Sequence record: NC_134263.1
From: Escherichia phage T5_ev219
Length of the DNA stretch: 64,000 bases
Strand: one strand, 5' to 3'
Every line of letters begins with the position of its first letter. Positions within the stretch are counted from its first letter, which is position 1. This document shows positions 1 through 64,000 of the stretch, piece after piece. A program made the position numbers and the translations under genes. The notes beneath the pieces were generated by a model, which ran no database searches, was not told the origin of the DNA, and saw only the letters and a program-made list of their open reading frames with translations.

Positions 1-32
1 TACCCGTATTCTGCAAATTGAGAGGGAATTAG

Positions 33-350
33 ATGTTTAGTATTATAATTGCTTTTATTATCGGGGTACTTGCGGGAATTTTCGGAATGACTGCGGCTAT
101 TAACAAGCATCGTAAGTATACTGCGGAAGTATCGCGGGAGATTGCGGAAAGAGAGCGAAGGTTTGACGAGAAACGTGCGGAGTTTGAGCGGGAGTGGTCG
201 GATGGATCTCTTCCGCGACGCGGAAGAGATTCCGTGAGTTCAGACCAGAACACAGGTTTGATGATCCTTCTATGCGCTAATTGGGAAATCTCGAAATTTC
301 ATAAGATTACACATGGAGGTGTGCTCACTGCCCCGGGCGAAAATACTTAG
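33..350 (+). CDS. hypothetical small protein with hydrophobic N-terminus
   Basis: ORF track; N-terminal hydrophobic segment then charged region; followed by hairpin at 402-436. Confidence 0.4.
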   Translation: MFSIIIAFIIGVLAGIFGMTAAINKHRKYTAEVSREIAERERRFDEKRAEFEREWSDGSLPRRGRDSVSSDQNTGLMILLCANWEISKFHKITHGGVLTAPGENT

Positions 351-401
351 TCTGCTAACCGCCACCCCCGTTACTATTACCCTGCTAACTGTTTCACCCT
401 G

Positions 402-436
402 CAACCATTTTAATTGCAGGGTGAAACAATTTCAAC
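402..436. terminator. 13-bp-stem hairpin between convergent genes (possible bidirectional terminator)
   Basis: tttcaccctgcaa / ttgcagggtgaaa inverted repeat; flanking U-run weak. Confidence 0.4.
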
Positions 437-444
437 CTTAATTA

Positions 445-1179
445 TTATGCGACTTTTAGTTTCTCAATATATTGTTGCGGGCTGCAACTATATTCTGCGC
501 GTTCTTCCTCGGTCATACTTTCCCAACATAATTGCAGGCGGTCGGCTAGAAATTGATAATCATTATCATCCTCAAGAGATTCATCAATAAAGGTTTCACC
601 TATCAATGTAACCCCAATCGATAGAATATCGTTAATAGCTTGCGCGTCCAGCGTTTTAAATCCGTATGATGCCGCCGCTGATAGCACGCCTTTATGATCA
701 TCAATCATTGTAAAATCAGCGTTTGGATATAACTGTTTAAATAACTCAAAGTAATGGCTTTTATAAATAGCGTCTTTACTGTGGTATATCTCGCTAACTT
801 TATCAGCCTCAAAATATTTGTGTAGTGTATCGCGGGAAAACACGCGGATATTGCTTTTATCACGACCGCGCAGACCTTGTTTACGCAAATAATAATAGTC
901 CGACTTGCTCATTAGTCGAGCGGTACAAATAATGTTTAAAGTATTTGCGTCATTCATGCACTGGCGCATATATGTAACAAGGGGCAATAGTGTATCTTGC
1001 ATTATTAAATCATGTTTGCAGGCTTCATTTTTATACTTATTTAAATCTAAATTGCCCTCGCTATCAAAGCAAGGCGCTACACGATGAAACGAATTAATGA
1101 TAGTGCCGTCCAGATCCCAAATCATGACGCGGGAAATATGCGGGAAATTACGGGTAATATTCATTTTAACTTGATTCAT
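445..1179 (-). CDS. dmp: 5'-deoxyribonucleotidase (HAD-superfamily), T5 dmp-like
   Basis: 244 aa; HAD motif I DLDGTI near N-terminus; left-end position followed by A1-like gene as in T5. Confidence 0.8.
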   Translation of the reverse strand: MNQVKMNITRNFPHISRVMIWDLDGTIINSFHRVAPCFDSEGNLDLNKYKNEACKHDLIMQDTLLPLVTYMRQCMNDANTLNIICTARLMSKSDYYYLRKQGLRGRDKSNIRVFSRDTLHKYFEADKVSEIYHSKDAIYKSHYFELFKQLYPNADFTMIDDHKGVLSAAASYGFKTLDAQAINDILSIGVTLIGETFIDESLEDDNDYQFLADRLQLCWESMTEEERAEYSCSPQQYIEKLKVA

Positions 1180-1253
1180 TTTGTTACGTTCTCCATTAAA
1201 GGGATTAAATTAAATTAATCCAGCCCACTGGATGGGCTGGACTATTTCAGCTA

Positions 1254-1646
1254 TTAAAGACCATAAGCCAACGCATCAGCGATAAAACTAACATCTTCAC
1301 CCGATACACTGGAACGAATCCCCGCACAAGTATATACTTTTGCGCTGATCAATTGATCATCAAGACAAGCGGGGCAAGGCGCGACAACTGCAAAGGCTAG
1401 GCCGGATTTTACGGCGTCGATGATAATCGTTTCTTGTTTCACCGTGTCAACATAAACACCTTTTGCTTTAATATGGCTTGTCAGTTTGCCCTGCATATAT
1501 GCAAACGTTGTAACCTGCAAAGCGTCATTGAAATCTAATAATTCATCAATAACGTGCCCCGCCTCGACGTGGTAACGTTCGCCATTAGAATAAACCAGAA
1601 CAATGGAAGATTGAGCGCGATCGAATGGAATATTTTGCTTTTTCAT
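1254..1646 (-). CDS. hypothetical protein
   Basis: 130-aa ORF in pre-early block, same strand as neighbours. Confidence 0.5.
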   Translation of the reverse strand: MKKQNIPFDRAQSSIVLVYSNGERYHVEAGHVIDELLDFNDALQVTTFAYMQGKLTSHIKAKGVYVDTVKQETIIIDAVKSGLAFAVVAPCPACLDDQLISAKVYTCAGIRSSVSGEDVSFIADALAYGL

Positions 1647-1684
1647 ATTTATAAAACCCCAATTAGTTTAATAATGGATTTAAT

Positions 1685-1942
1685 TTATTTGATAATAATC
1701 TGCATCTGGTACGGCGTTAATTCACCGTTTACGGGTAAATTATTATCGCTTAGCCACTCATAAAAAGCGCCATCGTCATCAAAAGGAACAACATCATTAT
1801 CACGGGAATCGACGGAAATAATACCATCAGTATTAGTTTTAGCGGCTAGGATAGGCCCGAAGCTGTAAACTTTATCAGATTCCATTTCATCCGGTGAAAT
1901 GAATACTTTTTCGTCCAATGTTTTGGGTAATGTAACTTTCAT
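1685..1942 (-). CDS. hypothetical protein
   Basis: 85-aa ORF, compact spacing with neighbours. Confidence 0.5.
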   Translation of the reverse strand: MKVTLPKTLDEKVFISPDEMESDKVYSFGPILAAKTNTDGIISVDSRDNDVVPFDDDGAFYEWLSDNNLPVNGELTPYQMQIIIK

Positions 1943-1998
1943 TTTTTGTGACTCCTGTAATAGCGGCTATATTTCAAGCCGCTAGGGAAATAATTTAA

Positions 1999-3669
1999 TT
2001 ACGCAAAGAATTTACCGTTTTTAAAGTCGATCAAAGTGCGTTGACCGTTTGCATAGGTAATTAAATGCGTCTGCGTCCAACTTGACGCGCCAACGTTGTA
2101 GCCCATATCCAGACTACCAGCTACGCCAGCGGTATATACGCCGCCATAAATGCTGGCGGTATGGGTATGCCCCGTGTTTAACTTGCCCAATTTTTTAAAT
2201 TGTTTAGGATTGCCACGACTGCCGTTAATGCCATTGTGACCGTGTACGCCGCATTCAATGCCTGCAATCTTGAAAGATTGATCAGTGGTCAGGAAAATGG
2301 CGTTAAATTCACAACCTGCAACCTTGCGCAACGCATAATCTAGCACGTTAAACGTTTCGTCGTGTTCACCGATTGCCGCGTAAATTGCAGCATTCAGGCG
2401 GTGATATAACTCGGCGTTTGCTGGATCGTCTTTGATGTTAGCATTACGATCATCAAGCCAACGGGATAGCGCCAAATCGTGATTAGATTCAACAATGATT
2501 GTTTGACTAAAATCACGTTCCATTGATTCCAGCACGCGCCCCGTATCGATAAGATCATCCAGAACTTTATCACGTCCGGCGGCGTATTGTTTAGCTAGGA
2601 ATACACCGGATGCGCGGTTATGATGATTGCGGGATGTAAAATCGTGAACGTCATGCACAAACTGATATTTTGGTTTAAGAATATCTACTAGCCCATAAGT
2701 ATCACCATGCCCCCAAGATGCGGCGGCGCACTCCTCATCTAATTTTTCGGCGTGAATATCGCCATACTGCAAGCCTAAAACATGCCCCGATGTCTCATAG
2801 CATCCGGCAGGAGTAGCGCAAACGTTCAGATCATAAAACACCCCGCTTTCGTCCATTGTTTCAAGCTGGCGAACAAAAAATTCCCCGTCCTCATCGAACT
2901 CAACAATCAGCGCACCGAAGTTATGCAGCGCCTCGGCCTTTTGTCCTGCTTTCTGCTGAATGTAGTTTTTTAACGTTGCCGTTCCGGTTGAATACATACG
3001 GCGCACTACTTCACCTTTTAAAGCTGGCACGCTTTCAGCGGTAATTTTAGCGTGACCAATTGCCAGCCCCTCAATATTTAAAGCCGTTGCAGTCTCGGCG
3101 AATCCAGAAAGCGGATAATCTGCGGTTGGCAAAACATTAATTTCAGCCATGAAAGCAAAACGGCGATTATTCAAAAACACGTTTTTGCTGCAAATATATT
3201 TATCGAACGCGGAATCATATTTGATTCCATCCGCACCTTCCCCATTTTGGAATCCGTTTTTATTATAAATATACTTAGAAACAAGCAAATCAGCGCCGAT
3301 ATATTTAGCAAATTGCTCCAGTGAGGCTAAAAAGTTTTTATGCGGGAAAGTATTATTCTGAATCGAGGTAATAATAAAGCGTTTACCTTGTTTTACTTCC
3401 CATTGCTCCACCGTACTAGAAACAATCCCCGCCGCTTCTGGGCGTTCATCGTTTTTAATGGCTTTTGCTACTTTCGCCGCTTTCGGTTTCGCTGGTTTAT
3501 TTGCTTCCAGCCAGTCGCAGATAGCGGTCGAGTGTTTTGTAGTATCATAGACCGCTTTTGATATATCGTCGCAGACTTCCAGTTTAGTAGCGCGCAGACG
3601 TTTACCGTAGAAATTGAAGTCAGCGGCCATTTTCAGGATAACGGTTTGTTTTTCTGCGGAAATAATCAT
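1999..3669 (-). CDS. A1: pre-early A1 protein (calcineurin-like metallophosphoesterase motifs)
   Basis: Track ORF 561 aa; start at Met6 gives 556 aa with GGAG RBS 9 nt upstream; motifs GDIHAE, GHGD, SNHD. Confidence 0.8.
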   Translation of the reverse strand: MIISAEKQTVILKMAADFNFYGKRLRATKLEVCDDISKAVYDTTKHSTAICDWLEANKPAKPKAAKVAKAIKNDERPEAAGIVSSTVEQWEVKQGKRFIITSIQNNTFPHKNFLASLEQFAKYIGADLLVSKYIYNKNGFQNGEGADGIKYDSAFDKYICSKNVFLNNRRFAFMAEINVLPTADYPLSGFAETATALNIEGLAIGHAKITAESVPALKGEVVRRMYSTGTATLKNYIQQKAGQKAEALHNFGALIVEFDEDGEFFVRQLETMDESGVFYDLNVCATPAGCYETSGHVLGLQYGDIHAEKLDEECAAASWGHGDTYGLVDILKPKYQFVHDVHDFTSRNHHNRASGVFLAKQYAAGRDKVLDDLIDTGRVLESMERDFSQTIIVESNHDLALSRWLDDRNANIKDDPANAELYHRLNAAIYAAIGEHDETFNVLDYALRKVAGCEFNAIFLTTDQSFKIAGIECGVHGHNGINGSRGNPKQFKKLGKLNTGHTHTASIYGGVYTAGVAGSLDMGYNVGASSWTQTHLITYANGQRTLIDFKNGKFFA

Positions 3670-3758
3670 AGTATAAAACTCCATTAAAGGGATTAAGTTA
3701 ATAACGGCAATATTGCCAAATATAACGCCTATTATTCAAGGCGTTATAATTTGCAACA

Positions 3759-3956
3759 TTAATTTAAAGGCATAAGGCTAGAACTAACACCACAAGCAAC
3801 GGCAGCGATAAAACAAAGCAGACCTAAACGTTTTGCTAATTTAGATTTACGTTTAAAATAATATGAATCTAAATCATTTTGAAAATAAGCGAATAATAGG
3901 GAGGCCGCCATAATAAATAAGCCTAGAATTAAAGATTCAGTAGGGAAGAAAACCAT
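3759..3956 (-). CDS. small membrane protein
   Basis: 65-aa ORF, two hydrophobic segments. Confidence 0.4.
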   Translation of the reverse strand: MVFFPTESLILGLFIMAASLLFAYFQNDLDSYYFKRKSKLAKRLGLLCFIAAVACGVSSSLMPLN

Positions 3957-4046
3957 TTTTAAAACTCCTGATTTAAGGGAAGAAAATAACTATCGCTAAA
4001 CAGTTATATTATTGCCCCCTCACTAAAAGGGGGCAAGATATAACTA

Positions 4047-4454
4047 TTATTCGCCTGCGGCCTGTTTTACTTCATCGGCAACGCCTAACAATTGCGCTAC
4101 TGCGTCCAGCGTTTCAAGTTTTGCACTTTCAAGGCTTGCCAAATCATCGGCGTCTTTGATAATGCCGGAATCAATAGCATGTTTAGCGATAACGCGCACA
4201 TAGTGAGCTTTACGCACAGAGCTACCGCCGCCAACTTTACGCGGCTTATCGCTTTTTTGATAGGCTTTTGCACTGGTCAATTTTGAGCGAACGGATACGG
4301 GGGAGGCCGCGCCTACTGCTTTTGCAATCTCTTTCAGGCCGTCGCTATTTGCAAAATCTAAACCGTTTTCGTTGATTAACTGCTGGTACATGGTAACAGC
4401 TTTCTGAGTGTTTTCTTCATTCCATGCGAATTTTGCGGTTTTTGCGTTAGTCAT
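4047..4454 (-). CDS. pre-early protein, candidate A2 (small DNA-binding protein)
   Basis: 135-aa ORF immediately downstream of A1, Lys/Ala-rich; assignment by position only. Confidence 0.5.
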   Translation of the reverse strand: MTNAKTAKFAWNEENTQKAVTMYQQLINENGLDFANSDGLKEIAKAVGAASPVSVRSKLTSAKAYQKSDKPRKVGGGSSVRKAHYVRVIAKHAIDSGIIKDADDLASLESAKLETLDAVAQLLGVADEVKQAAGE

Positions 4455-4553
4455 GGTAAAAACTCCTATTAGTTTAATTTAAGGGATTTAATGATTAACC
4501 TAATGTTAATCGTTATATCCCCTTATTTCAGGGGATATAAAGTTAACACTAAT

Positions 4554-4805
4554 TTATAGTACAGCTTCCCATTTTTCGTTGCGTTGAACAACTTTTACAA
4601 CGTCGCCGGATTTAACGCGAACGCTAAAAACGGTTTTGCCGTTGTTACTACGTTCATTTTCAGCGTATACCGCGTCGATTGTATCAAACGGCATAAGCGC
4701 CGCACCTTTAATACGTTCGGCTTTTCCGGTTAGTTCATCCGTTTTAGTAACGAAAGGAATAAAAACGGATTGACCAATTTTAGGCGCGGTAATAACGTTT
4801 TTCAT
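4554..4805 (-). CDS. hypothetical protein
   Basis: 83-aa ORF. Confidence 0.45.
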   Translation of the reverse strand: MKNVITAPKIGQSVFIPFVTKTDELTGKAERIKGAALMPFDTIDAVYAENERSNNGKTVFSVRVKSGDVVKVVQRNEKWEAVL

Positions 4806-5032
4806 AATATAAACTCCTAGTTATTTGGGGATTGTTCCGCATTACCTGCTAGAAAGTAGCAGGTAATAAGCAACAATCCGCTCACCGCTATAATCAATTT
4901 AAAGAACTCCATGCAGGCCGCTATATCCCAGTTAGGGGGCGGGACACATTATGGTAAGTGCCGACCGTCAGATTTTATCAAGTTATCGCTCTTATCGAAC
5001 TGAGTACATCTTAAAGCCTATCGGCTAGGTTG

Positions 5033-5236
5033 TCAAACAATTTTTTGAGATTTTTTATGATTTTCTTTCAGGTCAATCATAATATTCCGCCAGATCATTT
5101 CTAAACCTTGCTGGCGACCTTTCTTGTACTGCGTGAATCGGTATTTTACCGATCTTTGCGCTATTGTCAACAATTTTTTAGTTTCGCTATCCAGTGCCTT
5201 GCTAGGTTTACCAGTGATCAATAAAGTTTGTTTCAT
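5033..5236 (-). CDS. hypothetical small basic protein flanked by 16-bp inverted repeats
   Basis: 67-aa ORF; perfect IR cttaaagcctatcggc at 5010-5025 and 5271-5286. Confidence 0.4.
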   Translation of the reverse strand: MKQTLLITGKPSKALDSETKKLLTIAQRSVKYRFTQYKKGRQQGLEMIWRNIMIDLKENHKKSQKIV

Positions 5237-5690
5237 ATCGTCGATTCCTTATATAATAGATAAGTTTATCGCCGATAGGCTTTAAGATATACCCAATTTT
5301 TAAAGAGCGCGGCGGTAAACTTTCCCGCCGTTGTAGTTCGTCATTGCCGCCCTACGAGATAAATAATAGCAAATGCCAAAAATGGCGCAACCTTATTTTT
5401 GTAAAGAAACGTAAAGACAAATGCCACCGGACACCGTGCGGCGACGGCCTAAAATTAAAAGAAACGGGCGCGCGAATACCACAAAACAAAGCAGATAGGC
5501 AAGTAATTTTTTCATTTATATTTGCTTCCCCTACTTGACAAAATCTAAAAAGCTCGTGGCAGCGATAAACGAGGGTAGGCAATGCAATGGCATGGCTAAA
5601 ACTTTCATCGCGTTCTAGGGCGTTTTAGGCGCCTTAAATTGGACTTAACAAATATTTAACAAAAGCAAAATTGAAAAATAGTTGAAAAAG

Positions 5691-5714
5691 GTCTTGACTT
5701 TTAAAAATCAAGAC
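5691..5714 (-). terminator. hairpin downstream of HNH gene
   Basis: gtcttga...tcaagac stem followed on minus strand by a T-run. Confidence 0.45.
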
Positions 5715-5739
5715 TAAATAAGTTAATTTAGTAAATAAA

Positions 5740-6258
5740 TTAATTGACAATTCCATATTCAGCTTTTTTAATTTCAAGCCATAATAATAACTCTTGTAAA
5801 TCATAACCAGACTTACTAACACGCTTGTTAGTAATAGGATTCTTAATTTGAGCAGTCAAATAGTCACGCCCGTAATTATCCCGGGGGCGAACTTTATTAA
5901 CGTAAATGTTTTTAGGGATACCATTAGCACGCTTACAGTTTTCATACTCACTAGGAGTGCGATTATAATTATTCTGCGAACTATCAACCGCGCGAAGATT
6001 CCAGATGTTATTATTACGAGTGTTACGATCAATATGGTCAATCATTAGCTCGCTATCTATACCGCCATTCATTATACAAAAGATAATTCTATGTACTTTG
6101 AATTGTCCCATGTCTAATAGTTCAACTTGCCAATAATTACCATTTAAACCACCTGCGATGGCGTGATCTTCTCGCCAACGTAAAAACGATAACGACGTTT
6201 CATCATAATAAAAGTAACTATTAAAAAGGTCATAATCTATATCTTTATATTTAGGCAT
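5740..6258 (-). CDS. HNH homing endonuclease
   Basis: 172 aa; HNH-like motif HRIIFCIMNG...DHIDRNTRNNNIWNLR. Confidence 0.65.
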   Translation of the reverse strand: MPKYKDIDYDLFNSYFYYDETSLSFLRWREDHAIAGGLNGNYWQVELLDMGQFKVHRIIFCIMNGGIDSELMIDHIDRNTRNNNIWNLRAVDSSQNNYNRTPSEYENCKRANGIPKNIYVNKVRPRDNYGRDYLTAQIKNPITNKRVSKSGYDLQELLLWLEIKKAEYGIVN

Positions 6259-6448
6259 CTAATTGTTTCCTTATGTTATTACTTTAATCTCTATTATATT
6301 ATATCAAAATGATTAGCAGACTAGCTAATGAGTTTTTCAGGTTTAATTAGCTGACTCATAATCACTATAAAAACCTATTAGCCAACTAACTATATTTTAC
6401 GATATAATAACTACATAAATTAGTTAGTGAGAATCACTATCATTTAAG

Positions 6449-6530
6449 TTATCCACAGACTTAATCACAGCACAAAATGATTTGACACGATAGGCGGCGA
6501 TATAAGCACTTATCCACAGACTTATCCACA
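6449..6530 (+). promoter_or_regulatory. cluster of three DnaA-box matches (TTATCCACA)
   Basis: Exact TTATCCACA at 6449-6457, 6510-6518, 6522-6530. Confidence 0.6.
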
Positions 6531-6536
6531 TGTTAT

Positions 6537-6556
6537 CCTACTGTATAAATATACAA
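6537..6556. promoter_or_regulatory. LexA-box-like palindrome, imperfect
   Basis: cctactgtataaatatacaa; CTGT-N8-ACAA, one mismatch from CTGT-N8-ACAG; inverted copy of 10066-10085. Confidence 0.4.
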
Positions 6557-6822
6557 GGTAGAAAGGTAGTGTTAACAACTGCAATCAATTTCAGGCGGCC
6601 TAAAACGCTTTCTAACGAGCTAAATGCGGTGGGGTAATATTAAAGTAAAGCCTTCACCCGTCGCCCTGGAGGCTCCGCCGTGTTTTGCTTTTTACTGCAC
6701 CGCTGCGCGGTTAGCATAAAACTAGGTGTTAGGCAAGGAAAATAAAAAGGTAAAATAATATTTGCCCCTAGAAAGAAAATACCTTTATCATTCTTCTACC
6801 GATTAACGAGGGAGGCCAACAA

Positions 6823-7815
6823 ATGAGGCTATATAAACCAGATAACGCAACCGTCTTAAAAGGTGCGCTGCGTAACCTGCTGGACGGTAGCAGAACAACC
6901 AGCATTAAACATTTTATTAACAAGGCTGAAACTATTCACCAAAACTTTTTTGATGATTATGATGCCTATGATATGGATAGTTTTCTACCATTATATAAGC
7001 AAGGGGCAACGCTAGTTTTATATAATCAGGAATCTCACTTGCTTACTAGTCGAGGGCCAGATACTGATTTTATTATAGTGAAAGGCAGTACAGTAAAAGC
7101 CTATGATGCGGGGGCGGGCTTAGAAGTTTTCTCGATAGAAAATTATGAGCCTTATGATAAGGATCTTTATGACGTAGAAAATTTTCTCGATTCATTTTGG
7201 CGTTATTTATCAATTGGGTGGAATCGGTCGGATTATGACGGGTATCGTTTTGCGGCTGTAATGGCTTTTGATGATAACGGTAATTTTTTGTTACCGTCGG
7301 AATTATACCCGTATGTATACAATGATTTAATAGAGGAGGCTGGTTTTACTTTCTGGAAAGATGAAGATCAGCCTATTGACAATATAGAAAACCATGCTGT
7401 AAATTCTAACACTCAAAGCGTTAACACTCAAATTACTGAAAACAAAGGAAAAAATACCATGACCAAGATCGCTAATATCGTTGCCGCTAATAAATCCGCT
7501 GTTGTAAATGCTGCAAAACTGGAGGCGGGTAAAATTGCATTAACTCAAATTACGAAAGTAGCGGCTAAAAAAGCACCATTCATGATCAAAGGTTATATCG
7601 ATACGCCTATTGGTCGAGTAGTGATTGCTAACCTGCTGAGTGTAGCGGTTGACCAATACGCCCCAAATAACCAAAAGGCGAAAGCGGTAGCAGGGGCGGC
7701 TATGGAAGCGGCAATGCTGGAAATGGTGCAAAGTTTTAACATCGCTGAAATGATTGATGAAATGGTGAAAGGTATTGATATTTCTACTTTTACCACTAGC
7801 ACCGAAATCGAGTAA
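6823..7815 (+). CDS. hypothetical protein
   Basis: 330-aa ORF with GGGAGG RBS; Ala/Lys-rich C-terminus. Confidence 0.6.
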   Translation: MRLYKPDNATVLKGALRNLLDGSRTTSIKHFINKAETIHQNFFDDYDAYDMDSFLPLYKQGATLVLYNQESHLLTSRGPDTDFIIVKGSTVKAYDAGAGLEVFSIENYEPYDKDLYDVENFLDSFWRYLSIGWNRSDYDGYRFAAVMAFDDNGNFLLPSELYPYVYNDLIEEAGFTFWKDEDQPIDNIENHAVNSNTQSVNTQITENKGKNTMTKIANIVAANKSAVVNAAKLEAGKIALTQITKVAAKKAPFMIKGYIDTPIGRVVIANLLSVAVDQYAPNNQKAKAVAGAAMEAAMLEMVQSFNIAEMIDEMVKGIDISTFTTSTEIE

Positions 7816-7880
7816 TAATATTTAGTGGGGATTATTTCCCCACTTTACTATTCCCTTGTTAATTAATAGGAGGATAATAA

Positions 7881-8375
7881 ATGGCTGAGGAAAAATACGG
7901 CTTCTCGCTAGGGGAAGTGAGCACGGCTAAACACGATATGATCATTTTGGTTGATTGTCATACGGGTTACTGCGGTGAAGGGAATACCGAAGAATATTTT
8001 GTTCCTGCTGGTACGGATCTCGACGCTTTCGCTCATGAAATGGCGGTTGATAATGCTTCTCGTTTTGGTAGCGATGGTTATGAAGATGAAGAAACTGGCG
8101 ATTGGTATGAGAATGATAATGTATATGCAAGCCTTTATCATTATCAATTAAGTAAATCCGGCACGTATGTAAACGGCGGCGATCCTATTAATTCCGTCAT
8201 GAAATTAATTATTAAATATGGTGGCGCTGAGATAATTGGTAACAAAGCGGTATTATACGCAAATCGATTAAAACAGCTTGTTTATATCCCTGATAGTACC
8301 CGATGGGAGGAATATGCTGTTTTGCATGACGAATTGAAACGATGTTTCAATATTGAATCCTTGCAGGTAGTCTAA
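7881..8375 (+). CDS. hypothetical protein
   Basis: 164-aa ORF with AGGAGG RBS. Confidence 0.6.
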   Translation: MAEEKYGFSLGEVSTAKHDMIILVDCHTGYCGEGNTEEYFVPAGTDLDAFAHEMAVDNASRFGSDGYEDEETGDWYENDNVYASLYHYQLSKSGTYVNGGDPINSVMKLIIKYGGAEIIGNKAVLYANRLKQLVYIPDSTRWEEYAVLHDELKRCFNIESLQVV

Positions 8376-8479
8376 TGTAAAGTTTTGTAAAGGTCGCCTT
8401 TTATGGTGGCCTTTTTTGTTATAATGCCTTTACACCAAAACGGTGGATTGAAAATTTCCCAAAAATTTGGAGGCTTAAA

Positions 8480-8710
8480 ATGGTTGCATACTCTTCTGCT
8501 AGTCATCTGTTCACCGCTCAAGGTTGGGTGTCTAATCGCGTAATCATTCATGAAATGGTGCAGGAGTTCGGCATTGCTAAAACTTATAACACCATCCAAG
8601 AACTATACAACGCCGATAAAATCGATCAGCAAACGGCGGGCTTTTTGCTGGACACGCTGAAAGCGGAACACTGTACTAAAAAACAAGCGGCAAAAATTGT
8701 TTTAATGTAA
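8480..8710 (+). CDS. hypothetical protein
   Basis: 76-aa ORF. Confidence 0.5.
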   Translation: MVAYSSASHLFTAQGWVSNRVIIHEMVQEFGIAKTYNTIQELYNADKIDQQTAGFLLDTLKAEHCTKKQAAKIVLM

Positions 8711-8910
8711 TTAATAACGGGGCGTTACTTTCGCCCCACTAACTAGGGGAGTATTACAAATGGTTATTTTTCGAGCTATTTTAGCTGGTATCTTGGGCGC
8801 TATTTTATCACTTTTTGCAATAGCTTTCGGCGTTCACGCGGTTATTATTGGTGCGGGTATCGCCGTTTTTTCTTATTTGCTGGGCTGCATGAGTAAAGGA
8901 GAATAAAAAA

Positions 8911-9123
8911 ATGATTCGTAACGTTTCCCTTGCACGTTCAAAGGGTTTTAAGCTGGTGGATGTAAACACGTTTGAGCGGGAGGATTGTAAAATTGAATAT
9001 GTAGCACGTAACAAAAATGCCTTTCGTGTTACCGAGAAAAAATTTGACAAGCGCGGCAACGTGGTCGCTGAAACAGTTAAACACTTTGCCACCTTTTACG
9101 CGGCTTTTCGTGGGGTGTTATAA
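8911..9123 (+). CDS. hypothetical protein
   Basis: 70-aa ORF with AGGAG RBS. Confidence 0.45.
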   Translation: MIRNVSLARSKGFKLVDVNTFEREDCKIEYVARNKNAFRVTEKKFDKRGNVVAETVKHFATFYAAFRGVL

Positions 9124-9124
9124 A

Positions 9125-9469
9125 ATGGTTATTTATGAGGGCAATCGTTTTGTTGCTAATTGCCGTCCGGCATTACTAGCAAACTATTTAAACCAGCTTT
9201 CCCCAGCTTACAAGGGCGTTATTAATATTTATGAGGGCAAGGCGCATTATAAAATTAATGCGGTCGTTGCCCGTGAACTAGCGTTTCAATTTTTGACCTT
9301 TGCATCTTGTGACGTTCAGGTTATGGGTGAAGCATTAATTGCGGAAAATGAAGATGATTTTATTAATATTTTCCGCAAGGTATGTACCGAGCGCCTGATA
9401 ATGAAAGGCGCATATATTCAATCCACTGCGGATAGTATTGAAACAGCGTTTCGAAAGGTGGCGCAATGA
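9125..9469 (+). CDS. hypothetical protein
   Basis: Track ORF 9017..9469 trimmed to Met at 9125, which abuts the stop of the upstream gene. Confidence 0.5.
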   Translation: MVIYEGNRFVANCRPALLANYLNQLSPAYKGVINIYEGKAHYKINAVVARELAFQFLTFASCDVQVMGEALIAENEDDFINIFRKVCTERLIMKGAYIQSTADSIETAFRKVAQ

Positions 9470-9494
9470 GATTATATAATAACGGAGCGTTATT

Positions 9495-9698
9495 ATGAGC
9501 AATAAAATTGTTGTAACCAAAATCAGTACAATGGTTGACGTTTTTTATGTGCCCGATACGCCGGAAAACCGACAAGCGGTCGAGCGGGGCGAATATGATA
9601 GCGTTATTTATGATGCCGATGGTTATTATCATCATTTGGTCGATTCCTATGGGGAAGAGGAGAAGATCACGCATCGACTACCCGAGGGGGATTTATGA
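9495..9698 (+). CDS. hypothetical protein
   Basis: 67-aa ORF. Confidence 0.45.
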   Translation: MSNKIVVTKISTMVDVFYVPDTPENRQAVERGEYDSVIYDADGYYHHLVDSYGEEEKITHRLPEGDL

Positions 9699-9849
9699 AA
9701 CGATGGTTTAATCACTGGTATAAGCGGTTTTTAGTACGCCGTCGCAAGTCTAGACAACAAGATGAGTGGCGGGAGTGGGCAAAGCGTAACGGTTGCCCAC
9801 TACTATAATAATAACGGGGCGCAACTATCAGGGAGTGCCCCCAATTCTC

Positions 9850-9870
9850 AAATGAGAATCATTCTCATTT
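9850..9870. repeat. 21-bp perfect palindrome
   Basis: aaatgagaatcattctcattt. Confidence 0.7.
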
Positions 9871-10065
9871 GACCGCGCCCGCGATGGTTAGCCTGCTAAT
9901 GATTAGGGTGTTACGTGTCGCCTTGTGTGATCGTTAGCGAGCTAACTAATTTTCAAGCCTCCTCCAATTTTGCCCTTGTTTTAGTATCCCCACCAAAATT
10001 AAACGCGTTAGAATGCGATCTAGGACGTTTTAACGCTATATTAGAACTATTCACTGCATAGGAAT

Positions 10066-10085
10066 ACTGTATATTTATACAGTAG
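10066..10085. promoter_or_regulatory. LexA (SOS) box consensus palindrome
   Basis: tactgtatatttatacagta contains CTGT-N8-ACAG; adjacent TTATCAACA-like motifs and a perfect DnaA box (ctgtggataa) at 10166-10175. Confidence 0.5.
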
Positions 10086-10189
10086 GATAAGCTGTTGATA
10101 AGTCTGTTGATAACGCTTCAAAATGGCTAGGATTCTGTCAAGTCAAATCGTGCTGTTAATAAGCCTGTGGATAACTTAAATAACAGTGT

Positions 10190-10370
10190 TTCTCATTCCC
10201 GTTTTTAAACGAGAATCATTATCATTCGCATTCCACTATCTAACTGATAATCATTCCACTTTTTAAATGAGAATCATTTCACTTCCTGAATAATTTTCAT
10301 TTCACTTTCTAAATGCAAATCATTATCATTCGCATTCCGCTTTTTAAATGCGAATGATTCTCATTTGTAT
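10190..10370. repeat. array of degenerate ~20-35-bp repeats
   Basis: tttttaaa(c/t)g(a/c)gaatcatt units at 10202, 10260, 10340; atcattatcattcgcattcc twice. Confidence 0.65.
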
Positions 10371-10408
10371 TAGCATTCAGGCGAGCAGGGCAATTGCCCT
10401 GCGCTTTT

Positions 10409-11010
10409 GTGCAAATCCGACATTTGCCCCCATGGATTACACGTGGGCGTGTATGTGCAAATCCGACAATTTTTGGTAGTGTGCAAATCCGACCCGAAAA
10501 ATTTTTATAGTGTGCGAATCCGACAATGAATTTTCCCAAAAACTCCAGCAATCACGAACTGCGTTCGAATCCTGTGGAATTAGCTAGAGTATGTGCAGAT
10601 CCGACATGAGTTTATTTGTGCGAATCCGACAAGATTTTTGTGACTTCGATTGGAGGGTGTGTGATTGTATAGGTTTGAGGAGAAGGTGAGAGAGCGAGAA
10701 AAATTTGGGAGGCTAGAAGGATGTGGGCGCAGGATTGGTGCGGAGCACCTGATTTGCGGGGATTTTGGGGAATAGTTGAGATAATTTGGGAAGATTTGAG
10801 ATAGGTGCAGAAAAAGTGAAATTTTATTAGCTAAACGGGGTAAAATAGCTTGACAAGTGAAAATTCTTGTGGCTCTAAAAACTCAGGCAATCATGGGCCT
10901 TCGGCCCGAAATAATGCTGCCATTTTCAGGGTTCCTAAAAACTTAGGAGACTCCTGTCATTGTGCAAATCCGACCATAAATTTCTAGAAACACAATGTGC
11001 AAATCCGACA
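10409..11010 (+). repeat. eight same-orientation copies of 14-bp motif GTGC(A/G)(A/G)ATCCGAC(A/C)
   Basis: Copies at 10409, 10455, 10480, 10512, 10593, 10618, 10962, 10997; ninth copy at 12851 inside an ORF. Confidence 0.7.
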
Positions 11011-11518
11011 GTAATTTCTGGAAATGTGTTTTCAAAAAATGTCTTCTAGAAATAACCGCCCTCCCTATAACCGCCCTGTATTAACCGCCTATTGCTGGAG
11101 TTTCTAGGAACATGAAAACCGCCTGAGTTGACTAGAGAAACAGATTTAAAGTTTAATGTAAACTCTAGAGTTAGTGCTCAACTATTCCTAGAAACTTAGG
11201 AATCTAGAAGAAAGTGTTGTGCCATCCTAGCAGATGAGCGGCAACAGGTGTATCATCTTGAACACAGATATTGCCTTTAAATATTTTTTAGTTATTTAAA
11301 AGTAAATATACCCCCATTTCATGAGAGCTTACTCGTGGGGCGCGTGAGTATTACGGAAGACTTAGTAATTAGATCTATACTCGTGCTGTCGCAACGTATA
11401 GACGTAATACTAAGTGTAATAATCATCGCCCCTAGAGTTCAAAACAAGAGTTGTTTTTAATCTATGAGATTATTATAACATGTGCCGCAATGAGTTGTCA
11501 AGAAGATTTTGTTAATGT

Positions 11519-11875
11519 TTATACATCTCCTTCGAAATTGGTATTGGGATCGTAAATCTTTTTGGCTCCTGTATTTAATAGGAATCGTTCTGCAAGTTGT
11601 GGGTGAATATCAAAGAACTCTGTACATCCTTCGAATCCCTTTAAATTACAGCGGTATTTCTTAAAGTAGATATGAGCAGCGGCTTCTAGATCTCTAGGGT
11701 TATGGGTTTCATAGATTCCATACACATATAAATCGTCAAAACCTCGATAGACTATCTTATCTAAGTTTAGAGTTTGAATCCTATTATGTGGATTCATGCT
11801 AATACCGATCTTTGTTCTCTTAGGGATCTTTGTCAGATCCCTGTTCGCAAGAATATATACTTTATATAGTGACAT
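11519..11875 (-). CDS. GIY-YIG-like domain protein
   Basis: 118 aa; YKVYILAN...KIGIS.NP..R motif pattern. Confidence 0.5.
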   Translation of the reverse strand: MSLYKVYILANRDLTKIPKRTKIGISMNPHNRIQTLNLDKIVYRGFDDLYVYGIYETHNPRDLEAAAHIYFKKYRCNLKGFEGCTEFFDIHPQLAERFLLNTGAKKIYDPNTNFEGDV

Positions 11876-12593
11876 TCTTTCTAGCCTTTAGATAGATTCC
11901 TTTAGATGCTAAATAAATATATGTAGCAAGGAATGAAGATGTAGATCCTGTTTCTTCAAGAGTAATAGATCCCTTTGCATAACGCTTGGTTCTAGGAGCC
12001 TGGTTAAGCACAAGCGCAGTGAGACTGCCTAATCCTAGAGCATCCATTAGACGTTTGAAGGAGTCCTTTTCATCATGGATAGCGTATAGAATATAATCTT
12101 CCGCTGTAGTAAGTTCTATGCCACGATGATGTGCCACTGCAATCCGTGCTACTACAGCTCCAATCGTTCTATAAATATCTTCAAACGTGATACTAGTTTC
12201 AAATGCTAACGCTGGAAGATGATCGAACTTACATTTCTTAGGCGGAATGTATAATTGTTCTGGATATGCTTCTAATGCTTCTCTAGCAGATGTTTCTCTA
12301 TAAGCCGGGAGAGGTTCATCAATGATAACATGAATATAGTTTCCCATGTGACCTTTAGCAGTGGGGTCTAAAGACTTGAGGAGTTTATTCATATCAACGT
12401 AAGAATAAGCAAGGTCAGCTTTTGCTGCTTTGTTATCATACTTAATCTTACCCCCCTCCCATCTAGCTGGGAACATTTCGCAAACAAACATTACTGCATG
12501 TTTCTCTTCAGTGGTTAAATCAGAGAAACAGCGATGATCAGCCCCCTTAGCGAGGGCTAGAATATTCTTAAACTTTACAGCCAAATCTTTCAT
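11862..12593 (-). CDS. hypothetical protein
   Basis: 243-aa ORF. Confidence 0.6.
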   Translation of the reverse strand: MKDLAVKFKNILALAKGADHRCFSDLTTEEKHAVMFVCEMFPARWEGGKIKYDNKAAKADLAYSYVDMNKLLKSLDPTAKGHMGNYIHVIIDEPLPAYRETSAREALEAYPEQLYIPPKKCKFDHLPALAFETSITFEDIYRTIGAVVARIAVAHHRGIELTTAEDYILYAIHDEKDSFKRLMDALGLGSLTALVLNQAPRTKRYAKGSITLEETGSTSSFLATYIYLASKGIYLKARKNVTI

Positions 12594-13207
12594 TAACTAC
12601 CTCTCTTATTCTCGTCAATAACAGCTCCCAATGCCTCCATAATAGTATCTTCTAAGCTTCCATGTTTACTAGGATTATTAAAATGAATAGTATAAACAGA
12701 GTTCCTAGAAACTCCAGCATCCGCAGGTGCTACGCTTCGCATATCAGATTCAAAAGCTTCTTGAGTATGTTTCAATTGCACAGAAGGGCCGTAATCTTCC
12801 CCAAACTTATATGACTTCGTACTACTTACCACACCCCCACAAGGAACATTGTGCAAATCCGACATTAATCTTTTATCGGAGTTATTCAGCATTGGGATTG
12901 TCCCTGACTGCCACGGATCTCTAATAGTCACTGGAGTACTGGGACGATTTACCTCAGTCTTCACAAGTTTGTATCCTGCATCGATCAGTGCATTAATCAG
13001 GTTATCAGCCGGGATGCGAGCCGTACCAAAAATCTTACGAGCATCTTCGAGCTTACCTTCAAGATCTTTGCAGGCTTTAAGGTCAGTGTGTGCAAATGTT
13101 AGCTTCATAGATTTGAATTGTACAGTAGCAGTTAAATCTTTAAAGCTATAATCCCATGTGTTCAGTTCATGGTCTGGTACTACTTGAATAGGTTGTTGTG
13201 TAAACAT
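12593..13207 (-). CDS. hypothetical protein
   Basis: 204-aa ORF; contains one copy of the 14-bp GTGCAAATCCGACA motif. Confidence 0.6.
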   Translation of the reverse strand: MFTQQPIQVVPDHELNTWDYSFKDLTATVQFKSMKLTFAHTDLKACKDLEGKLEDARKIFGTARIPADNLINALIDAGYKLVKTEVNRPSTPVTIRDPWQSGTIPMLNNSDKRLMSDLHNVPCGGVVSSTKSYKFGEDYGPSVQLKHTQEAFESDMRSVAPADAGVSRNSVYTIHFNNPSKHGSLEDTIMEALGAVIDENKRGS

Positions 13208-13392
13208 TATTTATTCTCCAGTTTGTCTAACAGTTTATGGGCTGCTAGGTTATATTGCTCAAGTTCACGATTAAGGATTTGGTTTTCACACTTTAGCTCT
13301 AGATTCTTATTATTAAGAATATTGCAGATCAGTAGAAGTGCTAATATAGCTAGCAAGGAACCTATGAGCATTAAAAGAAAAAGAGTTTCCAT
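13207..13392 (-). CDS. small membrane protein
   Basis: 61 aa, N-terminal TM helix; start/stop abut neighbours. Confidence 0.45.
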   Translation of the reverse strand: METLFLLMLIGSLLAILALLLICNILNNKNLELKCENQILNRELEQYNLAAHKLLDKLENK

Positions 13393-13625
13393 TATTTAAC
13401 TCCCATGTAACGTTTGAGATATATGATGAAGTCTTCTGCTGTATGCTCTACGCTACCTTGAGCTACAAATAGCTTGAGGGCTTCACGTTGTAGTTTAAGA
13501 GCAGCCAACTCACCACGTAATTTTATTAGATCTTCTGCTAGTTCTCTAGCTCTACGCATAATAGCAAAAGATACAAGTACTACGATGAATAACATAACTA
13601 CTAAAATAATTGCTATGATTTCCAT
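13392..13625 (-). CDS. small membrane protein
   Basis: 77 aa, N-terminal TM helix. Confidence 0.45.
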   Translation of the reverse strand: MEIIAIILVVMLFIVVLVSFAIMRRARELAEDLIKLRGELAALKLQREALKLFVAQGSVEHTAEDFIIYLKRYMGVK

Positions 13626-13903
13626 ATTAACATCCAGCTTTTATCCCACATTTGGGCATGATCTATCAGATCATTCATTGATGTATTGTTATCATAAATG
13701 CACTCTAGTATATACCTTCTGTCAAATTCGTCAACCAAATATTCTACATTATTTATTACTACTTTATACAGATCTGGGACTAGAGAGCATGTATTTGGTA
13801 TGGGTCGACTGCTTAAGTCTATTTCATTATAGCCCCATGTTGTTTTAAATAGTTTGTTACTAAGTGCTGCTAATGGATTTGACCATATAATATAGCTACT
13901 CAC
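13613..13903 (-). CDS. hypothetical protein
   Basis: 96-aa ORF. Confidence 0.5.
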   Translation of the reverse strand: MSSYIIWSNPLAALSNKLFKTTWGYNEIDLSSRPIPNTCSLVPDLYKVVINNVEYLVDEFDRRYILECIYDNNTSMNDLIDHAQMWDKSWMLIWKS

Positions 13904-14444
13904 TACTTATCTCCATTCTTAGCTTTGAAAACTTATTATACCAAACTATGTGATTATCGTCAATTACAAATTTATGATAACATGCTGGTACGGTATAAGT
14001 TCCATAATCCGTGACACGCTGCACAACCTTGTGTGCACACAGTCGACAACCGTGCCCTTCTAAATGAGATCTAGCAGTTTGCCAGTAATAACCATCATGG
14101 TCCGGGCAGTAGATCTCGACTTGCTGTTGCATTGTCTTATAATTTACACGTTCATACCCAAAGAAAGCTCCATGAACTGCAACAGCTTTCTTGATAAATA
14201 TAAGGTTTAGTGCTTCTTGTTGAAAGTCAGGATGTAGCTGCTTAATCTTAGTTCTATTAATAGATCCATCCGATTTAATGAATCTATTTATTGGAAAGTT
14301 GTTAGCTTCCTCGATTAATAATTCATTTACTTTTTCTCTCATATTAGATATTCTCACAGCTAAGGTAGAAACATTCGTAAGCATCACCAGTAAACTCTTT
14401 ATCTTGGAGTATACACTTAGCCTGGTCTTCTGGTACTCCAGCAT
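13896..14444 (-). CDS. hypothetical Cys/His-rich protein
   Basis: 182 aa; CPDHDG...HGCRLCAH...C cluster suggests metal binding. Confidence 0.5.
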   Translation of the reverse strand: MLEYQKTRLSVYSKIKSLLVMLTNVSTLAVRISNMREKVNELLIEEANNFPINRFIKSDGSINRTKIKQLHPDFQQEALNLIFIKKAVAVHGAFFGYERVNYKTMQQQVEIYCPDHDGYYWQTARSHLEGHGCRLCAHKVVQRVTDYGTYTVPACYHKFVIDDNHIVWYNKFSKLRMEISSE

Positions 14445-14603
14445 CTAATAATTGTTGTTTACTTGGCTTTTCAGCGAATACCTTTACAAAATATTCGCCA
14501 TCCTGATTATACTCATTTATATCTCTAGTAAGGACATACACTTGCATTTGAAGTTCCTTGAAAACATAAAAGGCCAGAACAATTAAGTCCTGGCCTCCTA
14601 AAA

Positions 14604-15041
14604 TTAATGAAGTTGTTTACCACTTCTTAACATAGTGGCCGTTTCCATAAGACCTAGTGTAGCATCACGCTTATTGATCTGTTTACCAAGTTCATCAGTA
14701 CGTTTACTGATGTAAGCATTAATAGCCATATTCATAGCTGTAGCGAGATCTTCTTTGGTTATCTCTTCATCGTCTAAAGCTAATTTAGCCAAAGAATCAA
14801 ATGTGCTAGAGAGTCCTATAAGATCTGAGGTTTCTCCAGCCAAAATAGGATTAATATTATCTACTGTTACTTCTAGCATGGAGTTAACAATATCTTCACC
14901 GTCTATTAGACCAAATTCAATATTACTCTCCCACTCCTTCATCTGTTCCAGCAATGGATTTTTCTTTTCTGTCATGGTAGAGGTTTCCTGTATCTGTGGG
15001 TAAGAAGGATGATTGCGTTTTAGGTGGATGTTGCTTAGCAA
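14604..15041 (-). CDS. hypothetical protein
   Basis: 145-aa ORF. Confidence 0.5.
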   Translation of the reverse strand: MLSNIHLKRNHPSYPQIQETSTMTEKKNPLLEQMKEWESNIEFGLIDGEDIVNSMLEVTVDNINPILAGETSDLIGLSSTFDSLAKLALDDEEITKEDLATAMNMAINAYISKRTDELGKQINKRDATLGLMETATMLRSGKQLH

Positions 15042-15384
15042 TCCAGTTAAGAATCAGCACGCGACTAGGAACAATATCGGTGTTATACCAAAAATCGTGA
15101 ACCCATTGACGAGCATCTTCAAACTTACCAAATTTATACGCTTTCTTAAACAATTCAAATCCAAAACAATCTGGTGTAAAGTCTACTTCGCGATACTGAA
15201 TTACTTTAGAACCTGTTAAGTCTTGAATCGCTGCATTAATTTCTGTATGTGAGAACTTTGTTTCATGAAACTTATTAAAGAATCGGTAATTGAAGCGTCC
15301 ATTCGTTTCGACAAATAACTGGATGAAGAGATCGTTAAATTGGTTATCAAACCAGTAATTCTGTAGTTGTTGTAGTGCTGTCAT
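14923..15384 (-). CDS. hypothetical protein
   Basis: 153-aa ORF; track N-terminus overlaps upstream gene, true start probably internal. Confidence 0.45.
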   Translation of the reverse strand: MTALQQLQNYWFDNQFNDLFIQLFVETNGRFNYRFFNKFHETKFSHTEINAAIQDLTGSKVIQYREVDFTPDCFGFELFKKAYKFGKFEDARQWVHDFWYNTDIVPSRVLILNWIAKQHPPKTQSSFLPTDTGNLYHDRKEKSIAGTDEGVGE

Positions 15385-15680
15385 TTACGAACCCCGTTAA
15401 TTGCCATAATGATGCCTTCGTACATAAAAGGAAGTAACCCAGAAGTATAGAATATATTTTCCGTTATTCCTAGATGTCGAAAAAGTATATTAAACAATGC
15501 TGTTAGAAATACAACCTGAGGCAGTAATACAAAATACTCAGTTACAATCTTTGGTGCCTGATAAACAAGACGTTTTACCATTGTTTTTAAGTCTCCTTAT
15601 TACTTTGGCCTGCTCCACAATAATGAAAACTGCGAGCACTAATAGTGCTATTAGCCCCGCAGTAATTGGTACTAAATCAA

Positions 15681-16025
15681 TCATGGGAGACGCCATACGT
15701 AATTAGCTGTCTGTAGAACTTCGGAAACATCATCATGTTGCATCACTACAGACGTTGGAGAGTAACTATTCGCCAGTTCTGTACGAACCATCTCACGTTC
15801 TTCTCCAGTTTCAATATTTTTAACAACCACCTTCATTTTGAGAGGTGTCAGTTCAGAGAGCGGTTTCCAAGAGCCCTCAATTTCAACCCCTACCTTTTTC
15901 TCGATTAACATGAGAACTTCTAGTGTATCATCTGGAATACTAATATTATTATTTACAAACTGTAACAGCTCATGCAAAGTATTTAATTCGTTAAAATTAA
16001 GTTTCATCTTTAAGAATATCCTCAA
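15681..16025 (-). CDS. hypothetical protein
   Basis: 114-aa ORF. Confidence 0.5.
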   Translation of the reverse strand: MRIFLKMKLNFNELNTLHELLQFVNNNISIPDDTLEVLMLIEKKVGVEIEGSWKPLSELTPLKMKVVVKNIETGEEREMVRTELANSYSPTSVVMQHDDVSEVLQTANYVWRLP

Positions 16026-16242
16026 TCATATTACAGGACTGTTGCAATTCGTCAGCAATGCGCTTAACATCTGTTTTTGTTACTTTACCGATTAACATCA
16101 CCAGTAACATAGAAAGTATAATAAGTGGAACTGGGATAACAAATAGTGCTACCTTAACTACATTCTTTGGTGCCCATGTATGGTACTTAGTAACTAGAAC
16201 TCCCACCACGATTAGATAAAATGCTAGAATAAACATCATCAT
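15997..16242 (-). CDS. small membrane protein
   Basis: 81 aa, two hydrophobic helices. Confidence 0.45.
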   Translation of the reverse strand: MMMFILAFYLIVVGVLVTKYHTWAPKNVVKVALFVIPVPLIILSMLLVMLIGKVTKTDVKRIADELQQSCNMIEDILKDET

Positions 16243-16520
16243 TTTTTAATCTCCGTGATTATCTGTGTACGCATTACTTTAGCGGGTAATTTATTATTCC
16301 CAATTATTGCTTCTATATTATTTAATTTTTCTTTAAGAATATCTGAGCGTCTTTGTGCTAATTCAATATCTTGCTCTTGCTCTAGCAAACGGTGGTGTAA
16401 TCCATCATTAGTAATGAGCATACTTTCCATGTTTTTTCGTGCGTTTACAATCCCAATAACTCCACCAATCGCTACTAGCGTAGTAAGAATTAGTAACCCA
16501 ATAAGAATTTCTGTAATCAT
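16239..16520 (-). CDS. small membrane-anchored protein
   Basis: 93 aa, N-terminal TM. Confidence 0.45.
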   Translation of the reverse strand: MITEILIGLLILTTLVAIGGVIGIVNARKNMESMLITNDGLHHRLLEQEQDIELAQRRSDILKEKLNNIEAIIGNNKLPAKVMRTQIITEIKK

Positions 16521-17053
16521 TTATTTAATTCCTCTAAAGTAGGTAAGGGTTTTGTATGATCAAAAGTTTCTATAACAGCGTTAGACCCATGTAGTTCTAA
16601 ACGTAGTTCATTAGCTCTTTGAACCGCTAATTCTAGATCTAAGAAATCAAAATACCCACCATGTACTAACTTTTTGTATGAATCTACAACCCTTACTTCC
16701 CATTTTTGCTTTTGTTTATGCCAAAAGATTCCCAAATACCCTGATTTGCTCCTTGCTGTTCTATTTCTAGAATTTTCTTGGTTGTTAGATTCTCTAAGGT
16801 TAGCCCACCTATTATCACTCCGTATACGATTTACGTGGTCTATTACTTCGGGAATATAACCTTCCATATAGAGGAAGGCTAGTCGATGTGCTTTGTAACC
16901 TACTTTATCTACTCTTATCTCTATATACCCAGTCTTTCTTAGACAGCCAGCAATACTACCAGCTTTTTGATTACCTATACTTACTAATCTAATAAACTCG
17001 CCCGTTTCCGGGCGGTATTCCAATAATTCTTTTAATCTTTCTTGTGTTATCAT
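16517..17053 (-). CDS. HNH homing endonuclease with AP2-like DNA-binding domain (paralog 1)
   Basis: 178 aa; HRLAFLYMEGY...DHVNRIRSDNRWANLRE plus SGYLGIFWHKQKQKWEVRV; paralog of 23957..24493 and 47203..47751. Confidence 0.75.
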   Translation of the reverse strand: MITQERLKELLEYRPETGEFIRLVSIGNQKAGSIAGCLRKTGYIEIRVDKVGYKAHRLAFLYMEGYIPEVIDHVNRIRSDNRWANLRESNNQENSRNRTARSKSGYLGIFWHKQKQKWEVRVVDSYKKLVHGGYFDFLDLELAVQRANELRLELHGSNAVIETFDHTKPLPTLEELNK

Positions 17054-17343
17054 TTTTTCTTTAATTGCTTAACTTCACGCTCAAAGCTAGCTGCTCGGCG
17101 TTCTGCCACTGCTTGATGCTCCTTAGCAAAGCGTGCCTCTTGTTTTGCTAAGTTAAAGGCCATAGCGTTCTTGTTAAGAGAATCGTACATCTTTTTCATT
17201 GCTGGGATGGACATTTTCATCAGTTGCCCCTCAAATCCTTGCATGTCGAGGAGAATTGCTAATACATTGGCCATTTCAGTCTTGGTAAGGTTAGAGGCGT
17301 CGAAGTCTTTAGTCATGTTTTCCATTAGAATTTCCTCTCTCAT
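17050..17343 (-). CDS. hypothetical protein
   Basis: 97-aa ORF. Confidence 0.5.
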   Translation of the reverse strand: MREEILMENMTKDFDASNLTKTEMANVLAILLDMQGFEGQLMKMSIPAMKKMYDSLNKNAMAFNLAKQEARFAKEHQAVAERRAASFEREVKQLKKK

Positions 17344-17403
17344 TAATTTATGAACTTATTATACGGAATTTTAAGGCTTAAAGCAACTGAATTTTTTAAT
17401 TAC

Positions 17404-17835
17404 TTACCAATCGTTAACAACGCCGGAGAACTCAGAAGCAAAAACTTTTTCAAATTTCTCTGCAATTTCAGGATGATCTTTGCAGATCAGCTCAATACAG
17501 GCTTCTGGAGCCATTCCTTCATCTTCAGGATCACCATAGTATTTATCCCAAAGATCATCAGGAATGATATGCTCCGCCAAATCTTGGAAAGATATTAACT
17601 GATAACGTTCTGCTTCCTCGGGGATAAGGATCTCACAAAGATCTTTATCTATATCGCTACGATAATCCGCAATTAATAAGGCATTGCAAGCATGACATTC
17701 CCAGACCATCAAACGTTCAGAGATAGGATTAGACTTATCCTGAACGTAGGACTGAAACAGGGTTCGGAAAGTAGCTTTAACTTGTTCAAACTTATCTGCT
17801 GCTGCGAAAACTAGGGCTTTATCAACTTTGTTCAT
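17404..17835 (-). CDS. hypothetical acidic protein
   Basis: 143-aa ORF behind a family promoter. Confidence 0.55.
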   Translation of the reverse strand: MNKVDKALVFAAADKFEQVKATFRTLFQSYVQDKSNPISERLMVWECHACNALLIADYRSDIDKDLCEILIPEEAERYQLISFQDLAEHIIPDDLWDKYYGDPEDEGMAPEACIELICKDHPEIAEKFEKVFASEFSGVVNDW

Positions 17836-17865
17836 TTTTATTCCTTCTCATCAATTTATAAAGTA

Positions 17866-17894
17866 ATTATACAGAAACTTAGGCATTTTAGCAA
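17866..17894 (-). promoter_or_regulatory. sigma70-type promoter of the conserved T5-early family
   Basis: Minus-strand TTGCTA -35, 17-bp spacer, TATAAT -10, AT-rich upstream. Confidence 0.6.
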
Positions 17895-18002
17895 ATAAAA
17901 CTTTTAATTAAAATGCCTAGTCCTGTACCAATAGCAATACAAATGATTATAAGTATTGCTATCGCCTGTATGATTCGTTTAATAATAACCTCAGCTATAT
18001 AC

Positions 18003-18596
18003 TTAGACATTTATATCGCCACGCAATACAGCAGCTACGTCTTCTCCTATTTGTAATACCTCGCCGGTAGTACAATTAACCACTCTATCGTAACTAGTAA
18101 ACTTACCAGACACAATATCCTCTAGTGGAATTGGAGTTCTACTCATTTCAAATGAGACATTAATATAACGTGGATCACGTAAAGAAGTAGTATGTACATG
18201 TCCGTGAATATTTAGTTTGCCACGAAGTTCATTAGGGTGCAAAGGGCAGTGAGATAGCCAAAACTTTTTGCCACCTCCAGTCTGTTTGCCTAGAGCTTGA
18301 ATACCGTCATAAACTTCCGCTAAGTCCCTAATACTCAGTCCTTGACGCTCCGCATCATGATTACCCATAATGAGTTGATTAGGGACATTGTGGATAACCG
18401 ACTTTAATTTGGCCAGACCTTCACGACCTACTGCAATATCTCCTAGCAAAATAAGTTTTGTTCGTTTACCAATATGCTTGGATAAAGTATCTAGAATATA
18501 CTCATCGTGCTCTTTCATGTTCTTAAACCACGGACGGAAACGTAGTGCTCCAGGGTGGTCTAAGTGCAAGTCTGACCAGAATTTAACCTTCATCAC
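18003..18596 (-). CDS. calcineurin-like metallophosphoesterase
   Basis: 197 aa; motifs DLHLDH, GDI, GNHD, GHVH. Confidence 0.65.
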   Translation of the reverse strand: MMKVKFWSDLHLDHPGALRFRPWFKNMKEHDEYILDTLSKHIGKRTKLILLGDIAVGREGLAKLKSVIHNVPNQLIMGNHDAERQGLSIRDLAEVYDGIQALGKQTGGGKKFWLSHCPLHPNELRGKLNIHGHVHTTSLRDPRYINVSFEMSRTPIPLEDIVSGKFTSYDRVVNCTTGEVLQIGEDVAAVLRGDINV

Positions 18597-18880
18597 TTAC
18601 TCCTTTTTTGTATTAAATTATCAATCCAGGTAGTTAATACTCTAGTTTTAAACTCCTCGGGAGTCTCTCCTTCCTTAAGGTCTACCTCATTAAGGTAGGT
18701 AGTAAGCCTTGTTTCTATCTCTATTTCAGCAGGAGAATTAAAACAAAAATTGACTGCTATTCCAGAATATATTACTCCGGTATCTCCTTTGACGAAAGCA
18801 TTAACTAATGCTCTCCAACGAAGGGCATCAATACGCATTGCTCGTAATTCTTCTTGTACTTCTTTCATTCTATCATTCAT
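18593..18880 (-). CDS. hypothetical protein
   Basis: 95-aa ORF. Confidence 0.5.
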   Translation of the reverse strand: MNDRMKEVQEELRAMRIDALRWRALVNAFVKGDTGVIYSGIAVNFCFNSPAEIEIETRLTTYLNEVDLKEGETPEEFKTRVLTTWIDNLIQKRSK

Positions 18881-19755
18881 TAAAGAATCCTCTGTACACC
18901 ACAGCTATCTTCTCGAAGCGTGGTAAATGTTGTGATTTTCCCAGTTTCATCATTAACTTGCGCAACCGTCAACCGCCCGTTGAAAACACCGCCAGTATCT
19001 AGGTAAACACGGTTTTTATAAAGAAGTGGGTAAGGTACTCCAGTATGCCCGTGAAACACGAAATCTACCCCTTTAACTTCTGGCACTTCTACCATGTATT
19101 TTTCTTTAAATCCTGCATAACGCTGGAAATACGGATGTTCCTCACCGTTTTTGGACAAGTAGAAACCTATTTCTTGGATTACATCTCGATCCCATAAGTA
19201 TGGTTCAACATGGTATCCAGGATGGTCGTGTGGGTCTTCCTTAGCTGCTTCTACTTGTGCAATAAGATTATCCCATACTGGGGTTTCTACTTCATTACCA
19301 CATTCTTTGTACGTAAAAGGTACACCACCATGAACAACACCAAACTTCTTACCACGATGTCTAACAGTTAGGAATACTGGCATTTTTTCAGCCATATCTT
19401 CGGCAATATTTTTAATGGTATCCGCGTCTAGCTCATTCATAGCCCACATACCGCCATTATACATCCAGTTAGCCCAATCTCCTACAATCATAAATTGGTC
19501 ATGATTACCACGAGCGCTACAGAAACGTGGATTATATAGGAATTTGGCTAGAACTTGTAGGTTCTGCGTGCCCCGATCAATTAAATCCCCCACGCATACA
19601 ACGCAATCTTTCTTGCCATTATAGCCAGCTAATTGTAGTGCATCTTCTAGTAAATCGTTGCATCCATGAATATCGCCAACAAAGAATAAGTTAACATCAT
19701 CAGGTACTACTAGTGTTTTATGCACATTAAATTCTTTTTTCATAATTATTCCCAA
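18880..19755 (-). CDS. Ser/Thr protein phosphatase (PPP family)
   Basis: 291 aa; motifs GDIHG, GDLIDRG, GNHD. Confidence 0.7.
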   Translation of the reverse strand: MGIIMKKEFNVHKTLVVPDDVNLFFVGDIHGCNDLLEDALQLAGYNGKKDCVVCVGDLIDRGTQNLQVLAKFLYNPRFCSARGNHDQFMIVGDWANWMYNGGMWAMNELDADTIKNIAEDMAEKMPVFLTVRHRGKKFGVVHGGVPFTYKECGNEVETPVWDNLIAQVEAAKEDPHDHPGYHVEPYLWDRDVIQEIGFYLSKNGEEHPYFQRYAGFKEKYMVEVPEVKGVDFVFHGHTGVPYPLLYKNRVYLDTGGVFNGRLTVAQVNDETGKITTFTTLREDSCGVQRIL

Positions 19756-19991
19756 ATAACATTTAAAATAGTTGTACCATAGTTATTAGATAGTTTGAGA
19801 GTATAACCCTCTTTATTGAGGGCTTTTATAGCTTCATAACTAATTTCGTCACGATTAAGCTGTACAAAAGAACCTCCAATCTCTACAGAAGATACTATCC
19901 TCCGCTTAACCCATCTATACGTTTTCTTTCGGCTCTTAAGGGACGCGGCTCTATTTATCCTAGCTAAACGTTTTGCTTGTTCTGCTAACAT
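19746..19991 (-). CDS. hypothetical protein
   Basis: 81-aa ORF. Confidence 0.45.
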   Translation of the reverse strand: MLAEQAKRLARINRAASLKSRKKTYRWVKRRIVSSVEIGGSFVQLNRDEISYEAIKALNKEGYTLKLSNNYGTTILNVIWE

Positions 19992-20018
19992 TTAATCCTC
20001 CTATCAATCTATACAAAT

Positions 20019-20047
20019 ATTATACCAAAATTTTTAGCAAAAAGCAA
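20019..20047 (-). promoter_or_regulatory. sigma70-type promoter of the conserved family
   Basis: Minus-strand TTGCTT, 17 bp, TATAAT. Confidence 0.55.
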
Positions 20048-20088
20048 GTAAAATAAAAGCCTGATCAGCTAAGATCAGGCTTTGTTTA

Positions 20089-20379
20089 TTAGTCTTCTGG
20101 ATTATCATCCAGGAAATTTTTAATAGCTTCGTGCATAGTTTCTTTACGAAGCTGACGTCCAATCAAAATATGGTTAGCTTCTACTCGACCATTAGGTAAG
20201 CGATCTGCCAGAACTACTACGGGAACTTGACGTACACCAAATTTCTGCATTAATTCTGTATTATCAGTCTCTTTATGGATTTCCAAATTATAGTCATTGA
20301 CTACTTTATCAAATACTGGCTCAAACATTTTGCAAGGATTGCAAGTAGAACCTTTCAATAGATATACTAATTTACTCAT
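20089..20379 (-). CDS. thioredoxin/glutaredoxin-like protein
   Basis: 96 aa; CNPC active-site-like motif near N-terminus. Confidence 0.5.
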   Translation of the reverse strand: MSKLVYLLKGSTCNPCKMFEPVFDKVVNDYNLEIHKETDNTELMQKFGVRQVPVVVLADRLPNGRVEANHILIGRQLRKETMHEAIKNFLDDNPED

Positions 20380-20803
20380 AGTTATTAATGGCCTCTAAGA
20401 AGTTTTTCATAGTTTTTACGGTTGCGGTGCTCAGATCAAGATTTACACCCAAACACTCGGTTAATGCTTCCTGATAAGGAGCCTTCAATCTGCCTTCCGG
20501 GACTTCTACCTTTTTATACTCTTTATTTTTGACCTTTTTAATCATAGTCTCTAGTACAAGAAGTGGTAATTTAGCACCTTCAATATCCGTACCCAAAAGT
20601 TCAGTTAAAATTTTATTAAGATCAAGACGAGTTAACTTTTTGCCCTTAGACATAGGTGCACCTACCTTTGTATCAATAGATTTTTCCGCTTTCTTTTCGA
20701 GCTTTTTGTACTCAGGAGAGTCATGATCACGGAGTGCAATGTTTAGCTCGTAATGTGGTATACGAAAATGTTCCGCCATTTGAGTGTAGAAACGATCAGA
20801 CAT
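20372..20803 (-). CDS. hypothetical protein
   Basis: 143-aa ORF. Confidence 0.5.
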   Translation of the reverse strand: MSDRFYTQMAEHFRIPHYELNIALRDHDSPEYKKLEKKAEKSIDTKVGAPMSKGKKLTRLDLNKILTELLGTDIEGAKLPLLVLETMIKKVKNKEYKKVEVPEGRLKAPYQEALTECLGVNLDLSTATVKTMKNFLEAINNYE

Positions 20804-20878
20804 AATATATACCTCTCTTAACTAATTTATGTATATATTATATAATAACTAGGGCTAAAAGTCAACTACTTTTTTATC

Positions 20879-21295
20879 TTAATCTACTGCATGTATAAAT
20901 CTTTTCCTAACTAGATACATAGTTATTGGATAAATTGAGTACATAAGTATCGGGGAGAAAAGGGTGAAATACGCTGTAACTCCCCCAGCTAACATCAAAG
21001 GTATTAATGCTAGAGTAAGGGCCATAAGAATCATACCGAATGAAACAGCCAAAGCTATGGATATAGGATTCTCTAGTTCCATCCATAACCAACAATATTT
21101 CGTATCTCTATGGCAATTGCATTTACAAACGCCGAATGAACCCATAATTATATACTCTAGTCCGTGAATAACCTTTATTAATAAGCTATTTCGGGTAGTT
21201 AATGCAAGGATAGTAAAGACTATCATTAAAACGAATACTACTAGACTTATTTTCCAGATACCTAGCAGCATCATAGTGAATAGTTCTGCAAACAT
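20879..21295 (-). CDS. integral membrane protein
   Basis: 138 aa, about four hydrophobic helices. Confidence 0.5.
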   Translation of the reverse strand: MFAELFTMMLLGIWKISLVVFVLMIVFTILALTTRNSLLIKVIHGLEYIIMGSFGVCKCNCHRDTKYCWLWMELENPISIALAVSFGMILMALTLALIPLMLAGGVTAYFTLFSPILMYSIYPITMYLVRKRFIHAVD

Positions 21296-21372
21296 GGCTT
21301 TCTCCTATCTTCAAAAATTATTAAAGCCCCCTTTGCCTAAAAAGGCGGGAATATTCCCGCCTCAGTTATTAA

Positions 21373-21786
21373 TTAAACTAGTTCGACATGACCGCCATCA
21401 TAGGTACCACGTTTTATTTCATCGTGATAATCTCCCGAAGCATTCCAATCAGCACCAAAGCGAAGTTTAATGCCTAGTTCTTTACCAGCTTGTTCAAAAG
21501 CCTTTTTAACTGCCCAAAATGCTTCTAAATCATTCCAATCAATTTTGCCATTAATGTATGGAGCAAAATCAAGGGCATCCCCAGTAATATGCTTGCTTTT
21601 ACTAGGATCTTTTAAAAATGAAGTACCATTAGCAATATTCTGGGCACTTTGTGCTACTGTACGAATACCCTGTACGATCGTGAAATCATATGGAGATAAT
21701 TCTAAAGCTCTACGAGCTACTTTTTGTAGCTCTGGCTTAACAGTAGCTAATTGTTTTTCGCTATTTTTACCAAATTTAAAACTCAT
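21373..21786 (-). CDS. lys: endolysin, L-alanyl-D-glutamate peptidase
   Basis: 137 aa; His/Asp metal ligands (H..D...GGH); directly downstream of holin-like gene. Confidence 0.8.
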   Translation of the reverse strand: MSFKFGKNSEKQLATVKPELQKVARRALELSPYDFTIVQGIRTVAQSAQNIANGTSFLKDPSKSKHITGDALDFAPYINGKIDWNDLEAFWAVKKAFEQAGKELGIKLRFGADWNASGDYHDEIKRGTYDGGHVELV

Positions 21787-22439
21787 ATTGATCTACCTAA
21801 AGATCTCTGTTGTGGGGAACAGAGCTTTGTTAAATACTCGTTAAATTTCTCAGAATCGGCTGCATCTACAGGATTATCTTTCCAAGCAATACCAATATAT
21901 CCAGCATAGATATTGTTTAGATTGAAATACGGACAAGTGTATATGTAATTAAAAGTAACGTTCTTAAACGCAGGTATATTTAACCCCATGTATTTATTTA
22001 CTTTTACACTTAAATCCGATGCGTAGTTAAAGCCTTCCAAGTGACGTCTATATAGCTCAGACGTTTTATTTACCGCTTTATCGGCCAAGTCAGCCCTATC
22101 TAATTGCGCATTGCTTTCCCATGCAATAATGTTAGAATAATCATTAATGGCATCGGGTTTATACTTGACGACAAAAACAGCATCCGCACCCGTTTGAGAA
22201 AAGAGTACCATGCTCTTCTCTCTAGCTACATTAGGAAAGTTATCTATCCTTTGAGTTTGAACATCCTGTAGAACCGCAGACGTGGAGAAAGTCTTTAAGA
22301 ATGACATCACCTCGCTAGTATTACTAACAAATAAGAAAATAATGACAGCAACTAAGATAGTTAGCAGACGTTTAAGAAGCGATGCTGGATCTTTCGCTTC
22401 TTGGAGCAGTACCGTTAATAATTGTAAGAACTTTTCCAA
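21783..22439 (-). CDS. hol: holin
   Basis: 218 aa, single N-terminal TM segment, overlaps endolysin start. Confidence 0.65.
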   Translation of the reverse strand: MEKFLQLLTVLLQEAKDPASLLKRLLTILVAVIIFLFVSNTSEVMSFLKTFSTSAVLQDVQTQRIDNFPNVAREKSMVLFSQTGADAVFVVKYKPDAINDYSNIIAWESNAQLDRADLADKAVNKTSELYRRHLEGFNYASDLSVKVNKYMGLNIPAFKNVTFNYIYTCPYFNLNNIYAGYIGIAWKDNPVDAADSEKFNEYLTKLCSPQQRSLGRSI

Positions 22440-22595
22440 TTGTAACCTCCTCTAACCAATACCATTATACTAATTTTGGAGGAAAATTACAATGTGTTTT
22501 TAAAGATCACTTCTGGAGCATAAAATTTTGTCGTTGTCAAGAAGAATTTTAGATAAAAGAAAAGCCAGGGTCGTTAAACCCTGGCTTAAAACTAC

Positions 22596-23195
22596 TTACT
22601 CTTCGTTGTGCTCCTCGAATTGAGGTAACTGGGCTTTATTATATTGCTCAGATCGATATTTTGCCAAGATTTCAATACGCTTATGGATTTCCTTGCTATC
22701 TAGATAGATATTTTTGTTGTCTTTTACCATCTCGTCGATTTCATCTATTGAGAAGAATGGATAGTAGACATCTAGCATCATATCTTCTACGAACTTGTTG
22801 TAAGATTCATAGGCTTTCTTGATTTCTTGACCTTTCTCACAGAATCCGCCAGAGAACGTGTGCCCCATTAGCGTAGCATGTGGATGTACTACCCATCCAT
22901 GACAAGATAGGAAAATTGTGCAGTAAGCAGAAGCACTAGGACCAATCAGGTGTCCTATAACTGTCCCACGGCAATTAGCAATTAAGTTAGATAACTGTGC
23001 GGCAGTATCAACATAACCACCAGGACCATTAATCATCAGATTAATTTCGTCGTCCTCATTTGCCTGCATAAGTACCATTGATAAATCACGGTATTCATCA
23101 GGTGGACCTAATTCTTCATCAAAGAAAAAGGTATACTCATTAGATTGGCGAATGGAGTGAAACAGGTTAGTCTTTTCTTCTTTTTTATTAGTCAT
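22596..23195 (-). CDS. ClpP-like serine protease
   Basis: 199 aa; INGPGG, GPSASAY (Ser) and HPHATLMGHTFSGG (His) align with ClpP catalytic motifs. Confidence 0.6.
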   Translation of the reverse strand: MTNKKEEKTNLFHSIRQSNEYTFFFDEELGPPDEYRDLSMVLMQANEDDEINLMINGPGGYVDTAAQLSNLIANCRGTVIGHLIGPSASAYCTIFLSCHGWVVHPHATLMGHTFSGGFCEKGQEIKKAYESYNKFVEDMMLDVYYPFFSIDEIDEMVKDNKNIYLDSKEIHKRIEILAKYRSEQYNKAQLPQFEEHNEE

Positions 23196-23207
23196 AGCGA
23201 TCCTTGA

Positions 23208-23960
23208 TTATCCAACTAGTGGTTCTAGCTCTAAGTCACAGAAGTTATAAACTTCTAGTTTAAGGTTATTGATACCATCGAATTTATTAACTAATTCGTG
23301 AGTAATATATTTTGCAGGAATACCACTTTCAGATGGATGATCTGATTTAATAGTGAACTTCTGCTCAGCGGGTACTACATTTACTATCAAAGAGTCCATA
23401 TCTAAATGGTTTGTTTCTCTGAGTAGCTCTCCTTCATTGGGGAATCTAACATCTGTTATTACGGCGACGTCTGGGTCGTCTTTAGCGATGGATTGCTCCA
23501 GAATTACGAGCCAAATGCGTTCATGCACCAGCTGCCTTCCTAGCTCTGTCCCTACGAGCTGTAACATTTTTCTCGGAGAAATAAATAAACTATAAAGTCC
23601 ATCTTCTTTAATCTCTGAGATAAGTTGTTGAGGATTAAGATATTTTTCCTCAAAAATAGGCCAAACGTACGAGAAGTCTTCAAACTTATCGATACCGTAC
23701 TTAAACCACACATCTCTGGCTCGCTCCAATTGAGATTGTGTGACCATAAACCATTGGTCAATCTCTTTTCCCTTGCGCTCTCCTAGAAACTCTGGAGTTA
23801 CACCGAGGATTACGGATGCAAGTTCATAAACGGGCTTAGCAAAACTATAACGACGGGGTAAACACGTTGGATACGTATCATTACACCAATCGATAATTAA
23901 TTTTGCAACGGTATCTTTTCCTGCACCTGCTTCGCCATGCAGACCCACTAGTACACTCAT
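23208..23960 (-). CDS. dnk: deoxynucleoside monophosphate kinase
   Basis: 250 aa; N-terminal P-loop GEAGAGKDT. Confidence 0.65.
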   Translation of the reverse strand: MSVLVGLHGEAGAGKDTVAKLIIDWCNDTYPTCLPRRYSFAKPVYELASVILGVTPEFLGERKGKEIDQWFMVTQSQLERARDVWFKYGIDKFEDFSYVWPIFEEKYLNPQQLISEIKEDGLYSLFISPRKMLQLVGTELGRQLVHERIWLVILEQSIAKDDPDVAVITDVRFPNEGELLRETNHLDMDSLIVNVVPAEQKFTIKSDHPSESGIPAKYITHELVNKFDGINNLKLEVYNFCDLELEPLVG

Positions 23961-24493
23961 TTATTAAGTTCCTCTAAAGTTGGTAAAGATTTTGTAGAAT
24001 CAAAAGTTTCTATAACAGCATTTTCACCGTGCAATTGTAAACGAAGTTCATTGGCTCTTTTAACGGCGGATCCTAGATATAGGTAATCAAAGTGACCTCC
24101 GTATATATTATTACCCTTAGAATTAGCAACGTTTACTTCCCACTTCTGGTCACGTTTCTTCCAGCTAACTCCTAGATAACCAGATTTACTTCTGGCAGCT
24201 TTATTTCTCTGGTTTTCTTGGTTATTGGACTCTCTAAGATTTAGCCAACGATTGTCACCACCTACGCGGTTTATGTGATCCACCATCTCAGGAAAATAGC
24301 CCTCCATATAAAGGAATGCTAGCTGATGTGCTAGGTAAGGTTTTCCATCTACCTTTATTTGTATATACCCATCTTTCCTAAGTGTACCTGCAATATTACC
24401 CGCTTTTTGATTACCAACACTCACTAATCTAGTAAATAATCCAGTATCAGGGGTATATTCAAGTAATTCCTTTAATCTTTCTTGTGTCACCAC
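23957..24493 (-). CDS. HNH homing endonuclease with AP2-like domain (paralog 2)
   Basis: 178 aa; near-identical termini to 16517..17053. Confidence 0.75.
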   Translation of the reverse strand: MVTQERLKELLEYTPDTGLFTRLVSVGNQKAGNIAGTLRKDGYIQIKVDGKPYLAHQLAFLYMEGYFPEMVDHINRVGGDNRWLNLRESNNQENQRNKAARSKSGYLGVSWKKRDQKWEVNVANSKGNNIYGGHFDYLYLGSAVKRANELRLQLHGENAVIETFDSTKSLPTLEELNK

Positions 24494-24494
24494 A

Positions 24495-24848
24495 TTAATC
24501 TTTCCTATTGTTAATTGGTGGATAATATACTAAACAACGTTTTTCTTGCAAATCTTGGCGATAGAAGCAAACCATACTTGTCAGTCGTGAAATATATGAA
24601 TATTCTGCCTCACGGCATTTTGCCAACATATTCCAATCTTTATATGGTACAACAACTACTACGCCATCTTCCCCATTTGTAGCTAATTTCTTTTCAAACT
24701 TAAAGTCAAAGCTACAAGGTTGAAGTCCTTTAGGCCAGTCTACATGAGCTGTTGGTAGCTCATGTGTGGGTTCTGACTCTATTTCTTGTGCACAGCCTGT
24801 GATTGTGATTGCGGCTGCGAGCAGTATTCCAAGTTTCCAGTTAAACAT
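24495..24848 (-). CDS. lipoprotein (possible o-spanin)
   Basis: 117 aa; signal peptide with lipobox ITGC; 5' end overlaps upstream TM/coiled-coil gene. Confidence 0.45.
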   Translation of the reverse strand: MFNWKLGILLAAAITITGCAQEIESEPTHELPTAHVDWPKGLQPCSFDFKFEKKLATNGEDGVVVVVPYKDWNMLAKCREAEYSYISRLTSMVCFYRQDLQEKRCLVYYPPINNRKD

Positions 24849-25228
24849 GCTAATCTTTCCTCGAACTCCTTACTCTGCTTTTTAGCAATTAATGTTACCA
24901 ATCCAGGCTTTGCGGCTATAATATCTTGGCGGTTAAGTGCTTTATCAAGCTGACCAATTTTCTTATCTAAGTCTGCTTGAGAAATATTGTTCATCGTGAA
25001 ATACTGATTCATTCTAGTCTCACGAAGTTCGCTTTCAGCTTTCACCTTGTTAAGGGAAGTCTCTAGAGAAGAGATCTTTTTAGTAGCTACCGCAAGATCT
25101 CCCGCCAAAGTCTCCACTTTATTTATTAAGTGATAAGCACCGAACCCGATGCCTATCGCTAGACCTGCTCCCAGGATATACCACTTACCGCGCCATATTC
25201 CTGAAAGAAGTTTTTGTATCAAATCCAT
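24779..25228 (-). CDS. membrane-anchored coiled-coil protein (possible i-spanin)
   Basis: 149 aa; N-terminal TM then coiled-coil region. Confidence 0.45.
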   Translation of the reverse strand: MDLIQKLLSGIWRGKWYILGAGLAIGIGFGAYHLINKVETLAGDLAVATKKISSLETSLNKVKAESELRETRMNQYFTMNNISQADLDKKIGQLDKALNRQDIIAAKPGLVTLIAKKQSKEFEERLACLTGNLEYCSQPQSQSQAVHKK

Positions 25229-25883
25229 GCGCTGCTAACCTGTCTTTATCTGATACTTTAATCATATCAGGCTCACCAGTTCCTAGTACACCGAAGATAT
25301 ACTGTTCGAGAACTTGGTGTAAACGGTATAAGTTACTTTCAATTTCCTGCCACGGAATACCTGACTGATGGAAACGAATGTTAGTCTGAATCACGAAGTT
25401 ACGAACATCATCGTTATCGTTCTTTTTAATACCTTTCACATATGCAATCGGTACACGCAGTTCGGATAAGATACGTTCTGCTTTAGGTTTTGCTTCAGCG
25501 AGCAAATCACGCATTGTTTCACGAACATCTCCGCGACTCTTATCCATTAAGTAAGAGCGAACATGCAATCCCATCTCTTCCATTTTATCGAACATAGTGT
25601 CGAGATTAAACGTTTTGAAGCTAAATGCTGGATGCCAGCAGTACAGCTCGTGTAACCAATAAACTTCACCTGCAACAAATAGTGGGTTTACAAAATATTC
25701 GAAATCACCACGGAAGGATAGCGAACCATCACGAAATACCTGGCGAGTATGCACAATGTTCTTTTCTGCATCATCGGTTACTTTGACCAGCAACTCTTCA
25801 GTTTTACGTTCCCAAACACGATCTGGGTCGAACAAACTGTTCTGCAAATCATAAACATCGGCGAACTTAGAAATAATCCTCAT
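25185..25883 (-). CDS. hypothetical protein
   Basis: 232-aa ORF behind a family promoter. Confidence 0.6.
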   Translation of the reverse strand: MRIISKFADVYDLQNSLFDPDRVWERKTEELLVKVTDDAEKNIVHTRQVFRDGSLSFRGDFEYFVNPLFVAGEVYWLHELYCWHPAFSFKTFNLDTMFDKMEEMGLHVRSYLMDKSRGDVRETMRDLLAEAKPKAERILSELRVPIAYVKGIKKNDNDDVRNFVIQTNIRFHQSGIPWQEIESNLYRLHQVLEQYIFGVLGTGEPDMIKVSDKDRLAAHGFDTKTSFRNMAR

Positions 25884-25914
25884 ATTTAATCCTCTTGCCT
25901 CAATCTATAAACAT

Positions 25915-25943
25915 ATTATACAAAAGTTTGGGCATCTAAGCAA
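25915..25943 (-). promoter_or_regulatory. sigma70-type promoter of the conserved family
   Basis: TTGCTT, 17 bp, TATAAT on minus strand. Confidence 0.55.
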
Positions 25944-26037
25944 CTAAAATTTTATTATAAAAATAGCCCAGTCGCAAAAGTGCAGGCTGGGCTTTGTCAT
26001 TATTTGCTTTTGCTAGTAAGTTGATTTAGTATCAATC

Positions 26038-26418
26038 TTATGTAATATTAGTTTCTCTGGCTTTGCGTAGTACCCCTGCATTTCTCCACAATTTGATGTC
26101 AGCAACTGTTTCTTTATATGGAGCAATGGTAGAACCAATTGGGCCAGCAACTAATAGTCCAAAGAACCCTACAATACGCATGTAGAACAAGCATTCTTTG
26201 GCTGTCATATTATTTACTGCTTTTTTCTGCTTTTCATCTTTAAACTTCTGTTCTTGATCATCAATACGTAGATACTTAACAAACCATTCAGCAGAGTATT
26301 CGTCCAAATGTCTAATAATAGCTATCGCATATACAGCACCGATTAAAAACCAAGTTGCAACAAGAATTAGTAATATAGTCATATTATCTCCAGTTAGGGC
26401 TAGCAGCCACCTCACCAC
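26038..26418 (-). CDS. membrane protein
   Basis: 126 aa, hydrophobic helices. Confidence 0.5.
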   Translation of the reverse strand: MVRWLLALTGDNMTILLILVATWFLIGAVYAIAIIRHLDEYSAEWFVKYLRIDDQEQKFKDEKQKKAVNNMTAKECLFYMRIVGFFGLLVAGPIGSTIAPYKETVADIKLWRNAGVLRKARETNIT

Positions 26419-26492
26419 TTACCGCACTAAGGGGCACGACTCCCTTATCCGTAACAGTTGCAGGTGACGCAACTCGGTCCTACGCGAGTTCT

Positions 26493-26777
26493 TTAGGTAT
26501 TCTGCATTTCAGCTTTAAATTTTTTCATATTACGAGTCTTTCTATAAAAGAAAAACACAGATGTTGGGCCTAGAAGAATATCCACAATAAATATCATAGA
26601 TCTAGCACATCTGAGTAATGTTTTATCATCAAGAGGAGGCAGATCTAACGGTCGAGTTTTATGTATAACGTATAATATTACATCTTTATTCTTAGAAATA
26701 TACAGATCATCAACCAAGCTGTAAATAGCTACTATAGATCCAATGACGAACCAAAGAGCAAATGGAGAGATAATCAT
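26493..26777 (-). CDS. small membrane protein
   Basis: 94 aa. Confidence 0.45.
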   Translation of the reverse strand: MIISPFALWFVIGSIVAIYSLVDDLYISKNKDVILYVIHKTRPLDLPPLDDKTLLRCARSMIFIVDILLGPTSVFFFYRKTRNMKKFKAEMQNT

Positions 26778-27112
26778 TTCAGATCCTTTTCATTAATTAG
26801 AATATTTGTAAACAGTGGAGTAAATCCTAGACTCATAGTAGGTCCAAACGTATTCATGGCTACCCACAATTGCATAGTGATCATCCCATCTTTAATCTCT
26901 GGATCTTTATATTCTTCGATACGTTTTTTGGCAAAGGCAACTACATCTGGGTTATTTTTATTTTTCTGGATATAGTCATGCCAAAACTGGGCATTCTCAC
27001 TACGTAGGAATGTTAAAATATCCTTAGTTGCTGGGATCTGCACTGTGCTATTAATATTTAGTCTTTTCACGTTCTTTTCCATGTTACTCTTCTCCTTCAA
27101 AGTCGCAATCAT
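26774..27112 (-). CDS. hypothetical protein
   Basis: 112-aa ORF. Confidence 0.5.
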   Translation of the reverse strand: MIATLKEKSNMEKNVKRLNINSTVQIPATKDILTFLRSENAQFWHDYIQKNKNNPDVVAFAKKRIEEYKDPEIKDGMITMQLWVAMNTFGPTMSLGFTPLFTNILINEKDLK

Positions 27113-27386
27113 AACGACAAGTAAAAGAATCAGAACTATTAGTACGTTGAGTGGTTATTTCACCGCGTTTGCTAATAGTAACGGCTGGAGTAGAGAAGTT
27201 TTTGTTAGTGTATATTTCTACTTTACCATTACGTTCCTTAACATCACGTACTTTACCATACTCGGTAATAATGCCGTTCTGTTGGACTTTAACATTACCA
27301 TTTTTCATAGAAACTTTGGTAGATGCCAGAGAACCGAAACTAACTGCGGAGATCATCAGTGCAATAATAAACTTATTCATCTTCAT
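27084..27386 (-). CDS. small secreted protein
   Basis: Track ORF trimmed to MKMNKF start, which overlaps the upstream stop; N-terminal signal-peptide-like segment. Confidence 0.45.
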   Translation of the reverse strand: MKMNKFIIALMISAVSFGSLASTKVSMKNGNVKVQQNGIITEYGKVRDVKERNGKVEIYTNKNFSTPAVTISKRGEITTQRTNSSDSFTCRYDCDFEGEE

Positions 27387-27654
27387 CCTCCCCACTACAA
27401 TCACGACATACATCATAATCGTTGAAAGAACGTTCGTGAGCTTCACCCCACCAAGAACAAGAATCGCAGAGGAACATTTCGGTTTTCTCAAGTGCTTGGC
27501 CTAAAAGATCATCAGCTTCCTCAGCAGTAATCTTCAATCCACATACATCTGCCACACGTTCTTTAATTAAGCGACCTGCCTCATGGTAAGACATACAGGT
27601 TCCAACAACACTATGCTCGACAACGTGAATAGCACAGTCTAGGCGATTTTTCAT
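27373..27654 (-). CDS. Cys-rich small protein (zinc-ribbon-like)
   Basis: 93 aa; CDSC...CRDC pairs. Confidence 0.5.
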   Translation of the reverse strand: MKNRLDCAIHVVEHSVVGTCMSYHEAGRLIKERVADVCGLKITAEEADDLLGQALEKTEMFLCDSCSWWGEAHERSFNDYDVCRDCSGEDEDE

Positions 27655-27683
27655 TTCAAACCTCTCTCATCAATTTATAAATA

Positions 27684-27712
27684 TATTATAGCAAGAAAAG
27701 AGAGGTTTAGCA
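27684..27712 (-). promoter_or_regulatory. sigma70-type promoter of the conserved family
   Basis: TTGCTA, 17 bp, TATAAT on minus strand. Confidence 0.55.
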
Positions 27713-27730
27713 AATGAATTATTTCAGAAT

Positions 27731-28078
27731 TTAGTCATAGCACCACCATAATCCACGCTTACGCATGTCATGATCGCGATTATAGTCGTAATTTTCTGGA
27801 TCTTTCATCACGCGGTGGAGTTCTTGACGATTCCCTTGACGAACCATTTTATTAGAGTGCCACTTAACATTCTTACTAATGGAATTCCAGTTATAACCAT
27901 CCTTTTTCTCATTACGAATGGTTGCTTCCTTCATTTCCTGTTCTACATCATCCCAGGATTTAGCATAAATAACACGAATCCAGTAGCCATTTTCTTTGAG
28001 GAAAGAATATTCTTGAGAGAATTGTTCTTTAGACTTCCACCACTGATCACCAGATTGTCTACGATAAGTACGGCTCAT
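27731..28078 (-). CDS. hypothetical protein
   Basis: 115-aa ORF, Trp-rich. Confidence 0.5.
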   Translation of the reverse strand: MSRTYRRQSGDQWWKSKEQFSQEYSFLKENGYWIRVIYAKSWDDVEQEMKEATIRNEKKDGYNWNSISKNVKWHSNKMVRQGNRQELHRVMKDPENYDYNRDHDMRKRGLWWCYD

Positions 28079-28199
28079 ATTACCTCCATTAAGTCTTTTA
28101 AATTAACCTAATGTGGATGAATTTTATTATACATAAACTATTTTCCTGTACACAGAAAAACCCCAGACTACTTATTCAATAGCTGGGGTTTGTTATTAA

Positions 28200-28514
28200 T
28201 TACAGATCGGGGCGTTCATCTTCGAAACAGCCTGAGCTAATTCCTTCTCCGAATCCTACAAAGCCATCAAATTCGTCATTTGAGATGCCCATAATCATTG
28301 CTTCCATTTTCCTAATTTCCGAGGTTTTCATACCTGCTTTACTATTCTTAAAGTGTTTGCGAGGGTTCCCACACATCCAACAAGAACAGATGCAAGGAGT
28401 AGTAGTGATAATACCTAACCGTTTAGGGCTTTCTTCATGTGGGAAGACTGTCCAATACTTCTTGCGGTTGTTCTTTACACGTTGCCGGTGATGGCGTCTT
28501 AATGCTCGATCCAC
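28200..28514 (-). CDS. hypothetical Cys-containing protein
   Basis: 104 aa; CICSCWMCGN cluster. Confidence 0.45.
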   Translation of the reverse strand: MDRALRRHHRQRVKNNRKKYWTVFPHEESPKRLGIITTTPCICSCWMCGNPRKHFKNSKAGMKTSEIRKMEAMIMGISNDEFDGFVGFGEGISSGCFEDERPDL

Positions 28515-28595
28515 ACATTTCTCCTAAAACTTGGGAGATAAATGGAGTTTGCTCGACTACCTTACGTAGTTCGTAGAAACCGTATCCAAGCCCCA

Positions 28596-28964
28596 TTACA
28601 TCGCCTGAGTAAATGTACGACTAATAACGTCGTTCTGCTGTTCACGCGTCAGTGAGTTAAAACGTACAGCATACCCTGAAACACGGATAGTTAATTGAGG
28701 GTATTTTTCAGGATGTTTCTGTGCATCCAAAAGCTGATCACGACTTAACACATTGACATTTAGGTGCTGACCACCTTCAATTTGAGGGGCGACTTCCACC
28801 TTGACTTCACGGAAGGATTCGGGGTCAAAATGGGGTGTGATACTTTCTAGATCCTCAACCAGAACTTTTTGTTTAAGTTCGCCATTTTTAGAGTACAGTT
28901 GAATAATCTGATTATCATGAACAAGATTAATTACGCCAGACTTAAGATTTTGATATGCTTTCAT
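28596..28964 (-). CDS. autonomous glycyl-radical cofactor, GrcA/YfiD-like
   Basis: 122 aa; C-terminal [11 protein letters not shown]...[23 protein letters not shown] matches the GrcA glycyl-radical domain as recalled. Confidence 0.7.
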
Positions 28965-29006
28965 TAGCTCTCCCCGATGTTAGAAATTGGCTCAGCTCTT
29001 TATTCT

Positions 29007-29201
29007 TTATAGTTTACCACGATATACAGAAACTGTCTTACCAGTTTGGTTCATAACGTATGCTACTTCATCTTCTTTTAAGAAGATTGCTTGATCTATT
29101 CCAGAAATAGCTATGCTTTTATTTCTGGGATTAAACCCTACGCTTTTACCAACATGAATCTGCTCACCACCATCAGTGGACATTATTTTAACTGTTAACA
29201 T
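29007..29201 (-). CDS. hypothetical protein
   Basis: 64-aa ORF. Confidence 0.4.
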   Translation of the reverse strand: MLTVKIMSTDGGEQIHVGKSVGFNPRNKSIAISGIDQAIFLKEDEVAYVMNQTGKTVSVYRGKL

Positions 29202-29238
29202 AATTGCTCCTATATTTAGCTATCTCTAGCTCTGTTAA

Positions 29239-29315
29239 TGGTAGTTAGTAGTGGATTTGAACCACTGTAGTCGCTCCGTATGAAGGAGGTGCATAACCAC
29301 TCTGCCAACTAACTA
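29239..29315 (-). tRNA. tRNA with CAT anticodon (Met, fMet or Ile-lysidine)
   Basis: Manual cloverleaf; loop TTCATAC; CCA encoded. Confidence 0.65.
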
Positions 29316-29409
29316 TTATGTTTTATTAGACTAAGTAAGTATTCTTTATACTCTATAGACCAATTAGCTTTTTTAAACTTTCCTGGACGCATAGTCTTAA
29401 TTCCTAAAT

Positions 29410-29486
29410 TTGGTACTCCGGGAGGGATTTAAACCCCCGATCTCTCGGTTATCAGCCGAGTGCTTTAGATCGCTAAGCTACCGAAG
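29410..29486 (-). tRNA. tRNA-Ile (GAT)
   Basis: Manual cloverleaf; anticodon loop CTGATAA; CCA encoded. Confidence 0.7.
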
Positions 29487-29502
29487 CATTAGAATATTTA
29501 CA

Positions 29503-29793
29503 TCATACACTGTCTAAATAAGAAGTATAATGGAATTTAGCTTCTCCAGTCTTATCTATTTCTACCTCAGTTCGTGGTACTTGACGAACTACACCATGAA
29601 TCATCTTATAGCGAATGCCTTTAGCTGGTTCATGATCTTTTGGAAATACCTGTTTAACCGTTACTACTTTATACTCTTCACGCGGTGTTAACACAACTAC
29701 TTGATCACCTTCTTTGATTTTCCAAGAAGATGGAAATTCATAGGTATATCTTTGACCACCAGTTTGGAATACTACAGAAAGATAACGCTTCAT
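29503..29793 (-). CDS. hypothetical protein
   Basis: 96-aa ORF between tRNA genes. Confidence 0.5.
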   Translation of the reverse strand: MKRYLSVVFQTGGQRYTYEFPSSWKIKEGDQVVVLTPREEYKVVTVKQVFPKDHEPAKGIRYKMIHGVVRQVPRTEVEIDKTGEAKFHYTSYLDSV

Positions 29794-29823
29794 TTGGTTT
29801 CCCTCTCATTAATTTATATAAAT

Positions 29824-29853
29824 ATTATAACAAGAAATAAGAGAGAAGGCAAA
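29824..29853 (-). promoter_or_regulatory. sigma70-type promoter of the conserved family
   Basis: TTGCCT, about 18 bp, TATAAT on minus strand. Confidence 0.5.
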
Positions 29854-29867
29854 TGAATTTTTAAATT

Positions 29868-29942
29868 TGGTGCTCCCACCAGGAATCGAACCCGGTTCAG
29901 ATGCTTACAAGGCAACTGCATCGCCAGCAATGCTTTAGGAGC
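29868..29942 (-). tRNA. tRNA-Thr (TGT)
   Basis: Manual cloverleaf; loop CTTGTAA. Confidence 0.65.
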
Positions 29943-29952
29943 GATAATCCCA

Positions 29953-30117
29953 TTATTTCAACGGGATTTCTTTTTCAATAACAGGAGACTTATCAGTCAT
30001 AACTGTCATTGCCATTTGTTGTAGAAATTCAAAGGTGAAGGCTACACGTTCTTCACCAATCTCTACTTCTACACGTTTCTTTTGTTTATCGATCTTGACT
30101 TTTAGGTTATCAGCCAT
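29953..30117 (-). CDS. small hypothetical protein
   Basis: 54-aa ORF below the track cutoff. Confidence 0.35.
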   Translation of the reverse strand: MADNLKVKIDKQKKRVEVEIGEERVAFTFEFLQQMAMTVMTDKSPVIEKEIPLK

Positions 30118-30361
30118 TAGAGAGTACAGTACTGGTAGTTGGCAATACTACAGATGAAGCAACAGTGTTTAAATGCTTTCTCCAGTCTAGGTTAAATTGT
30201 TTTCGAAACTCTTCATAAGGTTCTTCTGGATAAAAGCTAAAACCTCCTTTCTCGTCATTCAGGATAACAGAGCCGTCAGTTTGTTCGTATGCTCGGTATG
30301 TTTCTCCAATAACAATAATTCGTTTATCGGTACTTTTATTACGAAACTCAAAAACGTGCAT
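30110..30361 (-). CDS. hypothetical protein
   Basis: 83-aa ORF. Confidence 0.45.
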   Translation of the reverse strand: MHVFEFRNKSTDKRIIVIGETYRAYEQTDGSVILNDEKGGFSFYPEEPYEEFRKQFNLDWRKHLNTVASSVVLPTTSTVLSNG

Positions 30362-30377
30362 AATGTTTCCTTAAAGT

Positions 30378-30453
30378 TGGAGCGGCTAGAGGGAATCGAA
30401 CCCTACTCAGCGAGGCTTGGAAGGCCTGCGACACAACCCGTGTGCTTAACCGC
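30378..30453 (-). tRNA. tRNA-Gly (TCC), tentative
   Basis: Manual cloverleaf; good acceptor and T arm; anticodon assignment depends on stem register. Confidence 0.55.
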
Positions 30454-30461
30454 TTATTATT

Positions 30462-30537
30462 TGGCTGGAGAAGGAGGAATCGAACCTACCATTAACGGAG
30501 TCAAAGGCCGTTGTGCTAACCGTTACACTACTCTCCA
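30462..30537 (-). tRNA. tRNA-Gln (TTG)
   Basis: Manual cloverleaf; U1-A72; loop CTTTGAC. Confidence 0.65.
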
Positions 30538-30543
30538 ATAATT

Positions 30544-30619
30544 TGGCTGGGATGCCACGGATCGAACGTGGAACCTTCGGAGTCAGAGGCCGACGATCTG
30601 CCAATTGATCTACATCCCA
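30544..30619 (-). tRNA. tRNA-Gln (CTG)
   Basis: Manual cloverleaf with fully paired arms; loop CTCTGAC. Confidence 0.7.
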
Positions 30620-30632
30620 ATAATTCTTTACT

Positions 30633-30827
30633 CTATGGAAATAGAGTAACTGGCTCAGGTTCTTCAAGGCGCTTACCTTCATGATCTACTCGAATGACTC
30701 CGCATCCTTCGCAAACCACAACTGCACCATAACCTTCTTTGACTTCGGCTTCTGTAATCAGACCAGATAAGTCACCAGTATCTCTGCCCCACATATCAAT
30801 GGAGCATTGTTTGCAGAAATCAGCCAT
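30633..30827 (-). CDS. small Cys-rich protein (zinc-ribbon-like)
   Basis: 64 aa; CKQC...CEGC. Confidence 0.5.
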   Translation of the reverse strand: MADFCKQCSIDMWGRDTGDLSGLITEAEVKEGYGAVVVCEGCGVIRVDHEGKRLEEPEPVTLFP

Positions 30828-30852
30828 AGTTTATTTCCTATTTAAGTTAATT

Positions 30853-30929
30853 TGGGGTGGCTAGTGGAATTCGAATCCACATAGGCCTGATTCACAATCA
30901 GGATCATTAACCAATTATGATATAGCCAC
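30853..30929 (-). tRNA. tRNA-His (GTG)
   Basis: Manual cloverleaf, perfect stems; loop TTGTGAA. Confidence 0.75.
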
Positions 30930-31297
30930 AATTGAAAACTCGCAGGGTTAGCGAAACCATCCTCAATTAGCATGTTCTAGAATACTAATCAAGTTATCTC
31001 CTATTGCACGCAGCTCAAGACGAGTACGAATTTTCAATTGTGGCGGCTCTCAGAAACTCTTCTATTCTAGCCTCAGAAGCTTACCCCCGAACGCATGTCG
31101 GGAAAGTCTTTCCAAGAGCATCAAATAGCACCGTTACACTTTGAGCCATTGATGTATCAAGGAATAGAAGGGCTTGAACCTTCATGAGTTAGACCATTTA
31201 ACTCAACCGCTTTTAAGGTATATTTCTAGGAGTGGATGTTCCTAGTAAACCTATTCGGCAGTCCCGTCTACCAATTCCGGCATATTCCAAGAATTTT

Positions 31298-31471
31298 TTA
31301 TAAACCGGCAGAAGCCTCATTTAAAGCATCAACAATAGCTTCACGCTGGGTCATTCCATACCCGGTGGAGTCTAGGTGAGGCAAATAGGCTGCCCATCCA
31401 TTATCTGTTTCATGAAGGTATGCTTTAAATTTTTTACCATCCTTCATTGTTACAGTAACTGTTTTGCTCAT
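31298..31471 (-). CDS. small protein, HicB-antitoxin-like fold candidate
   Basis: 57-aa ORF with AGGAAT RBS; resemblance weak. Confidence 0.35.
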   Translation of the reverse strand: MSKTVTVTMKDGKKFKAYLHETDNGWAAYLPHLDSTGYGMTQREAIVDALNEASAGL

Positions 31472-31491
31472 AAGGATTCCTTATAGTTAAT

Positions 31492-31581
31492 TGGAGGAAG
31501 GTAATGGAGTCGAACCATCACCGTATCACTACAGCGGGCTAGTTTTCAAGACTAGTTGCGTACCACTACGCCCTACCTTCC
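31492..31581 (-). tRNA. tRNA-Ser (TGA), class II
   Basis: 90 nt; perfect acceptor; loop CTTGAAA; long variable arm. Confidence 0.75.
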
Positions 31582-31588
31582 ATTTGTT

Positions 31589-31679
31589 TGGCGGAAGAGG
31601 AGAGATTTGAACTCTCAAGCCGTTTTACCAGTCAGCCACTTTCCAAGCGGTTTTCGTCGCCAATTCGATTTGCTCTTCC
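31589..31679 (-). tRNA. class II tRNA, probably Ser (GGA)
   Basis: 91 nt; perfect acceptor and T arm; anticodon stem partly paired. Confidence 0.55.
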
Positions 31680-31791
31680 AATAATAAGATGATGCCTCTA
31701 TCATACCAGGCAGTTACGCCTCGCTGGGATTCGAACCCATTAAAACAGCTCAACCGAGATAGTAGGTTTAATTTACTCTGACCATCAAATT

Positions 31792-31868
31792 TGGTGCGTG
31801 ACAAGGGATTCGAACCCTCAAAACCCGACTTCTAAGGACGGTATGTATGCCAATTCCATCAATCACGC
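31792..31868 (-). tRNA. tRNA with TAG anticodon (Leu codon CUA) but short variable loop
   Basis: 77 nt; good acceptor, D, anticodon and T arms; 5-nt variable region. Confidence 0.55.
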
Positions 31869-31873
31869 GTATT

Positions 31874-31952
31874 TGGTGGAGGATAACGAATTCGAATCGT
31901 TCTGATGTCCTCGGTGCAAGCGAGGTGTCCACTCCCAGCAGACCCATCCCCC
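31874..31952 (-). tRNA. tRNA-Ala (TGC)
   Basis: Perfect anticodon stem; loop CTTGCAC. Confidence 0.7.
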
Positions 31953-32238
31953 AAATTCTTTAGTTTACTAAGGCTATTAGCTCGGCGTAACTACAGCACC
32001 TTCGCTTCGAGCGGAAGGAACTGCGTCATCTCGCAAACCCAATACACTATTCAGTTGCCGCTGAATCTAGTGGACTAATCTAGAACTTCTCCCAAATCGT
32101 AGGAATCGTGCTTTTTGGCAGCCAGTCCTAGGTCGAGCTAATACCTTAGTGAACTATGATGAGGATTTCTCCCCATCAATTTATATAAATATTATAACAA
32201 GAAATTAAGCATTAAGCAACTGCGTTTTTTCTTGAAAT

Positions 32239-32317
32239 TGGTAGATCGCCTGGGACTCGAACCCAGAACCTTCCGATTAAAAGTCGGATGCTACTAAACC
32301 TATTGAGCTAGCGACCT
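32239..32317 (-). tRNA. tRNA-Lys (TTT)
   Basis: Perfect anticodon stem; loop CTTTTAA. Confidence 0.7.
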
Positions 32318-32318
32318 A

Positions 32319-32486
32319 TTAGTAACCATTATATACTTCTTTAATAGAGTGGACTTTTAAATAGGGATGATTAGTATTAAACTCTACCATTACTTCATCC
32401 CAATTTTTACCATAATGGGCAAGTAAGGATTTTGATGTATTCTTACCTAAACGTTTGTCACTTACTACTAATCGAAATACTTTCAT
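32319..32486 (-). CDS. small hypothetical protein
   Basis: 55-aa ORF with GAGGAT RBS. Confidence 0.4.
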   Translation of the reverse strand: MKVFRLVVSDKRLGKNTSKSLLAHYGKNWDEVMVEFNTNHPYLKVHSIKEVYNGY

Positions 32487-32506
32487 TTCGAAATCCTCTA
32501 TTAAAA

Positions 32507-32584
32507 TGGAAGCGGGTGCAGGAATCGAACCTACCTCTTTCTAGCTTATGAGACTAGTGATCTCTACCAGAGATCTAACCCGCA
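32507..32584 (-). tRNA. tRNA with CAT anticodon, unpaired 1:72 (initiator-like)
   Basis: Loop CTCATAA; D stem GATC/GATC; U1-U72 mismatch. Confidence 0.6.
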
Positions 32585-32590
32585 ATTGTT

Positions 32591-32669
32591 TGGTCTCCGT
32601 GGGAGGATTTGAACCCCCGACCCTATCGCCCCAAACGAAACGCTCTGACCAAACTGAGCTACACGGAGA
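32591..32669 (-). tRNA. tRNA-Pro (TGG)
   Basis: Perfect acceptor; loop TTTGGGG. Confidence 0.65.
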
Positions 32670-32672
32670 ATA

Positions 32673-32831
32673 TTATTTCTTCAACCACAACAAAGATAAG
32701 CCCAGCATACTAAAGCCGCTAACTAATCCGATACCTTTTTCTTCTATAGTAAAAGTATCTAGATTAAATGCTGTTATAGCTATTGGCATACACCATAATG
32801 CCATAAAAACTTGAGCTATCTTGTGTTTCAT
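32673..32831 (-). CDS. small hydrophobic protein
   Basis: 52-aa ORF with GGAAGG RBS behind a family promoter. Confidence 0.4.
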   Translation of the reverse strand: MKHKIAQVFMALWCMPIAITAFNLDTFTIEEKGIGLVSGFSMLGLSLLWLKK

Positions 32832-33042
32832 TTTGCTTTCCTTCCCTTCACTTTATAAGATATATTATACAGAGAATTAAGCAGAATAGCAAATGAATTT
32901 TTAATAAATTTACTTATTGTGTAGGCCACCTGGAGGCTATGAACCCCACGGCTGACAAAGAAGTTTGCGAGACCTCTCTTAAATGCCAGAATAGACCCGC
33001 CGATCTATCGGAACCTACATAATAAGTAAACTTTATAGTGTC

Positions 33043-33162
33043 ATTCTAGACAGGATTCGAACCTGTTATCACTTGTGCGGACTTACGAGAACCATTCTTT
33101 CACTCGAATCGAACGAGCTTCTGCCCTCGCCAAGTTGGTTTCCCCATCAACCACGCTAGAAT
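33043..33162 (-). other. 120-nt tRNA-like structured element (two T-arm-like hairpins inside a 7-bp closing stem)
   Basis: CTAGAAT/ATTCTAG pair at the ends; internal GGTTCGAATCC-like and TTCGATT hairpins. Confidence 0.3.
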
Positions 33163-33284
33163 GTTTGATTGTTTTCAGTGCAAGAGTCCGAGTCTTGGAC
33201 ACGACCGCTTCGCAAGTACATAGGCAGCTTATCATGAGTCAGCACTTCCGAATTGCTAGCTCCGTGTTCTGCACTGAAATTTTA

Positions 33285-33641
33285 TTAGTTTAACCGTAAA
33301 GTATTATCTACTTCACCATTAATTGTTCGGCATTCCTCTGGGATTGCCGGGGTGGCCTTGTATTCCCACCACTCAGCACCATCATATTCCCCACGTTCTA
33401 GCCAAGTTCCATCGGCAAACCATACATTACCATAAAGTAATTGTCCACCGTATCCAGAATCATATTCAAAGTCTAGGTTATTAAGAAAATCCTCAATATC
33501 TTCTTCTGCATAACCTAAAGGTAATACCCAAACTTTTTTATCCCCATAATACCCGAATTCTATTTTAATACACTTAACTTCAGAATTAGTATTTTTTAAG
33601 GCAAGTAACAGCTCTTCTTTAGCATTACGCATATTACGCAT
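33285..33641 (-). CDS. hypothetical protein
   Basis: Track ORF 33285..33728 trimmed to Met30 because the N-terminal extension runs into tRNA-Asp. Confidence 0.5.
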   Translation of the reverse strand: MRNMRNAKEELLLALKNTNSEVKCIKIEFGYYGDKKVWVLPLGYAEEDIEDFLNNLDFEYDSGYGGQLLYGNVWFADGTWLERGEYDGAEWWEYKATPAIPEECRTINGEVDNTLRLN

Positions 33642-33666
33642 AATATATTCCCATACTGGATTAATT

Positions 33667-33743
33667 TGGCGCGACCGATGGGATTTGAACCCACATTCTC
33701 TCCCGTGACAGGGGAGTACCATTACCAAGCCAGCCCCGGTCGC
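33667..33743 (-). tRNA. tRNA-Asp (GTC)
   Basis: Perfect acceptor; loop CTGTCAC. Confidence 0.75.
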
Positions 33744-33752
33744 ATAATTTAT

Positions 33753-33938
33753 TTACTCAGCTTTGAGTTTTTCAATAGCTGCATTAAGTTCTTTAAGAAA
33801 CTCTTTTCGTACATTAAGACGATTGAGACTTACTAGTATATCATGTTTAAGTTCTTCGATGTATTTCTTTTCAACTTCAATATTGTTGATAGTGCTATCA
33901 CGATGAACTTCTAACTGTGCAATTACATTCTTGGACAT
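33753..33938 (-). CDS. hypothetical coiled-coil protein
   Basis: 61-aa ORF. Confidence 0.4.
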   Translation of the reverse strand: MSKNVIAQLEVHRDSTINNIEVEKKYIEELKHDILVSLNRLNVRKEFLKELNAAIEKLKAE

Positions 33939-34040
33939 GCTTGTTTCCTCAGTTATTAATGAAAATGGTATCTGTGGCTGAATTCGATGTCAGCAATGAT
34001 AGCTGGTTGGCTACCGGTTTACTTAACTCTACACAGAATT

Positions 34041-34118
34041 TGGCGGTTCCTGCTGGATTCGAACCAGCAACCCTCAACTTAACAAGATGCCGCTCTAACC
34101 AATTAGAGCTAAGGAACC
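34041..34118 (-). tRNA. tRNA-Asn (GTT), tentative
   Basis: Perfect acceptor, D and T arms; weak anticodon stem; loop TTGTTAA. Confidence 0.55.
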
Positions 34119-34613
34119 ATATAAGTCAGAACTAGAGTTAATACGTTCTAGATATTTACTAAGATCCCTAGAATTTATACTAAACCACTCATGTTCTTTT
34201 AAATCTTTGAAATACTGGTGAATTAGTTTTTCACCTTTTCGTTTGTCAAACCAAAAAGACCAATGCTCTAACTTATAATCCCTATAAGGGGAATAAGTCT
34301 GATATTGAGCTAATCTCTCTTTTGGATTTTGACTCATACCTATTTTATACTGATTTTTCCATGCAGGATTACTAATACAGTATACAAAACCTTCAGAAAT
34401 AGGAAGTTTATTTTCCTGCTTAAACTTTATAAAGGAAAGTGCAGCAAGTTTTCTCGAATACATAGTATTTGTATTCTTTTTGGTATTACCATTGGTTCCT
34501 GAAAGATTTATATATTCTTCCATAAATCTCTGGATTAGTTCTGCGGTTATATAGAAGGGCTCATTAGTAACAACGCCTTTCTTTACCAAACTATCAAAAA
34601 CTTTTGTATGCAC
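34095..34613 (-). CDS. GIY-YIG-like domain protein
   Basis: 172 aa; GFVYCISNP...YKIGMSQNP..R pattern; last 7 codons and stop overlap the 5' end of tRNA-Asn. Confidence 0.55.
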   Translation of the reverse strand: MHTKVFDSLVKKGVVTNEPFYITAELIQRFMEEYINLSGTNGNTKKNTNTMYSRKLAALSFIKFKQENKLPISEGFVYCISNPAWKNQYKIGMSQNPKERLAQYQTYSPYRDYKLEHWSFWFDKRKGEKLIHQYFKDLKEHEWFSINSRDLSKYLERINSSSDLYGSLALIG

Positions 34614-34633
34614 TACTTCTTTCCTTTAGTAAT

Positions 34634-34709
34634 TTGGACGACCGCATGAGATTTGAACTCACATAAAAAGGATTTGCAATCCTTCGCCTAAGCCATTCAG
34701 CCAACGGTC
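34634..34709 (-). tRNA. tRNA-Cys (GCA)
   Basis: Loop TGCAAAT. Confidence 0.65.
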
Positions 34710-34897
34710 GATTTATCTTGTTTTTCGAGATCTTCAAATTCTAAATCATTGAAGTTCCCTAGAGTACGGGAGTAGAACCCGTCTCCTGCGTCATAGCCTG
34801 ATTTGCCACAATCACACATTTTAAATTCACGAAGATGTGTGAAAATATGCTCAGAACCACAACACTTAAATCTAACTAATCGTTTCATTAGTTTCAT
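34697..34897 (-). CDS. small zinc-ribbon-like protein
   Basis: 66 aa; CCGSEH...CDCG; 3' end overlaps tRNA-Cys 5' end. Confidence 0.45.
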   Translation of the reverse strand: MKLMKRLVRFKCCGSEHIFTHLREFKMCDCGKSGYDAGDGFYSRTLGNFNDLEFEDLEKQDKSTVG

Positions 34898-34946
34898 TAG
34901 CTTCTCCAGTTCAATTTATATAATTATTATATAGAACTTTTGGAAA

Positions 34947-35231
34947 CTAAGCAACTACATTTTTTAAGAATTTGATGTCTTTCTTCTTCTTATATTTCCA
35001 CGTTAATGGATTCTGTCGATTGTGAACGCTTGAGATCTTCGTCTCGTCAAAGTTCTTCAATATCATGTAATCACAAGATAATTGTTCTAATGGAATGTGA
35101 TCACCGTCAAAAGCATATACATAAGGCTGTTGACTAGCACGATAATGATAGACTTTGTTAATTCTACGTTTCAGCGACTTATCAGCGCAGTAAATAAAGA
35201 AGTTTTCAGGATGCATCAGCATCTCCTTCAA
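34947..35231 (-). CDS. hypothetical protein
   Basis: 94-aa ORF. Confidence 0.45.
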   Translation of the reverse strand: MKEMLMHPENFFIYCADKSLKRRINKVYHYRASQQPYVYAFDGDHIPLEQLSCDYMILKNFDETKISSVHNRQNPLTWKYKKKKDIKFLKNVVA

Positions 35232-35233
35232 TT

Positions 35234-35308
35234 TGGTGCACCCTGTTCGTATCGAACGAACCTCTCAAGCTCTTCAGGCAAGCGCTAATCCATCTCAGCT
35301 AAAGGTGC
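35234..35308 (-). tRNA. tRNA-Phe (GAA), tentative
   Basis: Good acceptor and T arm; loop CTGAAGA; partial anticodon stem. Confidence 0.55.
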
Positions 35309-35315
35309 AAATTTT

Positions 35316-35391
35316 GGCAAACCTACTAGGACTCGAACCTAGACCGTACGGTTTTGGAGACCGACATGCTGTCCAGTAACACTCTAGGAAT
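35316..35391 (-). tRNA. tRNA-like, Trp (CCA) anticodon arm but unpaired acceptor stem (possible pseudogene)
   Basis: Good D, anticodon and T arms and 3' CCA; 5' and 3' acceptor strands not complementary. Confidence 0.35.
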
Positions 35392-35399
35392 GCAGAAAT

Positions 35400-35476
35400 T
35401 GGCGTCCTGTGCGGGGATCGAACCCGCAAATCCTACCTTGAAAGGGTAGTGACTTTACCAGTTTGTCTAACAGGAC
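35400..35476 (-). tRNA. tRNA-Glu (TTC)
   Basis: Perfect acceptor and anticodon stems; loop CTTTCAA. Confidence 0.7.
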
Positions 35477-35483
35477 TTAAATT

Positions 35484-35574
35484 TGGTGTTGGATGATGGA
35501 GTCGAACCACCCGAGACCCTTCCGAGTCGGCAGATTTACAGTCTGCTTCGCTACCTCTACGATACTAATCCAAC
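35484..35574 (-). tRNA. tRNA-Tyr (GTA), class II
   Basis: 91 nt; perfect acceptor; anticodon stem GCAGA/TCTGC; loop CTGTAAA. Confidence 0.7.
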
Positions 35575-35702
35575 ATATTTAAAAGTATTCAAATACTAGT
35601 TTAAACACTTTTAAATATGTTTCCGAATTAGATAACTATTATACCAAGTTTTAAGGCACTGAGCAAGTCAAATTTTAAAGAACTTGCTCAGTGCTGTATT
35701 AG

Positions 35703-35978
35703 TTAGTCGAACTTAGGAGTGACAGTTAAGGAGAACGGAAGTTCGAAAACTTCTTCGCCCTCATTACTAACGGTAACTACACGACCTTTAAGTTCAGACA
35801 TTAAAATATCAATATCAGCTTTTGCATCTGGAGCCATGCCAGCTTCAATACATTTAGCTTTAACTTCCGGTAAAAGCTCTACGTTATAGAGATAGAGCCA
35901 CTCAATCTCACCTTCCCAGTCTTCCCAGGATTTGCAGATTGCACTTTCAATACCAGTTGCTACAACACGATTTTGCAT
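35703..35978 (-). CDS. hypothetical protein
   Basis: 91-aa ORF behind a family promoter. Confidence 0.5.
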   Translation of the reverse strand: MQNRVVATGIESAICKSWEDWEGEIEWLYLYNVELLPEVKAKCIEAGMAPDAKADIDILMSELKGRVVTVSNEGEEVFELPFSLTVTPKFD

Positions 35979-36068
35979 TAATTAACTCCTTCATCAATTT
36001 ATATAACTATTATACCAGAAATTTAAAGTAAAAGGCAAGTACATTTTTAAAAATTCTGTTTGGAGGAG

Positions 36069-36275
36069 CTAAACTCCAGATTTTTCGGCCAAGTCTAGAC
36101 TAATAAGAGTTATAGCCATAATTGCTGCACCGTGTTCTTTTTCTCCGGTGTTTTTAGCAGAGTCTATAATATCCTTAATCTGTTCGTAATAACTTTTTAC
36201 TTCTTGTTCAATGCCTGCCTCGGCTATCATGCCTTTAGCCATGAATCGTTGCATGGTAATTTCAGGATTAGCCAT
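36069..36275 (-). CDS. hypothetical protein
   Basis: 68-aa ORF. Confidence 0.45.
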   Translation of the reverse strand: MANPEITMQRFMAKGMIAEAGIEQEVKSYYEQIKDIIDSAKNTGEKEHGAAIMAITLISLDLAEKSGV

Positions 36276-36450
36276 GTTGTTTCTCCAGTTTCATTTTTAA
36301 TAGTTTACAGATGAAATCAACGTCTTCATCTGTGCCTAAGTCTCTATCCTCAAGGGTCGCCTTGAAGTTTTTCGTCAATTCCATGAGGATGATTTCCCTA
36401 GAACGACGTGTTGGCGGAGGTGGATGTCTATACATCTTATTTCCTTAATT

Positions 36451-36527
36451 TGGTAGGGGTGGTGGGATTCGAACCCACAAAACCTGAATTTTAAGTCCAG
36501 TACCTATGCCAATTCGATTACACCCCC
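36451..36527 (-). tRNA. tRNA with TAA anticodon (Leu codon UUA) but short variable loop
   Basis: 77 nt; good acceptor, anticodon and T arms; D-loop AATTGGCATA shared with 31792..31868. Confidence 0.55.
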
Positions 36528-36628
36528 GTGTAATCAGTTTATTAGTTGATACATATTATAGCCTAAAGAAAACCCTACTACTAATCCTACTAACCAACCA
36601 ATATAATAATCTTTTAATTTCACGGGTG

Positions 36629-36814
36629 TCAACCTCGTTCAATATCTAGAGAAATACCACAGGTAGGATTAATGCCTGTGCCTTTGCACGTCGGACAAAC
36701 CCAGATATTACAGAATGTATCCCCTGCTTCTGCATCAGAACTTTCTCCAACTCCTAGACAGTCAGGACAGGCACATTCTTCTAGCTCTTGCTTGAGTTCT
36801 TGAAACTTAGACAT
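36629..36814 (-). CDS. small zinc-ribbon protein
   Basis: 61 aa; CACPDC...CPTCKG. Confidence 0.5.
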   Translation of the reverse strand: MSKFQELKQELEECACPDCLGVGESSDAEAGDTFCNIWVCPTCKGTGINPTCGISLDIERG

Positions 36815-36823
36815 ATAGTTTCC

Positions 36824-37012
36824 TTATTCAATTACTTTTGAGGCTTCAAGGGAGTCGATATAGTGTACGTTTTCTACCATAATCATATAATCTGCCACTT
36901 TATCCATAGCCTGAGCTTCAGAGGTAGCCCTGGCTAACCTATATCCTTTTTTATATTCATCCGGGTATTCCCTATCTGGAATAAACACAACATAAACTAG
37001 GTATAGTTCCAC
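36824..37012 (-). CDS. hypothetical protein
   Basis: 62-aa ORF. Confidence 0.4.
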   Translation of the reverse strand: MELYLVYVVFIPDREYPDEYKKGYRLARATSEAQAMDKVADYMIMVENVHYIDSLEASKVIE

Positions 37013-37033
37013 TTGTAACCCCTCTAATTAAAC

Positions 37034-37111
37034 TGGTGGCTCCCCGAGGATTCGAACCTACGTACCTTCCGGTTATGAGCCGGGTGCTCATACCATATGA
37101 GCTTGAGAACC
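37034..37111 (-). tRNA. tRNA with CAT anticodon, E. coli fMet-like anticodon arm
   Basis: Anticodon arm CCGG-CTCATAA-CCGG; D stem GCTC/GAGC; weak T stem. Confidence 0.5.
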
Positions 37112-37117
37112 AGAATT

Positions 37118-37206
37118 TGGCGGAAGAAGTGGGAATCGAACCCACAAGGCTATATTTCAAACCGACAGATTAGCAATCTGCTGCAATACCGTTATGCTAT
37201 TCTTCC
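37118..37206 (-). tRNA. tRNA-Ser (GCT), class II
   Basis: 89 nt; perfect acceptor; loop TTGCTAA. Confidence 0.65.
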
Positions 37207-37310
37207 GAATTTATAAGATATATTATATTAGAAATTTAGCTTCATAGCAAGAAAATTTTTCAAGTTTTCGGTAGACATCTCATCCACATCTACAGGAGAA
37301 ACAAATCCAT

Positions 37311-37745
37311 TTAATTGTCTAGCAAATTTTCACCAGCAGGATCATTATCCCCAACAGCTACCAATTTAAAAGGTAATAATTTCAGTTGCTTTAATAACGC
37401 TTTTCCTGGAGAAGAACCCAACATTGCTAGGGCTGGATAACCAGCGTTATGTAACGCAACTGCCTTAAATACAGATTCAGCGATCAATACTACTTTTTCA
37501 TCTCCATTGAGAGTTTCTAGTCCCCATACACACTGGGTAGTAGAATAAGTAAAATATTTAGCTTCAAAGGGACACTTACCATGACCTTTTGGAGCAGAAG
37601 GATTATAAGTTTGATAGCCCCTCAACATCCCAGAGAAGTCATACAACGGGACTGTTAGCCATCCTTCCGGACTTAACCAGCAATGATATTTTTCTGTATC
37701 AAATCCTCTAGATAAGAGGTGCTGTGTTAGCTCATCAACATTCAT
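37311..37745 (-). CDS. Toprim-domain protein (primase-like C-terminal fragment)
   Basis: Track ORF trimmed to Met18 because Met1 lies inside the promoter; LIAESV...ALHNAG...AMLGSS...VGDNDPAG resembles DnaG Toprim motifs. Confidence 0.45.
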   Translation of the reverse strand: MNVDELTQHLLSRGFDTEKYHCWLSPEGWLTVPLYDFSGMLRGYQTYNPSAPKGHGKCPFEAKYFTYSTTQCVWGLETLNGDEKVVLIAESVFKAVALHNAGYPALAMLGSSPGKALLKQLKLLPFKLVAVGDNDPAGENLLDN

Positions 37746-37920
37746 ATCTGGTTCCTCTCTCAAATTTATAGATATATTATACAGAGAATTTAGCATTCAA
37801 GCAATCAAATTTTTTAACTTTTTAGAGGAAAATCATAGGGCACTTAAGGGCAGCAGATAAGTGGTGAGGACCAAAATTTGTGACCCCACTAAAAATCCGG
37901 GGGCAATTTTTAAAGACCCT

Positions 37921-37949
37921 TTGACATTTTCGCCGGGGTAGTGTAAAGT
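37921..37949 (+). promoter_or_regulatory. sigma70-like promoter for the plus-strand cassette
   Basis: TTGACA, 17-bp spacer, TAAAGT. Confidence 0.45.
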
Positions 37950-38011
37950 ATATGTTATGGATGAGTGATCAAAGAGACACACATTTTCTATATACTAGGA
38001 GGTGTCAAAAA

Positions 38012-38992
38012 ATGACAGAAGAAGTAGCTAAGAGTCCTGAGACCGTCGCTAGCGTAGCAGCAGAACTGCATCGTCACGAGGAATCAGATAAGAAAAAGTG
38101 GGAGAAGGTCAGAGCCTACGAAGAAGAACATCGTGAACACGATGATAAAGATGAAGAAGATGACGATGATGTACGTTGTCATAAATATGGAAAATATAAA
38201 ATGCAAGAACCAGTAAACGTATTTACTAACGGCTTCCCTGGCATGGGTGCATTCCCAGCTAACGCAAGTGCTTTCGGTGGAGAAGGTATGGGTCTATTCG
38301 GAGCTATCCTAATCGGTGCTCTATTAACCGGCGGATTTGGTGGTTTTGGTGGTTTTGGTCGTGGTGCTGGCGTTGCCGCTGAAGGAACCGCTGTGGACGC
38401 GATCCTTTCTAACCAGGATACTGCAAGTATTCTAGCTGCAATCAATACTACTCGTACAGAAGCTAACCAGGGCACTGGGGCTGTTCTAAGTGCAGTAAAC
38501 GGTGTGGGAGCTGCTCAAGCTGCTAGCACTCAGCAAGTTCTGACTACTATCTACGGTACAGGTGCTAATCTGTCAAACCAGATCTGTGCTGAAACTCGTA
38601 ACGTTATTCAGGGTCAGTTCGATCTTTCTCGTCAGATGGATCAATCTTTCGCTGCTAACCAGATAGCACGTGCTCAAGATAAGTTTGACTCTGCTCAGAT
38701 TGCTTTCCAGCAGTCTATTCAGACCAACAACCAGTTTGCCGCTGTTCAGGCTCAGATGTGCGCTAACCAGAACGCTATCGAACGTCAGCTTGCTGAATGT
38801 TGCTGTGAGCTTCAGACTGCGATCGCTGGTGTAACTACTGCACGTATCCAGGACGAACTGAATGAATGCCGTCTGCGCGAAGCAATCGCTGCAGGTAGCG
38901 GTGCAAATGGTCAGGTAATCAACCAAATCGCTGTAAGTCTTGGTGCTATCACTCAGACTCTGGCTGGTCTGCAGGCTAAACTGCCGGCTTAA
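38012..38992 (+). CDS. Gly/Ala/Gln/Asn-rich low-complexity protein with central hydrophobic Gly-rich segment
   Basis: Track ORF trimmed to MTEEVAK with AGGAGG RBS; acidic N-terminus, GMGLFGAILIGALLTGGFGGFGGFG segment, Q/A/N-rich C-terminus with ECCCEL. Confidence 0.6.
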   Translation: MTEEVAKSPETVASVAAELHRHEESDKKKWEKVRAYEEEHREHDDKDEEDDDDVRCHKYGKYKMQEPVNVFTNGFPGMGAFPANASAFGGEGMGLFGAILIGALLTGGFGGFGGFGRGAGVAAEGTAVDAILSNQDTASILAAINTTRTEANQGTGAVLSAVNGVGAAQAASTQQVLTTIYGTGANLSNQICAETRNVIQGQFDLSRQMDQSFAANQIARAQDKFDSAQIAFQQSIQTNNQFAAVQAQMCANQNAIERQLAECCCELQTAIAGVTTARIQDELNECRLREAIAAGSGANGQVINQIAVSLGAITQTLAGLQAKLPA

Positions 38993-39013
38993 AATTAAGG
39001 GGAGGAGCCCATT

Positions 39014-39430
39014 ATGAGTAAATATGGTTTTGTGAACAACGGATTTAATCAACCAATGGGCTCCCAGCAGCCCGTTCCGGGTCTGGATAATCCTTACCTA
39101 CAACAGTTGCAACAGCGTTTAGCAGAAGCGCAACAGATGCAGCAACAACTCCAGCAAAACCCTGGAAGTGTGAGTCCTATGCAAATGATGCAGCAAATGA
39201 GCGGGCAGTCGCAAATGCCTCAACAAATGCATCAACAGGTGACTCAGCAGCAAGTTCAGCAGCAAACCCAACAACCGCAGGTTTCTGCGGAAGGACAGGC
39301 AGTACTAGCCCTTTTCGAAGACTTCGCAAAGACAGAGGATGGGAAGCAGCTTGTATCACTTATGGGTAAGTTTAATAGCTTCTGCCAAAGCCAAATTGCA
39401 AAAGCTCAAAATAGCGGTAATAACTCCTAA
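39014..39430 (+). CDS. glutamine-rich low-complexity protein
   Basis: 138 aa; GGGAGG RBS; poly-Q/QQ-rich middle. Confidence 0.55.
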   Translation: MSKYGFVNNGFNQPMGSQQPVPGLDNPYLQQLQQRLAEAQQMQQQLQQNPGSVSPMQMMQQMSGQSQMPQQMHQQVTQQQVQQQTQQPQVSAEGQAVLALFEDFAKTEDGKQLVSLMGKFNSFCQSQIAKAQNSGNNS

Positions 39431-39439
39431 GGAGGAATT

Positions 39440-39634
39440 ATGTGTTGCAGAAAATCTGTTTCGTGCTGCCCAATGCCTGTAGCACGTTGTTGCTCTCCAG
39501 CAATGTTTACGCAAATACCGGCGTTCAATCCGTTTGCCTTTAAGCCTACTCTTATCCTGCCCCCTAGAGTAGATTTTCAGTCAAGATTGGCCTCCCGTAT
39601 GGGTGGTTGCTGTAACAAGAGTATATGGTTCTAA
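39440..39634 (+). CDS. Cys-rich small protein with four CC doublets
   Basis: 64 aa; AAGGAGG RBS; MCCRK..SCCP..RCCSP...GGCCNK. Confidence 0.5.
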   Translation: MCCRKSVSCCPMPVARCCSPAMFTQIPAFNPFAFKPTLILPPRVDFQSRLASRMGGCCNKSIWF

Positions 39635-39649
39635 GGAACCAAACAATAA

Positions 39650-39686
39650 AGCCCCTAGTCGAAAGACTTAGGGGCTTTTCTTTTAT
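39650..39686 (+). terminator. rho-independent terminator of the plus-strand cassette
   Basis: GC-rich hairpin followed by TTTTCTTTT. Confidence 0.7.
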
Positions 39687-39687
39687 C

Positions 39688-39735
39688 TTAAATACAGAAA
39701 AGCCCTGCGCTCTCCAGGGAACGCAGGGCTTACTT
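39688..39735 (-). terminator. rho-independent terminator downstream of SPFH gene
   Basis: 8-bp stem gccctgcg/cgcagggc then U-run on minus strand. Confidence 0.65.
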
Positions 39736-39754
39736 CGAATATTACGTGTGGGTA

Positions 39755-40702
39755 TTACTTGTTACGCATATCCATAATCATCTGGCCATCGTAACCAGTG
39801 CCAACCACAGTCTGCGGTACGCCACCTTGATATTTCTGAGCACGAATCATCTCAACTTCCAGTTGTTTCCAACGAATCATCTCAGGAGTAATGGTACGTT
39901 GCAGTGCGGCGTTAGCTTCAGCTTCTTTCTTAGCTGCGTACAGTTTAGCATCTGCGTCACGTTCATTAGCGATAGCTTGGTTGTTGCGAGCTTCACGATC
40001 TGCTTCTGCTTGTTTAACTTTTTGCTGTGCTTCCTGTTCAACACGAGCTAATTCAGCTTTAGCAGCATTAACCTGTTCTTCACGAACTTTGGTATTCTGT
40101 ACCTGTTCCATGATTACCGGTGGCAAAGTAATATCCTGAAGGAATACCTGCTTAACTGTGTAACCATATGGGCGTGCATACTCTTCAACTTCCTGTTGAA
40201 TTGCAGTTTGCAATTGAGCCTGAATTTTAGCATCAAACAAATCTTGTGCTTTAGGTACAGACTTACCAAACTCACGAATAGTAGACAGTAATTTTTCAGT
40301 TACATACTTGTCTAGTGCCTGATCCTGAGTACCTGCATTAATACGGTTAATCGGTGCCTTAGAACCATCAAACTGCAACATAACAGTCAGGTCAACAGTG
40401 GATTTAAACTTATCCTGACTAGGAACCTGAAGTTTATCTAATTTTACAGCAATATCTTTTGTACTGAAAGTATCGAAAGATGCAAACGGGTTTACAATAT
40501 GGAAACCAGGTAATACTGGATTAGGGTCTACTTTACCCAGGAATGTTTGAGTTTTAACCGTACCATCAGAAACAATAGTATATGAATTAAAAGCTAGGAT
40601 TAAACCTGCTAAACCAACTACAGCACCAATCCCCCAACGTTTAATAGTACGAATTACTTTCTGCTCAGAAGTTAGTTCTTTCATATTTTTAGTATTAAAC
40701 AT
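39755..40702 (-). CDS. SPFH/band-7 (prohibitin/HflC-like) membrane protein
   Basis: 315 aa; N-terminal TM, SPFH-like core, long Ala/Glu/Gln-rich coiled-coil tail; AAGGAA RBS. Confidence 0.65.
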   Translation of the reverse strand: MFNTKNMKELTSEQKVIRTIKRWGIGAVVGLAGLILAFNSYTIVSDGTVKTQTFLGKVDPNPVLPGFHIVNPFASFDTFSTKDIAVKLDKLQVPSQDKFKSTVDLTVMLQFDGSKAPINRINAGTQDQALDKYVTEKLLSTIREFGKSVPKAQDLFDAKIQAQLQTAIQQEVEEYARPYGYTVKQVFLQDITLPPVIMEQVQNTKVREEQVNAAKAELARVEQEAQQKVKQAEADREARNNQAIANERDADAKLYAAKKEAEANAALQRTITPEMIRWKQLEVEMIRAQKYQGGVPQTVVGTGYDGQMIMDMRNK

Positions 40703-40736
40703 ATATTTCCTTTGTTTTAGTTACAGTTAATAAAAT

Positions 40737-40811
40737 TGGCCGAGGTGACAGGATTCGAACCTGCATAAAGGAATTTAGAAGACTCCTGCCTCTCCCTTAG
40801 ACTACACCCCG
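40737..40811 (-). tRNA. tRNA-Arg (TCT)
   Basis: Anticodon stem GGAGT/ATTCC; loop CTTCTAA; CCA encoded. Confidence 0.65.
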
Positions 40812-41313
40812 TTTAAGTATTTTTAAGAACTCTCGTAAAAACTCTTAAAAATACAGACGATACCGGGAGAGTCATAAGTCTCACTCATTAAGTATTTCAA
40901 GACAAAATACAGTAACGTCTATTATTTTCCAGTTTAAGTCAGGGTGACTTAGTGGTTATGTCCTGCGGTATATTGAGGACTCGGTTAGGCTTGGGGTCAT
41001 GACTTCCCGCCTTTTGCTGCTACTCAACAGGAGTTATCGCGAATTACCTGTGCTATTGTGCACCATTAGTGACATCTCTCATGTCAGCATTTCCCACTTT
41101 GTGGATAGCTTGAAAAACTACTCCGATATGGAGAAAGAACTTCACTATCCTAGAATACCTTCTAAAGTTCTTCTTTAGCCTGGACATAGTTAAATCGTAA
41201 TAAAACTATTCAGCAGACTGGTTGGTTAGTCTGGAACCAACTACCGCGTGGTTTAGGCAGTGCGCAACTAACCTCGGAAGCTTTTACGTTAAAAGCATCA
41301 GTTATCCAGTTCT

Positions 41314-41385
41314 TACCGACCGTAGGATTCGAACCTACATCTTCCACCAGTTACGGCTTGGTAATACCAATTATACTAGGACGGC
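41314..41385 (-). tRNA. tRNA-like element (no encoded CCA; possible pseudogene)
   Basis: T arm GTAGG-TTCGAAT-CCTAC; acceptor with one mismatch; non-canonical anticodon loop. Confidence 0.3.
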
Positions 41386-41645
41386 AGTGTTACTACATAA
41401 GTGATTTCCACACCCCACTATTTATAAATTAGAGAAGAGTTTAGGGGAGAGGTTTCAGACGCCCCATTTTACACGTTCTAGCCACTAACCGGGATTGCCG
41501 CCCCCTGTGTACTAGTTTTCCAACTAACCCACCGACTCTATTCAATGCGCTCCGGTTGGGATTCTGCACTCAGCGTAATCGGCTCGCTGTTCTCTAATTT
41601 ATGAATATATTATACAGAATTTATAGGCATTTAGCAAATAAATTT

Positions 41646-42089
41646 TTAATTAAATTCGCCAGCAATCTGAGCAGCAGTACCACCATCATAACGCCCAGGA
41701 AATTCTTCCTTAATCGCTTTCATCAGCATACCTTTTGTAATTCCAGGGTTTAGCTTAACTAATTCTGCAAAGTATTTACGAATCTCAGTATCAGATAACT
41801 GAGGAGGCAGATACTCCTGCAACCACTTATTTAGAATGTATTCATACTGAGCGGACTGCAAGCTATAACTATCAAGATCTTGACCATGAAGTTTAGCTTT
41901 CATCTGGTTAATGCTTTTTAGTTGAGCTTTGAGATAAGACACAAATTGTTCAGAAGTGATGAAATCTTTATCAATACGCTGAAGATCCCCGATTATGGTC
42001 TGATAGCTTTTAGCGACTTCTTTATCAGAACCATTAAACTTAGAATCCTGCAAAGCTCTACGCAAAACATCTAAAATATTCTCTTCCAT
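41646..42089 (-). CDS. GatB/YqeY-domain protein
   Basis: 147 aa; C-terminal GITKGMLMKAIKEEFPGRYDGGTAAQIAGEF resembles YqeY C-terminus. Confidence 0.5.
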   Translation of the reverse strand: MEENILDVLRRALQDSKFNGSDKEVAKSYQTIIGDLQRIDKDFITSEQFVSYLKAQLKSINQMKAKLHGQDLDSYSLQSAQYEYILNKWLQEYLPPQLSDTEIRKYFAELVKLNPGITKGMLMKAIKEEFPGRYDGGTAAQIAGEFN

Positions 42090-42260
42090 TATTTCATTCC
42101 TAACGCTTGGTTAAAAGATTGTTCTGTCATAACTGCTGAGACTTTGGCGAAATCAAACTTTTTAGGGTTCGTAGTGATCTCAGCAACGTTGGAAGTTTTA
42201 ACAGTTTTCGTAGTACGAATACCGCGAGTATTAACACCAATAATTACAACTGATTTCATA
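42090..42260 (-). CDS. small hypothetical protein
   Basis: 56-aa ORF; stop overlaps downstream start (TAATG). Confidence 0.4.
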
Positions 42261-42327
42261 TTTCGCTTCCTCTCATTAATTTATGAAAGTATTATACAGA
42301 AGTTTAAGTATTTAAGCAAATAAATTT

Positions 42328-42795
42328 TTAAGTTTTAGTGACAACAGGCTTATAAAATGTATGTCCCTTAATCTTAGTTGTTTTCTTAAACTTCTTTGTC
42401 CAGTATGGTTTATCTTTACCACTATGGAAGTATAAAGCTCCATGTGTAGGATCTTGTGGTAAATCAACGTAGTATATCACTCTAGCTAAATTCTTGGCGG
42501 TTTGCCAAGCCTCATCAGTTTTATCAACTTTTGGTCTCTTAGATACCCAAGAGAACTGGTTAGACTGATATACTACTTTACAGTAGGAATCTGGGAATTT
42601 ACCGGAGTTTACACGGTTTTTAGTAACATGTGCAATCGCCGTCATTCCCTTTATGCCCTCACCACGACTTTCGAAATAGATATTTTTAGCAATGCAATCT
42701 ATTTCTTTTGCATCGTGCGATGCCTGACTACTAAAGCTGAAGGTAAGGGCAGCTACTAAAAGCAAAGCTGCCTTCATTCTTTTTACTCCTGCCAA
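42328..42795 (-). CDS. secreted cell-wall hydrolase, SleB/CwlJ-like
   Basis: 155 aa; N-terminal signal peptide; CIAKNIYFESRGE...AIAHVTKNR...GALYFH pattern. Confidence 0.6.
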   Translation of the reverse strand: MAGVKRMKAALLLVAALTFSFSSQASHDAKEIDCIAKNIYFESRGEGIKGMTAIAHVTKNRVNSGKFPDSYCKVVYQSNQFSWVSKRPKVDKTDEAWQTAKNLARVIYYVDLPQDPTHGALYFHSGKDKPYWTKKFKKTTKIKGHTFYKPVVTKT

Positions 42796-43100
42796 TCATA
42801 TTCAACACGATTGGGATTTTCTTTATACCCTAAGTCAAGCAAATCATTACGCATAGTTTGCTTAGCTACGGGATTCGAGGTTACTAGTACCACTTTCTTT
42901 GGTCTCTGCCCAAATTCTAAGAGTAAACGAAGAATTTGATAACCTTCCATACCATCTACAGCCAAGTCATTATCCATATAAACAAAGTGGCCTGTGGTAT
43001 CAGTTTTATTCAGAAACTCGACAGCGGCTTCTGGGGTTCGAATGATAATGTCCATTCCGTGAAGATTACGCACATCATCAATCAAAATATGAAAAGTCAT
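42783..43100 (-). CDS. stand-alone CheY-like receiver-domain protein
   Basis: 105 aa; ILIDDV acidic pair, YMDNDLAVDGMEG phospho-acceptor region, VVLVTS, downstream Lys. Confidence 0.5.
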   Translation of the reverse strand: MTFHILIDDVRNLHGMDIIIRTPEAAVEFLNKTDTTGHFVYMDNDLAVDGMEGYQILRLLLEFGQRPKKVVLVTSNPVAKQTMRNDLLDLGYKENPNRVEYDWQE

Positions 43101-43542
43101 AATAGCCTCGTTTCATCAATTTAAAAATATATTATACAGATAACTTAATAAATTAGCAAATACATTTTTAAATTGTGAAACTAGTAAACCGATAAACAGC
43201 CTAGAGGCGCCACAGGCCATATCTTATGAGCCATGTACCTTTGATCTAGGGTTTGAATCATCAACGAATACTTTGCATCTTTTAGCTTTAGAAGTTTAGA
43301 AGTTTGAGTTCTTTAAACTTTTCAGCTTTCATACTTAAATGTTGATCTTTGAAGTTGTGTCGGTAATATCAACGACGCTTTGTTCTTACGTGTCAGCTTA
43401 AAAGGCTGGTGTAATAAACATAATCTCCAATAGATTATACTTTATAGTATGGTCAGCGGTCTTATTTAACCTCGTATTTCAACCGCTGCTGCGAGGTAAG
43501 ATGCTTGGGCTTTCGTCTACCGATTTACTAGCTTTTAAATTA

Positions 43543-44181
43543 TTACTCTACTTCAATGAAGGTAGAGGCGTTAGACTCGGACAGAACAAAGTCAACATTT
43601 GTTGCAAAGTCCTGATATTCCTCGTCATGCTGCTTAATCAGCTTCTCCAGTTCCAGCGGATCAATCAAGAATGGAGTATTCTTGAGTTCCAGCAGGTTGA
43701 GCTGCATTTTAACTTCATCTTCGGAAGTTTTCTTATCGCGGGTAGCCATGCTATCCTGCAAACGCTCATATTTAGCATCAAACTGTGCTTTCTGCGTATT
43801 AAACTTAACCGTAGCGGCATGGAACTGCTTACGCATGTTAGCCAGTAGCTGAGCTTTAAGCTCCATAGAACGCTTAGCTTCAATTGCTTCCGCAACAGTC
43901 ATCTTACGAGAGCCAATCTCAACGATTGTTTCCGCATTGCTCTTAATCAGAGCAGCTTTGATACAATCACGCTGGGACATCATATCTAGGAGAGATTGGA
44001 AATCTGCCTTAATACGAGCAGATAGATCGTCTACTTCGATTGCAGCGCCAACTACAACCTTATTTTTATCCTTACCTTCACCAACAGCGATCAGAAGCTG
44101 TTGTTCAGTAGCTTTACGGATTTTAGCTTCCAGAGATTTGATAGTTGCCAGAGCGCGAGTTTTAGAAATACGAGTAGTCAT
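43543..44181 (-). CDS. hypothetical coiled-coil protein
   Basis: 212-aa ORF. Confidence 0.55.
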   Translation of the reverse strand: MTTRISKTRALATIKSLEAKIRKATEQQLLIAVGEGKDKNKVVVGAAIEVDDLSARIKADFQSLLDMMSQRDCIKAALIKSNAETIVEIGSRKMTVAEAIEAKRSMELKAQLLANMRKQFHAATVKFNTQKAQFDAKYERLQDSMATRDKKTSEDEVKMQLNLLELKNTPFLIDPLELEKLIKQHDEEYQDFATNVDFVLSESNASTFIEVE

Positions 44182-44234
44182 TATTTGCTTCCTTATATGA
44201 AGTTTGAGATTTGAATTTGTTTAAATTTGATCTA

Positions 44235-44417
44235 TTACAGACCAATTGCCAGCAGAGTGCGCAGAACAGTATCATTACTGTTATCAATTTTAGGATTAGC
44301 ACGATTTAACAGATCAAAGATTTTCTGGATACCTGATTGACGTTCAGCCATACGACGAATACCCAGATTACGAGTAGCTTTCTTAGCATTTTTACGAACA
44401 TTTTTAGATACTGGCAT
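44235..44417 (-). CDS. small basic protein
   Basis: 60 aa, Lys/Arg-rich. Confidence 0.4.
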   Translation of the reverse strand: MPVSKNVRKNAKKATRNLGIRRMAERQSGIQKIFDLLNRANPKIDNSNDTVLRTLLAIGL

Positions 44418-44487
44418 ATTTGTTTTCCTTTTATTGTTTTCTCAAATTTATGAATATATTATACAGAATTTTGGAGCCGGAAGCAAA

Positions 44488-45189
44488 TCAAATTTTGATT
44501 TTTTCGACCATAGCTGCAACACAATAGCTCTCAACTAAGGCATCAAATGCTGGGTCGTGCTTAACCGGATAGATCCCATAACGAATGGTGTCCATCTTCT
44601 CCATTTTAGCTATTGCCCAGCTAATACCTTCGGTCTCTAGAGCTTTATAACTATATCCAGCTTGCATCCAGAGATTACGAAGAGATCGAACATTACCCAA
44701 GTTCCAGAATTTCCACGGAACTATTTCTTCATTGGTTCCAGCATGGAAAGTGTTTGCAGAGTAGATAGTCATATCAAACTCTGGGCCGTTGCCATAATAC
44801 AAAGCATTCTCTCCTAGAGCCAACTCCATAATATTTTGAGCCATAGAGTAAGCAGCATAGTTAGAGCCGAGTTTATTAGTACAATGATGTTTACCGTTTT
44901 GGAATGCAATCAGCTTTGGATTACGATCGTTCATAGCTTCCATAATGTGGAGGGCAGACGGACTATTCTTAGCTTGACCCATCCAGAATGCTAGAGTAGA
45001 TGCTGTAACTTTAGCACCAGAGTTAAACTGATCTTGCACATCCAAAGTAACAAATACTAGATCAGGGTCTTTATCAATCCCATGCATAGCCACAAAAGCG
45101 AAAGAAGGCATTGCGATATGAGTAGTACCACAATCTCCTGGAGTTCCTAGAGATTCAATATCTAGCATACCAAATGGTTTTACTTTCAT
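44488..45189 (-). CDS. DnaQ-like 3'-5' exonuclease (DEDDh)
   Basis: 233 aa; motif I LDIESLG, C-terminal H-x4-D (KHDPAFDA). Confidence 0.6.
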   Translation of the reverse strand: MKVKPFGMLDIESLGTPGDCGTTHIAMPSFAFVAMHGIDKDPDLVFVTLDVQDQFNSGAKVTASTLAFWMGQAKNSPSALHIMEAMNDRNPKLIAFQNGKHHCTNKLGSNYAAYSMAQNIMELALGENALYYGNGPEFDMTIYSANTFHAGTNEEIVPWKFWNLGNVRSLRNLWMQAGYSYKALETEGISWAIAKMEKMDTIRYGIYPVKHDPAFDALVESYCVAAMVEKIKI

Positions 45190-45217
45190 AACTTATCCTT
45201 TATTGTGTAGAAAACTA

Positions 45218-45454
45218 TTAAAGAGCTGTCTCTTTAATAGACTCCCACTTCTTGGGGTCTTTAAAACCAGGAAGCATATCTTCACTAACATCCCAGTTTT
45301 CTTCCATAGAAAAGTCTGGCCATTCATTCCAGTTATCTTCCAGCTCTTCATAACAGGTATCCATTACCTCATGACTAGAAAGTCGTGTATAATCTCTAGC
45401 GGACTTATGAGTGCTAGCACGGTTAAAATCATTCTTTGCTACAAAATTACGCAT
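45218..45454 (-). CDS. hypothetical acidic protein
   Basis: 78-aa ORF. Confidence 0.4.
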   Translation of the reverse strand: MRNFVAKNDFNRASTHKSARDYTRLSSHEVMDTCYEELEDNWNEWPDFSMEENWDVSEDMLPGFKDPKKWESIKETAL

Positions 45455-45495
45455 AGTTTCTCCAAATAAGAGGGGCTTTCGCCCCCTGATTTAAA

Positions 45496-45711
45496 TTACT
45501 TGCCCAGCAGTTTAAGGATATTTTCCATAATAGTTTGGGCAGATTTTTCACTCTTGTTGGTTTCAGCCAACTTTAAAGCGAGTTCTTCCTGCTGTTTCTG
45601 AATATCCGCAGCAATTTTTTGATCAGCCTCAATACGAGCTTGAAGCTCATCAGTGATAATGGTAAAGGAAGCAACGATTTCAGTAACGGAACGTGGTTTC
45701 TTAGAGAACAT
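45496..45711 (-). CDS. hypothetical coiled-coil protein
   Basis: 71-aa ORF. Confidence 0.45.
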   Translation of the reverse strand: MFSKKPRSVTEIVASFTIITDELQARIEADQKIAADIQKQQEELALKLAETNKSEKSAQTIMENILKLLGK

Positions 45712-45775
45712 AAAAAATATCCTTGATTAGTTAGAGAATCAGTAGATTGTAGGGGCTCTCGCCCCTATTTATCTA

Positions 45776-46291
45776 TTACTTCGCTTTACGCTTGCGAGCT
45801 GGTTTAGCAGATTTACGAGCAGAATCACCCGTGAACTTAATACCTACACCGTAACACAGAGCACGAACATTATCTTTACTATACTCTACGCCAAAGATAT
45901 TTGGCTTAACAGAACCAAACTGTCCACGAGTATCACGCAATACATCTGCTGTTGGTTTACGCTTCTGGTTAACTGCCTTCTCATAGTCTTTCATAGACAT
46001 ACCATTACGAGAGAACAATTCAGCCCCAGCGTTGAAGCTCAGAGAAACTGGGACAGATTTGTGGCCATAACCCTGTACATAGGTCACAAGGCGGGCTACA
46101 GAACGAGTAGCATTCTTAGCCTTCGGCTTTTGACGAATCGGAGCCGGACGATTCAGTGCCTGTGCAGCTTGAGCATCAGTAGGGTGCTTGCGCAGGTGGC
46201 GTTCCAGACGAGCTTTGCGGTTAGCCTCAGTCTGCGGGAAAGTTTTAACTGTAGTAGCTGCTTGAGTTTTTGCGTTTTTCTGCTTAGCCAT
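45776..46291 (-). CDS. hypothetical basic protein
   Basis: 171 aa, Lys/Arg/Ala-rich. Confidence 0.55.
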   Translation of the reverse strand: MAKQKNAKTQAATTVKTFPQTEANRKARLERHLRKHPTDAQAAQALNRPAPIRQKPKAKNATRSVARLVTYVQGYGHKSVPVSLSFNAGAELFSRNGMSMKDYEKAVNQKRKPTADVLRDTRGQFGSVKPNIFGVEYSKDNVRALCYGVGIKFTGDSARKSAKPARKRKAK

Positions 46292-46374
46292 TATTTGTTT
46301 TCCTTTTTGTTTATCAATTTATGAAGTATATTATACGAGAATTTGAAGCGTTTAGCAAATGAATTTTTTAAAAA

Positions 46375-46653
46375 TTATCTACCAACCATCTTAGCTTGTT
46401 CGGCATCTGAGACATATTGATACGCCCCTTTATTATACGCTGGAGCAGTACACATTTTCTTACGCTCAATCTCTTCTTGAGCTTTTCTTTCGCGTTCAGC
46501 TAATTCTTCGTCCAGGTAAACTAAACGTTGTTCTGGGGGAGGTGGAAGACGTGTTTCTGGCTCACCAATATTAGCCTTTCTTATTTGACGAGGTGATTGT
46601 GCACGTTTTCTCAATGGTTTAAATCCTAATGAATTTGAGTTATAAATTCGCAT
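46375..46653 (-). CDS. hypothetical protein
   Basis: 92-aa ORF. Confidence 0.5.
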   Translation of the reverse strand: MRIYNSNSLGFKPLRKRAQSPRQIRKANIGEPETRLPPPPEQRLVYLDEELAERERKAQEEIERKKMCTAPAYNKGAYQYVSDAEQAKMVGR

Positions 46654-46729
46654 AAAGCCCTCCTCACTTTCAATACGAATATTATACTAAATTAGAGGGC
46701 TTTAAGCAAGAAAATTTTTAATTTATTTA

Positions 46730-47206
46730 TCACATCTCAGCCATTTCAGCTTCAGTAATAACTGTGTTACACAGTGCATCTACAGCTTCATTACCACTAA
46801 TACCAGAATGTCCTTTAACCTTAATAAAGGTAGGATTAGTATTATGAAAGTTGATATACTGCTGTGTTAATTTAAATGCTTCCTGCCAAAGTTCTAGATT
46901 AAGAGGAACTTCACCATCTGCTTTCTTCCAGCCTTTCCTTTGCCAAGAAAACATCCAACTTTCCATACCATTTTTGCAATAAGCAGAATCAGTATAGATA
47001 GCAATTGGTCTATTATCTTTTTTAACGGACCAACGTAGAGCTTCTACAATAGCTGTGAGTTCCATCTCATTATTTGTAGTTTTAGGATTATAACCAGATT
47101 TAGAACCTAAACGATCGTCGTTATCATCATAGACAATAAAACCCCAAGCACCTGGACCTGGATTAGATTTACAAGCACCATCTGTGTAAATGTGGAAAAC
47201 GCTCAC
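46730..47206 (-). CDS. rnhA: ribonuclease HI
   Basis: 158 aa; IYTDGACKSNPGPGAWG, NNEMEL, IYTDSAYC, KVKGHSG motifs. Confidence 0.8.
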   Translation of the reverse strand: MSVFHIYTDGACKSNPGPGAWGFIVYDDNDDRLGSKSGYNPKTTNNEMELTAIVEALRWSVKKDNRPIAIYTDSAYCKNGMESWMFSWQRKGWKKADGEVPLNLELWQEAFKLTQQYINFHNTNPTFIKVKGHSGISGNEAVDALCNTVITEAEMAEM

Positions 47207-47751
47207 TTATTAAGTTCCTCTATTGGTGGGTAATAGTTGGTATAGAAATCTTCTATAACTGCTTCGCTACCATGAAGTGTTTTTCTTAGTTTATTAGCCT
47301 TTATGACCGCACTTTCTAGGTCTAAGTAGTCAAAAACACCCCCGTAAATATTTTTACCATTATTATCAATCACCTGTACTTGCCATTTCTGTAGTTGTTT
47401 GTTCCAGTGTACACCTAGATATCCAGATTTACTCGATGTGGTACAATTTCTGTTATTAGACTGGCTTGTAGCTTCTCTTAGATTTATCCACCTATTATCT
47501 GACCTAATTCTATTTTTGTGGTCTATTAAATCAGGTATTGATCCTGTCATATATAGAAAGGCTAACCTATGCGCTAAATAATCTATTTTATCTATCTTAA
47601 TAGTTATATATCCGTCTTTTCTTAGGTATCCAGCTGGCGAACCTGCTTTTCCTCCCCTACCACGACTTACCTTATTAGTAAATATACCAGTATCTGGATC
47701 ATAGATTAGTAGTTCTTTTAATCTTTCTTGGCTAGGTAACTTTTTACTCAT
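47203..47751 (-). CDS. HNH homing endonuclease with AP2-like domain (paralog 3)
   Basis: 182 aa; shares ERLKELL...YLAHRLAFLYM...DH.NRIRSDNRW.NLRE...SGYLGV and C-terminal EELNK with the other two. Confidence 0.75.
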   Translation of the reverse strand: MSKKLPSQERLKELLIYDPDTGIFTNKVSRGRGGKAGSPAGYLRKDGYITIKIDKIDYLAHRLAFLYMTGSIPDLIDHKNRIRSDNRWINLREATSQSNNRNCTTSSKSGYLGVHWNKQLQKWQVQVIDNNGKNIYGGVFDYLDLESAVIKANKLRKTLHGSEAVIEDFYTNYYPPIEELNK

Positions 47752-48127
47752 CTAACCATCCTATGTCTATACTAAGTAATGCTTTTATTCCTGTAATACC
47801 TGTACCATAAGTATTATATCGAATAGCACTTCTGCTCTTTACTTCAAGTATATTTTCATGCTCTGTATTTTCTAGAATTTCTGTAGATATACCTAAATAT
47901 CCTAATTGATCTTCCTCGTCCCAACCCATATCTTCTAGAAGATTTAGACGTAACTCTACCTTCTCATCTCCATTGCCTACAGAGTAGTAGTCTTCTAAAG
48001 TCCTGAATTTAGAAGTGATAGAGTCTAGTATTAATAATACCTGTTCCTTAGTAACAGTTTCTTTATCACTCTGCAAGTAATTGGAGTAACTCAGAAGGGC
48101 TTGTTCTAATTCAATTTCTTTACTCAT
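47744..48127 (-). CDS. hypothetical acidic protein
   Basis: Track ORF trimmed to Met25 with AAAGGA RBS. Confidence 0.45.
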   Translation of the reverse strand: MSKEIELEQALLSYSNYLQSDKETVTKEQVLLILDSITSKFRTLEDYYSVGNGDEKVELRLNLLEDMGWDEEDQLGYLGISTEILENTEHENILEVKSRSAIRYNTYGTGITGIKALLSIDIGWLDE

Positions 48128-48227
48128 TTTATTATCCTTTTTGTACTTATTGAGTATATTATATTTGAAATTGTACTTAATAAGCAAATACAATTTCAAA
48201 TATAATAGCCCCGAAGGGCTATTTAAG

Positions 48228-49067
48228 TTAAGAGGACATTTTAGCTTTAAGAGCTGGGTGAGGATCGTACCCCTCTAAATGGAATGACCAAGCTGCCGTA
48301 TTATTTTCTAGTAAGTCGTAAAGATCTACAAACTCTGGCATTACTAGAGTTGGTAAAGCACGAGGTTTACGTTTTACCTGTTCTTCTACCTGTTCCATAT
48401 GGTCATTATAGATATGAGTATCACCACCACTAAAGATAAGATAACGAGGTTTTAATCCTGTCAGTTTTGCTAATATATGCGTTAATAAAGCATAACTAGC
48501 AATATTGAAAGGTAAACCGAGGAAACAATCTACAGAACGTTGTGTCCATTTAAGATCTAGGTATCCATCGTTACTTACATAACACTGGAAGCCGTAGTGA
48601 CAAGGTGGTAATGCCATTTTATCAAGTTCAGCTACGTTCCACGCAGAAACTAGATGTCTGCGGCCATGAGGATTATTCTTGAGTCCTTCAATAAGTTCTA
48701 GAATCTGATCTCGCCCACCAAAGTTACGCCACTGTTTACCATATACCGGTCCTAGATTACCCTTATCATACCCCATACTTATAGCTTGGTCTTCATAATT
48801 TGGAGTCCAGATGGTCCACTGTCCTTCGTCACGCCCAAATGTGAATACACGTAGATCATGAAGATTTGTGGAACCAGACAAGAACCATAAAAGTTCTCCT
48901 ACTACTGATTTCCAGGCCAGGCGTTTAGTAGTTACAGCCGGGAACCCTTCACGTAGATCGAACTTAGCATAGGAATCAAAAATTGAAACTGTGCCTGTTC
49001 CTGTACGGTCATTACGGGGTTCACCTAATAAAATTACATCTGTCAAAATTTTTAAGTATTGTTGCAT
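48228..49067 (-). CDS. thyA: thymidylate synthase
   Basis: 279 aa; N-terminal RNDRTGTGT..F, central LPPCH...Q, C-terminal region typical of ThyA. Confidence 0.85.
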   Translation of the reverse strand: MQQYLKILTDVILLGEPRNDRTGTGTVSIFDSYAKFDLREGFPAVTTKRLAWKSVVGELLWFLSGSTNLHDLRVFTFGRDEGQWTIWTPNYEDQAISMGYDKGNLGPVYGKQWRNFGGRDQILELIEGLKNNPHGRRHLVSAWNVAELDKMALPPCHYGFQCYVSNDGYLDLKWTQRSVDCFLGLPFNIASYALLTHILAKLTGLKPRYLIFSGGDTHIYNDHMEQVEEQVKRKPRALPTLVMPEFVDLYDLLENNTAAWSFHLEGYDPHPALKAKMSS

Positions 49068-49600
49068 TAATAAGTAACCAATTCCTGTACAAATCGCAGG
49101 CTGTTATCACTGTTTGCGCCAACTGCATAGACTAATCGAGTGGATTCATAGTTATAATCCAGTATCATACTATCTAGGTGTATATCTGCCTCTAGCTTCT
49201 GTTCGCTAAAGATTGTAGATACAAAAGCACTTTCTATATGCCCATGTTGGTACATTTCTAGAAGAAGATTAGCTCCACCTAGAACTACTGTTTGCTGATT
49301 TTTTAGAAAGGTAGGTAGTGTATCACCTATCATTGATATGGGAGTGTAAATATCATGTGTAATATCGTCTGGCAATGGACGATCAGCACGAATAAATAAG
49401 TCAGAAGCTCCAATCATACGTTCCCTAACGGCATATGGAAGAGCTAAATAAGTACCTGCCCCAATAATAATATTATCAGGATTTAGTACATCTAATTGTG
49501 AATAAAAAGCATCTAGTTCTTCTTTAAAAGAACCCCAGGGAAGCTTACCCTGGAGGCCGAACTCCCCATTCGGCCCAACTGCATACATTGCTGTAATCAT
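49067..49600 (-). CDS. frd: dihydrofolate reductase
   Basis: 177 aa; between thyA and nrdB; N-terminal MITAMYAVGPNGEFG...LPW pattern. Confidence 0.65.
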   Translation of the reverse strand: MITAMYAVGPNGEFGLQGKLPWGSFKEELDAFYSQLDVLNPDNIIIGAGTYLALPYAVRERMIGASDLFIRADRPLPDDITHDIYTPISMIGDTLPTFLKNQQTVVLGGANLLLEMYQHGHIESAFVSTIFSEQKLEADIHLDSMILDYNYESTRLVYAVGANSDNSLRFVQELVTY

Positions 49601-50742
49601 AGGAAATCTCCAAATTCATTGCCCAGATCTTTCAGAGTATCAGTAGAGGTCTCAGTTACCTGACCTACACGGTAGGCTGCACCAATCTGGATTTCTTGTG
49701 GAGCAGGCTGTAGAGAAGTAGTATCCAACCAGTTCATAATCCACGGAATAGGGTTTTTGGTGATTACTGGTAAATGACCAGGCCATTCTACACCGATGTG
49801 CATAAATGCATTACGCCCCACAAAGTATAGGTATTCTTCTAGAAGTTCTGCATTCAAGCCAATCAGACTACGACCTTTGAAAATGAAATGACCCCATTCA
49901 ATTTCAGTTTTCAGAGTTTTCAAGAGCTGTGCTGGTGCTTTAGCCACTGCTTCATCTACCAGATCTTTGTCAAACTGCTGGAACATGATCTGGATGATTG
50001 CTTTAGACATCTGGGTGTGTAGAGCTTCATCTTTAGCGATTAATTGCAGATTTTTAGCAATACCTTGCAGAATATCGTTCTCTGCTAATGCAAAGGTACA
50101 TGCAAAGGATGCGTAAAACTGCATTGCTTCCAGACCATAGATCGCAAAGTAAGCGTCTAATAGTTTAGCCTGAGTTTCACGTTTAACTTCAGGGAACTCA
50201 GTTTCTGGATATGTATTGTCGCCACGATGATCGCGTACTGCGATGAAATACTGACCTAACTGGTACAGTTCATCGAATAGTTCAACAGAATCAGCGATGC
50301 GCGCGAATGCTTCTTGGTTTTTGGTTACAGAATCAATAAATTCTGCTGGATCAGTCAGCACATTACGAATAATATTACTATATGCACGGCTATGCAGATC
50401 TTCGAAGTAGCTCCACTGCTTGAGCATACCTTCCAATTCTGGGCGACTTACAAGTGGCATAATAGCTGCTTCAGGAGCACGACTGATAAAGGAATCAGTT
50501 TGAGTTTGCCATGCTAAGTTCAGGAGTGTAATTTCCTGAATTTCTCGTGGGAGATTAGGCCATTGTTTCTTATCTGCTTCCAGACTGATTTCAGTTTCAG
50601 TCCAAAATTGAGAGCGTTGCAGAAGTGCCAGACGTTCTAGTTCTGGATGTGCTACACGTACATAATCTGCGATACCGAGAGAATCTCCCAGGAAAAGGTC
50701 AGCGTTAGTATGATCCCAATTCAGGTTTAATAAAGTAGTCAT
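49597..50742 (-). CDS. nrdB: ribonucleotide reductase class Ia beta subunit
   Basis: 381 aa; di-iron ligand region; directly downstream of nrdA. Confidence 0.8.
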   Translation of the reverse strand: MTTLLNLNWDHTNADLFLGDSLGIADYVRVAHPELERLALLQRSQFWTETEISLEADKKQWPNLPREIQEITLLNLAWQTQTDSFISRAPEAAIMPLVSRPELEGMLKQWSYFEDLHSRAYSNIIRNVLTDPAEFIDSVTKNQEAFARIADSVELFDELYQLGQYFIAVRDHRGDNTYPETEFPEVKRETQAKLLDAYFAIYGLEAMQFYASFACTFALAENDILQGIAKNLQLIAKDEALHTQMSKAIIQIMFQQFDKDLVDEAVAKAPAQLLKTLKTEIEWGHFIFKGRSLIGLNAELLEEYLYFVGRNAFMHIGVEWPGHLPVITKNPIPWIMNWLDTTSLQPAPQEIQIGAAYRVGQVTETSTDTLKDLGNEFGDFL

Positions 50743-50848
50743 TGATTTTCCTCTTTCTCACTATTTCAGGAATATTATAGCAAATCTGGTAGTGATTAGC
50801 AAGTAAAATTTCAAAGAAAAAGGAGACCCGAAGATCTCCTTGTTTTTA

Positions 50849-53179
50849 TTATAACTGGCAACCACCAGAAGCACAACCCGCTGCTTCTTCACCAGCTCCT
50901 CCACCATTCGCAGTGTTAAAGTTAGCATAATACCAAGTTTTTATACCGTACTTAACAGCAGTCATGAAATCACGAACTACTACTGGGCCAGGGATGATTT
51001 CATTCTCGAATTTAGAGTAATCATAATACATCTGGAAACTTGATGACTGATTCAAGAATTTTTGGTAAACGGCGTTCCACTTGATCCACTCAGTGCGATC
51101 AATATCATAGGCCAGTTTATAGCTCATGAGAGTATCCCAATCAGTTGCACCTGGAGCAATTGCAATTACTTTATTCACTGCACTACCCTTGATAGATACA
51201 ATCTTACGAGGTGGTTCAATAGAGTTAGTAACCCCTAACAGAACGGAAGAACTTTCTCCTGGCATCTGCGCAGTCAGAACAGAGTTACGCATACCGTATT
51301 TCAGAATATCTGCACGCAGAGATTCCCAATCCATTTCTAGACCTACGGATACCAGCTCATCAACAGTTTTCTTATACGTGTCGATTACCAGAGTTCCTTT
51401 AGATGGTTTAGTACGATCGAACCATTCACATGCACCTTGCTCTTTGGCTAGACGTACAGAGGCTTTATGCAGGAAGTAAGACAGTTTTTCAGCTTCACGA
51501 TGGATCCAGTTACGTGCTTCAATACCTTCGTAAGCCAGACCTTCTGCTGCCATTGCACCTGCTGCGTTCATAAGGCCAATACCAACGTTACGACGTTTCT
51601 TAGCTGTGTATTCCATAGTTGGGAACGGATAGTCCTGAATTTCAATGATGGTATCAACGAATTTCAGAAGAATATAGCAAGTCTTTTCCCACTCAGCCAG
51701 AGATTCCATGCGTCCAAGTACAACACCACCTAAGTTACACAGAGATACTTCACCAATATCCTCCGGCTTCATTTGATCAAGTTGTTCTTTCGTTTTATAC
51801 AGTTCCGTGATATGATGGAACGGGCGTGTAGGCTGAGTAATTTCAACACAAAGGTTTGTCATACGGATCGGATCAAGGAAGTTACCGTGACGATTAGATT
51901 CCCCGATGTGGTGAGCATACATACGTCCTGTTTCCATTCGGATACGTAGCCAAGTATCTAGGATTTCTTTTGCAGAGACTTTAGGAGCTGCTGGAACTGT
52001 TTTTCCTTCGTGGTCGATCTTTGTAAGAGATGCCACACGTTTCTCCGCTGCCACATAGATTTCTTCAAATTTAGCCTCGTCATCACTATAAAACGCTTCA
52101 TGAACTTCTGGAGCATAGAAGTATGACATTAGCGTAATATCTTCATTTTTCAGATAACGTTTTAACAAAAGATTGTTGAAGCTCAGAGAATAATCCATCT
52201 TATCGATTTTATTCTCATCTGTAGCACGTTGCTGCTTAACCTGCATCAATTGAATGATTTCAGGGTCAAAGTATGGATAAGACACTGTAGCAGAACCACC
52301 ACGAGTTTGCTGAGTATTGGCCTTTACTGAGCGGTCAATGTGTCGATAATATGGCAGTTTTCCGGAATGCGGGAATGCCCCATTTCGCACCGGATCAGCA
52401 ATTGATCGGCTTTCAAGATGATACCCGATTCCCGCTCTGGCTGCGACCATTTTGAAGACGATGTGCTCGGCTGTGTCGATTGAATCCAATGTGTCAGTGG
52501 AATCCACGAGGCAACAACTAGCAAATCCACGATCACTAGAGCGCAAGCCAACCAATGGCGGCGTAGGAATGTTGATTTTGTGTAGCGACATTGCGTTGTA
52601 GAGGTCGATTGCATCTAGAATTGTCCAATTAGGTTGAGATAACATCGCCATTGCCATACCCATATAGGCGAATTGCGGGGTTTCGTAAATTTCGCCAGTT
52701 GCGATATTACGACGGGAATACTTATCAAAGAATTGTTTCAATCCTCCGCTAGTGAAAAGACGGTCGCGATCATGGTCGATAACCTGATTCAGAGCTTCAA
52801 ATTGCTCATCGGTAATCCATGCACTCATGTCTTCCCATGCACCTACACTAACCATATGATCGTGGAAGAAGCGTAGAGAAGGTGGTTCGAAGGAATCATA
52901 AAGGCGTTTACGCATTTGCGCAAGACGTAATTCCTTTGCTGGCACGTCGTATGCTGGATTATCTTTGATAAGACTTTCAGCAGCCTTAATTAAAGCATCC
53001 ATCAGAGTGTCGGAATCTACAACCCCTTTAGGCAGAGTTTTTTGAGCAGCCATAGTAATGGCAGACCAACTTACATCAACTGTTTTGCAACCATACTCTG
53101 CCCAACCATTGAGTTTTTCAGGAGCAAAGTCTTCTACAGTACCGTCACGTTTAATTACTTTTTCAATGCGATGGCTCAT
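50849..53179 (-). CDS. nrdA: ribonucleotide reductase class Ia alpha subunit
   Basis: Track ORF trimmed to MSHRIEK (ATP cone) with AAGGAAAG RBS; NLCVEITQP active-site region. Confidence 0.85.
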   Translation of the reverse strand: MSHRIEKVIKRDGTVEDFAPEKLNGWAEYGCKTVDVSWSAITMAAQKTLPKGVVDSDTLMDALIKAAESLIKDNPAYDVPAKELRLAQMRKRLYDSFEPPSLRFFHDHMVSVGAWEDMSAWITDEQFEALNQVIDHDRDRLFTSGGLKQFFDKYSRRNIATGEIYETPQFAYMGMAMAMLSQPNWTILDAIDLYNAMSLHKINIPTPPLVGLRSSDRGFASCCLVDSTDTLDSIDTAEHIVFKMVAARAGIGYHLESRSIADPVRNGAFPHSGKLPYYRHIDRSVKANTQQTRGGSATVSYPYFDPEIIQLMQVKQQRATDENKIDKMDYSLSFNNLLLKRYLKNEDITLMSYFYAPEVHEAFYSDDEAKFEEIYVAAEKRVASLTKIDHEGKTVPAAPKVSAKEILDTWLRIRMETGRMYAHHIGESNRHGNFLDPIRMTNLCVEITQPTRPFHHITELYKTKEQLDQMKPEDIGEVSLCNLGGVVLGRMESLAEWEKTCYILLKFVDTIIEIQDYPFPTMEYTAKKRRNVGIGLMNAAGAMAAEGLAYEGIEARNWIHREAEKLSYFLHKASVRLAKEQGACEWFDRTKPSKGTLVIDTYKKTVDELVSVGLEMDWESLRADILKYGMRNSVLTAQMPGESSSVLLGVTNSIEPPRKIVSIKGSAVNKVIAIAPGATDWDTLMSYKLAYDIDRTEWIKWNAVYQKFLNQSSSFQMYYDYSKFENEIIPGPVVVRDFMTAVKYGIKTWYYANFNTANGGGAGEEAAGCASGGCQL

Positions 53180-53300
53180 TTGGCTTTCCTTTTTATAGTT
53201 ATCAGGATTTAAGGAATATTCTACTTTATTATTGGTCATTAGGCAAATAAAATTTTCTGATAGAAAAGGCCCGAGTATTTTCATACCCAGGCCTTATGTA

Positions 53301-53543
53301 TTACCAGTCTAGCTTTTTAGCTTGTTCAATTACTTTAGCTCTAGCTACTTCTTTTAATAGAATATCTATGGAAGTGCTTAACTCATTATAGTTGAACGGT
53401 TTATTTGGATTTGAGGTTATAATTTTCCACGCTAGGGTTGTCTTAGGACTTTCTTCCCCTTCCTTACGTGTAATCATATTAGCAGCACTCAGTGAAGTAC
53501 GATGTATTTTAGTTTTACGGTGTAGATGTACGACGTTTCCCAT
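53301..53543 (-). CDS. hypothetical protein
   Basis: Track ORF trimmed to Met at 53543, which overlaps the phoH stop. Confidence 0.4.
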   Translation of the reverse strand: MGNVVHLHRKTKIHRTSLSAANMITRKEGEESPKTTLAWKIITSNPNKPFNYNELSTSIDILLKEVARAKVIEQAKKLDW

Positions 53544-53544
53544 A

Positions 53545-54297
53545 TTACACCTTCCCCATGTCTTTAAAAATATCGTAGAATGCTTTAGACTCAACAGAAC
53601 GAACGTTATCAATTAATTCGATCATTGAGAACGGAGCATTTTCATATTTCTCATAGACTTCCATAAGGAGTGCTAGACCTGAGTCACCTTTAATGTCTTT
53701 CTGAGCTATATCTCCGCAGATAATTAAACGGCAGTCTTGTCCTACACGAGTTAGGAGACAAATCATTGCCTCAACGGAAATATTCTGAGCTTCATCGACA
53801 ATTACATAGGAGTTGTTGAAAGTTCTGCCACGAGCATGTTCTACAGCCAAAAATTTAATTTTCTGACGTTCGACATATCCCTTATAGGCATGATCACCGA
53901 TGGCCCATTTCATACCATCAGCTATTGGCTCTAACCAAGGCTCTAGCTTTTCCGCTAGATCACCAGGAAGCATACCAAGAGACTTACCTAGAGGTTCATT
54001 AGGACGTACGAGGATCACTTGCTCAATATCTGAGTGAATGTCTACGAGTTCCTGAGCTGCAAGAACAGACGGAATAAAGGTTTTACCTGTACCTGGCTCA
54101 CCAATACCCACAGTCACTGTGTTGTTCTTGATCATATTGATATATGATTTTTGCTCGCGGTTTTTACCTACTAGGGATTTAGCAACTGGGTTAGCGTAAT
54201 CATTAGAAAAATCAGCCTGAATTACGTTATTCTCATACTTGTTGCCACGCTTTCTTGAACCATTGCGGTTCTCTCTTTTTTGACGTGCTTTTCCCAT
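53545..54297 (-). CDS. phoH: PhoH-like ATPase
   Basis: P-loop GEPGTGKTF; start set at MGKARQ with GGAG RBS. Confidence 0.8.
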   Translation of the reverse strand: MGKARQKRENRNGSRKRGNKYENNVIQADFSNDYANPVAKSLVGKNREQKSYINMIKNNTVTVGIGEPGTGKTFIPSVLAAQELVDIHSDIEQVILVRPNEPLGKSLGMLPGDLAEKLEPWLEPIADGMKWAIGDHAYKGYVERQKIKFLAVEHARGRTFNNSYVIVDEAQNISVEAMICLLTRVGQDCRLIICGDIAQKDIKGDSGLALLMEVYEKYENAPFSMIELIDNVRSVESKAFYDIFKDMGKV

Positions 54298-54591
54298 AAA
54301 TAACACTCCTATAGTGTACTTCGCTAACAGAGGATCAACAAAAAGATCTTGTTTATCAACTTACAAATATATTATACCAATATATACAGTAAAAAGCAAC
54401 TACAATTTTAAATAAGCCTATGATATTGCATTTAAATAAAAAATTTGCTTGCTTTTAACGTGAGATGTGTGATACTAGATAATCATTTTATATCGCGTGC
54501 ACGAGTGCGTGATTATACAATTTTTAATAGAGATTGGCAAATAAAATTTTTTGACTCAGATCATGTTACAGAACTTTATAGTAAAATATTG

Positions 54592-54620
54592 TTGACATCC
54601 GCCCTCGAATGAGTTATAAT
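54592..54620 (+). promoter_or_regulatory. consensus sigma70 promoter for nrdD
   Basis: TTGACA, 17 bp, TATAAT; GAAGGAG RBS before ATG at 54650. Confidence 0.7.
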
Positions 54621-54649
54621 AGTAGTCTTAGTTAGAGAAGGAGAGTATA

Positions 54650-56524
54650 ATGAATCGCAATGAAGAACTAAAGTATAAAGAAATGCAGGCGTTAATTAGA
54701 AACTGCAAAGAGATTATCGAAGGGTCAGCAGATGAAGAGCTGCTGTTTAATAATGCCAATAAACCCTCAGAACGTTTCCCTACACAAAGGGATATGCTTG
54801 CAGGTGAATTGAGTAAGTATCTGATTCTAGAAGAAATGCCAATTCAGATTCGAAATGCTCATATGATTGGGGATATTCATTTCCATGATGCTGATTATGC
54901 TGCATTAGGTATGACTAACTGTTGTCTGGTAGCTTTGGAAGATATGTTGAAGAATGGTATGAAGGTTGGTAATGCTGAAATTAGCACTCCAAACTCTATC
55001 ACTACTGCGGCGGCTATTACTGCTCAGATTATCACTCAGGTTAGCTCCCACCAGTATGGTGGTACTTCTGTAGATCGTCTTGATGAAGTATTGGCTCCTT
55101 ATGTTCGTAAGTCTTATGATAAGAATCATGCGTTTGCAAAACGTTGGACTAAGGATGAAGCCAAAGCATCAGTAATGGCTACTGAGATGACTGAAAAAGA
55201 AGTCTATGATGCTTGTCAGGGTCTAGAGTATGAAATCAATACGATGTTCAACTCTAATGGTCAGAGTCCATTTATTACCTTTGGTTTTGGTCTAGGAACT
55301 TCTTGGGAAGCACGTCTAGTACAGAAAGCAATACTGAAAGTACGTATGGATGGTTTAGGTATCAATAAACGTACAGCTATCTTTCCGAAACTGGTGTTTG
55401 TTCTGCGTGATGGCGTAAATATGAAGCCAGGAGATGTTAATTATGACGTCAAGAAGTTAGCTATGAAATGTACTGCTGAACGTATGTATCCAGATTATAT
55501 CAGCTATGATAAGGTTGTGGAAGTTACTGGGGACTATAAAGTTTCTATGGGCTGCCGTTCATTCCTAGCTGCTACAGAAGATGGTGAAACTGCCGGTCGT
55601 AATAACTTAGGTGTTGTTTCTGTAAACTTGCCTAGAATTGCTATCGAAGCTGAAGGAAATATTGACCTATTCTTTGATTTGCTTGAGCTACGTGTAGATA
55701 CAGCATTAAAAGCGTTGGAGTGGAGAGTTGATCGCTTAAAATACATTCAAGCTAAAGCTGCACCCATCCTCTATATGTCAGGAGCCTTTGGGTTACGCTT
55801 GGAGCCTGATGAATATGTATTCGATCATTTCTATAACCGTGCTTCTGTATCTCTAGGGTATATTGGTTGCCATGAAATGCTACAGTTCATGTTTGGCAAA
55901 GATGTAGACACAATGTCCGAGACCTGCATCAAGTTTGTTCAGCGTGTATTGCAGTACATGCGGGATAGAGTCGATCAGAAGAAGGAAGAAACTAAGTTAG
56001 GTTATAGCCTGTATGCTACACCATCAGAATCCCTATGTGATCGTTTTTGTCGTCTAGACCGTGAATATTTCCCGGAGCATGAAGATATTCTGTCTAAAGG
56101 ATACTACACTAACTCGCACCACCTTGATGTAGAACGCAAAGTTGCTCCCAATGTGAAATTTGATTATGAATCTAATTTTACTCCGATTGCTTCTGGTGGG
56201 TGCATTTCCTATGTAGAACTACCAGATATGAAACGATTCCCAGATGCACTGGAATGGGTTATTAATTATGCTGCTAGTAAAGTTCATTACTTCGGTATTA
56301 ATACTCCAGTGGATTCTTGTAGTAAATGTGGATTCTTAGGTGAAACAATAGCATCCGAAGATGGATTTAAGTGCCCTATCTGTGGTAATCATGACCCCGA
56401 AACTCTTGAAGTAACTCGTCGAGTTTGTGGGTATCTTGGAAATCCGGGTGCTCGTCCATTTAACCCCGGCAAACAGCACGAGGTGATGGGCAGAGTGAAA
56501 CATCAGGATATTCGAGCTAAATAA
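54650..56524 (+). CDS. nrdD: anaerobic ribonucleoside-triphosphate reductase (class III)
   Basis: 624 aa; C-terminal glycyl-radical motif RVCGYLGNP; Cys pairs CSKCG...CPICG. Confidence 0.85.
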   Translation: MNRNEELKYKEMQALIRNCKEIIEGSADEELLFNNANKPSERFPTQRDMLAGELSKYLILEEMPIQIRNAHMIGDIHFHDADYAALGMTNCCLVALEDMLKNGMKVGNAEISTPNSITTAAAITAQIITQVSSHQYGGTSVDRLDEVLAPYVRKSYDKNHAFAKRWTKDEAKASVMATEMTEKEVYDACQGLEYEINTMFNSNGQSPFITFGFGLGTSWEARLVQKAILKVRMDGLGINKRTAIFPKLVFVLRDGVNMKPGDVNYDVKKLAMKCTAERMYPDYISYDKVVEVTGDYKVSMGCRSFLAATEDGETAGRNNLGVVSVNLPRIAIEAEGNIDLFFDLLELRVDTALKALEWRVDRLKYIQAKAAPILYMSGAFGLRLEPDEYVFDHFYNRASVSLGYIGCHEMLQFMFGKDVDTMSETCIKFVQRVLQYMRDRVDQKKEETKLGYSLYATPSESLCDRFCRLDREYFPEHEDILSKGYYTNSHHLDVERKVAPNVKFDYESNFTPIASGGCISYVELPDMKRFPDALEWVINYAASKVHYFGINTPVDSCSKCGFLGETIASEDGFKCPICGNHDPETLEVTRRVCGYLGNPGARPFNPGKQHEVMGRVKHQDIRAK

Positions 56525-56554
56525 GCTAATCAGCCGGGTTGCTAGTCGACCTGG

Positions 56555-56600
56555 CTTTTATTTTATTTGCTTTCAGCCAAAAATTTATATATAATAGATT
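56555..56600 (+). promoter_or_regulatory. T5 early promoter, PN25 family
   Basis: TTGCTT, 17 bp, TATAAT; near-identical architecture to the promoter at 63225-63270. Confidence 0.7.
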
Positions 56601-56623
56601 TATAAATTTGAGAGGAGAAAGCT

Positions 56624-56905
56624 ATGAGCGAGTTGCTTCCTAAAGTAGATGTCTCCCATCTTGGAGAGCCTAGTGAAGAACGTAAGGCTCTAGATTGGTT
56701 GGGTGGATTTGATTATCGTCGTGTTGTTGCAACATGGAATGTTAAGAAAGTTAAGAAGTTTCGGGTACATTATGTAGGTAAAGACAAGTGGCTCTGGATT
56801 GATTATGAAGAATCAAAGGGGTCTACTAAGGCTGTGAAAATTTATCGTATGTATGGGTATTATTATGCTCACTGTGACAAGAATGAATTTACAGTACAGA
56901 ACTAA
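56624..56905 (+). CDS. hypothetical protein
   Basis: 93-aa ORF with GAGAGGAG RBS. Confidence 0.6.
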   Translation: MSELLPKVDVSHLGEPSEERKALDWLGGFDYRRVVATWNVKKVKKFRVHYVGKDKWLWIDYEESKGSTKAVKIYRMYGYYYAHCDKNEFTVQN

Positions 56906-56914
56906 GGAACAAGA

Positions 56915-57118
56915 ATGAAAAACGTAAAACATCTTAAATATCGCTTAATTTACAACGGACGTATGGAAACAGAAGACCTGGCCCAGTTAGCTATTAATTC
57001 TAATGAGGTTACAGTGCGTGCGCTGGCAATTGAAAAGTTGCGTGCTTCTTATGAAAATCGTGTTATGGAACTAGAGGAGAAACTTTATGGACTTCTTGAA
57101 TCAGAATCTAAAAAGTAA
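56915..57118 (+). CDS. hypothetical protein
   Basis: 67-aa ORF. Confidence 0.45.
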   Translation: MKNVKHLKYRLIYNGRMETEDLAQLAINSNEVTVRALAIEKLRASYENRVMELEEKLYGLLESESKK

Positions 57119-57281
57119 TCCAGAAAACATACTTATTGAGCAATGGAACTTTGGTTATAATGCTGGTGTAGCTACTTGTATTGCTAGATTGGATATGCTT
57201 ATTAAGCAAGAAAAGGTGCGTCCGGAGGAAGCAATTTTACTCCGAAATATTATCGAAGGATTTAAGCAAGGAATCGTATAG
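57087..57281 (+). CDS. hypothetical protein
   Basis: 64-aa ORF. Confidence 0.45.
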   Translation: MDFLNQNLKSNPENILIEQWNFGYNAGVATCIARLDMLIKQEKVRPEEAILLRNIIEGFKQGIV

Positions 57282-58105
57282 TGCGTAGATTAATTATTAT
57301 TAGCGGTGCGGGTTTGAGTGTTGAAAGTGGTGTACGAGCTTTTCGTACTGATACTGCTAGTGGTAAAGCATTGTGGGATGATTATGATCTAGAAGAAGTA
57401 TGTAATATTCATGCCTTTCGTGGTAATTTTTACCATAAAACCCATATGTTTTACAACAAGCGACGTGAAGAGCTAGAAACTGTTGAACCTAACCTTGCGC
57501 ATCTTCGTATTGGTGAGTGGTATAAGAAATATCCGGGTCAAGTAGTAAATTTGACTACTAATGTTGATGACCTTATTGAGCGTGCTGGTGTTCCTCATAA
57601 TGATATTCTCCACATTCATGGATACTTAAAGGAGGTTGTTGTAGCTGATAGCTACAATAGTAGTAATAAACGAATTATTGATGTTGGGTATAACTCTATT
57701 GACCCAGATGATTATAAATGGGCTAAACCTAATGTAATCTTCTTTGGTGAGCATGCTCCAGCGTACGCAGAAATGTACAATATTTTTGATGGTATTACTA
57801 GTCAAGATATGATCGTTGTAGTTGGTTGCTCTAATCAAGTAATTAATTTCTACTGGGAATTATTTCCTGTTCTTAATTTGACTGCTGCTAAACTTATGGT
57901 TGTTAACTACTACGATAGTGCCCTAGCGGCAGAACCAGGCTATCAAGGTATGACTCGTAGTGATATGTACCAGTTGGAAGAACGGGGTATTCCTTACTGG
58001 AGTAAAGGTGCGGTAGATGCTTTCAGTGATCCTGGTTTTATCGCTCGTATAGAAGCTCATCTAGAGGGTAGACCTTATATGCAGGGGGAACAGACATGTC
58101 CATAG
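57281..58105 (+). CDS. Sir2-family (sirtuin-like) protein lacking the zinc ribbon
   Basis: 274 aa; GAGLSVESGVRAFR, TTNVDDL, LHIHG motifs; no CxxC...CxxC. Confidence 0.6.
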   Translation: MRRLIIISGAGLSVESGVRAFRTDTASGKALWDDYDLEEVCNIHAFRGNFYHKTHMFYNKRREELETVEPNLAHLRIGEWYKKYPGQVVNLTTNVDDLIERAGVPHNDILHIHGYLKEVVVADSYNSSNKRIIDVGYNSIDPDDYKWAKPNVIFFGEHAPAYAEMYNIFDGITSQDMIVVVGCSNQVINFYWELFPVLNLTAAKLMVVNYYDSALAAEPGYQGMTRSDMYQLEERGIPYWSKGAVDAFSDPGFIARIEAHLEGRPYMQGEQTCP

Positions 58106-58278
58106 TTAAATCTGTGTATACACATCCAGATGATATATTTGTATGGGCGGATGGTAGTTGGTGCTATCGATGTGAGTTATGGGAAATGGACTATAAATCT
58201 GAGGACTATGGTGTCATATATGTTGATACGGTTGAGTATGATACGTTCTTAGAAAGGGACAAAAATGGAAATAAGTAA
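58096..58278 (+). CDS. hypothetical protein
   Basis: 60-aa ORF overlapping both neighbours. Confidence 0.4.
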   Translation: MSIVKSVYTHPDDIFVWADGSWCYRCELWEMDYKSEDYGVIYVDTVEYDTFLERDKNGNK

Positions 58279-58771
58279 TACTCCAATTATTTTTCTAGAC
58301 ATTGATGGGGTGCTTAATTCTAGCATCTCCCACCATCATGCACCTGATGATGAAAAGATTTTCTTTGGAAGTGACTGGGTTTTTAAACCGCTTCTCAAGG
58401 CTTTTCAGGACTTTATTCGTCCTTCTCCAATAATGATTGTTGGGGTATCTTCATGGTTCTCTGTCAGGAATGAGATGGAGAACGTTCAGATTATGACCGG
58501 ATTAGATCTTATCGATCGTTTTCTTGGTACAACGGATTTTACTGGTGGTGGGCTATCTAGGGGTAATTCTGTTCTTCGCTTCGTTGAAAAGCATAAGCTC
58601 AAACATTGGTGTGTGCTGGATGATGCTGGTGCTATGATGTATCAGTATCCAACGGTTATAGTCAACGGTAGAACCGGAATAAATCTTCAAGATTTAAGAG
58701 CTGTTAGCTATATGTTAGAATTTAGTCCAGATCTTGAAATGTGTAAAGCCCTACAAAAATTTAAGGTGTAA
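58265..58771 (+). CDS. HAD-superfamily phosphatase
   Basis: 168 aa; motif I FLDIDGVL, later VLDDAG. Confidence 0.55.
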   Translation: MEISNTPIIFLDIDGVLNSSISHHHAPDDEKIFFGSDWVFKPLLKAFQDFIRPSPIMIVGVSSWFSVRNEMENVQIMTGLDLIDRFLGTTDFTGGGLSRGNSVLRFVEKHKLKHWCVLDDAGAMMYQYPTVIVNGRTGINLQDLRAVSYMLEFSPDLEMCKALQKFKV

Positions 58772-58773
58772 AT

Positions 58774-59202
58774 ATGTTCAATAATATACTCTCTAAAGAG
58801 GCTAACCCGATATTGGTTAATTTTTGGCGTACTCTTCCAGCCAACCTGTACAATGAGGCTATTAATGATCTGAAAATATGGTGTGAGAATAATGAAATCT
58901 CCTTTGCTTTTAAGGGTGAGATTGAAGAAGCTCCCTGTATTGGTTTAATTGTGCAGGTAGAGGATGGTCTGGAAGAGATTGTCGGCTGGAAAGAGTTGGA
59001 TGAAATGGGGTTGGTTTTTGCATTAAACTATAAGCTATTTATGCCCAATAAACACCGTATTGTTGTTAATTATAAAACCAGTGAATCTCCTGGTTTTCAA
59101 GTTAATGAACACTACGGTTGGTCTTACTCACCGGAAGAAGTAAATGATGGTATCCAAAAACTTCGTCGTTTTGGTTATCAAATTCCCGGTTTAACTGCCT
59201 AA
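58774..59202 (+). CDS. hypothetical protein, paralog A of a tandem pair
   Basis: 142 aa; shares motifs with 59212..59604 (C[IV]G, W.EL, GL[IV].ALN..LF.P, GY.[IV]PGL). Confidence 0.55.
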   Translation: MFNNILSKEANPILVNFWRTLPANLYNEAINDLKIWCENNEISFAFKGEIEEAPCIGLIVQVEDGLEEIVGWKELDEMGLVFALNYKLFMPNKHRIVVNYKTSESPGFQVNEHYGWSYSPEEVNDGIQKLRRFGYQIPGLTA

Positions 59203-59211
59203 GGGGGCACA

Positions 59212-59604
59212 ATGGAACAAGTATATTGGCGTCAGATTGATCCTAGTTTGGTGAAGCGTGCTGAGAAGCTGCTACAACGTTGGTTGGGGGTAAGACAAGC
59301 CTCCTTCACTTTTCCGGAGCAGCAAATAGACGATCCCTGTGTTGGTGTTTTTCTATCAGGCTACGCTGGGGAATGGGAATTGGATTGGAATGAATTGTCT
59401 GCTATAGGTCTAATTGTTGCCCTAAATTTCTCTTTGTTCCATCCACGTGGTTTGGCCATATGTCGTGTGCCTGATGACGGTTGTTCGCCCTATCTTTTAC
59501 AGGTGGAAGATGATATTTGGGAGTACACTCCAGATATTCTCAAAGAAGCCAAAGAACAATTAAACCGTGTTGGGATCTATGTTCCGGGGCTAAATGATAA
59601 ATGA
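59212..59604 (+). CDS. hypothetical protein, paralog B of a tandem pair
   Basis: 130 aa; see paralog A. Confidence 0.55.
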   Translation: MEQVYWRQIDPSLVKRAEKLLQRWLGVRQASFTFPEQQIDDPCVGVFLSGYAGEWELDWNELSAIGLIVALNFSLFHPRGLAICRVPDDGCSPYLLQVEDDIWEYTPDILKEAKEQLNRVGIYVPGLNDK

Positions 59605-59625
59605 TTTTTATTAGTTGACCTCTGA

Positions 59626-59655
59626 TTACCGAGTCATTTTGGCTCGGTTTTCTCT
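59626..59655 (+). terminator. candidate rho-independent terminator
   Basis: accgag...ctcggt hairpin then TTTTCTC. Confidence 0.45.
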
Positions 59656-59695
59656 ATGCTCAAAGACACTGATAGCACCATCCGGAAAATTTTAC

Positions 59696-59724
59696 TTGCA
59701 GGATGCCCAAAATCTTGATATAAT
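59696..59724 (+). promoter_or_regulatory. sigma70 promoter with extended -10
   Basis: TTGCAG, 17 bp, TGaTATAAT. Confidence 0.55.
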
Positions 59725-60221
59725 ATTTATATTGAATTGAGAGACATTAGTAAAAATTGATTTTGCTAATTTTTCTTGTTTACAATCCGCGATACGGAAC
59801 AGTTAGGCTGCCCCATTAAGGGTTGTTTTAACTATTACTAGTGTTTATATTGCATTAGTTAATCTTCAATTAAGTGATCTGTGTACCCTGAATTCGGAAA
59901 GGTAAATCCAAACCGTGCATATTTAGCTCGTTATATAGGCAGAGTTTTATATGGGGGTGCGAACGAAAAGAGCAGCGAATGGCGGCACGTACAGTAGTCA
60001 CCTACCAATAGGATAGTGAGGACAAATAGAATCGGCTTAGCGGCCAATGACCTAGGTTCTATTCTGTATATGAGCGAAGAGAGCACAGCACTGAGATATG
60101 ATAACTTATTCATATTGTTTGATGATAATTGATGTTTACGTAAATAGTAGTAATAGTTGTTCTATTCTTTCTGAATAGTCCTAAAGAAAAGATTTCGATT
60201 AACCAACACAGGAGTATTGTT

Positions 60222-63011
60222 GTGTTTTCTATCCTCCAAGGTCACGCCGGATTTTCTCGTGATTTAGCAACAGGTATTTGGCGAGAAATCAAAGCGGAAG
60301 ATTATACCTTTGCCAAGCGATTCTCGAAAGAGCATCCAGAAGGTAAACCAGCTTCTATGCCCTTCAAATTTGATGTAATAGAAGAGCACGACCCACAAAG
60401 CCTTGCCGAAATGTTACCCCTTATGAGACGTTTAACGTCTGACCCTCATATCGTTGCGGTACGAGGTCGATGTCTTGCACCTAAAAATAATGTGCGACGT
60501 AAGAAAGGTAACTTTAATGTATCTAATCCTAGTAATATTATTGCTATGGACGTGGATGGTATCCTAGATACCGGTGGGTATGACAAATTTAATCTTGTTG
60601 GTATGGCCCGCCACATTATTAAGATGTTGAATAGTATTAGTGAGGACATGTTCCCTCTTGATGCAGGCTTTATAGCTCATGCATCGTCTTCGGCTGGGCT
60701 TAAACCAGGTATCCGAATGCACTTAATGCTAGAATCTAACGTCAAGGTAACTCAGGGTCAGCTAAAGTTCTTATTTACATCTATCAACGATAGTAGTAAG
60801 CAAAAATTTGGTTTTGATATTGCCGACCTAGCTTATTATTCATCTGTCCAGCTCCACTATTTTGCCGACCCCTTATTTAGCGATGGTATTGTTGATCCGT
60901 TTAAAGCGGAGAGTAAGCCACGTCTGGTGTATGTTAAAGGTTCGAAAGTAAATTTGCCCAATAATCTAGTTGACTATGAAACAACTAGAGGGGAGTTTAA
61001 GGAAGAGTTTTATTCTTTACTTGATCAAATTAAAGGCAAAAAGATTGCTTCTGATAAAGTAGAAGAAACCATCAGCGAGTTAGAAGAGGCTGATGATGGA
61101 GTGTATTTGCGTATTATCCCCAAACTATACCATAGAGCATTAGAGGATGGTGTTGATTTTGCATGGCTAGAACGTGAGATTAAACCAGCTTTATCCGAAT
61201 ATATTGCAACTAAAGATAACAGTCGTAATATTCAAGATTACTTTAATAACGGTCGTAAGCAGGCTCTCAAAGCGTTTGTTAATAATTCTAAACGTGAGAT
61301 TCCATTAAATCTGAAAGGTGTTCCACTTAAGAAATTAGAAGTGGATTCTCCACCAGAAGTTCCATACCTGAAGATTAACATTGTGCCCCCAAAAGGCCAT
61401 ATAACATTTGTTAAGGCAAGTCTTGGTACGGGTAAAACTACGGCAGTAACTAAATGGCTGGACGCAGGTGTTCTTCCGGGCAACTTTTTAGCAGTTACAA
61501 ATACTAGAGCACTGGTATCTTCAAATGCCAAGAAATTTAGTGCAGGACAATACGATAAGTCTGTAGATATGCTCAACTTTAAACGTGGGGCTATTGATCG
61601 TATGTCCACAACTATTCACTCTTTGCATAAGTTCAAAAGTTTTATTGGTCAAATAGACACCATTTTTATTGACGAATGTGACGCTGTAATGAATGACCTA
61701 TTATTCGCCCCTGTTGTTAAACAACGTCGCGAGTGTATTCAAGTTCTACGTGACATCCTCATGACAGCTAAAACTGTAATCTTATCCGATGGTGATATTA
61801 GTGCTGAGACTATTGAAGCATATGGTTCTCTAATTGATTTTGATAAACCGGTTGCATTTTATAATCATCATCGTAAGATGCTGTCAAAAGCTCATGCTTA
61901 TGAGTTCCCTGATGAGTCCAGTATTTGGGTTGCACTTCAAACATCTCTAGAGATGGGTGAAAAATCTATTCTAGTATCTGATTGTGGCCCTGATGAGCTG
62001 AATGAGAAGGGTATGGCACTACGTCGTAATACTGGTGCATTAGTTAAGGAAATCCATTCAAACTCCACATCTGATGTGGATATTAGACGTATTCTGGATT
62101 ACACAACTAATGAGCTAATTGATCAACAAATTGATTGCTTATTATGTAGTCCATCCGTAACGAGTGGAGTTGACTTCAACTACTTCGATAACGTATTTGT
62201 TATTACGAGAACTAGTAATCAAGCGCCAAACATGCGTTTTCAAGCAATCAGGCGCGACCGTGGTGCTCAGAATATCTATTATTTTATTGATAAATCCACT
62301 AGTGGGTTCTCCGCAGGTTCTGAACAATATAATATTGATGAAGGTTGGCTGGAGTTAGCACAGCAATTATACGCACGTCGCAGGGAGCTGGAATCTAGGA
62401 ACTATACTAGTACTTTACGTTATTACTTGCTTGATCAAGGTGCAACTATTGATATTTTCAGCGAAAGCTGGGGAACTATTGAAGGTGCTGGTAAAGAGTA
62501 CACAGAAGAGCGAATCAAAGCTATTCTACATTCAACTCCTGATTATTGTGCCCCACGTCATGCGGATGCGTATGAAGCTAAGCTACTTCTTGTTCGCTAT
62601 TATCATCTTGAGTCTATTAAAGATGTAACAGTTGAGCATGTTGAACAATATATCAAAGATAAGCCAAATGATCGAGCTGCATTCTTCCATAAGATGCACG
62701 AGATGTTCTGGGAGGATATTAAGAAGTGTTCAAATGTGACCATTAAACCATTCATAGAGGCTCTGAAAGGTAAGAAAAAGGACTTCTTCCTTAAAACAGG
62801 CCAGAGTGCGAACCCAAAATATGCAAGAATGTACCTCGGTATGATGGGTATTGGTAAGGATATGAACACTGAAAATATCGTAGACTGGTATAGAACCTAT
62901 TGTAAAATCGAGTGTATGCCAATTCCTTATAAGTTTATGACTGATGAGGAGAAACATATGCATGATGAAGCAATGTCAGAACTAGGTGCTAGAAATGACA
63001 GTGAAGAATAA
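60222..63011 (+). CDS. SF2 helicase-like P-loop NTPase, putative replication-origin-binding protein
   Basis: 929 aa; GTG start with ACAGGAG RBS; Walker A SLGTGKTT, Walker B FIDECDAV. Confidence 0.65.
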   Translation: MFSILQGHAGFSRDLATGIWREIKAEDYTFAKRFSKEHPEGKPASMPFKFDVIEEHDPQSLAEMLPLMRRLTSDPHIVAVRGRCLAPKNNVRRKKGNFNVSNPSNIIAMDVDGILDTGGYDKFNLVGMARHIIKMLNSISEDMFPLDAGFIAHASSSAGLKPGIRMHLMLESNVKVTQGQLKFLFTSINDSSKQKFGFDIADLAYYSSVQLHYFADPLFSDGIVDPFKAESKPRLVYVKGSKVNLPNNLVDYETTRGEFKEEFYSLLDQIKGKKIASDKVEETISELEEADDGVYLRIIPKLYHRALEDGVDFAWLEREIKPALSEYIATKDNSRNIQDYFNNGRKQALKAFVNNSKREIPLNLKGVPLKKLEVDSPPEVPYLKINIVPPKGHITFVKASLGTGKTTAVTKWLDAGVLPGNFLAVTNTRALVSSNAKKFSAGQYDKSVDMLNFKRGAIDRMSTTIHSLHKFKSFIGQIDTIFIDECDAVMNDLLFAPVVKQRRECIQVLRDILMTAKTVILSDGDISAETIEAYGSLIDFDKPVAFYNHHRKMLSKAHAYEFPDESSIWVALQTSLEMGEKSILVSDCGPDELNEKGMALRRNTGALVKEIHSNSTSDVDIRRILDYTTNELIDQQIDCLLCSPSVTSGVDFNYFDNVFVITRTSNQAPNMRFQAIRRDRGAQNIYYFIDKSTSGFSAGSEQYNIDEGWLELAQQLYARRRELESRNYTSTLRYYLLDQGATIDIFSESWGTIEGAGKEYTEERIKAILHSTPDYCAPRHADAYEAKLLLVRYYHLESIKDVTVEHVEQYIKDKPNDRAAFFHKMHEMFWEDIKKCSNVTIKPFIEALKGKKKDFFLKTGQSANPKYARMYLGMMGIGKDMNTENIVDWYRTYCKIECMPIPYKFMTDEEKHMHDEAMSELGARNDSEE

Positions 63012-63224
63012 AAAATGGGAAACAAGGAAGTTTCCAGTAAAAGAACGTAAAGTTCCTGTTTATGATACTTCGGAAAAGCTATGTAGGGTGGTTCCGCACA
63101 GATTAGCTGGCATCCCTAACATATCCGAGTGGTTACTTAAACAACGGAGGACTAACGTATCTCTTCGCATAGGGTTTGAGTTAGATAAAGTATATGCTGA
63201 ACTTTCTTCTTTGCTCAAGGAATC

Positions 63225-63270
63225 GTAAAAATTTATTTGCTTTCAGGAAAATTTTTCTGTATAATAGATT
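63225..63270 (+). promoter_or_regulatory. T5 early promoter PN25
   Basis: aaatttatttgctttcaggaaaatttttctgtataatagattcataaatttgagagaggagtttaaat matches PN25 as recalled; TTGCTT, 17 bp, TATAAT. Confidence 0.8.
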
Positions 63271-63296
63271 CATAAATTTGAGAGAGGAGTTTAAAT

Positions 63297-64000
63297 ATGG
63301 CTGGTTCTCGCAGAAAGAAACATATCCATGAAATCCCTGATGAAGTCTTTAAAAAAGTTATAGAGCATCTGGAGAACGGTGGTACTAAGAAAGCAGCATG
63401 TGAGATGCTCGGCGTATCATCCAATCCGACTATGGAAAGGATGATAGAAGAGTGGCAAGATCGCCAAATTCAGGTTGCCGAGATGAAGAAAAAGAAACGT
63501 GGTACACTCATTGAAGGTATTGAGTTGGCCAACGTTATTGAACAGTATCTATCTGGTGATTCTTTTGAAGAGATTGCCGATCGTAACTACCGCTCTGTAG
63601 CAATGGTTAAATCTGTTCTAGAACGATATGGTGCTCTACTTCGTTTGAACGATATTGTAGACCCCTTGAATCCTCCAATTATTCCTGACGATGCTGTAGC
63701 AGAAGAATTTGAGGTTGGAGAACTTGTTTGGGTTCCTGGATACCAGTGTATCGGTGAAATCAAAAAAGCAATGGATAACCCTGTTGGTTGTTATCGAGTC
63801 TGGTTACTATCGGAAGGCAAACAACAGAACGTTCATTATATGAATTACGAGCTGGCTTCTGTTAAACATCTGGAAAAGTTAGGGGTTGACGTAAAATCTC
63901 TGGGGTACAAGTGGACTCGTGAAGAAGTTATTACGTTGATTAACGAAGCTGTTAAGGCTGCCTTGAAACTTGATAAAGAAAAAGGAAAACGCCGTGAGTA
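63297..64000 (+). CDS. hypothetical protein (3' partial at window end)
   Basis: Open frame from ATG at 63297 (MAGSRRKKHIHEIPDE...) to window end; driven by the PN25-like promoter. Confidence 0.6.
   Translation, partial: MAGSRRKKHIHEIPDEVFKKVIEHLENGGTKKAACEMLGVSSNPTMERMIEEWQDRQIQVAEMKKKKRGTLIEGIELANVIEQYLSGDSFEEIADRNYRSVAMVKSVLERYGALLRLNDIVDPLNPPIIPDDAVAEEFEVGELVWVPGYQCIGEIKKAMDNPVGCYRVWLLSEGKQQNVHYMNYELASVKHLEKLGVDVKSLGYKWTREEVITLINEAVKAALKLDKEKGKRRE

What the first reader, a model, noticed from the sequence alone, without database searches (positions are those of the whole stretch)
29239..37206. Large minus-strand tRNA cluster with several non-canonical members
About 24 tRNA-like genes were found by manual cloverleaf folding, plus tRNA-Arg at 40737. 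Oddities: two paralogous tRNAs with Leu-codon anticodons (TAG at 31792, TAA at 36451) but only 5-nt variable loops, whereas bacterial Leu tRNAs are class II; a Trp-anticodon gene (35316) whose acceptor strands do not pair; a 120-nt nested tRNA-like structure (33043-33162); three CAT-anticodon tRNAs; two Gln isoacceptors. The class-I Leu-anticodon pair may be charged with a different amino acid or be regulatory.
Basis: seen in the sequence. Interest (0 to 1): 0.55.

Follow-up and report, generated by a model that had tools for sequence, protein, structure and literature searches.

The report
T5-like phage tRNA gene cluster
This is the well-known 8-kb tRNA-rich region of a T5-like phage. Its oddest members, two leucine tRNAs without the usual long extra arm, look like genuine leucine tRNAs of a type that is common in phage tRNA arrays.

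Summary
ARAGORN and Rfam place 23 minus-strand tRNA genes in 29239-37206, plus tRNA-Arg at 40737. The window is a Tequintavirus, 96% identical to phage chee24 and collinear with T5.

Most of the "oddities" are already annotated in T5:
- The 120-nt nested structure is T5 RNA2, a "tRNA-like stable RNA with unknown functions" (98.4% identical).
- The three CAT tRNAs are elongator Met, fMet and Ile2.

The Trp gene pairs at 5 of 7 acceptor positions. Its two U·U mismatches are invariant in diverged homologues whose other pairs covary.

The two Leu-anticodon tRNAs really are class I (77 nt, 5-nt variable loop). They keep what E. coli LeuRS is reported to need: A73, U8, A14, A15-U48, G18G19 and a 3-bp D stem with a tRNALeu-type 11-nt D loop.

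The same scaffold occurs in at least 120 viral contigs. There it carries only Leu anticodons (all six), always has A73, and shows strong covariation. Their cognate codons, UUA and CUA, are the phage's two commonest Leu codons. Mischarging or a regulatory role is therefore not supported.

One caveat: E. coli LeuRS failed to charge the one natural bacterial type-I tRNALeu that has been tested.

Overall this is a known cluster, with an apparently undescribed abundance of armless tRNALeu in phages.

The parts
29239..29314 (-). tRNA-Met(CAU), elongator
   Evidence: ARAGORN; Rfam 51.5 bits; 100% identical to T5 tRNAM(CAU)
29411..29487 (-). tRNA-Ile(GAU)
   Evidence: 100% identical to T5 tRNAI1
29868..29942 (-). 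tRNA-Thr(UGU)
   Evidence: 96% identical to T5 tRNAT
30378..30453 (-). tRNA-Gly(UCC), low-scoring
   Evidence: found only by relaxed ARAGORN; 100% identical to T5 tRNAG1, which the T5 record annotates as convertible to an effective amber suppressor
30462..30537 (-). tRNA-Gln(UUG)
   Evidence: a different allele from T5's (no BLAST hit); same allele as chee24
30544..30619 (-). tRNA-Gln(CUG)
30853..30929 (-). tRNA-His(GUG)
   Evidence: 100% identical to T5
30931..31036 (-). T5 stable RNA III homologue
   Evidence: 100% identical to T5 rnaIII; annotated 'stable RNA with unknown functions'
31041..31147 (-). T5 stable RNA I homologue (ends in GCCA)
   Evidence: 98.1% identical to T5 rnaI
31148..31291 (-). 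T5 RNA1 homologue: a class-II tRNALeu-like stable RNA with a 40-nt insert before the anticodon-like loop and no CCA
   Evidence: 94-95% identical to T5 rna1; ARAGORN intron mode; D loop GAAUUGGUAGA matches E. coli tRNALeu; acceptor and anticodon-stem pairs covary but the 'anticodon' is not conserved
31492..31581 (-). tRNA-Ser(UGA), class II, 90 nt
   Evidence: 100% identical to T5 tRNAS1
31792..31868 (-). class-I (armless) tRNA-Leu(UAG): A73, 3-bp D stem, D loop GAAUUGGCAUA, variable loop GUUUU, U30·U40 mismatch in the anticodon stem
   Evidence: (47.5 bits); at least 95% identical in about 160 phage records
31874..31952 (-). tRNA-Ala(UGC), 79 nt: G3:U70, A73, 7-nt variable region
   Evidence: ARAGORN; not found by Rfam even at E<=1; same allele in chee24, T5_ev212 and mar003J3
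31972..32143 (-). T5 stable RNA 2H homologue
   Evidence: 98.3% identical
32239..32317 (-). tRNA-Lys(UUU)
   Evidence: only 77% identical to the T5 allele
32507..32584 (-). initiator tRNA-fMet(CAU), with a U1·U72 mismatch
   Evidence: 98.7% identical to T5 tRNAfM
32591..32668 (-). tRNA-Pro(UGG)
   Evidence: 72% identical to the T5 allele
32918..33020 (-). T5 stable RNA IV homologue
   Evidence: 96.1% identical
33039..33163 (-).
   Evidence: 98.4% identical to T5 rna2, annotated 'tRNA-like stable RNA with unknown functions'; compensatory changes in the T stem and inner hairpin; present in about 296 phage records at >=80% coverage; no Rfam family
33667..33743 (-). tRNA-Asp(GUC)
   Evidence: 100% identical to T5
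33966..34038 (-). T5 RNA3 homologue ('putative tRNA-like RNA')
   Evidence: 100% identical; annotation
34041..34118 (-). tRNA-Asn(GUU)
   Evidence: 100% identical to T5
34635..34710 (-). tRNA-Cys(GCA)
   Evidence: 100% identical to T5
35234..35308 (-). tRNA-Phe(GAA)
   Evidence: 97% identical to T5
35315..35391 (-). tRNA-Trp(CCA): A1-U72, G73, and conserved tandem U2·U71 / U3·U70 mismatches
   Evidence: (36.3 bits); mismatches invariant while 6:67, 7:66 and the T stem covary; >=99% identical in 237 records; unrelated to T5's own 71-nt Trp allele
35400..35476 (-). tRNA-Glu(UUC)
35484..35574 (-). tRNA-Tyr(GUA), class II, 91 nt
36451..36527 (-). class-I (armless) tRNA-Leu(UAA): G1·U72, A73, the same D arm and variable loop as the UAG tRNA
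   Evidence: (57.4 bits); >=95% identical in about 324 phage records; absent from T5, where hegA lies at this position; near-consensus sigma-70-like site at 36632-36603 upstream
37034..37111 (-). tRNA-Ile2(CAU)
   Evidence: Rfam 40.3 bits; relaxed ARAGORN; 97.4% identical to T5 tRNAI2(CAU)
37118..37206 (-). tRNA-Ser(GCU), class II, 89 nt
   Evidence: 100% identical to T5 tRNAS3
40737..40811 (-). tRNA-Arg(UCU)
   Evidence: 100% identical to T5 tRNAR
40812..41441 (-). T5 RNAX homologue (stable RNA upstream of tRNA-Arg), holding a tRNA-like module at 41313-41386
   Evidence: 91-99% identical to T5 rnaX; the module is called 'Ser(ACT)' by ARAGORN and scores 37.9 bits in Rfam; it has no CCA

Best explanation
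The interval is the tRNA-rich early region of a T5-like phage (Tequintavirus). It holds 24 tRNA genes covering every amino acid except Val, interleaved with small ORFs and with the T5 stable RNAs I, III, IV, 2H, 1, 2, 3 and X. All are transcribed leftward from several phage promoters.

From published work on T5-like phages, the region supplies tRNAs for phage-preferred, host-rare codons. It also replaces host tRNAs destroyed by anticodon nucleases.

The two armless Leu-anticodon tRNAs are genuine leucine tRNAs. They descend from class-II tRNALeu and have lost the long variable arm. They keep the parts that E. coli-type LeuRS reads: discriminator A73, U8-A14, the A15-U48 pair, G18G19 placed by a 3-bp D stem and 11-nt D loop, and the T loop. 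The inference is that host LeuRS charges them and that they decode UUA/UUG and CUA/CUG (possibly CUU).

Only Leu can lose the arm, because SerRS and bacterial TyrRS depend on it and LeuRS does not.

Shown here: the genes, their structure, conservation, covariation, linkage to Leu anticodons, and the codon match. Inferred: charging by host LeuRS and use on the ribosome.
For: Identity of the region:
- 625 phage records match by megablast; the best are T5-like phages at 96%.
- Sixteen tRNAs and eight stable RNAs are 91-100% identical to annotated T5 features, in the same order.

Role of the region:
- Azam 2024 (PMC11555353) shows that the ~8-kb tRNA-rich region of T5-like phages is dispensable, and that its tRNATyr and tRNALys rescue infection from retron-Eco7 and PrrC.

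Leucine identity of the two armless tRNAs:
- They align with E. coli leuW and leuZ and with T5's class-II tRNALeu everywhere except the arm. They share the 3-bp D stem and the RAAUYGG-N-A-N-A D loop.
- Per Giege & Eriani 2023 (PMC9976931), E. coli LeuRS needs A73, A15-U48, G18G19, A20a and the D/T-loop contacts. It does not need the anticodon or the long arm, and arm-less minimal tRNALeu stays active.
- An IMG/VR scan for this D loop at class-I spacing found at least 120 contigs. All 126 tRNAs had Leu anticodons: UAG 66, UAA 25, CAA 18, AAG 8, CAG 5, GAG 4. None had GAA or AAA.
- With the anticodon left free, the result was 126 Leu against 7 others.
- A73 is present in 126 of 126. U8, U48 and A73 are invariant although the search pattern did not impose them.
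- Across 74 distinct sequences, 99.4% of cells are paired and 18 of 20 pairs show double changes. The covariation score is 1.02, against 0.24 for shuffles and 0.10-0.19 for slid controls.
- In the same viral loci, Leu tRNAs are 189 short and 58 long, Ser 1 short and 100 long, Tyr 0 short and 42 long.
- UUA (25.0%) and CUA (22.4%) are the two commonest Leu codons in 33 long ORFs of the window.
- Where the window has UUA or CUA and T5 differs, T5 encodes Leu in 71 of 89 cases.
- Both tRNAs have G3-C70, so they lack Ala identity, and they have no long arm, so they lack Ser identity.
Against: - No charging or expression data exist for these two genes.
- E. coli LeuRS could not leucylate the natural type-I tRNALeu(CAA) of Streptomyces coelicolor, and the authors describe it as charging only type-II tRNALeu (PMC6614811). 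That tRNA has C48 rather than U48.
- The UAG tRNA has a U30·U40 mismatch in its anticodon stem.
- T5 itself uses a class-II tRNALeu(UAG) and has no tRNALeu(UAA), so the armless pair is not essential to the lineage.
- The viral loci used for the Leu/Ser/Tyr comparison were selected for holding a class-I Leu.
Confidence: 0.8

Rival explanations
1. The armless Leu-anticodon tRNAs are charged with a different amino acid and recode UUA or CUA codons.
For: They lack the hallmark long arm of bacterial tRNALeu. E. coli LeuRS did not charge the S. coelicolor type-I tRNALeu.
Against: - The anticodon-independent alternatives are excluded: there is no G3:U70 (Ala) and no long arm (Ser).
- Anticodon-reading synthetases would not accept UAG or UAA.
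- A73 and the tRNALeu-type D arm are conserved in 126 of 126 relatives, which carry all six Leu anticodons and no others.
- UUA and CUA together make up 47% of Leu codons in the window.
- These codons interchange mainly with other Leu codons in T5, which lacks these tRNAs.
Confidence: 0.03
2. They are not decoding tRNAs. Instead they are uncharged decoys, regulators or decaying pseudogenes, like the neighbouring tRNA-like stable RNAs 1, 2 and 3.
For: The same region does hold conserved tRNA-like RNAs without a decoding function. One of them, RNA1, is tRNALeu-like. The UAG tRNA has an anticodon-stem mismatch. T5 lacks both genes.
Against: - RNA1's 'anticodon' drifts. The anticodon loops of the armless family stay restricted to Leu anticodons with U33 and A35.
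- CCA is encoded in both window genes and in 91 of 126 relatives.
- All four stems covary.
- The isoacceptors match the phage's top two Leu codons.
- The genes are near-identical in about 160 and about 324 phage genomes.
Confidence: 0.1
3. The unusual features (armless Leu, U·U pairs in Trp, the 79-nt Ala) are neutral decay in a dispensable, fast-evolving region and have no adaptive meaning. The genes work, or half-work, by tolerance.
For: The region is dispensable in the laboratory. It is a mosaic of alternative alleles among T5-like phages. Several T5 tRNAs fail as amber suppressors according to the T5 record.
Against: - The U2·U71 and U3·U70 mismatches are invariant across Tequintavirus, Sugarlandvirus and a Stephanstirmvirinae myovirus, while neighbouring pairs change by compensation.
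- The armless Leu design recurs in very diverse viral contigs (median pairwise identity 0.65) and in bacterial tRNA arrays.
Confidence: 0.07

Closest known systems
Bacteriophage T5 tRNA gene region (NC_005859 28038-41566; the 'tRNA-rich region' of Azam et al. 2024)
   Same: Same gene order and strand. Sixteen tRNAs are 96-100% identical: Met, Ile1, Thr, Gly1, His, Ser1, fMet, Asp, Asn, Cys, Phe, Glu, Ile2, Ser3, Arg. The stable RNAs III, I, 1, 2H, IV, 2, 3 and X are 91-100% identical.
   Different: The alleles of Gln x2, Lys, Pro, Trp, Tyr and Ala differ. A class-I Leu(UAG) sits where T5 has a class-II 85-nt Leu(UAG). There is an extra class-I Leu(UAA) where T5 has the hegA endonuclease. Val and Ser2(GGA) are absent, and the region holds no HNH endonuclease ORFs.
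E. coli class-II tRNALeu (leuW UAG, leuZ UAA)
   Same: Same anticodons, A73, U8, a 3-bp D stem, an 11-nt D loop RAAUYGG-N-A-N-A, and U48. The UAA species shares G1·U72 with leuZ.
   Different: A 5-nt variable loop replaces the 13-15-nt stem-loop. Stem sequences are unrelated.
Natural type-I tRNALeu: S. coelicolor tRNALeu(CAA) and human mitochondrial tRNALeu(UUR) (PMC6614811)
   Same: A leucine anticodon on a tRNA with a 5-nt variable loop. The Streptomyces tRNA is shown to be leucylated by its own LeuRS.
   Different: The Streptomyces tRNA has variable loop ACAGC (C48), does not use A73, needs a specialised LSD domain, and is not charged by E. coli LeuRS. The phage tRNAs keep U48, A73 and an E. 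coli-like D arm, and they occur in phages of enterobacteria.
Engineered arm-less or minimal E. coli tRNALeu (Larkin 2002, Asahara 1998, Tocchini-Valentini 2000, as summarised in PMC9976931)
   Same: These show that E. coli LeuRS can do without the long arm provided A73 and the D/T-loop tertiary contacts are intact.
   Different: They are laboratory constructs. The phage tRNAs are natural and conserved.
T5 RNA2 and RNA1 ('tRNA-like stable RNA with unknown functions')
   Same: The 31148-31291 element is 94-95% identical to RNA1.
   Different: Nothing material. Their function is unknown in T5 as well.

Membership tests
T5-type phage tRNA-rich region | Collinear with and highly similar to the T5 / T5-like tRNA region | tested here: met
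T5-type phage tRNA-rich region | Dense array of tRNA genes recognised by tRNA predictors | tested here: met
   23 by ARAGORN, 23 by Rfam; 24 tRNA genes after reconciling the two
T5-type phage tRNA-rich region | Dispensable for growth, with individual tRNAs rescuing the phage from tRNA-cleaving defences | not testable with these tools
   Published for SP15 and T5 (PMC11555353). SP15 carries an identical Leu(UAG) gene (H33).
Canonical bacterial (class-II) tRNALeu | Leucine anticodon (NAG or YAA) | tested here: met
   UAG and UAA
Canonical bacterial (class-II) tRNALeu | Discriminator A73 | tested here: met
   Both genes; 126 of 126 relatives
Canonical bacterial (class-II) tRNALeu | 3-bp D stem and 11-nt D loop with A14, A15, G18G19 and an A two positions after G19; U48 to pair with A15 | tested here: met
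   Alignment with leuW and leuZ; U48 invariant
Canonical bacterial (class-II) tRNALeu | Long variable arm (stem-loop of more than 10 nt) | tested here: not met
   Variable loop is the 5-nt GUUUU. These are therefore not class-II tRNAs.
Type-I (armless) tRNALeu | Leu anticodon on a cloverleaf with a 4-5-nt variable loop, with the structure conserved | tested here: met
Type-I (armless) tRNALeu | Leucylated by the resident LeuRS | not testable with these tools
   Shown only for S. coelicolor and mitochondria. E. coli LeuRS was negative on the Streptomyces tRNA.
T5 RNA2 (tRNA-like stable RNA) | Sequence identity and position between tRNA-Asp and tRNA-Pro | tested here: met
   98.4% identical over 125 nt at the same position
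T5 RNA2 (tRNA-like stable RNA) | Accumulates as a stable RNA in infected cells | not testable with these tools
   Rests on the T5 GenBank annotation only
tRNATrp (E. coli identity set) | CCA anticodon, G73, A1-U72 | tested here: met
tRNATrp (E. coli identity set) | G2-C71 and G3-C70 pairs in a fully paired acceptor stem (identity set quoted from my own knowledge of E. coli tRNATrp) | tested here: not met
   U2·U71 and U3·U70, conserved in four diverged homologues
tRNAIle2 (CAU, lysidine) | CAU anticodon, read as Ile after TilS modification | not tested
   Assigned only through 97.4% identity to T5 tRNAI2(CAU)

The most novel reading that the evidence does not exclude
Loss of the long arm from phage tRNALeu may be an adaptive counter-defence and not simple streamlining. 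The armless tRNA keeps the host LeuRS identity set. It sheds the structural mark by which defence toxins aimed at class-II tRNAs pick their targets. Candidate toxins are AbiEii/MenT-type nucleotidyltransferases, or nucleases selective for long-arm tRNAs.

Leucine decoding of the phage's favoured UUA and CUA codons would then survive such an attack. The conserved U·U pairs in tRNATrp and the tRNALeu-like RNA1 could be related evasion or decoy devices.

This would also mean that natural type-I tRNALeu, thought to be rare in bacteria, is charged by ordinary enterobacterial LeuRS.
Probability: 0.2. Interest if true: 0.7.

Novelty: new member of a known kind. Interest (0 to 1): 0.35.

Why it matters
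The cluster itself is textbook T5 biology, and most of the flagged oddities are already annotated. That part should not be pursued as new.

What is worth keeping is that armless (type-I) leucine tRNAs are the commoner Leu tRNA allele in T5-like phages. They are also widespread in viral contigs and in bacterial tRNA arrays. They keep the E. coli-type leucine identity elements, while Ser and Tyr tRNAs in the same arrays never lose the arm.

The 2019 study of S. coelicolor treated type-I tRNALeu as a rarity and reported that E. coli LeuRS charges only type-II tRNALeu. If enterobacterial LeuRS charges these natural phage tRNAs, that view needs revising. The question of why phages discard the arm, possibly to evade defences directed at class-II tRNAs, could then be tested directly with existing T5-like model phages: BF23 and SP15 both carry the identical UAG gene.

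Tried and rejected
- **Single-sequence folding.** MFE folding of the odd members gave z-scores of +0.3 to -2.0 and non-cloverleaf folds. It was uninformative, so comparative evidence was used instead.
- **ARAGORN 'intron' calls.** ARAGORN called 31159-31289 as Leu(taa) with a 40-nt intron and 33042-33162 as Arg(ccg) with a 48-nt intron. I rejected these as intron-bearing tRNA genes for four reasons. The elements are the full-length stable RNAs 1 and 2 of T5. The putative anticodon of RNA1 is not conserved. Neither element encodes CCA. The inserts are also far too short for self-splicing introns.
- **'tRNA-Lys' annotation.** Some records annotate a tRNA-Lys under the RNA2 match. It is an adjacent gene that overlaps the match by 2 nt.
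- **Rfam at E<=1.** This gave no family for RNA1, 2, 3, I, III, IV or 2H, and none for the 79-nt Ala.
- **Promoter and terminator scan.** No enrichment over shuffles. Only individual sites that coincide with annotated T5 promoters are of any use.
- **Literature searches.** Searches for phage tRNALeu without a long arm, and for the T5 stable RNAs, returned nothing specific. Larkin 2002 is not held in the library, so it is cited only through the 2023 review.
- **Protein and structure tools.** Not used, because the finding concerns RNA genes.

Full report
**What is there**

ARAGORN finds 23 tRNA genes in the window, all on the minus strand. Twenty-one lie in 29239-37206. The other two are Arg(UCU) at 40737-40811 and a 'Ser(ACU)' at 41313-41386.

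Rfam finds 23 tRNA matches above the gathering score, with E-values from 6e-3 to 9e-12. These include a third CAU tRNA at 37037-37111. Rfam misses the 79-nt Ala.

Relaxed ARAGORN adds Gly(UCC) at 30378-30453 and two 'intron-containing' calls, at 31159-31289 and 33042-33162.

After reconciling the predictors, the interval holds 23 tRNA genes and Arg makes 24. Every amino acid is covered except Val.

**Where it comes from**

The 8.4-kb interval matches 625 phage records by megablast. The best are T5-like phages such as chee24, at 96% identity over 95% of the query.

The richly annotated T5 record lists every feature of the region (NC_005859). BLAST of those features onto the window gives three groups:
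- **Shared with T5 at 96-100% identity:** Met, Ile1, Thr, Gly1, His, Ser1, fMet, Asp, Asn, Cys, Phe, Glu, Ile2, Ser3 and Arg.
- **T5 'stable RNAs' also present:**
  - RNAIII at 30931-31036
  - RNAI at 31041-31147
  - RNA1 at 31148-31291
  - RNA2H at 31972-32143
  - RNAIV at 32918-33020
  - RNA2 at 33039-33163
  - RNA3 at 33966-34038
  - RNAX at 40812-41441
- **Different from T5:** Gln x2, Lys, Pro, Trp, Tyr, Ala and Leu(UAG) are other alleles. Val and Ser2(GGA) are absent. Leu(UAA) lies where T5 has the homing endonuclease hegA.

The region is thus the known, mosaic 'tRNA-rich region' of T5-like phages. Azam et al. showed it to be about 8 kb and dispensable. They also showed that it protects the phage from the tRNA-cleaving defences retron-Eco7 and PrrC, through its tRNATyr and tRNALys (PMC11555353).

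**Oddities that are already explained**

- **The 120-nt nested structure.** It is 98.4% identical to T5 RNA2, annotated as a 'tRNA-like stable RNA with unknown functions'.
  - Its fold is supported by compensatory changes in the T stem (A-U to G-C, and C-G to G-C).
  - The inner T-arm-like hairpin also changes by compensation (GCUCG/CGAGU to UACGG/CCGUA) in phages EH2 and mar003J3.
  - It is present in roughly 300 phage genomes.
  - It has no Rfam family.
- **The three CAU tRNAs.** They are T5's elongator Met, initiator fMet and Ile2(CAU).
- **The two Gln isoacceptors.** T5 also has two.
- **The 'Ser(ACU)' at 41313.** This is a tRNA-like module inside RNAX. It lacks CCA and is also called in T5 and chee24.

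**Trp**

The acceptor strands AUUCCUA/UAGGUUU form five pairs, with U2·U71 and U3·U70 mismatches. 'Do not pair' is therefore too strong.

The mismatches are nonetheless real and conserved. I compared four diverged homologues: the window, chee24, the Stephanstirmvirinae myovirus KP13-16, and the Sugarlandvirus VAC51. Pairs 6:67 and 7:66 and the whole T stem change by compensation, while the two U·U positions never change.

The allele is at least 99% identical in 237 records. It is unrelated to T5's own 71-nt Trp gene, which the T5 record notes fails as an amber suppressor.

A1-U72, G73 and the CCA anticodon fit tryptophan identity. Whether the gene is charged is unknown.

**The armless leucine tRNAs: structure**

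Both genes are 77 nt and have:
- a 7-bp acceptor stem
- U8
- a 3-bp D stem
- the D loop GAAUUGGCAUA
- a 5-bp anticodon stem (U30·U40 in the UAG species)
- a 5-nt variable loop GUUUU
- a standard T arm
- A73
- an encoded CCA

They are 71% identical to each other.

Aligned with E. coli leuW and leuZ and with T5's class-II tRNALeu(UAG), they match in architecture everywhere except the missing arm. The hosts' D loops are AAAUUGGUAGA and GAAUCGGUAGA on a 3-bp D stem.

According to the 2023 identity review, E. coli LeuRS depends on A73, A15-U48, G18G19, A20a and the D/T-loop contacts. It ignores the anticodon and the sequence and fold of the long arm. Minimal tRNALeu lacking the arm stays active unless A73 or the tertiary contacts are destroyed (PMC9976931). 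Every one of these elements is present in both genes.

The other anticodon-blind synthetases are excluded. There is no G3:U70 for AlaRS and no long arm for SerRS.

**The armless leucine tRNAs: comparative evidence**

I scanned IMG/VR for the tRNALeu-type D loop at class-I spacing, allowing anticodons NAA or NAG. The scan hit its 120-contig limit.
- All 126 tRNAs carry Leu anticodons, covering all six, and none carries GAA or AAA.
- With the anticodon unconstrained, the same sample gives 126 Leu against 7 others: 4 His, 1 Gln, 1 Glu and 1 aberrant.
- All 126 have A73. U8, U48 and A73 are invariant although the pattern did not impose them.
- The sequences are diverse: 104 distinct 74-nt cores with median pairwise identity 0.65.
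- On 74 of them, the class-I cloverleaf is 99.4% paired and 18 of 20 pairs show changes on both sides. The covariation score is 1.02, against 0.24 ± 0.01 in shuffles and 0.10-0.19 when partners are slid.

The NAG and YAA anticodon boxes have nothing in common except leucine. The scaffold is therefore a leucine scaffold.

In the same viral loci, the arm is lost only from Leu:

| Isotype | Short | Long |
|---|---|---|
| Leu | 189 | 58 |
| Ser | 1 | 100 |
| Tyr | 0 | 42 |

This is what the synthetases' known requirements predict. The loci were, however, chosen for holding a class-I Leu.

The same pattern occurs in at least 120 bacterial genome contigs. There, 118 of 119 hits have Leu anticodons and 112 have A73. 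Most lie inside dense tRNA arrays, with a median of 9 tRNAs per locus of at most 8 kb.

Among GenBank phages, the allele counts at 95% identity or more are:
- the UAG allele in about 160 records, with more distant homologues (76-89% identity) in Felixounavirus and in 142-149-kb phages of Salmonella and Cronobacter
- the UAA allele in about 324 records
- T5's class-II allele in about 52 records

**The armless leucine tRNAs: fit to the phage's coding**

In 33 long ORFs of the window (9,332 codons), UUA is 25.0% and CUA is 22.4% of Leu codons. These are the top two, and they are the cognate codons of the two tRNAs. From general knowledge, both are minor codons in E. coli, and CUA is the rarest Leu codon.

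Where the window has UUA or CUA and T5 has another codon, T5 encodes Leu in 35 of 51 and 36 of 38 cases. The background synonymous fraction is 68%. T5 lacks both armless genes. There is therefore no sign of reassignment.

A near-consensus sigma-70-type site (TTGACA-18-TATTAT) lies 76 nt upstream of Leu(UAA). This is a consensus match only.

**Caveat**

The only biochemical study of a natural bacterial type-I tRNALeu is on S. coelicolor tRNALeu(CAA). It found that tRNA is charged by its own LeuRS and by the human mitochondrial enzyme, but not by E. coli LeuRS (PMC6614811).

That tRNA has variable loop ACAGC (C48) and does not use A73, so it lacks elements the phage tRNAs retain. It still shows that charging by E. 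coli LeuRS cannot be taken for granted.

**Why lose the arm?**

The data do not decide this. One possibility is relaxed constraint with streamlining.

Another is evasion of defences that recognise class-II tRNAs. A 2026 preprint reports that the abortive-infection toxin AbiEii probably prefers long-arm tRNAs, as MenT3 does (10.64898/2026.01.19.700257). I treat this as a lead only.

**Verdict**

The cluster, RNA2, the CAU trio and the Gln pair are known T5 biology.

The interpretation that the armless Leu tRNAs are mischarged or regulatory is not supported. They are best read as genuine leucine tRNAs of a type-I design.

That design is common in phage and mobile tRNA arrays. As far as the searchable literature shows, its abundance there has not been described.

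Noticed in passing
window 31148-31291 (-): The T5 RNA1 homologue looks like a class-II tRNALeu(UAA). It has a D arm CCG-GAAUUGGUAGA-CGG identical in loop to E. coli tRNALeu, a long variable arm and a T arm. It also carries a 40-nt hairpin insert before the anticodon-like loop, a U1·U72 mismatch and no CCA. Across five phages the acceptor and anticodon-stem pairs covary, but the 'anticodon' is not conserved. It may be a relic or a decoy derived from tRNALeu.
   Followed up: partly
window 41313-41386 (-), inside the RNAX homologue 40812-41441: ARAGORN calls this tRNA-like module 'Ser(ACT)' and Rfam scores it at 37.9 bits. It lies within the stable RNA X, upstream of tRNA-Arg. It has no CCA and a poor anticodon stem. 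ARAGORN also calls it in T5 and chee24.
   Followed up: partly
window 31874-31952 (-): This tRNA-Ala(UGC) is 79 nt, with G3:U70, A73 and a 7-nt variable region. Only ARAGORN detects it; Rfam misses it even at E<=1. It travels as a pair with the armless Leu(UAG), 5 nt away, and replaces T5's 75-nt Ala plus class-II Leu pair.
   Followed up: partly
window 29239-37206 compared with T5 (L126/L260): The window's tRNA region has no HNH homing-endonuclease ORFs. T5 has hegD, hegC and hegA there. hegC abuts T5's class-II Leu, and hegA occupies the place of the window's Leu(UAA) and two small ORFs. This hints that endonuclease-linked cassette exchange drives the allele mosaic.
   Followed up: partly
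loci L136-L255 (bacterial genome contigs): Armless tRNALeu with the same D loop also occurs in bacterial assemblies. These include Nostoc, Tumebacillus, Chryseobacterium, Effusibacillus and many MAGs. Most hits lie inside dense tRNA arrays, with a median of 9 tRNAs per locus of at most 8 kb.
   Followed up: partly
window 36632-36603 (-): A near-consensus sigma-70-type site (TTGACA, 18 nt, TATTAT; 11 of 12 matches) lies 76 nt upstream of the armless Leu(UAA). Other good minus-strand sites coincide with T5 promoters P15b, P13a and P11.
   Followed up: no
window 38001-40000 (+): A G+C-rich island (0.47 against about 0.38) has positive GC skew and plus-strand ORFs 37952-38992 and 39014-39430. By position these correspond to T5.077 and T5.078, and they interrupt the leftward transcription units between the tRNA region and tRNA-Arg.
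   Followed up: no
L001 12872-12965 (phage chee24): The chee24 tRNA-Glu is annotated and predicted at 94 nt because of an internal tandem duplication (…gagaatcggagttcaat ctgagaatcggagttcaat…). The window's orthologue is a normal 77 nt.
   Followed up: no
window 31792-31868 (-): The armless Leu(UAG) carries a U30·U40 mismatch in its anticodon stem. In the 74-sequence family alignment it is the only member unpaired at that position.
   Followed up: no

What the first reader, a model, noticed from the sequence alone, without database searches (positions are those of the whole stretch)
30930..33290. Unassigned structured non-coding islands within the tRNA cluster
Three stretches (30930-31290, 31953-32230, 32900-33290) contain no tRNA that folds canonically and no convincing ORF, yet each lies downstream of a family promoter and contains stable hairpins or partial tRNA-like arms. 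These are candidates for tRNA-like small RNAs or processing leaders.
Basis: seen in the sequence. Interest (0 to 1): 0.5.

Follow-up and report, generated by a model that had tools for sequence, protein, structure and literature searches.

The report
Known T5 stable small RNA genes
The three "empty" stretches in this phage's tRNA cluster are the genes for six small stable RNAs already annotated in phages T5 and BF23 (two of them tRNA look-alikes that cannot decode), so the finding is a rediscovery, although what these RNAs do remains unknown.

Summary
The window is a T5-like phage (Tequintavirus) with its tRNA cluster on the minus strand. The three islands match, at 94-100% identity and in the same order, six misc_RNA genes annotated in T5 (AY543070) and BF23 (NC_042564) as "stable RNA with unknown functions". 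They are RNAIII, RNAI and RNA1 (island 1), RNA2H (island 2), and RNAIV and RNA2 (island 3). A seventh conserved 121-nt element (33164-33284) is annotated in neither record.

No canonical tRNA, Rfam family or credible ORF lies in the islands. Comparative analysis supports real structured RNAs. RNA1 is 99.7% paired with 11 compensatory pairs, and RNA2 has 25 of 31 pairs compensatory.

RNA1 is a tRNA-Leu-derived cloverleaf with a 40-nt hairpin inserted in the anticodon loop; the hairpin's apical loop is invariant and the "anticodon" is not conserved. RNA2 is a tRNA-like scaffold carrying a second T-loop hairpin. Its family extends to Acinetobacter T4-like phages and to uncultured phage contigs, always inside tRNA clusters.

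Only island 2 lies directly downstream of a promoter. Viable T5 deletion mutants lack all six RNAs. The most likely mechanism is co-transcription with the tRNAs, excision by the tRNA-processing machinery, and action as non-decoding accessory RNAs, possibly tRNA mimics.

Novelty: already known. Function: still open.

The parts
30931..31036 (-). RNAIII gene (106 nt). A 12-bp terminal stem encloses three hairpins. Its 3' end abuts the 5' end of tRNA-His.
   Evidence: 100% identical to T5 rnaIII. Annotated 'stable RNA with unknown functions' in AY543070 and NC_042564. Fold z = -2.85. Mean identity 99.4% across 14 Tequintavirus loci, which leaves too little variation to test covariation.
31041..31147 (-). 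RNAI gene (107 nt). A GGCUC/GAGCC terminal helix is followed by a conserved 3' GCCRCCA, i.e. an encoded CCA end.
   Evidence: 98.1% identical to T5 rnaI. The CCA end is conserved in 16 of 17 distinct sequences. Fold z = -1.54.
31148..31291 (-). RNA1 gene (144 nt). A tRNA-Leu-derived cloverleaf (body 31159-31289) carries a 40-nt hairpin inserted in the anticodon loop; the hairpin's apical loop ACAUCCAC is invariant.
   Evidence: 94.4% identical to T5 rna1, annotated 'tRNA-like stable RNA'. 99.7% of cells paired and 11 compensatory pairs, against 1-2 in slid controls. The R2 model scores it 166 bits; the next-best hits are tRNA-Leu genes at 28-30 bits.
31972..32143 (-). RNA2H gene (172 nt). A 10-bp terminal stem encloses four hairpins. 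It lies between promoter P13b and tRNA-Ala.
   Evidence: 98.3% identical to T5 rna2H. 99.4% paired, with 9 compensatory pairs, mainly in the 3' hairpin. Invariant G-U pairs fit the minus strand only.
32165..32229 (-). Early promoter P13b (TTGCTT-17-TATAAT), which drives RNA2H, tRNA-Ala, tRNA-Leu and the genes downstream.
   Evidence: 98.5% identical to the promoter P13b annotated in T5. It falls below the threshold of the simple consensus scan.
32837..32911 (-). Early promoter P13a (TTGCTA-17-TATAAT). It overlaps the low end of island 3 and fires away from it, towards the 52-aa ORF, tRNA-Pro and tRNA-fMet.
   Evidence: 92% identical to T5 P13a. It matches the consensus at 10 of 12 positions at 32892-32864.
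32918..33020 (-). RNAIV gene (103 nt). A closed three-hairpin RNA.
   Evidence: 96.1% identical to T5 rnaIV. Fold z = -2.70. 98.4% paired with 6 compensatory pairs.
33039..33163 (-). RNA2 gene (125 nt). A tRNA-like scaffold (acceptor, D and T arms) whose anticodon arm is replaced by a module holding a second T-loop hairpin (GCUCG-UUCGAUU-CGAGU) and the conserved stretch AAUGG..CNCGUAANUCC.
   Evidence: 98.4% identical to T5 rna2, annotated 'tRNA-like stable RNA'. 17 of the 34 predicted pairs are compensatory on a MAFFT alignment. On the model-fitted alignment 25 of 31 pairs are compensatory and 95.2% of cells are paired. The R1 model also finds it in Acinetobacter T4-like phages and in metagenomic phage contigs.
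33164..33284 (-). Conserved 121-nt element between the stop codon of the T5.067 homologue and RNA2, not annotated in T5 or BF23. An 11-bp closing stem makes it a candidate seventh small RNA or a structured 3' UTR.
   Evidence: 99.2% identical to T5 33084-33204. Mean identity 99.1% in 14 of 14 Tequintavirus loci but present in only 1 of 9 Epseptimavirus loci. Fold z = -1.79. No variation is available to test pairing.

Best explanation
The three islands are the genes of the T5/BF23-type small stable RNAs: RNAIII, RNAI, RNA1, RNA2H, RNAIV and RNA2. A seventh conserved element is not annotated in those records.

They are read on the minus strand by host sigma-70 RNA polymerase from T5 early promoters, as parts of long precursors that also carry tRNAs and small ORFs. 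P13b serves RNA2H and, further downstream, RNA1, RNAI and RNAIII. A promoter upstream of tRNA-Asp serves RNA2 and RNAIV.

Each RNA pairs its own 5' and 3' ends into a long terminal helix, and RNA1, RNA2 and RNAI have tRNA-like ends. The host tRNA-processing enzymes (RNase P at 5' ends, then 3' trimming) therefore cut them out as discrete, nuclease-resistant molecules. Because the genes abut, one cut makes two ends: RNA1|RNAI, RNAI-4 nt-RNAIII, RNAIII|tRNA-His.

RNA1 and RNA2 descend from tRNAs but cannot decode, because the anticodon loop is replaced by a conserved structured insert. They are kept by selection as trans-acting accessory RNAs that are dispensable in laboratory hosts.

My best guess for function (about 0.3) is tRNA mimicry: they engage tRNA-binding host factors such as tRNA-targeting defence nucleases or tRNA-processing and modifying enzymes. 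The identity of the islands and the conservation of structure are shown here. Transcription and processing are inferred from the T5 annotation and the anatomy. The function is a hypothesis.
For: Identity: BLAST of every T5 feature onto the window gives 94-100% full-length matches in the same order. AY543070 and NC_042564 annotate these as stable RNAs, with RNA1 and RNA2 called tRNA-like.

Selection on structure: RNA1 is 99.7% paired with 11 compensatory pairs against 1-2 in slid controls. RNA2 has 25 of 31 pairs compensatory against 6-9, and 17 of 34 on an unfitted MAFFT alignment. RNA2H has 9 compensatory pairs and RNAIV has 6.

Sequence constraint: within Tequintavirus the RNAs are 94-99% identical (RNA1 88%), against 91-94% for the flanking ORFs. 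The RNA1 apical loop is invariant even in a Klebsiella Sugarlandvirus.

Not decoding: a 40-nt insert (RNA1) and a 48-nt insert (RNA2) sit in the anticodon loop. The RNA1 'anticodon' UAA is not conserved among relatives.

tRNA-like ends and adjacency. The sequence CAAU, giving U at -1, precedes the 5' ends of RNAI, RNAIII and tRNA-His.

Always in tRNA clusters on the tRNA strand: RNA2-family members abut tRNAs in T5-like phages, T4-like phages and metagenomic contigs.

Dispensable: the viable T5 deletions 29191-32442 and 30661-38625 together remove all six genes (PMC11464382).
Against: No expression or end-mapping data exist for this phage; stability is taken from database annotation of T5 and BF23. 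RNAIII, RNAI and the 33164-33284 element vary too little for covariation to test their folds. RNAIII, RNAI and that element are also absent from most Epseptimavirus loci, so they may be lineage-specific passengers.

RNase P processing is inferred, not shown. Nothing computed here identifies a binding partner, so the tRNA-mimic function rests on shape and conservation alone. Viable deletion mutants show no requirement under laboratory conditions.
Confidence: 0.8

Rival explanations
1. The islands are decaying tRNA pseudogenes and spacer DNA, the debris of a rapidly rearranging tRNA cluster. They have no function of their own and are stable only because leftover tRNA arms protect them.
For: The cluster does contain degenerate tRNA-like remnants, such as 31589-31679 and a T-arm remnant in 31680-31791. 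RNA1 and RNA2 clearly derive from tRNAs. RNAIII, RNAI and the 33164-33284 element are missing from many Epseptimavirus genomes. All of these elements are dispensable in the laboratory.
Against: Compensatory changes preserve the helices, including the helices of the inserts that no tRNA has. The insert loops are invariant across genera. The RNAs are more conserved than neighbouring protein genes. The RNA2 family is retained across two phage families. Pseudogenes would accumulate stem-breaking changes and indels.
Confidence: 0.07
2. The elements act in cis as processing punctuation and stabilisers. Their compact folds direct RNase P, RNase E or RNase III cuts that separate tRNAs from the small ORF mRNAs, and they shield the upstream mRNAs (the T5.063 and T5.067 homologues) from 3' exonucleases. 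The released RNAs are by-products.
For: Islands 1 and 3 begin immediately after small ORFs, and island 2 is a promoter-proximal leader. Terminal stems of 10-12 bp and long perfect hairpins would block exonucleases. Precise gene-to-gene abutment fits a punctuation role.
Against: A cis role needs stable helices, not invariant loop sequences. The ACAUCCAC loop of RNA1 and the RNA2 core AAUGG..CNCGUAANUCC are conserved across genera and families while the stems vary. RNA2-family members in other phages directly follow tRNAs rather than ORFs. Three RNAs in tandem are more than punctuation would need.
Confidence: 0.12
3. RNA1 and RNA2 are intron-containing tRNA genes (tRNA-Leu(UAA), tRNA-Arg(CCG)) whose inserts are spliced out to give working tRNAs.
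For: ARAGORN with introns allowed makes exactly these calls. One GenBank record annotates the RNA1 homologue as a 134-nt tRNA-Leu(taa).
Against: The would-be anticodon loop is not conserved: CUUAAAA in the T5 group, CUCAUAAA and CCGAAAAC in others. The insert itself shows covariation and an invariant loop. From general knowledge, bacteria have no splicing system for 40-48-nt non-group-I tRNA introns. T5 and BF23 annotate the full-length 144-nt and 125-nt species as the stable RNAs. The RNA2 call appears only at a lowered ARAGORN threshold.
Confidence: 0.02
4. The islands encode small proteins, either missed or annotated only as 'hypothetical protein' in some genomes.
For: Several GenBank records place hypothetical-protein CDSs over these stretches. 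ORFs of 43-72 aa exist on both strands.
Against: None of the island ORFs hits Pfam or PHROGs, apart from a PHROG built on an ORF lying over tRNA-His. Substitutions are compensatory in helices and indels are not multiples of three. The ORFs overlap tRNA-like structures and are not preserved among relatives.
Confidence: 0.01

Closest known systems
Bacteriophage T5 and BF23 stable RNAs RNAIII, RNAI, RNA1, RNA2H, RNAIV and RNA2 (misc_RNA features of GenBank AY543070 and RefSeq NC_042564)
   Same: The same genes: 94-100% identity over the full length, and the same order and neighbours. The order runs tRNA-His | RNAIII | RNAI | RNA1 | ORF; tRNA-Ala | RNA2H | P13b; P13a | RNAIV | RNA2 | ORF.
   Different: There are a few point differences, and RNA1 is the most diverged at 94%. 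The window lacks T5's hegC and tRNA-Val near these genes, and, unlike BF23, has no tRNA-Gly between RNAIV and RNA2. The 33164-33284 element is conserved but annotated in neither record.
Bacteriophage T4 species 1 and species 2 RNAs (rnaC, rnaD)
   Same: They are small stable RNAs of 139 and 119 nt encoded at the end of a phage tRNA cluster on the tRNA strand. rnaC has a tRNA-type T arm and paired ends. Their biological role is unknown after decades (PMC3014915 and PMC9697503).
   Different: No detectable homology. BLAST shares only the T-loop words, and the RNA2 model scores rnaC at 18 bits, which is within the range of ordinary tRNAs. The RNA1 model has no T4 hit. T4 RNAC and RNAD are classed as late RNAs, whereas the T5 region is under early promoters.
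Canonical tRNA (Rfam RF00005)
   Same: RNA1 and RNA2 keep acceptor, D and T arms that covary like tRNA arms. The D arm and long variable arm of RNA1 are of the tRNA-Leu type. Ordinary tRNAs match the RNA2 and RNA1 models at up to 30 bits.
   Different: They score below the Rfam gathering threshold (21.6 against 29 bits, or no hit at all). The anticodon loop is replaced by a 40-48-nt structured insert with no conserved anticodon. RNA1 and RNA2 in this window encode no CCA.
Bacterial tRNA mimics such as the tmRNA tRNA-like domain and YrlA (Y RNA-like) RNAs
   Same: The concept is the same: a tRNA-shaped elbow (T loop plus a GG-containing loop) grafted onto a non-decoding RNA. From general knowledge, YrlA-type RNAs also occur in phages.
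   Different: ARAGORN finds no tmRNA and the permissive Rfam scan finds no Y-RNA or other family. The termini are at the acceptor end, as in a tRNA. No Ro/Rsr-binding stem was identified. The resemblance comes from memory and is not a tested membership.

Membership tests
T5/BF23 stable RNA genes (rnaIII, rnaI, rna1, rna2H, rnaIV, rna2) | Full-length sequence identity to the annotated genes | tested here: met
   100, 98.1, 94.4, 98.3, 96.1 and 98.4% identity over the full length.
T5/BF23 stable RNA genes (rnaIII, rnaI, rna1, rna2H, rnaIV, rna2) | Same position and orientation relative to tRNA-His, tRNA-Ala, promoters P13b and P13a, and the T5.063 and T5.067 ORFs | tested here: met
   Feature-by-feature mapping against the T5 and BF23 annotation tables.
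T5/BF23 stable RNA genes (rnaIII, rnaI, rna1, rna2H, rnaIV, rna2) | Accumulation as discrete stable transcripts in infected cells | not testable with these tools
   Known only from the wording of the database records. No open-access paper describing them was found.
tRNA (Rfam RF00005 / ARAGORN) | Score at or above the curated threshold with a standard cloverleaf | tested here: not met
   The best island match is 21.6 bits at 31159-31227 against a gathering score of 29, and the other RNAs give no hit. ARAGORN at default settings finds none.
tRNA (Rfam RF00005 / ARAGORN) | Acceptor, D and T arms maintained by compensatory change | tested here: met
   Met for RNA1 and RNA2 only. RNAIII, RNAI, RNAIV and RNA2H have no tRNA-type arms.
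tRNA (Rfam RF00005 / ARAGORN) | Seven-nucleotide anticodon loop with a conserved anticodon | tested here: not met
   Inserts of 40 nt and 48 nt occupy the loop. The residual loop sequence of RNA1 differs between lineages.
tRNA (Rfam RF00005 / ARAGORN) | 3' CCA end and aminoacylation | tested here: inconclusive
   RNAI encodes a conserved GCCRCCA end. RNA2 ends in ACA here but in CCA in some relatives. RNA1 has U at the discriminator position and no CCA. Charging cannot be tested with these tools.
T4 species 1 / species 2 RNAs (rnaC, rnaD) | Sequence or structure homology to rnaC or rnaD | tested here: not met
   BLAST shares only T-loop words. The R1 model scores rnaC at 18.4 bits, no better than tRNAs. 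The R2 model has no T4 hit.
T4 species 1 / species 2 RNAs (rnaC, rnaD) | Small non-tRNA RNA gene inside a phage tRNA cluster on the tRNA strand | tested here: met
tmRNA | tRNA-Ala-like domain plus a tag-peptide reading frame | tested here: not met
   ARAGORN reports no tmRNA in the window, and Rfam finds none.
Intron-containing tRNA | A functional anticodon loop is restored once the insert is removed, and it is conserved among relatives | tested here: not met
   Removing the insert leaves CUUAAAA in the T5 group only; other lineages have CUCAUAAA or CCGAAAAC. The insert itself is under structural selection.
Y RNA-like / YrlA tRNA mimics (Rfam) | Match to the curated covariance models | tested here: not met
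   No such match up to E = 10 in 30600-33700.

The most novel reading that the evidence does not exclude
RNA1 and RNA2 are dedicated phage tRNA mimics. They are tRNA scaffolds whose anticodon loop was swapped for a conserved recognition module. They would act in trans as decoys or adaptors for tRNA-binding host proteins, for example by soaking up tRNA-targeting defence nucleases or by redirecting tRNA-processing enzymes. On this reading, RNA2, with its second T-loop 'elbow', defines a structured-RNA family absent from Rfam and shared by T5-like (Demerecviridae) and T4-like (Straboviridae) phages. The cross-family RNA family itself is well supported here; the anti-defence or decoy function is the speculative part.
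Probability: 0.2. Interest if true: 0.75.

Novelty: already known. Interest (0 to 1): 0.3.

Why it matters
As a discovery it does not matter much. These RNA genes are in the T5 and BF23 database records, and automated annotation of hundreds of T5-like genomes simply omits them or mislabels them as hypothetical proteins or as an oversized tRNA-Leu.

It matters as a reminder of an old open question: what the non-tRNA stable RNAs of phage tRNA clusters do (T5 RNAI, RNAIII, RNA1 and RNA2; T4 species 1 and 2).

The comparative results give concrete handles on that question:
- Helices in RNA1, RNA2, RNA2H and RNAIV are maintained by compensatory change.
- RNA1 has an invariant 8-nt apical loop, ACAUCCAC.
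- The RNA2 core, with its second T loop, is conserved from T5-like to Acinetobacter T4-like phages.
- Existing viable deletion mutants lack these genes.

Phage tRNAs have recently been shown to neutralise tRNA-cleaving defences such as PARIS. Testing whether these tRNA look-alikes do something similar is now straightforward.

Tried and rejected
- **Rfam.** Gathering thresholds over the whole window, and E up to 10 over 30600-33700, gave only tRNAs and chance matches.
- **Protein coding.** Six island ORFs were scanned against PHROGs and Pfam. The only hit was phrog_28521, a family built on a spurious ORF that overlaps tRNA-His.
- **Homology to T4 rnaC/rnaD.** Rejected.
- **Spliced tRNA-Leu or tRNA-Arg.** Rejected because the anticodon is not conserved and the insert covaries.
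- **Paralogy among the seven elements, or extra copies elsewhere in the window.** None found.
- **Pattern scan for the RNA2 core in bacterial genomes.** Three hits. Two (L131, L132) fail the covariance model and are chance; the third is a 167-kb phage-like contig.
- **Metagenome scan.** Only three contigs, all confirmed by the model and all lying in tRNA clusters.
- **IMG/VR.** It yielded few T5-like contigs, so the diversity came mainly from GenBank phage records.
- **Literature.** Seven full-text searches found no open-access paper describing the T5 stable RNAs or their function. My recollection that they were characterised in the early 1980s is memory, not a citation.
- **Base-pairing partner for the invariant RNA1 loop.** By eye, within RNA2, only a 5-bp match turned up, and it is not conserved. 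Dropped.
- **Covariation for RNAIII, RNAI and 33164-33284.** Uninformative because these sequences are nearly invariant.


Full report
**Context.** The window carries a large tRNA cluster on the minus strand. ARAGORN finds 23 tRNAs and Rfam finds 23 tRNA matches. Megablast of 30930-33290 hits 572 phage records, almost all T5-like Escherichia, Salmonella and Klebsiella phages, with up to 97% identity over the full length. The window is therefore a Tequintavirus-type member of the Demerecviridae.

**What the islands are.**
- rnaIII, rnaI and rna1 lie between tRNA-His and ORF T5.063.
- rna2H lies between tRNA-Ala and promoter P13b.
- rnaIV and rna2 lie between promoter P13a and ORF T5.067.

The record labels them 'stable RNA with unknown functions'; rna1 and rna2 are labelled 'tRNA-like stable RNA with unknown functions'. 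The BF23 tRNA-region RefSeq record has the same set.

BLAST of each T5 feature onto the window gives these positions:

| Feature | Window coordinates | Identity to T5 |
|---|---|---|
| RNAIII | 30931-31036 | 100% |
| RNAI | 31041-31147 | 98.1% |
| RNA1 | 31148-31291 | 94.4% |
| RNA2H | 31972-32143 | 98.3% |
| promoter P13b | 32165-32229 | 98.5% |
| promoter P13a | 32837-32911 | 92% |
| RNAIV | 32918-33020 | 96.1% |
| RNA2 | 33039-33163 | 98.4% |

A further 121 nt (33164-33284) are 99% identical to a T5 stretch that carries no annotation in T5 or BF23. The finding is therefore a rediscovery of known genes.

**Checking the observation.** No canonical tRNA is called in the islands. The permissive Rfam scan adds only a sub-threshold tRNA match inside RNA1, at 21.6 bits against a gathering score of 29. 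ORFs are short and hit no family, apart from a PHROG built on an ORF that lies over tRNA-His.

Every RNA folds with its two ends paired in a long terminal helix. Minus-strand z-scores against dinucleotide shuffles are -1.5 to -3.0, and the plus strand folds worse except for RNA2H. For RNA2H, invariant G-U pairs identify the minus strand as the RNA strand.

The promoter claim holds only for island 2:
- P13a lies at the downstream edge of island 3 and fires away from it.
- Island 1 follows ORF T5.063 and tRNA-Ser with no promoter of its own.

**Comparative evidence.** I collected loci from Tequintavirus, Epseptimavirus, Sugarlandvirus (KpGranit) and Serratia phage Slocum and extracted the distinct homologues.

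- **RNA1** (28 distinct sequences). It has an acceptor stem, a tRNA-Leu-type D arm, an 'anticodon' stem, a long variable arm and a T arm. A hairpin is inserted into the anticodon loop. 99.7% of cells are paired, and 11 pairs show changes on both sides against 1-2 for slid controls. These include pairs in the inserted hairpin. The apical loop ACAUCCAC is invariant even in the Klebsiella phage. The residual anticodon-loop sequence changes between lineages.
- **How tRNA finders read RNA1 and RNA2.** ARAGORN with introns allowed reads RNA1 as tRNA-Leu(taa) with a 40-nt intron. At a relaxed threshold it reads RNA2 as tRNA-Arg(ccg) with a 48-nt intron. One GenBank record annotates the RNA1 homologue as a 134-nt tRNA-Leu.
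- **RNA1 covariance model.** It finds the RNA only in T5-like phages (140-175 bits). tRNA-Leu genes are the next-best hits at 28-30 bits.
- **RNA2.** Acceptor, D, 'anticodon' and T stems all covary on a MAFFT alignment, with 17 of the 34 predicted pairs compensatory. The insert contains a second T-arm-like hairpin: GCUCG-UUCGAUU-CGAGU, which covaries to UACGG-UUCGAUU-CCGUA. It also contains the conserved stretch AAUGG..CNCGUAANUCC.
- **RNA2 covariance model.**

| Hit group | Score (bits) |
|---|---|
| T5-like copies | 88-159 |
| Acinetobacter T4-like phage Acj9 | 75 |
| A second T4-like contig | 66 |
| A 167-kb phage-like contig | 62 |
| Three metagenomic contigs | 66-88 |
| Ordinary tRNAs | 30 or less |
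| T4 rnaC | 18 |

. On the model-fitted alignment of 19 sequences, 95.2% of cells pair and 25 of 31 pairs are compensatory, against 6-9 in slid controls. The fitting biases this upward, but the unfitted alignment agrees. All members lie in tRNA clusters on the tRNA strand, usually touching a tRNA.
- **RNA2H.** 99.4% paired with 9 compensatory pairs, mostly one swapped hairpin plus a helix that accepts an extra hairpin in some Epseptimaviruses.
- **RNAIV.** 98.4% paired with 6 compensatory pairs.
- **RNAI.** It keeps a 3' GCCRCCA after a GGCUC/GAGCC helix but varies little.
- **RNAIII and 33164-33284.** Both are essentially invariant, so their folds cannot be tested this way.

**Conservation and distribution.** Mean identity to the window across 14 Tequintavirus loci:

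| Element | Mean identity |
|---|---|
| RNAIII | 99.4% |
| 33164-33284 | 99.1% |
| RNA2 | 97.7% |
| RNA2H | 97.1% |
| RNAIV | 96.8% |
| RNAI | 94.1% |
| RNA1 | 88.4% |
| Flanking ORFs | 91-94% |

All seven elements are present in 13-14 of the 14 loci. Across nine Epseptimavirus loci:
- RNA1 and RNA2 are in all nine.
- RNA2H is also in all nine, but only one match is full-length because its hairpins vary.
- RNAIV is in eight.
- RNAIII and RNAI are in three.
- The unannotated element is in one.

RNA1 and RNA2 are therefore the core, family-wide elements, and the others are more lineage-specific. The seven elements show no similarity to one another.

**How they most likely work.** What is shown:
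- The islands are these genes.
- Their structures are conserved.
- RNA1 and RNA2 are tRNA-derived.
- RNA1 has lost a conserved anticodon, and in both RNAs a structured insert replaces the 7-nt anticodon loop.

What is inferred from the annotation and the anatomy:
- Transcription runs from T5 early promoters within polycistronic tRNA/ORF precursors.
- The tRNA-processing machinery excises the RNAs.

The genes abut so that one RNase P-type cut creates two ends: RNA1|RNAI, RNAI-4 nt-RNAIII, and RNAIII|tRNA-His. The sequence CAAU precedes the 5' ends of RNAI, RNAIII and tRNA-His. The terminal helices would then protect the products.

Function remains a hypothesis. Viable T5 mutants with deletions 29191-32442 and 30661-38625 together lack all six genes (PMC11464382). 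The RNAs are therefore accessory under laboratory conditions, like many host-range or counter-defence functions. Given tRNA-shaped bodies, lost decoding capacity and invariant loops, I favour trans-acting tRNA mimicry at about 0.3. A cis role in precursor processing and mRNA protection comes next, and pure relics are unlikely.

**Comparison with what is known.** Beyond the T5 and BF23 genes themselves, the closest analogues are T4 species 1 and 2 RNAs (rnaC, rnaD). They share the genomic setting and a partly tRNA-like shape, and their roles are still unknown. I found no sequence or model-level homology to them. The islands fail membership tests for tRNA, tmRNA and any Rfam family.

**Verdict.** Three things are new in this analysis:
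- the covariation support for the structures;
- the recognition that RNA2 belongs to a two-T-loop tRNA-like family, absent from Rfam, that is shared with T4-like phages;
- a conserved unannotated seventh element.

These are leads rather than discoveries.

Noticed in passing
window 33164-33284 (-): A 121-nt element between the T5.067-homologue stop codon and RNA2. It is 98-100% conserved in all Tequintavirus loci examined and closed by an 11-bp stem, but annotated in neither T5 nor BF23. It is present in only 1 of 9 Epseptimavirus loci, where tRNA-Lys(CUU) sits upstream of RNA2. It may be a seventh stable RNA or a structured 3' UTR.
   Followed up: partly
window 31589-31679 (-): A tRNA-Ser(GGA)-like gene that ARAGORN misses at default settings and finds only at a relaxed threshold. 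Rfam matches it only as tRNA-Sec at 19.7 bits. It occupies the position of tRNAS2 in BF23 and is only about 79% identical to T5 tRNA-Ser2 over part of its length. T5's hegC homing-endonuclease gene, which follows it in T5, is absent from the window.
   Followed up: partly
window 31680-31791 (-): A 112-nt spacer between the Ser2-like gene and tRNA-Leu(tag). It contains a T-arm-like UGGGUUCGAAUCCCA and is 98.6% conserved in 12 of 14 Tequintavirus loci. It looks like another tRNA-derived remnant or a small RNA.
   Followed up: no
window 31874-31952 (-): tRNA-Ala(tgc), with a G3:U70 pair, is called by ARAGORN but gets no Rfam tRNA match even at E up to 10. It has an unusually long D region.
   Followed up: no
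window 33966-34038 and 40812-41441 (-): Two more T5/BF23-annotated RNAs lie outside the finding. RNA3 ('tRNA-like', 100% identical to T5) sits next to tRNA-Asn. RNAX is a stable RNA of about 720 nt in T5; it matches the window in two overlapping segments, 91-99% identical, next to tRNA-Arg.
   Followed up: no
window 30842-30973 (-): A 43-aa ORF lying entirely over tRNA-His and the 3' end of RNAIII matches phrog_28521 (E = 1e-36). That PHROG family therefore appears to be built from spurious ORF calls over a tRNA gene.
   Followed up: partly
L109 (Acinetobacter phage Acj9 NC_014663) 1490-1605 (-): An RNA2-family member (75 bits) lies directly downstream of tRNA-Gly in a T4-like phage. The annotated hypothetical-protein CDS Acj9p148 overlaps it, which is probably a mis-annotation.
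   Followed up: partly
L083 (Escherichia phage JLBYU40 NC_105514) 4726-4859: The RNA1 homologue is annotated in GenBank as a 134-nt 'tRNA-Leu(taa)'. Many other T5-like records place hypothetical-protein CDSs over these RNA genes or leave them blank.
   Followed up: yes
window 32144-32190 (-): The predicted leader between the P13b -10 box and the annotated 5' end of RNA2H contains an 8-bp hairpin with a GAAA tetraloop (GAUGGGGA-GAAA-UCCUCAUC). RNA2H is therefore probably processed from a longer primary transcript.
   Followed up: no

What the first reader, a model, noticed from the sequence alone, without database searches (positions are those of the whole stretch)
34095..34709. Protein-coding 3' ends overlap the 5' ends of tRNA genes
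The GIY-YIG-like ORF ends 24 nt inside tRNA-Asn (34095-34118) and the zinc-ribbon ORF ends 13 nt inside tRNA-Cys (34697-34709), all on the same strand. tRNA processing would cut the mRNA 3' end, which may couple mRNA stability to tRNA maturation or reflect endonuclease genes inserted against tRNA boundaries.
Basis: seen in the sequence. Interest (0 to 1): 0.45.

Follow-up and report, generated by a model that had tools for sequence, protein, structure and literature searches.

The report
Phage genes ending inside tRNA genes
In this T5-like phage two small protein genes really do run into the start of the next tRNA gene and borrow their stop codon from it, but this is already annotated in phages T5 and BF23 and is a common by-product of how variable (often nuclease) genes are squeezed between tRNA genes in this phage family.

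Summary
Confirmed, with one small correction. The window is a T5-like phage (97% identical to BF23, chee24 and T5). On the minus strand, the 172-aa ORF 34095-34613 ends 24 nt inside tRNA-Asn (34041-34118). The 66-aa ORF 34697-34897 ends 14 nt, not 13, inside tRNA-Cys (34635-34710). ARAGORN and Rfam agree on both tRNA 5' ends. Both ORFs are real genes: a T5orf172/GIY-YIG-like nuclease and a DUF7695 zinc-ribbon protein.

The overlaps are not new. GenBank records of T5 (T5.069) and BF23 (ORF trn 2.8, 2.7*) already annotate them. The idea that tRNA maturation cuts a homing-endonuclease mRNA from its stop codon was published for T4 segB, and transcript processing was likewise proposed to lower expression of the T5 tRNA-cluster endonucleases.

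Comparison shows a family-wide pattern. T5orf172 paralogs fill other inter-tRNA spacers and again stop inside or at the next tRNA in about 12 of 15 contexts. HNH and PD-(D/E)XK nuclease ORFs do the same. In 17 clusters, 36 of 92 ORF-to-tRNA junctions overlap. The nuclease ORF swaps together with its own tRNA-Asn allele. The zinc-ribbon ORF is a truncated form fused to tRNA-Cys.

Best reading: the overlaps are a by-product of cassette insertion and recombination at tRNA boundaries. RNase P cleavage then probably leaves non-stop mRNAs; this step is inferred, not tested.

The parts
34041..34118 (-). tRNA-Asn (GTT), 78 nt with encoded CCA; the 'GGTTCC...' allele
   Evidence: ARAGORN; Rfam RF00005 at 55.4 bits with the full model matched; identical gene annotated in T5 and BF23
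34095..34613 (-). 172-aa T5orf172/MUG113 (GIY-YIG-like) nuclease ORF, GTG start, TAG stop. It equals T5.069 and BF23 ORF trn 2.8. Nuclease domain spans aa 75-158; aa 165-172 are encoded by the tRNA.
34095..34118 (-). 24-nt overlap: ORF codons 165-172 plus stop coincide with tRNA-Asn positions 1-24
   Evidence: The tail GSLALIG is invariant in homologs that are only 78-82% identical overall. Model confidence is lower there: pLDDT averages 75 over residues 161-170 and 46 over 171-172
34614..34634 (-). 21-nt spacer between the tRNA-Cys 3' CCA and the GTG start (AATTACTAAAGGAAAGAAGTA), containing the Shine-Dalgarno sequence AAGGA
   Evidence: sequence; BF23 annotates an RBS here
34635..34710 (-). 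tRNA-Cys (GCA), 76 nt with encoded CCA; the 'CGACCG...' allele
   Evidence: ARAGORN; Rfam at 48.5 bits with the full model matched; annotated in T5 and BF23
34697..34897 (-). 66-aa DUF7695 zinc-ribbon-like ORF (BF23 ORF trn 2.7*, which BF23 starts at the second ATG, 34888). It is a C-terminally truncated form of a ~90-aa protein.
34697..34710 (-). 14-nt overlap: the last codons (..S)TVG plus TGA coincide with tRNA-Cys positions 1-14
34898..34965 (-). Shine-Dalgarno sequence (CTGGAGAAGC) and the region homologous to early promoter P14b of T5/BF23. This is the presumed start of the transcript that carries ORF, tRNA-Cys, ORF and tRNA-Asn. Coordinates are approximate.
   Evidence: by homology only: BF23 and T5 annotations and alignment A8; the simple promoter scan did not call it

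Best explanation
The two overlaps are real. They are the local form of a family-wide architecture in T5-like phages (Demerecviridae). Variable ORF cassettes, many of them homing-type nucleases, occupy the whole spacer between same-strand tRNA genes. Each starts 16-21 nt after the upstream tRNA's CCA. Each has no stop codon or terminator of its own and runs on to the first in-frame stop triplet in the 5' part of the next tRNA.

For the 172-aa T5orf172 (GIY-YIG-like) gene, the unit that comes and goes between phages is [ORF + its own tRNA-Asn allele]. This is as expected for a free-standing homing endonuclease gene that co-converts its flanks. For the 66-aa zinc-ribbon gene, the overlap arose when its 3' end (a second zinc-ribbon module plus the stop) was lost and the remainder became joined to a different tRNA-Cys allele.

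Consequence, inferred: both ORFs and both tRNAs lie on one early transcript. RNase P cleavage at tRNA position +1 would remove the last 7 (or 4) codons and the stop. Only unprocessed precursor could then give full-length protein, and the processed fragment would be a non-stop mRNA, expected to be rescued by tmRNA and degraded. That would keep expression low.

Shown: coordinates, gene reality, recurrence, cassette boundaries. Inferred: homing activity, co-transcription, RNase P truncation and its effect on expression.
For: Boundaries and reality of the genes.

Recurrence: T5orf172 paralogs (35-57% identical) lie between other tRNA pairs and end inside or at the next tRNA.
- Tyr>ORF>Glu, +15 (Th1) and +10 (GEC_vB_N3)
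- Tyr>ORF>Asn, +10 (Klebsiella phage)
- ORF>Lys, +10 (Eps7)
- ORF>Asp, 0
- ORF>Pro, 0
- ORF>Arg, +33, and ORF>Ser, +43 (My1)
- ORF>Asn, +22, and ORF>Lys, +13 (metagenomic contigs)

HNH_3/NUMOD4 and PD-(D/E)XK nuclease ORFs also overlap tRNAs, by 6-10 nt. In 17 clusters, 36 of 92 dereplicated ORF>tRNA junctions overlap and most of the rest stop 1-15 nt upstream. T5orf172 overlaps in 5 of 6 junctions against 31 of 86 for other ORFs (Fisher p = 0.03).

Cassette boundaries: phages without the ORF have tRNA-Cys, a 7- or 152-nt spacer, and a different 83-nt tRNA-Asn allele. Homology resumes exactly at the tRNA-Asn 3' end. Across loci, allele and ORF presence are perfectly linked in Markadamsvirinae. 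At the Tyr-Glu site, the ORF-bearing allele reads through the native 7-nt spacer AATTTAA into U8-A9-G10 of tRNA-Glu.

The C-terminal tails are not conserved among paralogs, and some members have their own stop. The tail has lower model confidence (pLDDT about 75 falling to 46).

Zinc-ribbon ORF: relatives of ~90 aa stop 1-3 nt before tRNA-Cys. The window form lacks about 97 nt and adjoins another tRNA-Cys allele. T5 carries an unrelated ORF in the same slot.

No terminator-like site lies on the minus strand between the parts. BF23 annotates only promoter P14b, upstream of them.

Literature: PMC2330249 proposes that tRNA-Arg maturation cuts segB between its last and stop codons and lowers expression, and says lowering of expression by primary-transcript processing was also proposed for the T5 tRNA-cluster endonucleases. 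PMC10448857 describes T5orf172 as a GIY-YIG subfamily of homing endonuclease genes enriched in T5-like phages. PMC10644984 states that homing endonuclease genes account for most differences among T5-like genomes.
Against: No nuclease or homing activity has been shown for this ORF, and its 74-aa N-terminal part has no recognised DNA-binding domain. Many non-nuclease ORFs in Proteus/Providencia-type phages also overlap tRNAs, so nuclease insertion is not the only route to overlap; general compaction contributes. Some ORFs of 40-60 aa counted in the survey may not be genes. The direction of events (insertion versus deletion) cannot be decided from the alignments. The recurrence of overlap in 10 or more independent contexts could instead reflect selection for the overlap.
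Confidence: 0.62

Rival explanations
1. Selected regulatory device. The overlap is maintained because RNase P cleavage of the pre-tRNA removes the stop codon. This throttles a potentially toxic nuclease (non-stop mRNA, tmRNA tagging, decay) and ties its expression to the unprocessed precursor pool.
For: The geometry makes the cut unavoidable if RNase P acts. The same idea is published for T4 segB/tRNA-Arg, and transcript processing was likewise proposed to lower expression of the T5 endonucleases (PMC2330249). Overlap recurs in many independent T5orf172, HNH and PD-(D/E)XK contexts, and T5orf172 is enriched for overlap.
Against: Family members with their own stop at 0, -4, -51 or -113 nt exist. 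Overlap lengths vary from 0 to 43 nt with no preferred register beyond what tRNA sequence imposes. Non-nuclease ORFs overlap too. The zinc-ribbon case is plainly a truncation. There are no expression data.
Confidence: 0.25
2. Annotation artefact. The ORFs are chance reading frames, or the tRNA 5' ends are misplaced, so no real overlap exists.
For: Spurious ORFs that cross tRNA genes are common on the opposite strand of this region. One listed TTG-start ORF (33285..33728) overlapping tRNA-Asp is such an artefact.
Against: Two independent tRNA finders agree on the 5' ends. Pfam hits are above gathering score, motif residues are invariant across 25-29 homologs, the structure model is confident and GIY-YIG-like, and the second ORF has 295 phage homologs. 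The T5 and BF23 curators annotated the same overlaps together with ribosome-binding sites.
Confidence: 0.02
3. Functional tail. The amino acids encoded by the tRNA 5' segment (GSLALIG; STVG) are needed for protein activity, so the tRNA sequence does double duty under dual selection.
For: The tail GSLALIG is invariant in homologs that are 78-82% identical elsewhere.
Against: That invariance is explained by the tRNA itself. Paralogs carry unrelated tails (SC, VP, C, APIV, PFW, GLW) dictated by whichever tRNA follows, and some have none. The Pfam domain ends at residue 158, and model confidence declines over the last residues, from about 75 to 46.
Confidence: 0.04

Closest known systems
T5 gene T5.069 / BF23 ORF trn 2.8 with tRNA-Asn, and BF23 ORF trn 2.7* with tRNA-Cys (GenBank NC_005859, AJ604530)
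   Same: These are the same genes at 97-99% identity, with the same 24-nt and 14-nt overlaps already present in the deposited annotation.
   Different: T5 itself has an unrelated 42-aa ORF (T5.070) upstream of tRNA-Cys that stops 5 nt before the tRNA. The records call all of these ORFs 'hypothetical protein'.
Phage T4 segB (GIY-YIG homing endonuclease) upstream of tRNA-Arg in the T4 tRNA cluster (PMC2330249)
   Same: It is a free-standing GIY-YIG-superfamily nuclease gene inside a phage tRNA cluster and co-transcribed with the tRNAs. tRNA 5' maturation is proposed to separate the ORF from its stop codon and lower expression. The gene promotes inheritance of the neighbouring tRNA genes.
   Different: SegB is a classical Seg protein with proven cleavage and homing, and by that paper's description the cut falls just between its last and stop codons. 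Here the protein belongs to the T5orf172 subfamily with a C-terminal nuclease domain, its activity is untested, and 7 codons plus the stop lie inside the tRNA.
T5 HNH endonucleases F-TflI, F-TflII, F-TflIV in the tRNA region (Akulenko et al. 2004, cited in PMC2330249 and PMC10644984)
   Same: These are site-specific nucleases encoded among the T5 tRNA genes, and transcript processing has been suggested to down-regulate them. HNH-type ORFs in related phages also end 6-10 nt inside tRNAs.
   Different: They belong to a different nuclease superfamily (HNH). hegA (F-TflIV) lies about 2 kb away from the finding.
T5orf172 homing endonuclease genes of ICP1 and other phages (PMC10448857)
   Same: They share the Pfam family and GIY-YIG-like core, expand within a phage lineage, and sit at boundaries of genetic exchange. 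That paper notes enrichment in T5-like phages.
   Different: Most of those carry CapR/DUF723-type zinc-finger DNA-binding repeats. The window protein has only a 74-aa helical N-terminal part. The paper does not describe the link to tRNA boundaries.
tRNA punctuation of animal mitochondrial transcripts (Ojala et al. 1981; from general knowledge)
   Same: mRNAs are flanked directly by tRNAs on one precursor and released by tRNA processing. Protein-gene 3' ends abut or overlap tRNA 5' ends.
   Different: In mitochondria, incomplete stops are completed by polyadenylation. No such repair is known in E. coli, where the product would be a non-stop mRNA.

Membership tests
tRNA (Rfam RF00005) | Cloverleaf covariance-model match above the gathering score with a complete 5' end | tested here: met
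   tRNA-Asn scores 55.4 bits and tRNA-Cys 48.5 bits (gathering score 29), with model positions 1-71 matched in full. ARAGORN gives the same 5' ends.
T5orf172 / GIY-YIG superfamily nuclease | Profile match to PF10544/PF13455 above the curated cut-off | tested here: met
   MUG113 scores 59.3 bits (cut-off 22.3) and T5orf172 47.6 bits (cut-off 20). The GIY-YIG profile itself scores only 13.6 bits, below its cut-off.
T5orf172 / GIY-YIG superfamily nuclease | GIY-YIG fold | tested here: met
T5orf172 / GIY-YIG superfamily nuclease | Conserved catalytic-motif residues (Tyr of GIY, the YIG-like K-I-G, Arg, Glu) | tested here: met
   G75, Y78, K90, G92, R100, E128, E142 and W143 are invariant in 25-29 homologs at 28-82% identity. 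Their assignment to catalytic roles is by analogy, not tested.
T5orf172 / GIY-YIG superfamily nuclease | DNA endonuclease activity | not testable with these tools
   Requires purified protein and substrate DNA.
Free-standing homing endonuclease gene | Presence/absence polymorphism at one locus among close relatives, with sharp boundaries | tested here: met
   The Cys-Asn interval is 516 nt with the ORF and 7 or 152 nt without it. Homology breaks at the tRNA-Cys 3' end and the tRNA-Asn 3' end. The Tyr-Glu site behaves the same way.
Free-standing homing endonuclease gene | Paralogs spread to several sites and lineages | tested here: met
   About 15 distinct contexts in Tequintavirus, Epseptimavirus, Klebsiella, Pectobacterium and metagenomic phages.
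Free-standing homing endonuclease gene | Cleavage of the ORF-less allele and preferential inheritance in mixed infection | not testable with these tools
   Requires an experiment. Linkage of the ORF to a distinct tRNA-Asn allele is compatible with this feature but is not proof.
segB-type ORF/tRNA overlap with processing-dependent loss of the stop codon | ORF and tRNA on the same strand, with the stop codon downstream of the RNase P site | tested here: met
   The stops lie at tRNA positions 22-24 and 12-14.
segB-type ORF/tRNA overlap with processing-dependent loss of the stop codon | Co-transcription, meaning no terminator or promoter between ORF and tRNA | tested here: inconclusive
   The scan found no terminator-like site on the minus strand, and promoter-like sites were no more frequent than in shuffled sequence. 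BF23 annotates only P14b, upstream. These are predictions, not transcript maps.
segB-type ORF/tRNA overlap with processing-dependent loss of the stop codon | RNase P cleavage truncates the mRNA in vivo and lowers protein yield | not testable with these tools
   Requires 3'-RACE or RNA-seq and RNase P/tmRNA mutants.
DUF7695 (PF24749) | Profile match above the gathering score | tested here: not met
   The score is 23.6 bits against a cut-off of 25, and only profile positions 1-50 of 58 are matched because the window protein is truncated. Homology to full-length ~90-aa relatives is nevertheless clear (50-76% identity; A4).

The most novel reading that the evidence does not exclude
T5orf172 nucleases of T5-like phages are specialised 'tRNA-gene homing' elements. 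Each travels as a cassette with its own, cleavage-resistant tRNA allele and targets the ORF-less tRNA allele or spacer of competing phages. The built-in overlap is a selected dose limiter, in which RNase P converts the nuclease mRNA into a non-stop message. Such elements would drive turnover of phage tRNA repertoires, which matter for evading tRNA-targeting host defences.
Probability: 0.2. Interest if true: 0.55.

Novelty: already known. Interest (0 to 1): 0.27.

Why it matters
The observation as stated adds nothing new. The overlaps are in the T5 and BF23 GenBank records, and the processing-coupling idea is in the T4 segB literature.

The comparative picture has some value. About 40% of ORF-to-tRNA junctions in Demerecviridae tRNA clusters overlap. 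Three nuclease superfamilies use tRNA-internal stop codons. One T5orf172 gene is strictly linked to a particular tRNA-Asn allele. Together these results point to nuclease cassettes as the cause of tRNA-cluster mosaicism. That is relevant now that phage tRNAs are known to counter tRNA-cleaving defences (PARIS, retron Eco7, Septu).

There is also a practical point for annotation. Gene callers that forbid CDS/tRNA overlap will truncate or drop these genes.

Tried and rejected
1. I checked whether the tRNA 5' ends could be moved to remove the overlap. ARAGORN and Rfam agree on them, so this was rejected.

2. I considered whether the ORFs were chance frames. Domain hits, homologs and the structure model rule this out.

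3. I looked for promoters or terminators that would separate ORF and tRNA. The simple scans found nothing beyond chance and no minus-strand terminator. This is uninformative about the true promoters, and the annotated P14b was not called.

4. I tested whether overlapping ORFs are longer than non-overlapping ones. They are not significantly so (Mann-Whitney p = 0.35).

5. I asked whether there is a preferred overlap register. The register follows where tRNAs happen to carry stop triplets, mostly positions 8-10, 13-15 and 22-24, so it is no evidence of design.

6. A literature search for T5 transcriptome data on this region found nothing usable. One search and one paper look-up failed on short search terms.

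8. MAFFT misaligned tRNA-Tyr in alignment A3, so that junction was read directly from the sequence.

Full report
**Identity of the window.** The region 33600-35300 is 97% identical over its full length to Tequintavirus phages chee24, BF23 and T5, and matches 499 phage records. The window therefore covers the early-region tRNA gene cluster of a T5-like phage. ARAGORN finds 23 tRNA genes, all on the minus strand.

**Check of the observation.**
- The 172-aa ORF spans 34095..34613 (minus strand, GTG start, TAG stop). tRNA-Asn spans 34041..34118.
- Rfam's tRNA model matches positions 1-71 in full, with the 5' end at 34118 (55.4 bits). The overlap is therefore 24 nt.
- In that overlap the ORF reads GGT TCC TTA GCT CTA ATT GGT TAG, which is tRNA positions 1-24.
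- The 66-aa ORF spans 34697..34897, and tRNA-Cys spans 34635..34710 with its 5' end at 34710 (48.5 bits).
The TGA stop lies at tRNA positions 12-14.

**Both ORFs are real genes.**
- The first matches Pfam MUG113 (5.5e-16) and T5orf172 (2.5e-12), both above gathering score.
- It has 27 database homologs with an invariant G-F-x-Y...K-I-G...R-L...Q-T-Y-S-P-x-R-D...E...E-W core.
- The second ORF falls just below the DUF7695 cut-off but has homologs in 295 phage records, down to 41% identity in Proteus and Pectobacterium phages.

**Already annotated.**
- The T5 RefSeq record lists CDS T5.069 (34006..34524) overlapping tRNA-Asn (33952..34029) by the same 24 nt.
- The BF23 tRNA-region record (AJ604530) lists ORF trn 2.8 overlapping tRNA-Asn, and ORF trn 2.7* (7351..7542) overlapping tRNA-Cys (7289..7364) by 14 nt. 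It also annotates ribosome-binding sites and promoter P14b upstream.
- chee24 shows the same arrangement.
- In T5 itself the slot upstream of tRNA-Cys holds an unrelated 42-aa CxxC...CxxC ORF that stops 5 nt before the tRNA. The swap is bounded by the Shine-Dalgarno sequence and by ATAAA immediately upstream of the tRNA.

**The pattern is family-wide.** tblastn with the 172-aa protein found about 78 phages carrying the near-identical gene and several hundred carrying paralogs at 30-57% identity. I fetched representative loci and ran ARAGORN on them. The paralogs also lie in inter-tRNA spacers, usually starting 16-21 nt after the upstream tRNA. They end as follows:

| Context | ORF end relative to tRNA +1 | Source |
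|---|---|---|
| Tyr>ORF>Glu | +15 | Th1 and two IMG/VR contigs |
| Tyr>ORF>Glu | +10 | GEC_vB_N3 |
| Tyr>ORF>Asn | +10 | Klebsiella phages |
| ORF>Lys | +10 | Eps7, VSe12 |
| ORF>Asp | 0 | L017 |
| ORF>Pro | 0 | L038 |
| ORF>Arg, ORF>Ser | +33, +43 | Pectobacterium phage My1 |
| ORF>Asn, ORF>Lys | +22, +13 | metagenomic contigs |

- One further pair of related contigs (Lys>ORF>Arg) gives +50 in L023 but -4 in L024; I count it as uncertain.
- Only three contexts clearly lack overlap or abutment. One of these has a consensus promoter in the 51-nt gap.
- The C-terminal tails differ between paralogs and are dictated by whichever tRNA follows. The Pfam domain ends at residue 158.
- Model confidence is lower at the C-terminus: block means are 75 for residues 161-170 and 46 for 171-172.
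- The tail GSLALIG is invariant in homologs only 78-82% identical elsewhere, as expected if the tRNA constrains it.

**Survey of 17 clusters.** I scanned 17 loci of about 16-20 kb (the window plus IMG/VR contigs).
- They gave 92 dereplicated junctions in which a same-strand ORF of at least 40 aa ends within -30 to +70 of a tRNA 5' end.
- Of these, 36 overlap the tRNA, 52 stop 0-15 nt upstream, and 4 stop further upstream.
- In the window itself the other small ORFs stop 1 to 15 nt before the tRNA 5' end: 10 nt (Thr), 1 (Lys), 4 (Pro), 9 (Asp), 13 (Gln) and 15 (Ile).
- T5orf172 ORFs overlap in 5 of 6 junctions against 31 of 86 for the rest (Fisher p = 0.03).
- The overlapping ORFs also include HNH_3/NUMOD4 nucleases and a PD-(D/E)XK nuclease.
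- In Proteus/Providencia-type phages, many ORFs of unknown function overlap as well.
- Caveat: some short ORFs in the survey may not be genes.

**Where the stop falls.** Its position is set by tRNA sequence. Of 251 distinct tRNAs, 145 carry a stop triplet at positions 8-10 (the conserved U8-A9-G10). About 70% of entering frames meet a stop inside the tRNA, and 48% do so by position 24.

**Cassette boundaries for the nuclease ORF.**
- Phages without the ORF between tRNA-Cys and tRNA-Asn have a 7- or 152-nt spacer and a different, 83-nt tRNA-Asn allele (GGGTCG...).
- Homology to the window stops at the tRNA-Cys 3' end and resumes exactly at the tRNA-Asn 3' end (A2).
- Among Markadamsvirinae loci, the 78-nt GGTTCC allele always comes with an upstream T5orf172 ORF. 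That is 4 loci in two different upstream contexts.
- The GGGTCG allele never has an upstream T5orf172 ORF (11 loci).
- At the Tyr-Glu site the window reads Tyr-CCA-AATTTAA-Glu. GEC_vB_N3 reads Tyr-CCA-AATTAAAGG...ORF...AAGCAATTTAA-Glu.
- The cassette therefore has no stop of its own. It reads through the native 7-nt spacer into TAG at tRNA-Glu positions 8-10. Short AATT(T/A)AAG repeats flank it.
- There the upstream tRNA-Tyr allele differs between the two phages.
- These features are what one expects of free-standing homing endonuclease genes that co-convert their flanks.
- Barth et al. (PMC10448857) classify T5orf172 as a GIY-YIG subfamily of homing endonuclease genes enriched in T5-like phages.
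- PMC10644984 states that such genes account for most differences among T5-like genomes.

**The zinc-ribbon ORF has a different history.**
- Relatives in saus132, S124 and My1 are about 90 aa, with a second C-terminal CxxCG...CHWECPxCG module.
- In saus132 and S124 they stop 1-3 nt before tRNA-Cys; in My1 no tRNA is nearby.
- The window/BF23/Eps7 form lacks about 97 nt, which is that module plus the stop. It adjoins a different tRNA-Cys allele (CGACCG versus GCATCC; A5).
- The overlap here is therefore the result of a deletion or recombination at the tRNA boundary. The ORF is not a nuclease.

**Mechanistic consequence (inferred).**
- No terminator-like site lies on the minus strand between the parts.
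- The curated BF23 annotation places only promoter P14b upstream of ORF 2.7*. The likely transcript is therefore P14b - ORF - tRNA-Cys - ORF - tRNA-Asn - RNA3 and onward.
- RNase P cleavage at tRNA +1 would remove seven codons plus the stop from the nuclease mRNA, and four codons plus the stop from the zinc-ribbon mRNA. That would leave non-stop messages.
- 3' processing of the upstream tRNA would leave a 21-nt leader carrying the Shine-Dalgarno sequence.
- The SegB paper (PMC2330249) proposes exactly this for T4 segB/tRNA-Arg. It adds that lowering of expression by primary-transcript processing was also proposed for the T5 tRNA-cluster HNH endonucleases.
- Whether the overlap is selected for this effect or merely tolerated cannot be decided from sequence.
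- Members with their own stops, the variable overlap length, the non-nuclease cases and the truncation origin of the second ORF all favour 'by-product, tolerated'.

**Verdict.** The 'processing couples mRNA fate to tRNA maturation' reading is plausible and already published as a hypothesis. The specific feature is already annotated in public records, so novelty is low. The comparative regularities found here are a modest extension and suggest clear experiments.

Noticed in passing
window, 3' flanks of all 23 tRNA genes (for example 34630-34634 and 35477-35483): 22 of 23 tRNA genes encode CCA. Sixteen are followed directly by (A)ATT..., twelve of them by AATT. This may be an AU-rich 3'-processing (RNase E-like) signal. 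The same AATT(T/A)AAG string flanks both sides of a T5orf172 cassette in phage GEC_vB_N3.
   Followed up: partly
window 34041-34118, compared with loci L004, L006, L033-L042: tRNA-Asn exists as two very different alleles in T5-like phages. A 78-nt GGTTCC... form always has a T5orf172 ORF upstream. An 83-nt GGGTCG... form with an enlarged variable region never does.
   Followed up: partly
window ~33965-34038 (-): This region is homologous to 'RNA3', a tRNA-like stable RNA annotated in T5 and BF23 2 nt downstream of tRNA-Asn. Neither ARAGORN nor Rfam recognises it. It is identical in phages with either tRNA-Asn allele.
   Followed up: no
window 32929-33285 (-): This long stretch has no called tRNA. 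It corresponds to the stable RNAs 'RNAIV' and 'RNA2' (tRNA-like), and in BF23 a tRNA-Gly, of the T5/BF23 annotations. Rfam found no family there at E <= 0.1.
   Followed up: no
window 33285-33728 (-): The TTG-start ORF listed as overlapping the 3' part of tRNA-Asp is an ORF-listing artefact. T5 and BF23 annotate the same frame from an internal ATG (348 nt), starting after the tRNA.
   Followed up: yes
window 41313-41386 (-): ARAGORN calls a tRNA-Ser with anticodon ACT and no encoded CCA. Both features are unusual compared with the other 22 tRNAs. It may be a tRNA-like RNA or a miscall.
   Followed up: no
L049 2559-2633; L041 10488-: Related phage contigs carry predicted tRNAs with a CTA anticodon, which would resemble amber suppressors. 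In such phages the tRNA-internal TAG stops borrowed by upstream ORFs could be read through.
   Followed up: no
L029 (Proteus phage Stubb) 289-609 versus tRNA-Trp 600-675: RefSeq already annotates a 106-aa hypothetical ORF overlapping tRNA-Trp by 10 nt. Overlaps of 10 nt using the triplet at tRNA positions 8-10 are frequent for non-nuclease ORFs in Novosibvirus-type phages.
   Followed up: partly
window 34898-34960 versus T5 (L002 2608-2830): T5 carries an unrelated 42-aa CxxC...CxxC ORF (T5.070) in the slot of the window's DUF7695 ORF. The replacement is bounded by the shared Shine-Dalgarno sequence CTGGAGAAGC and by ATAAA immediately upstream of tRNA-Cys.
   Followed up: yes
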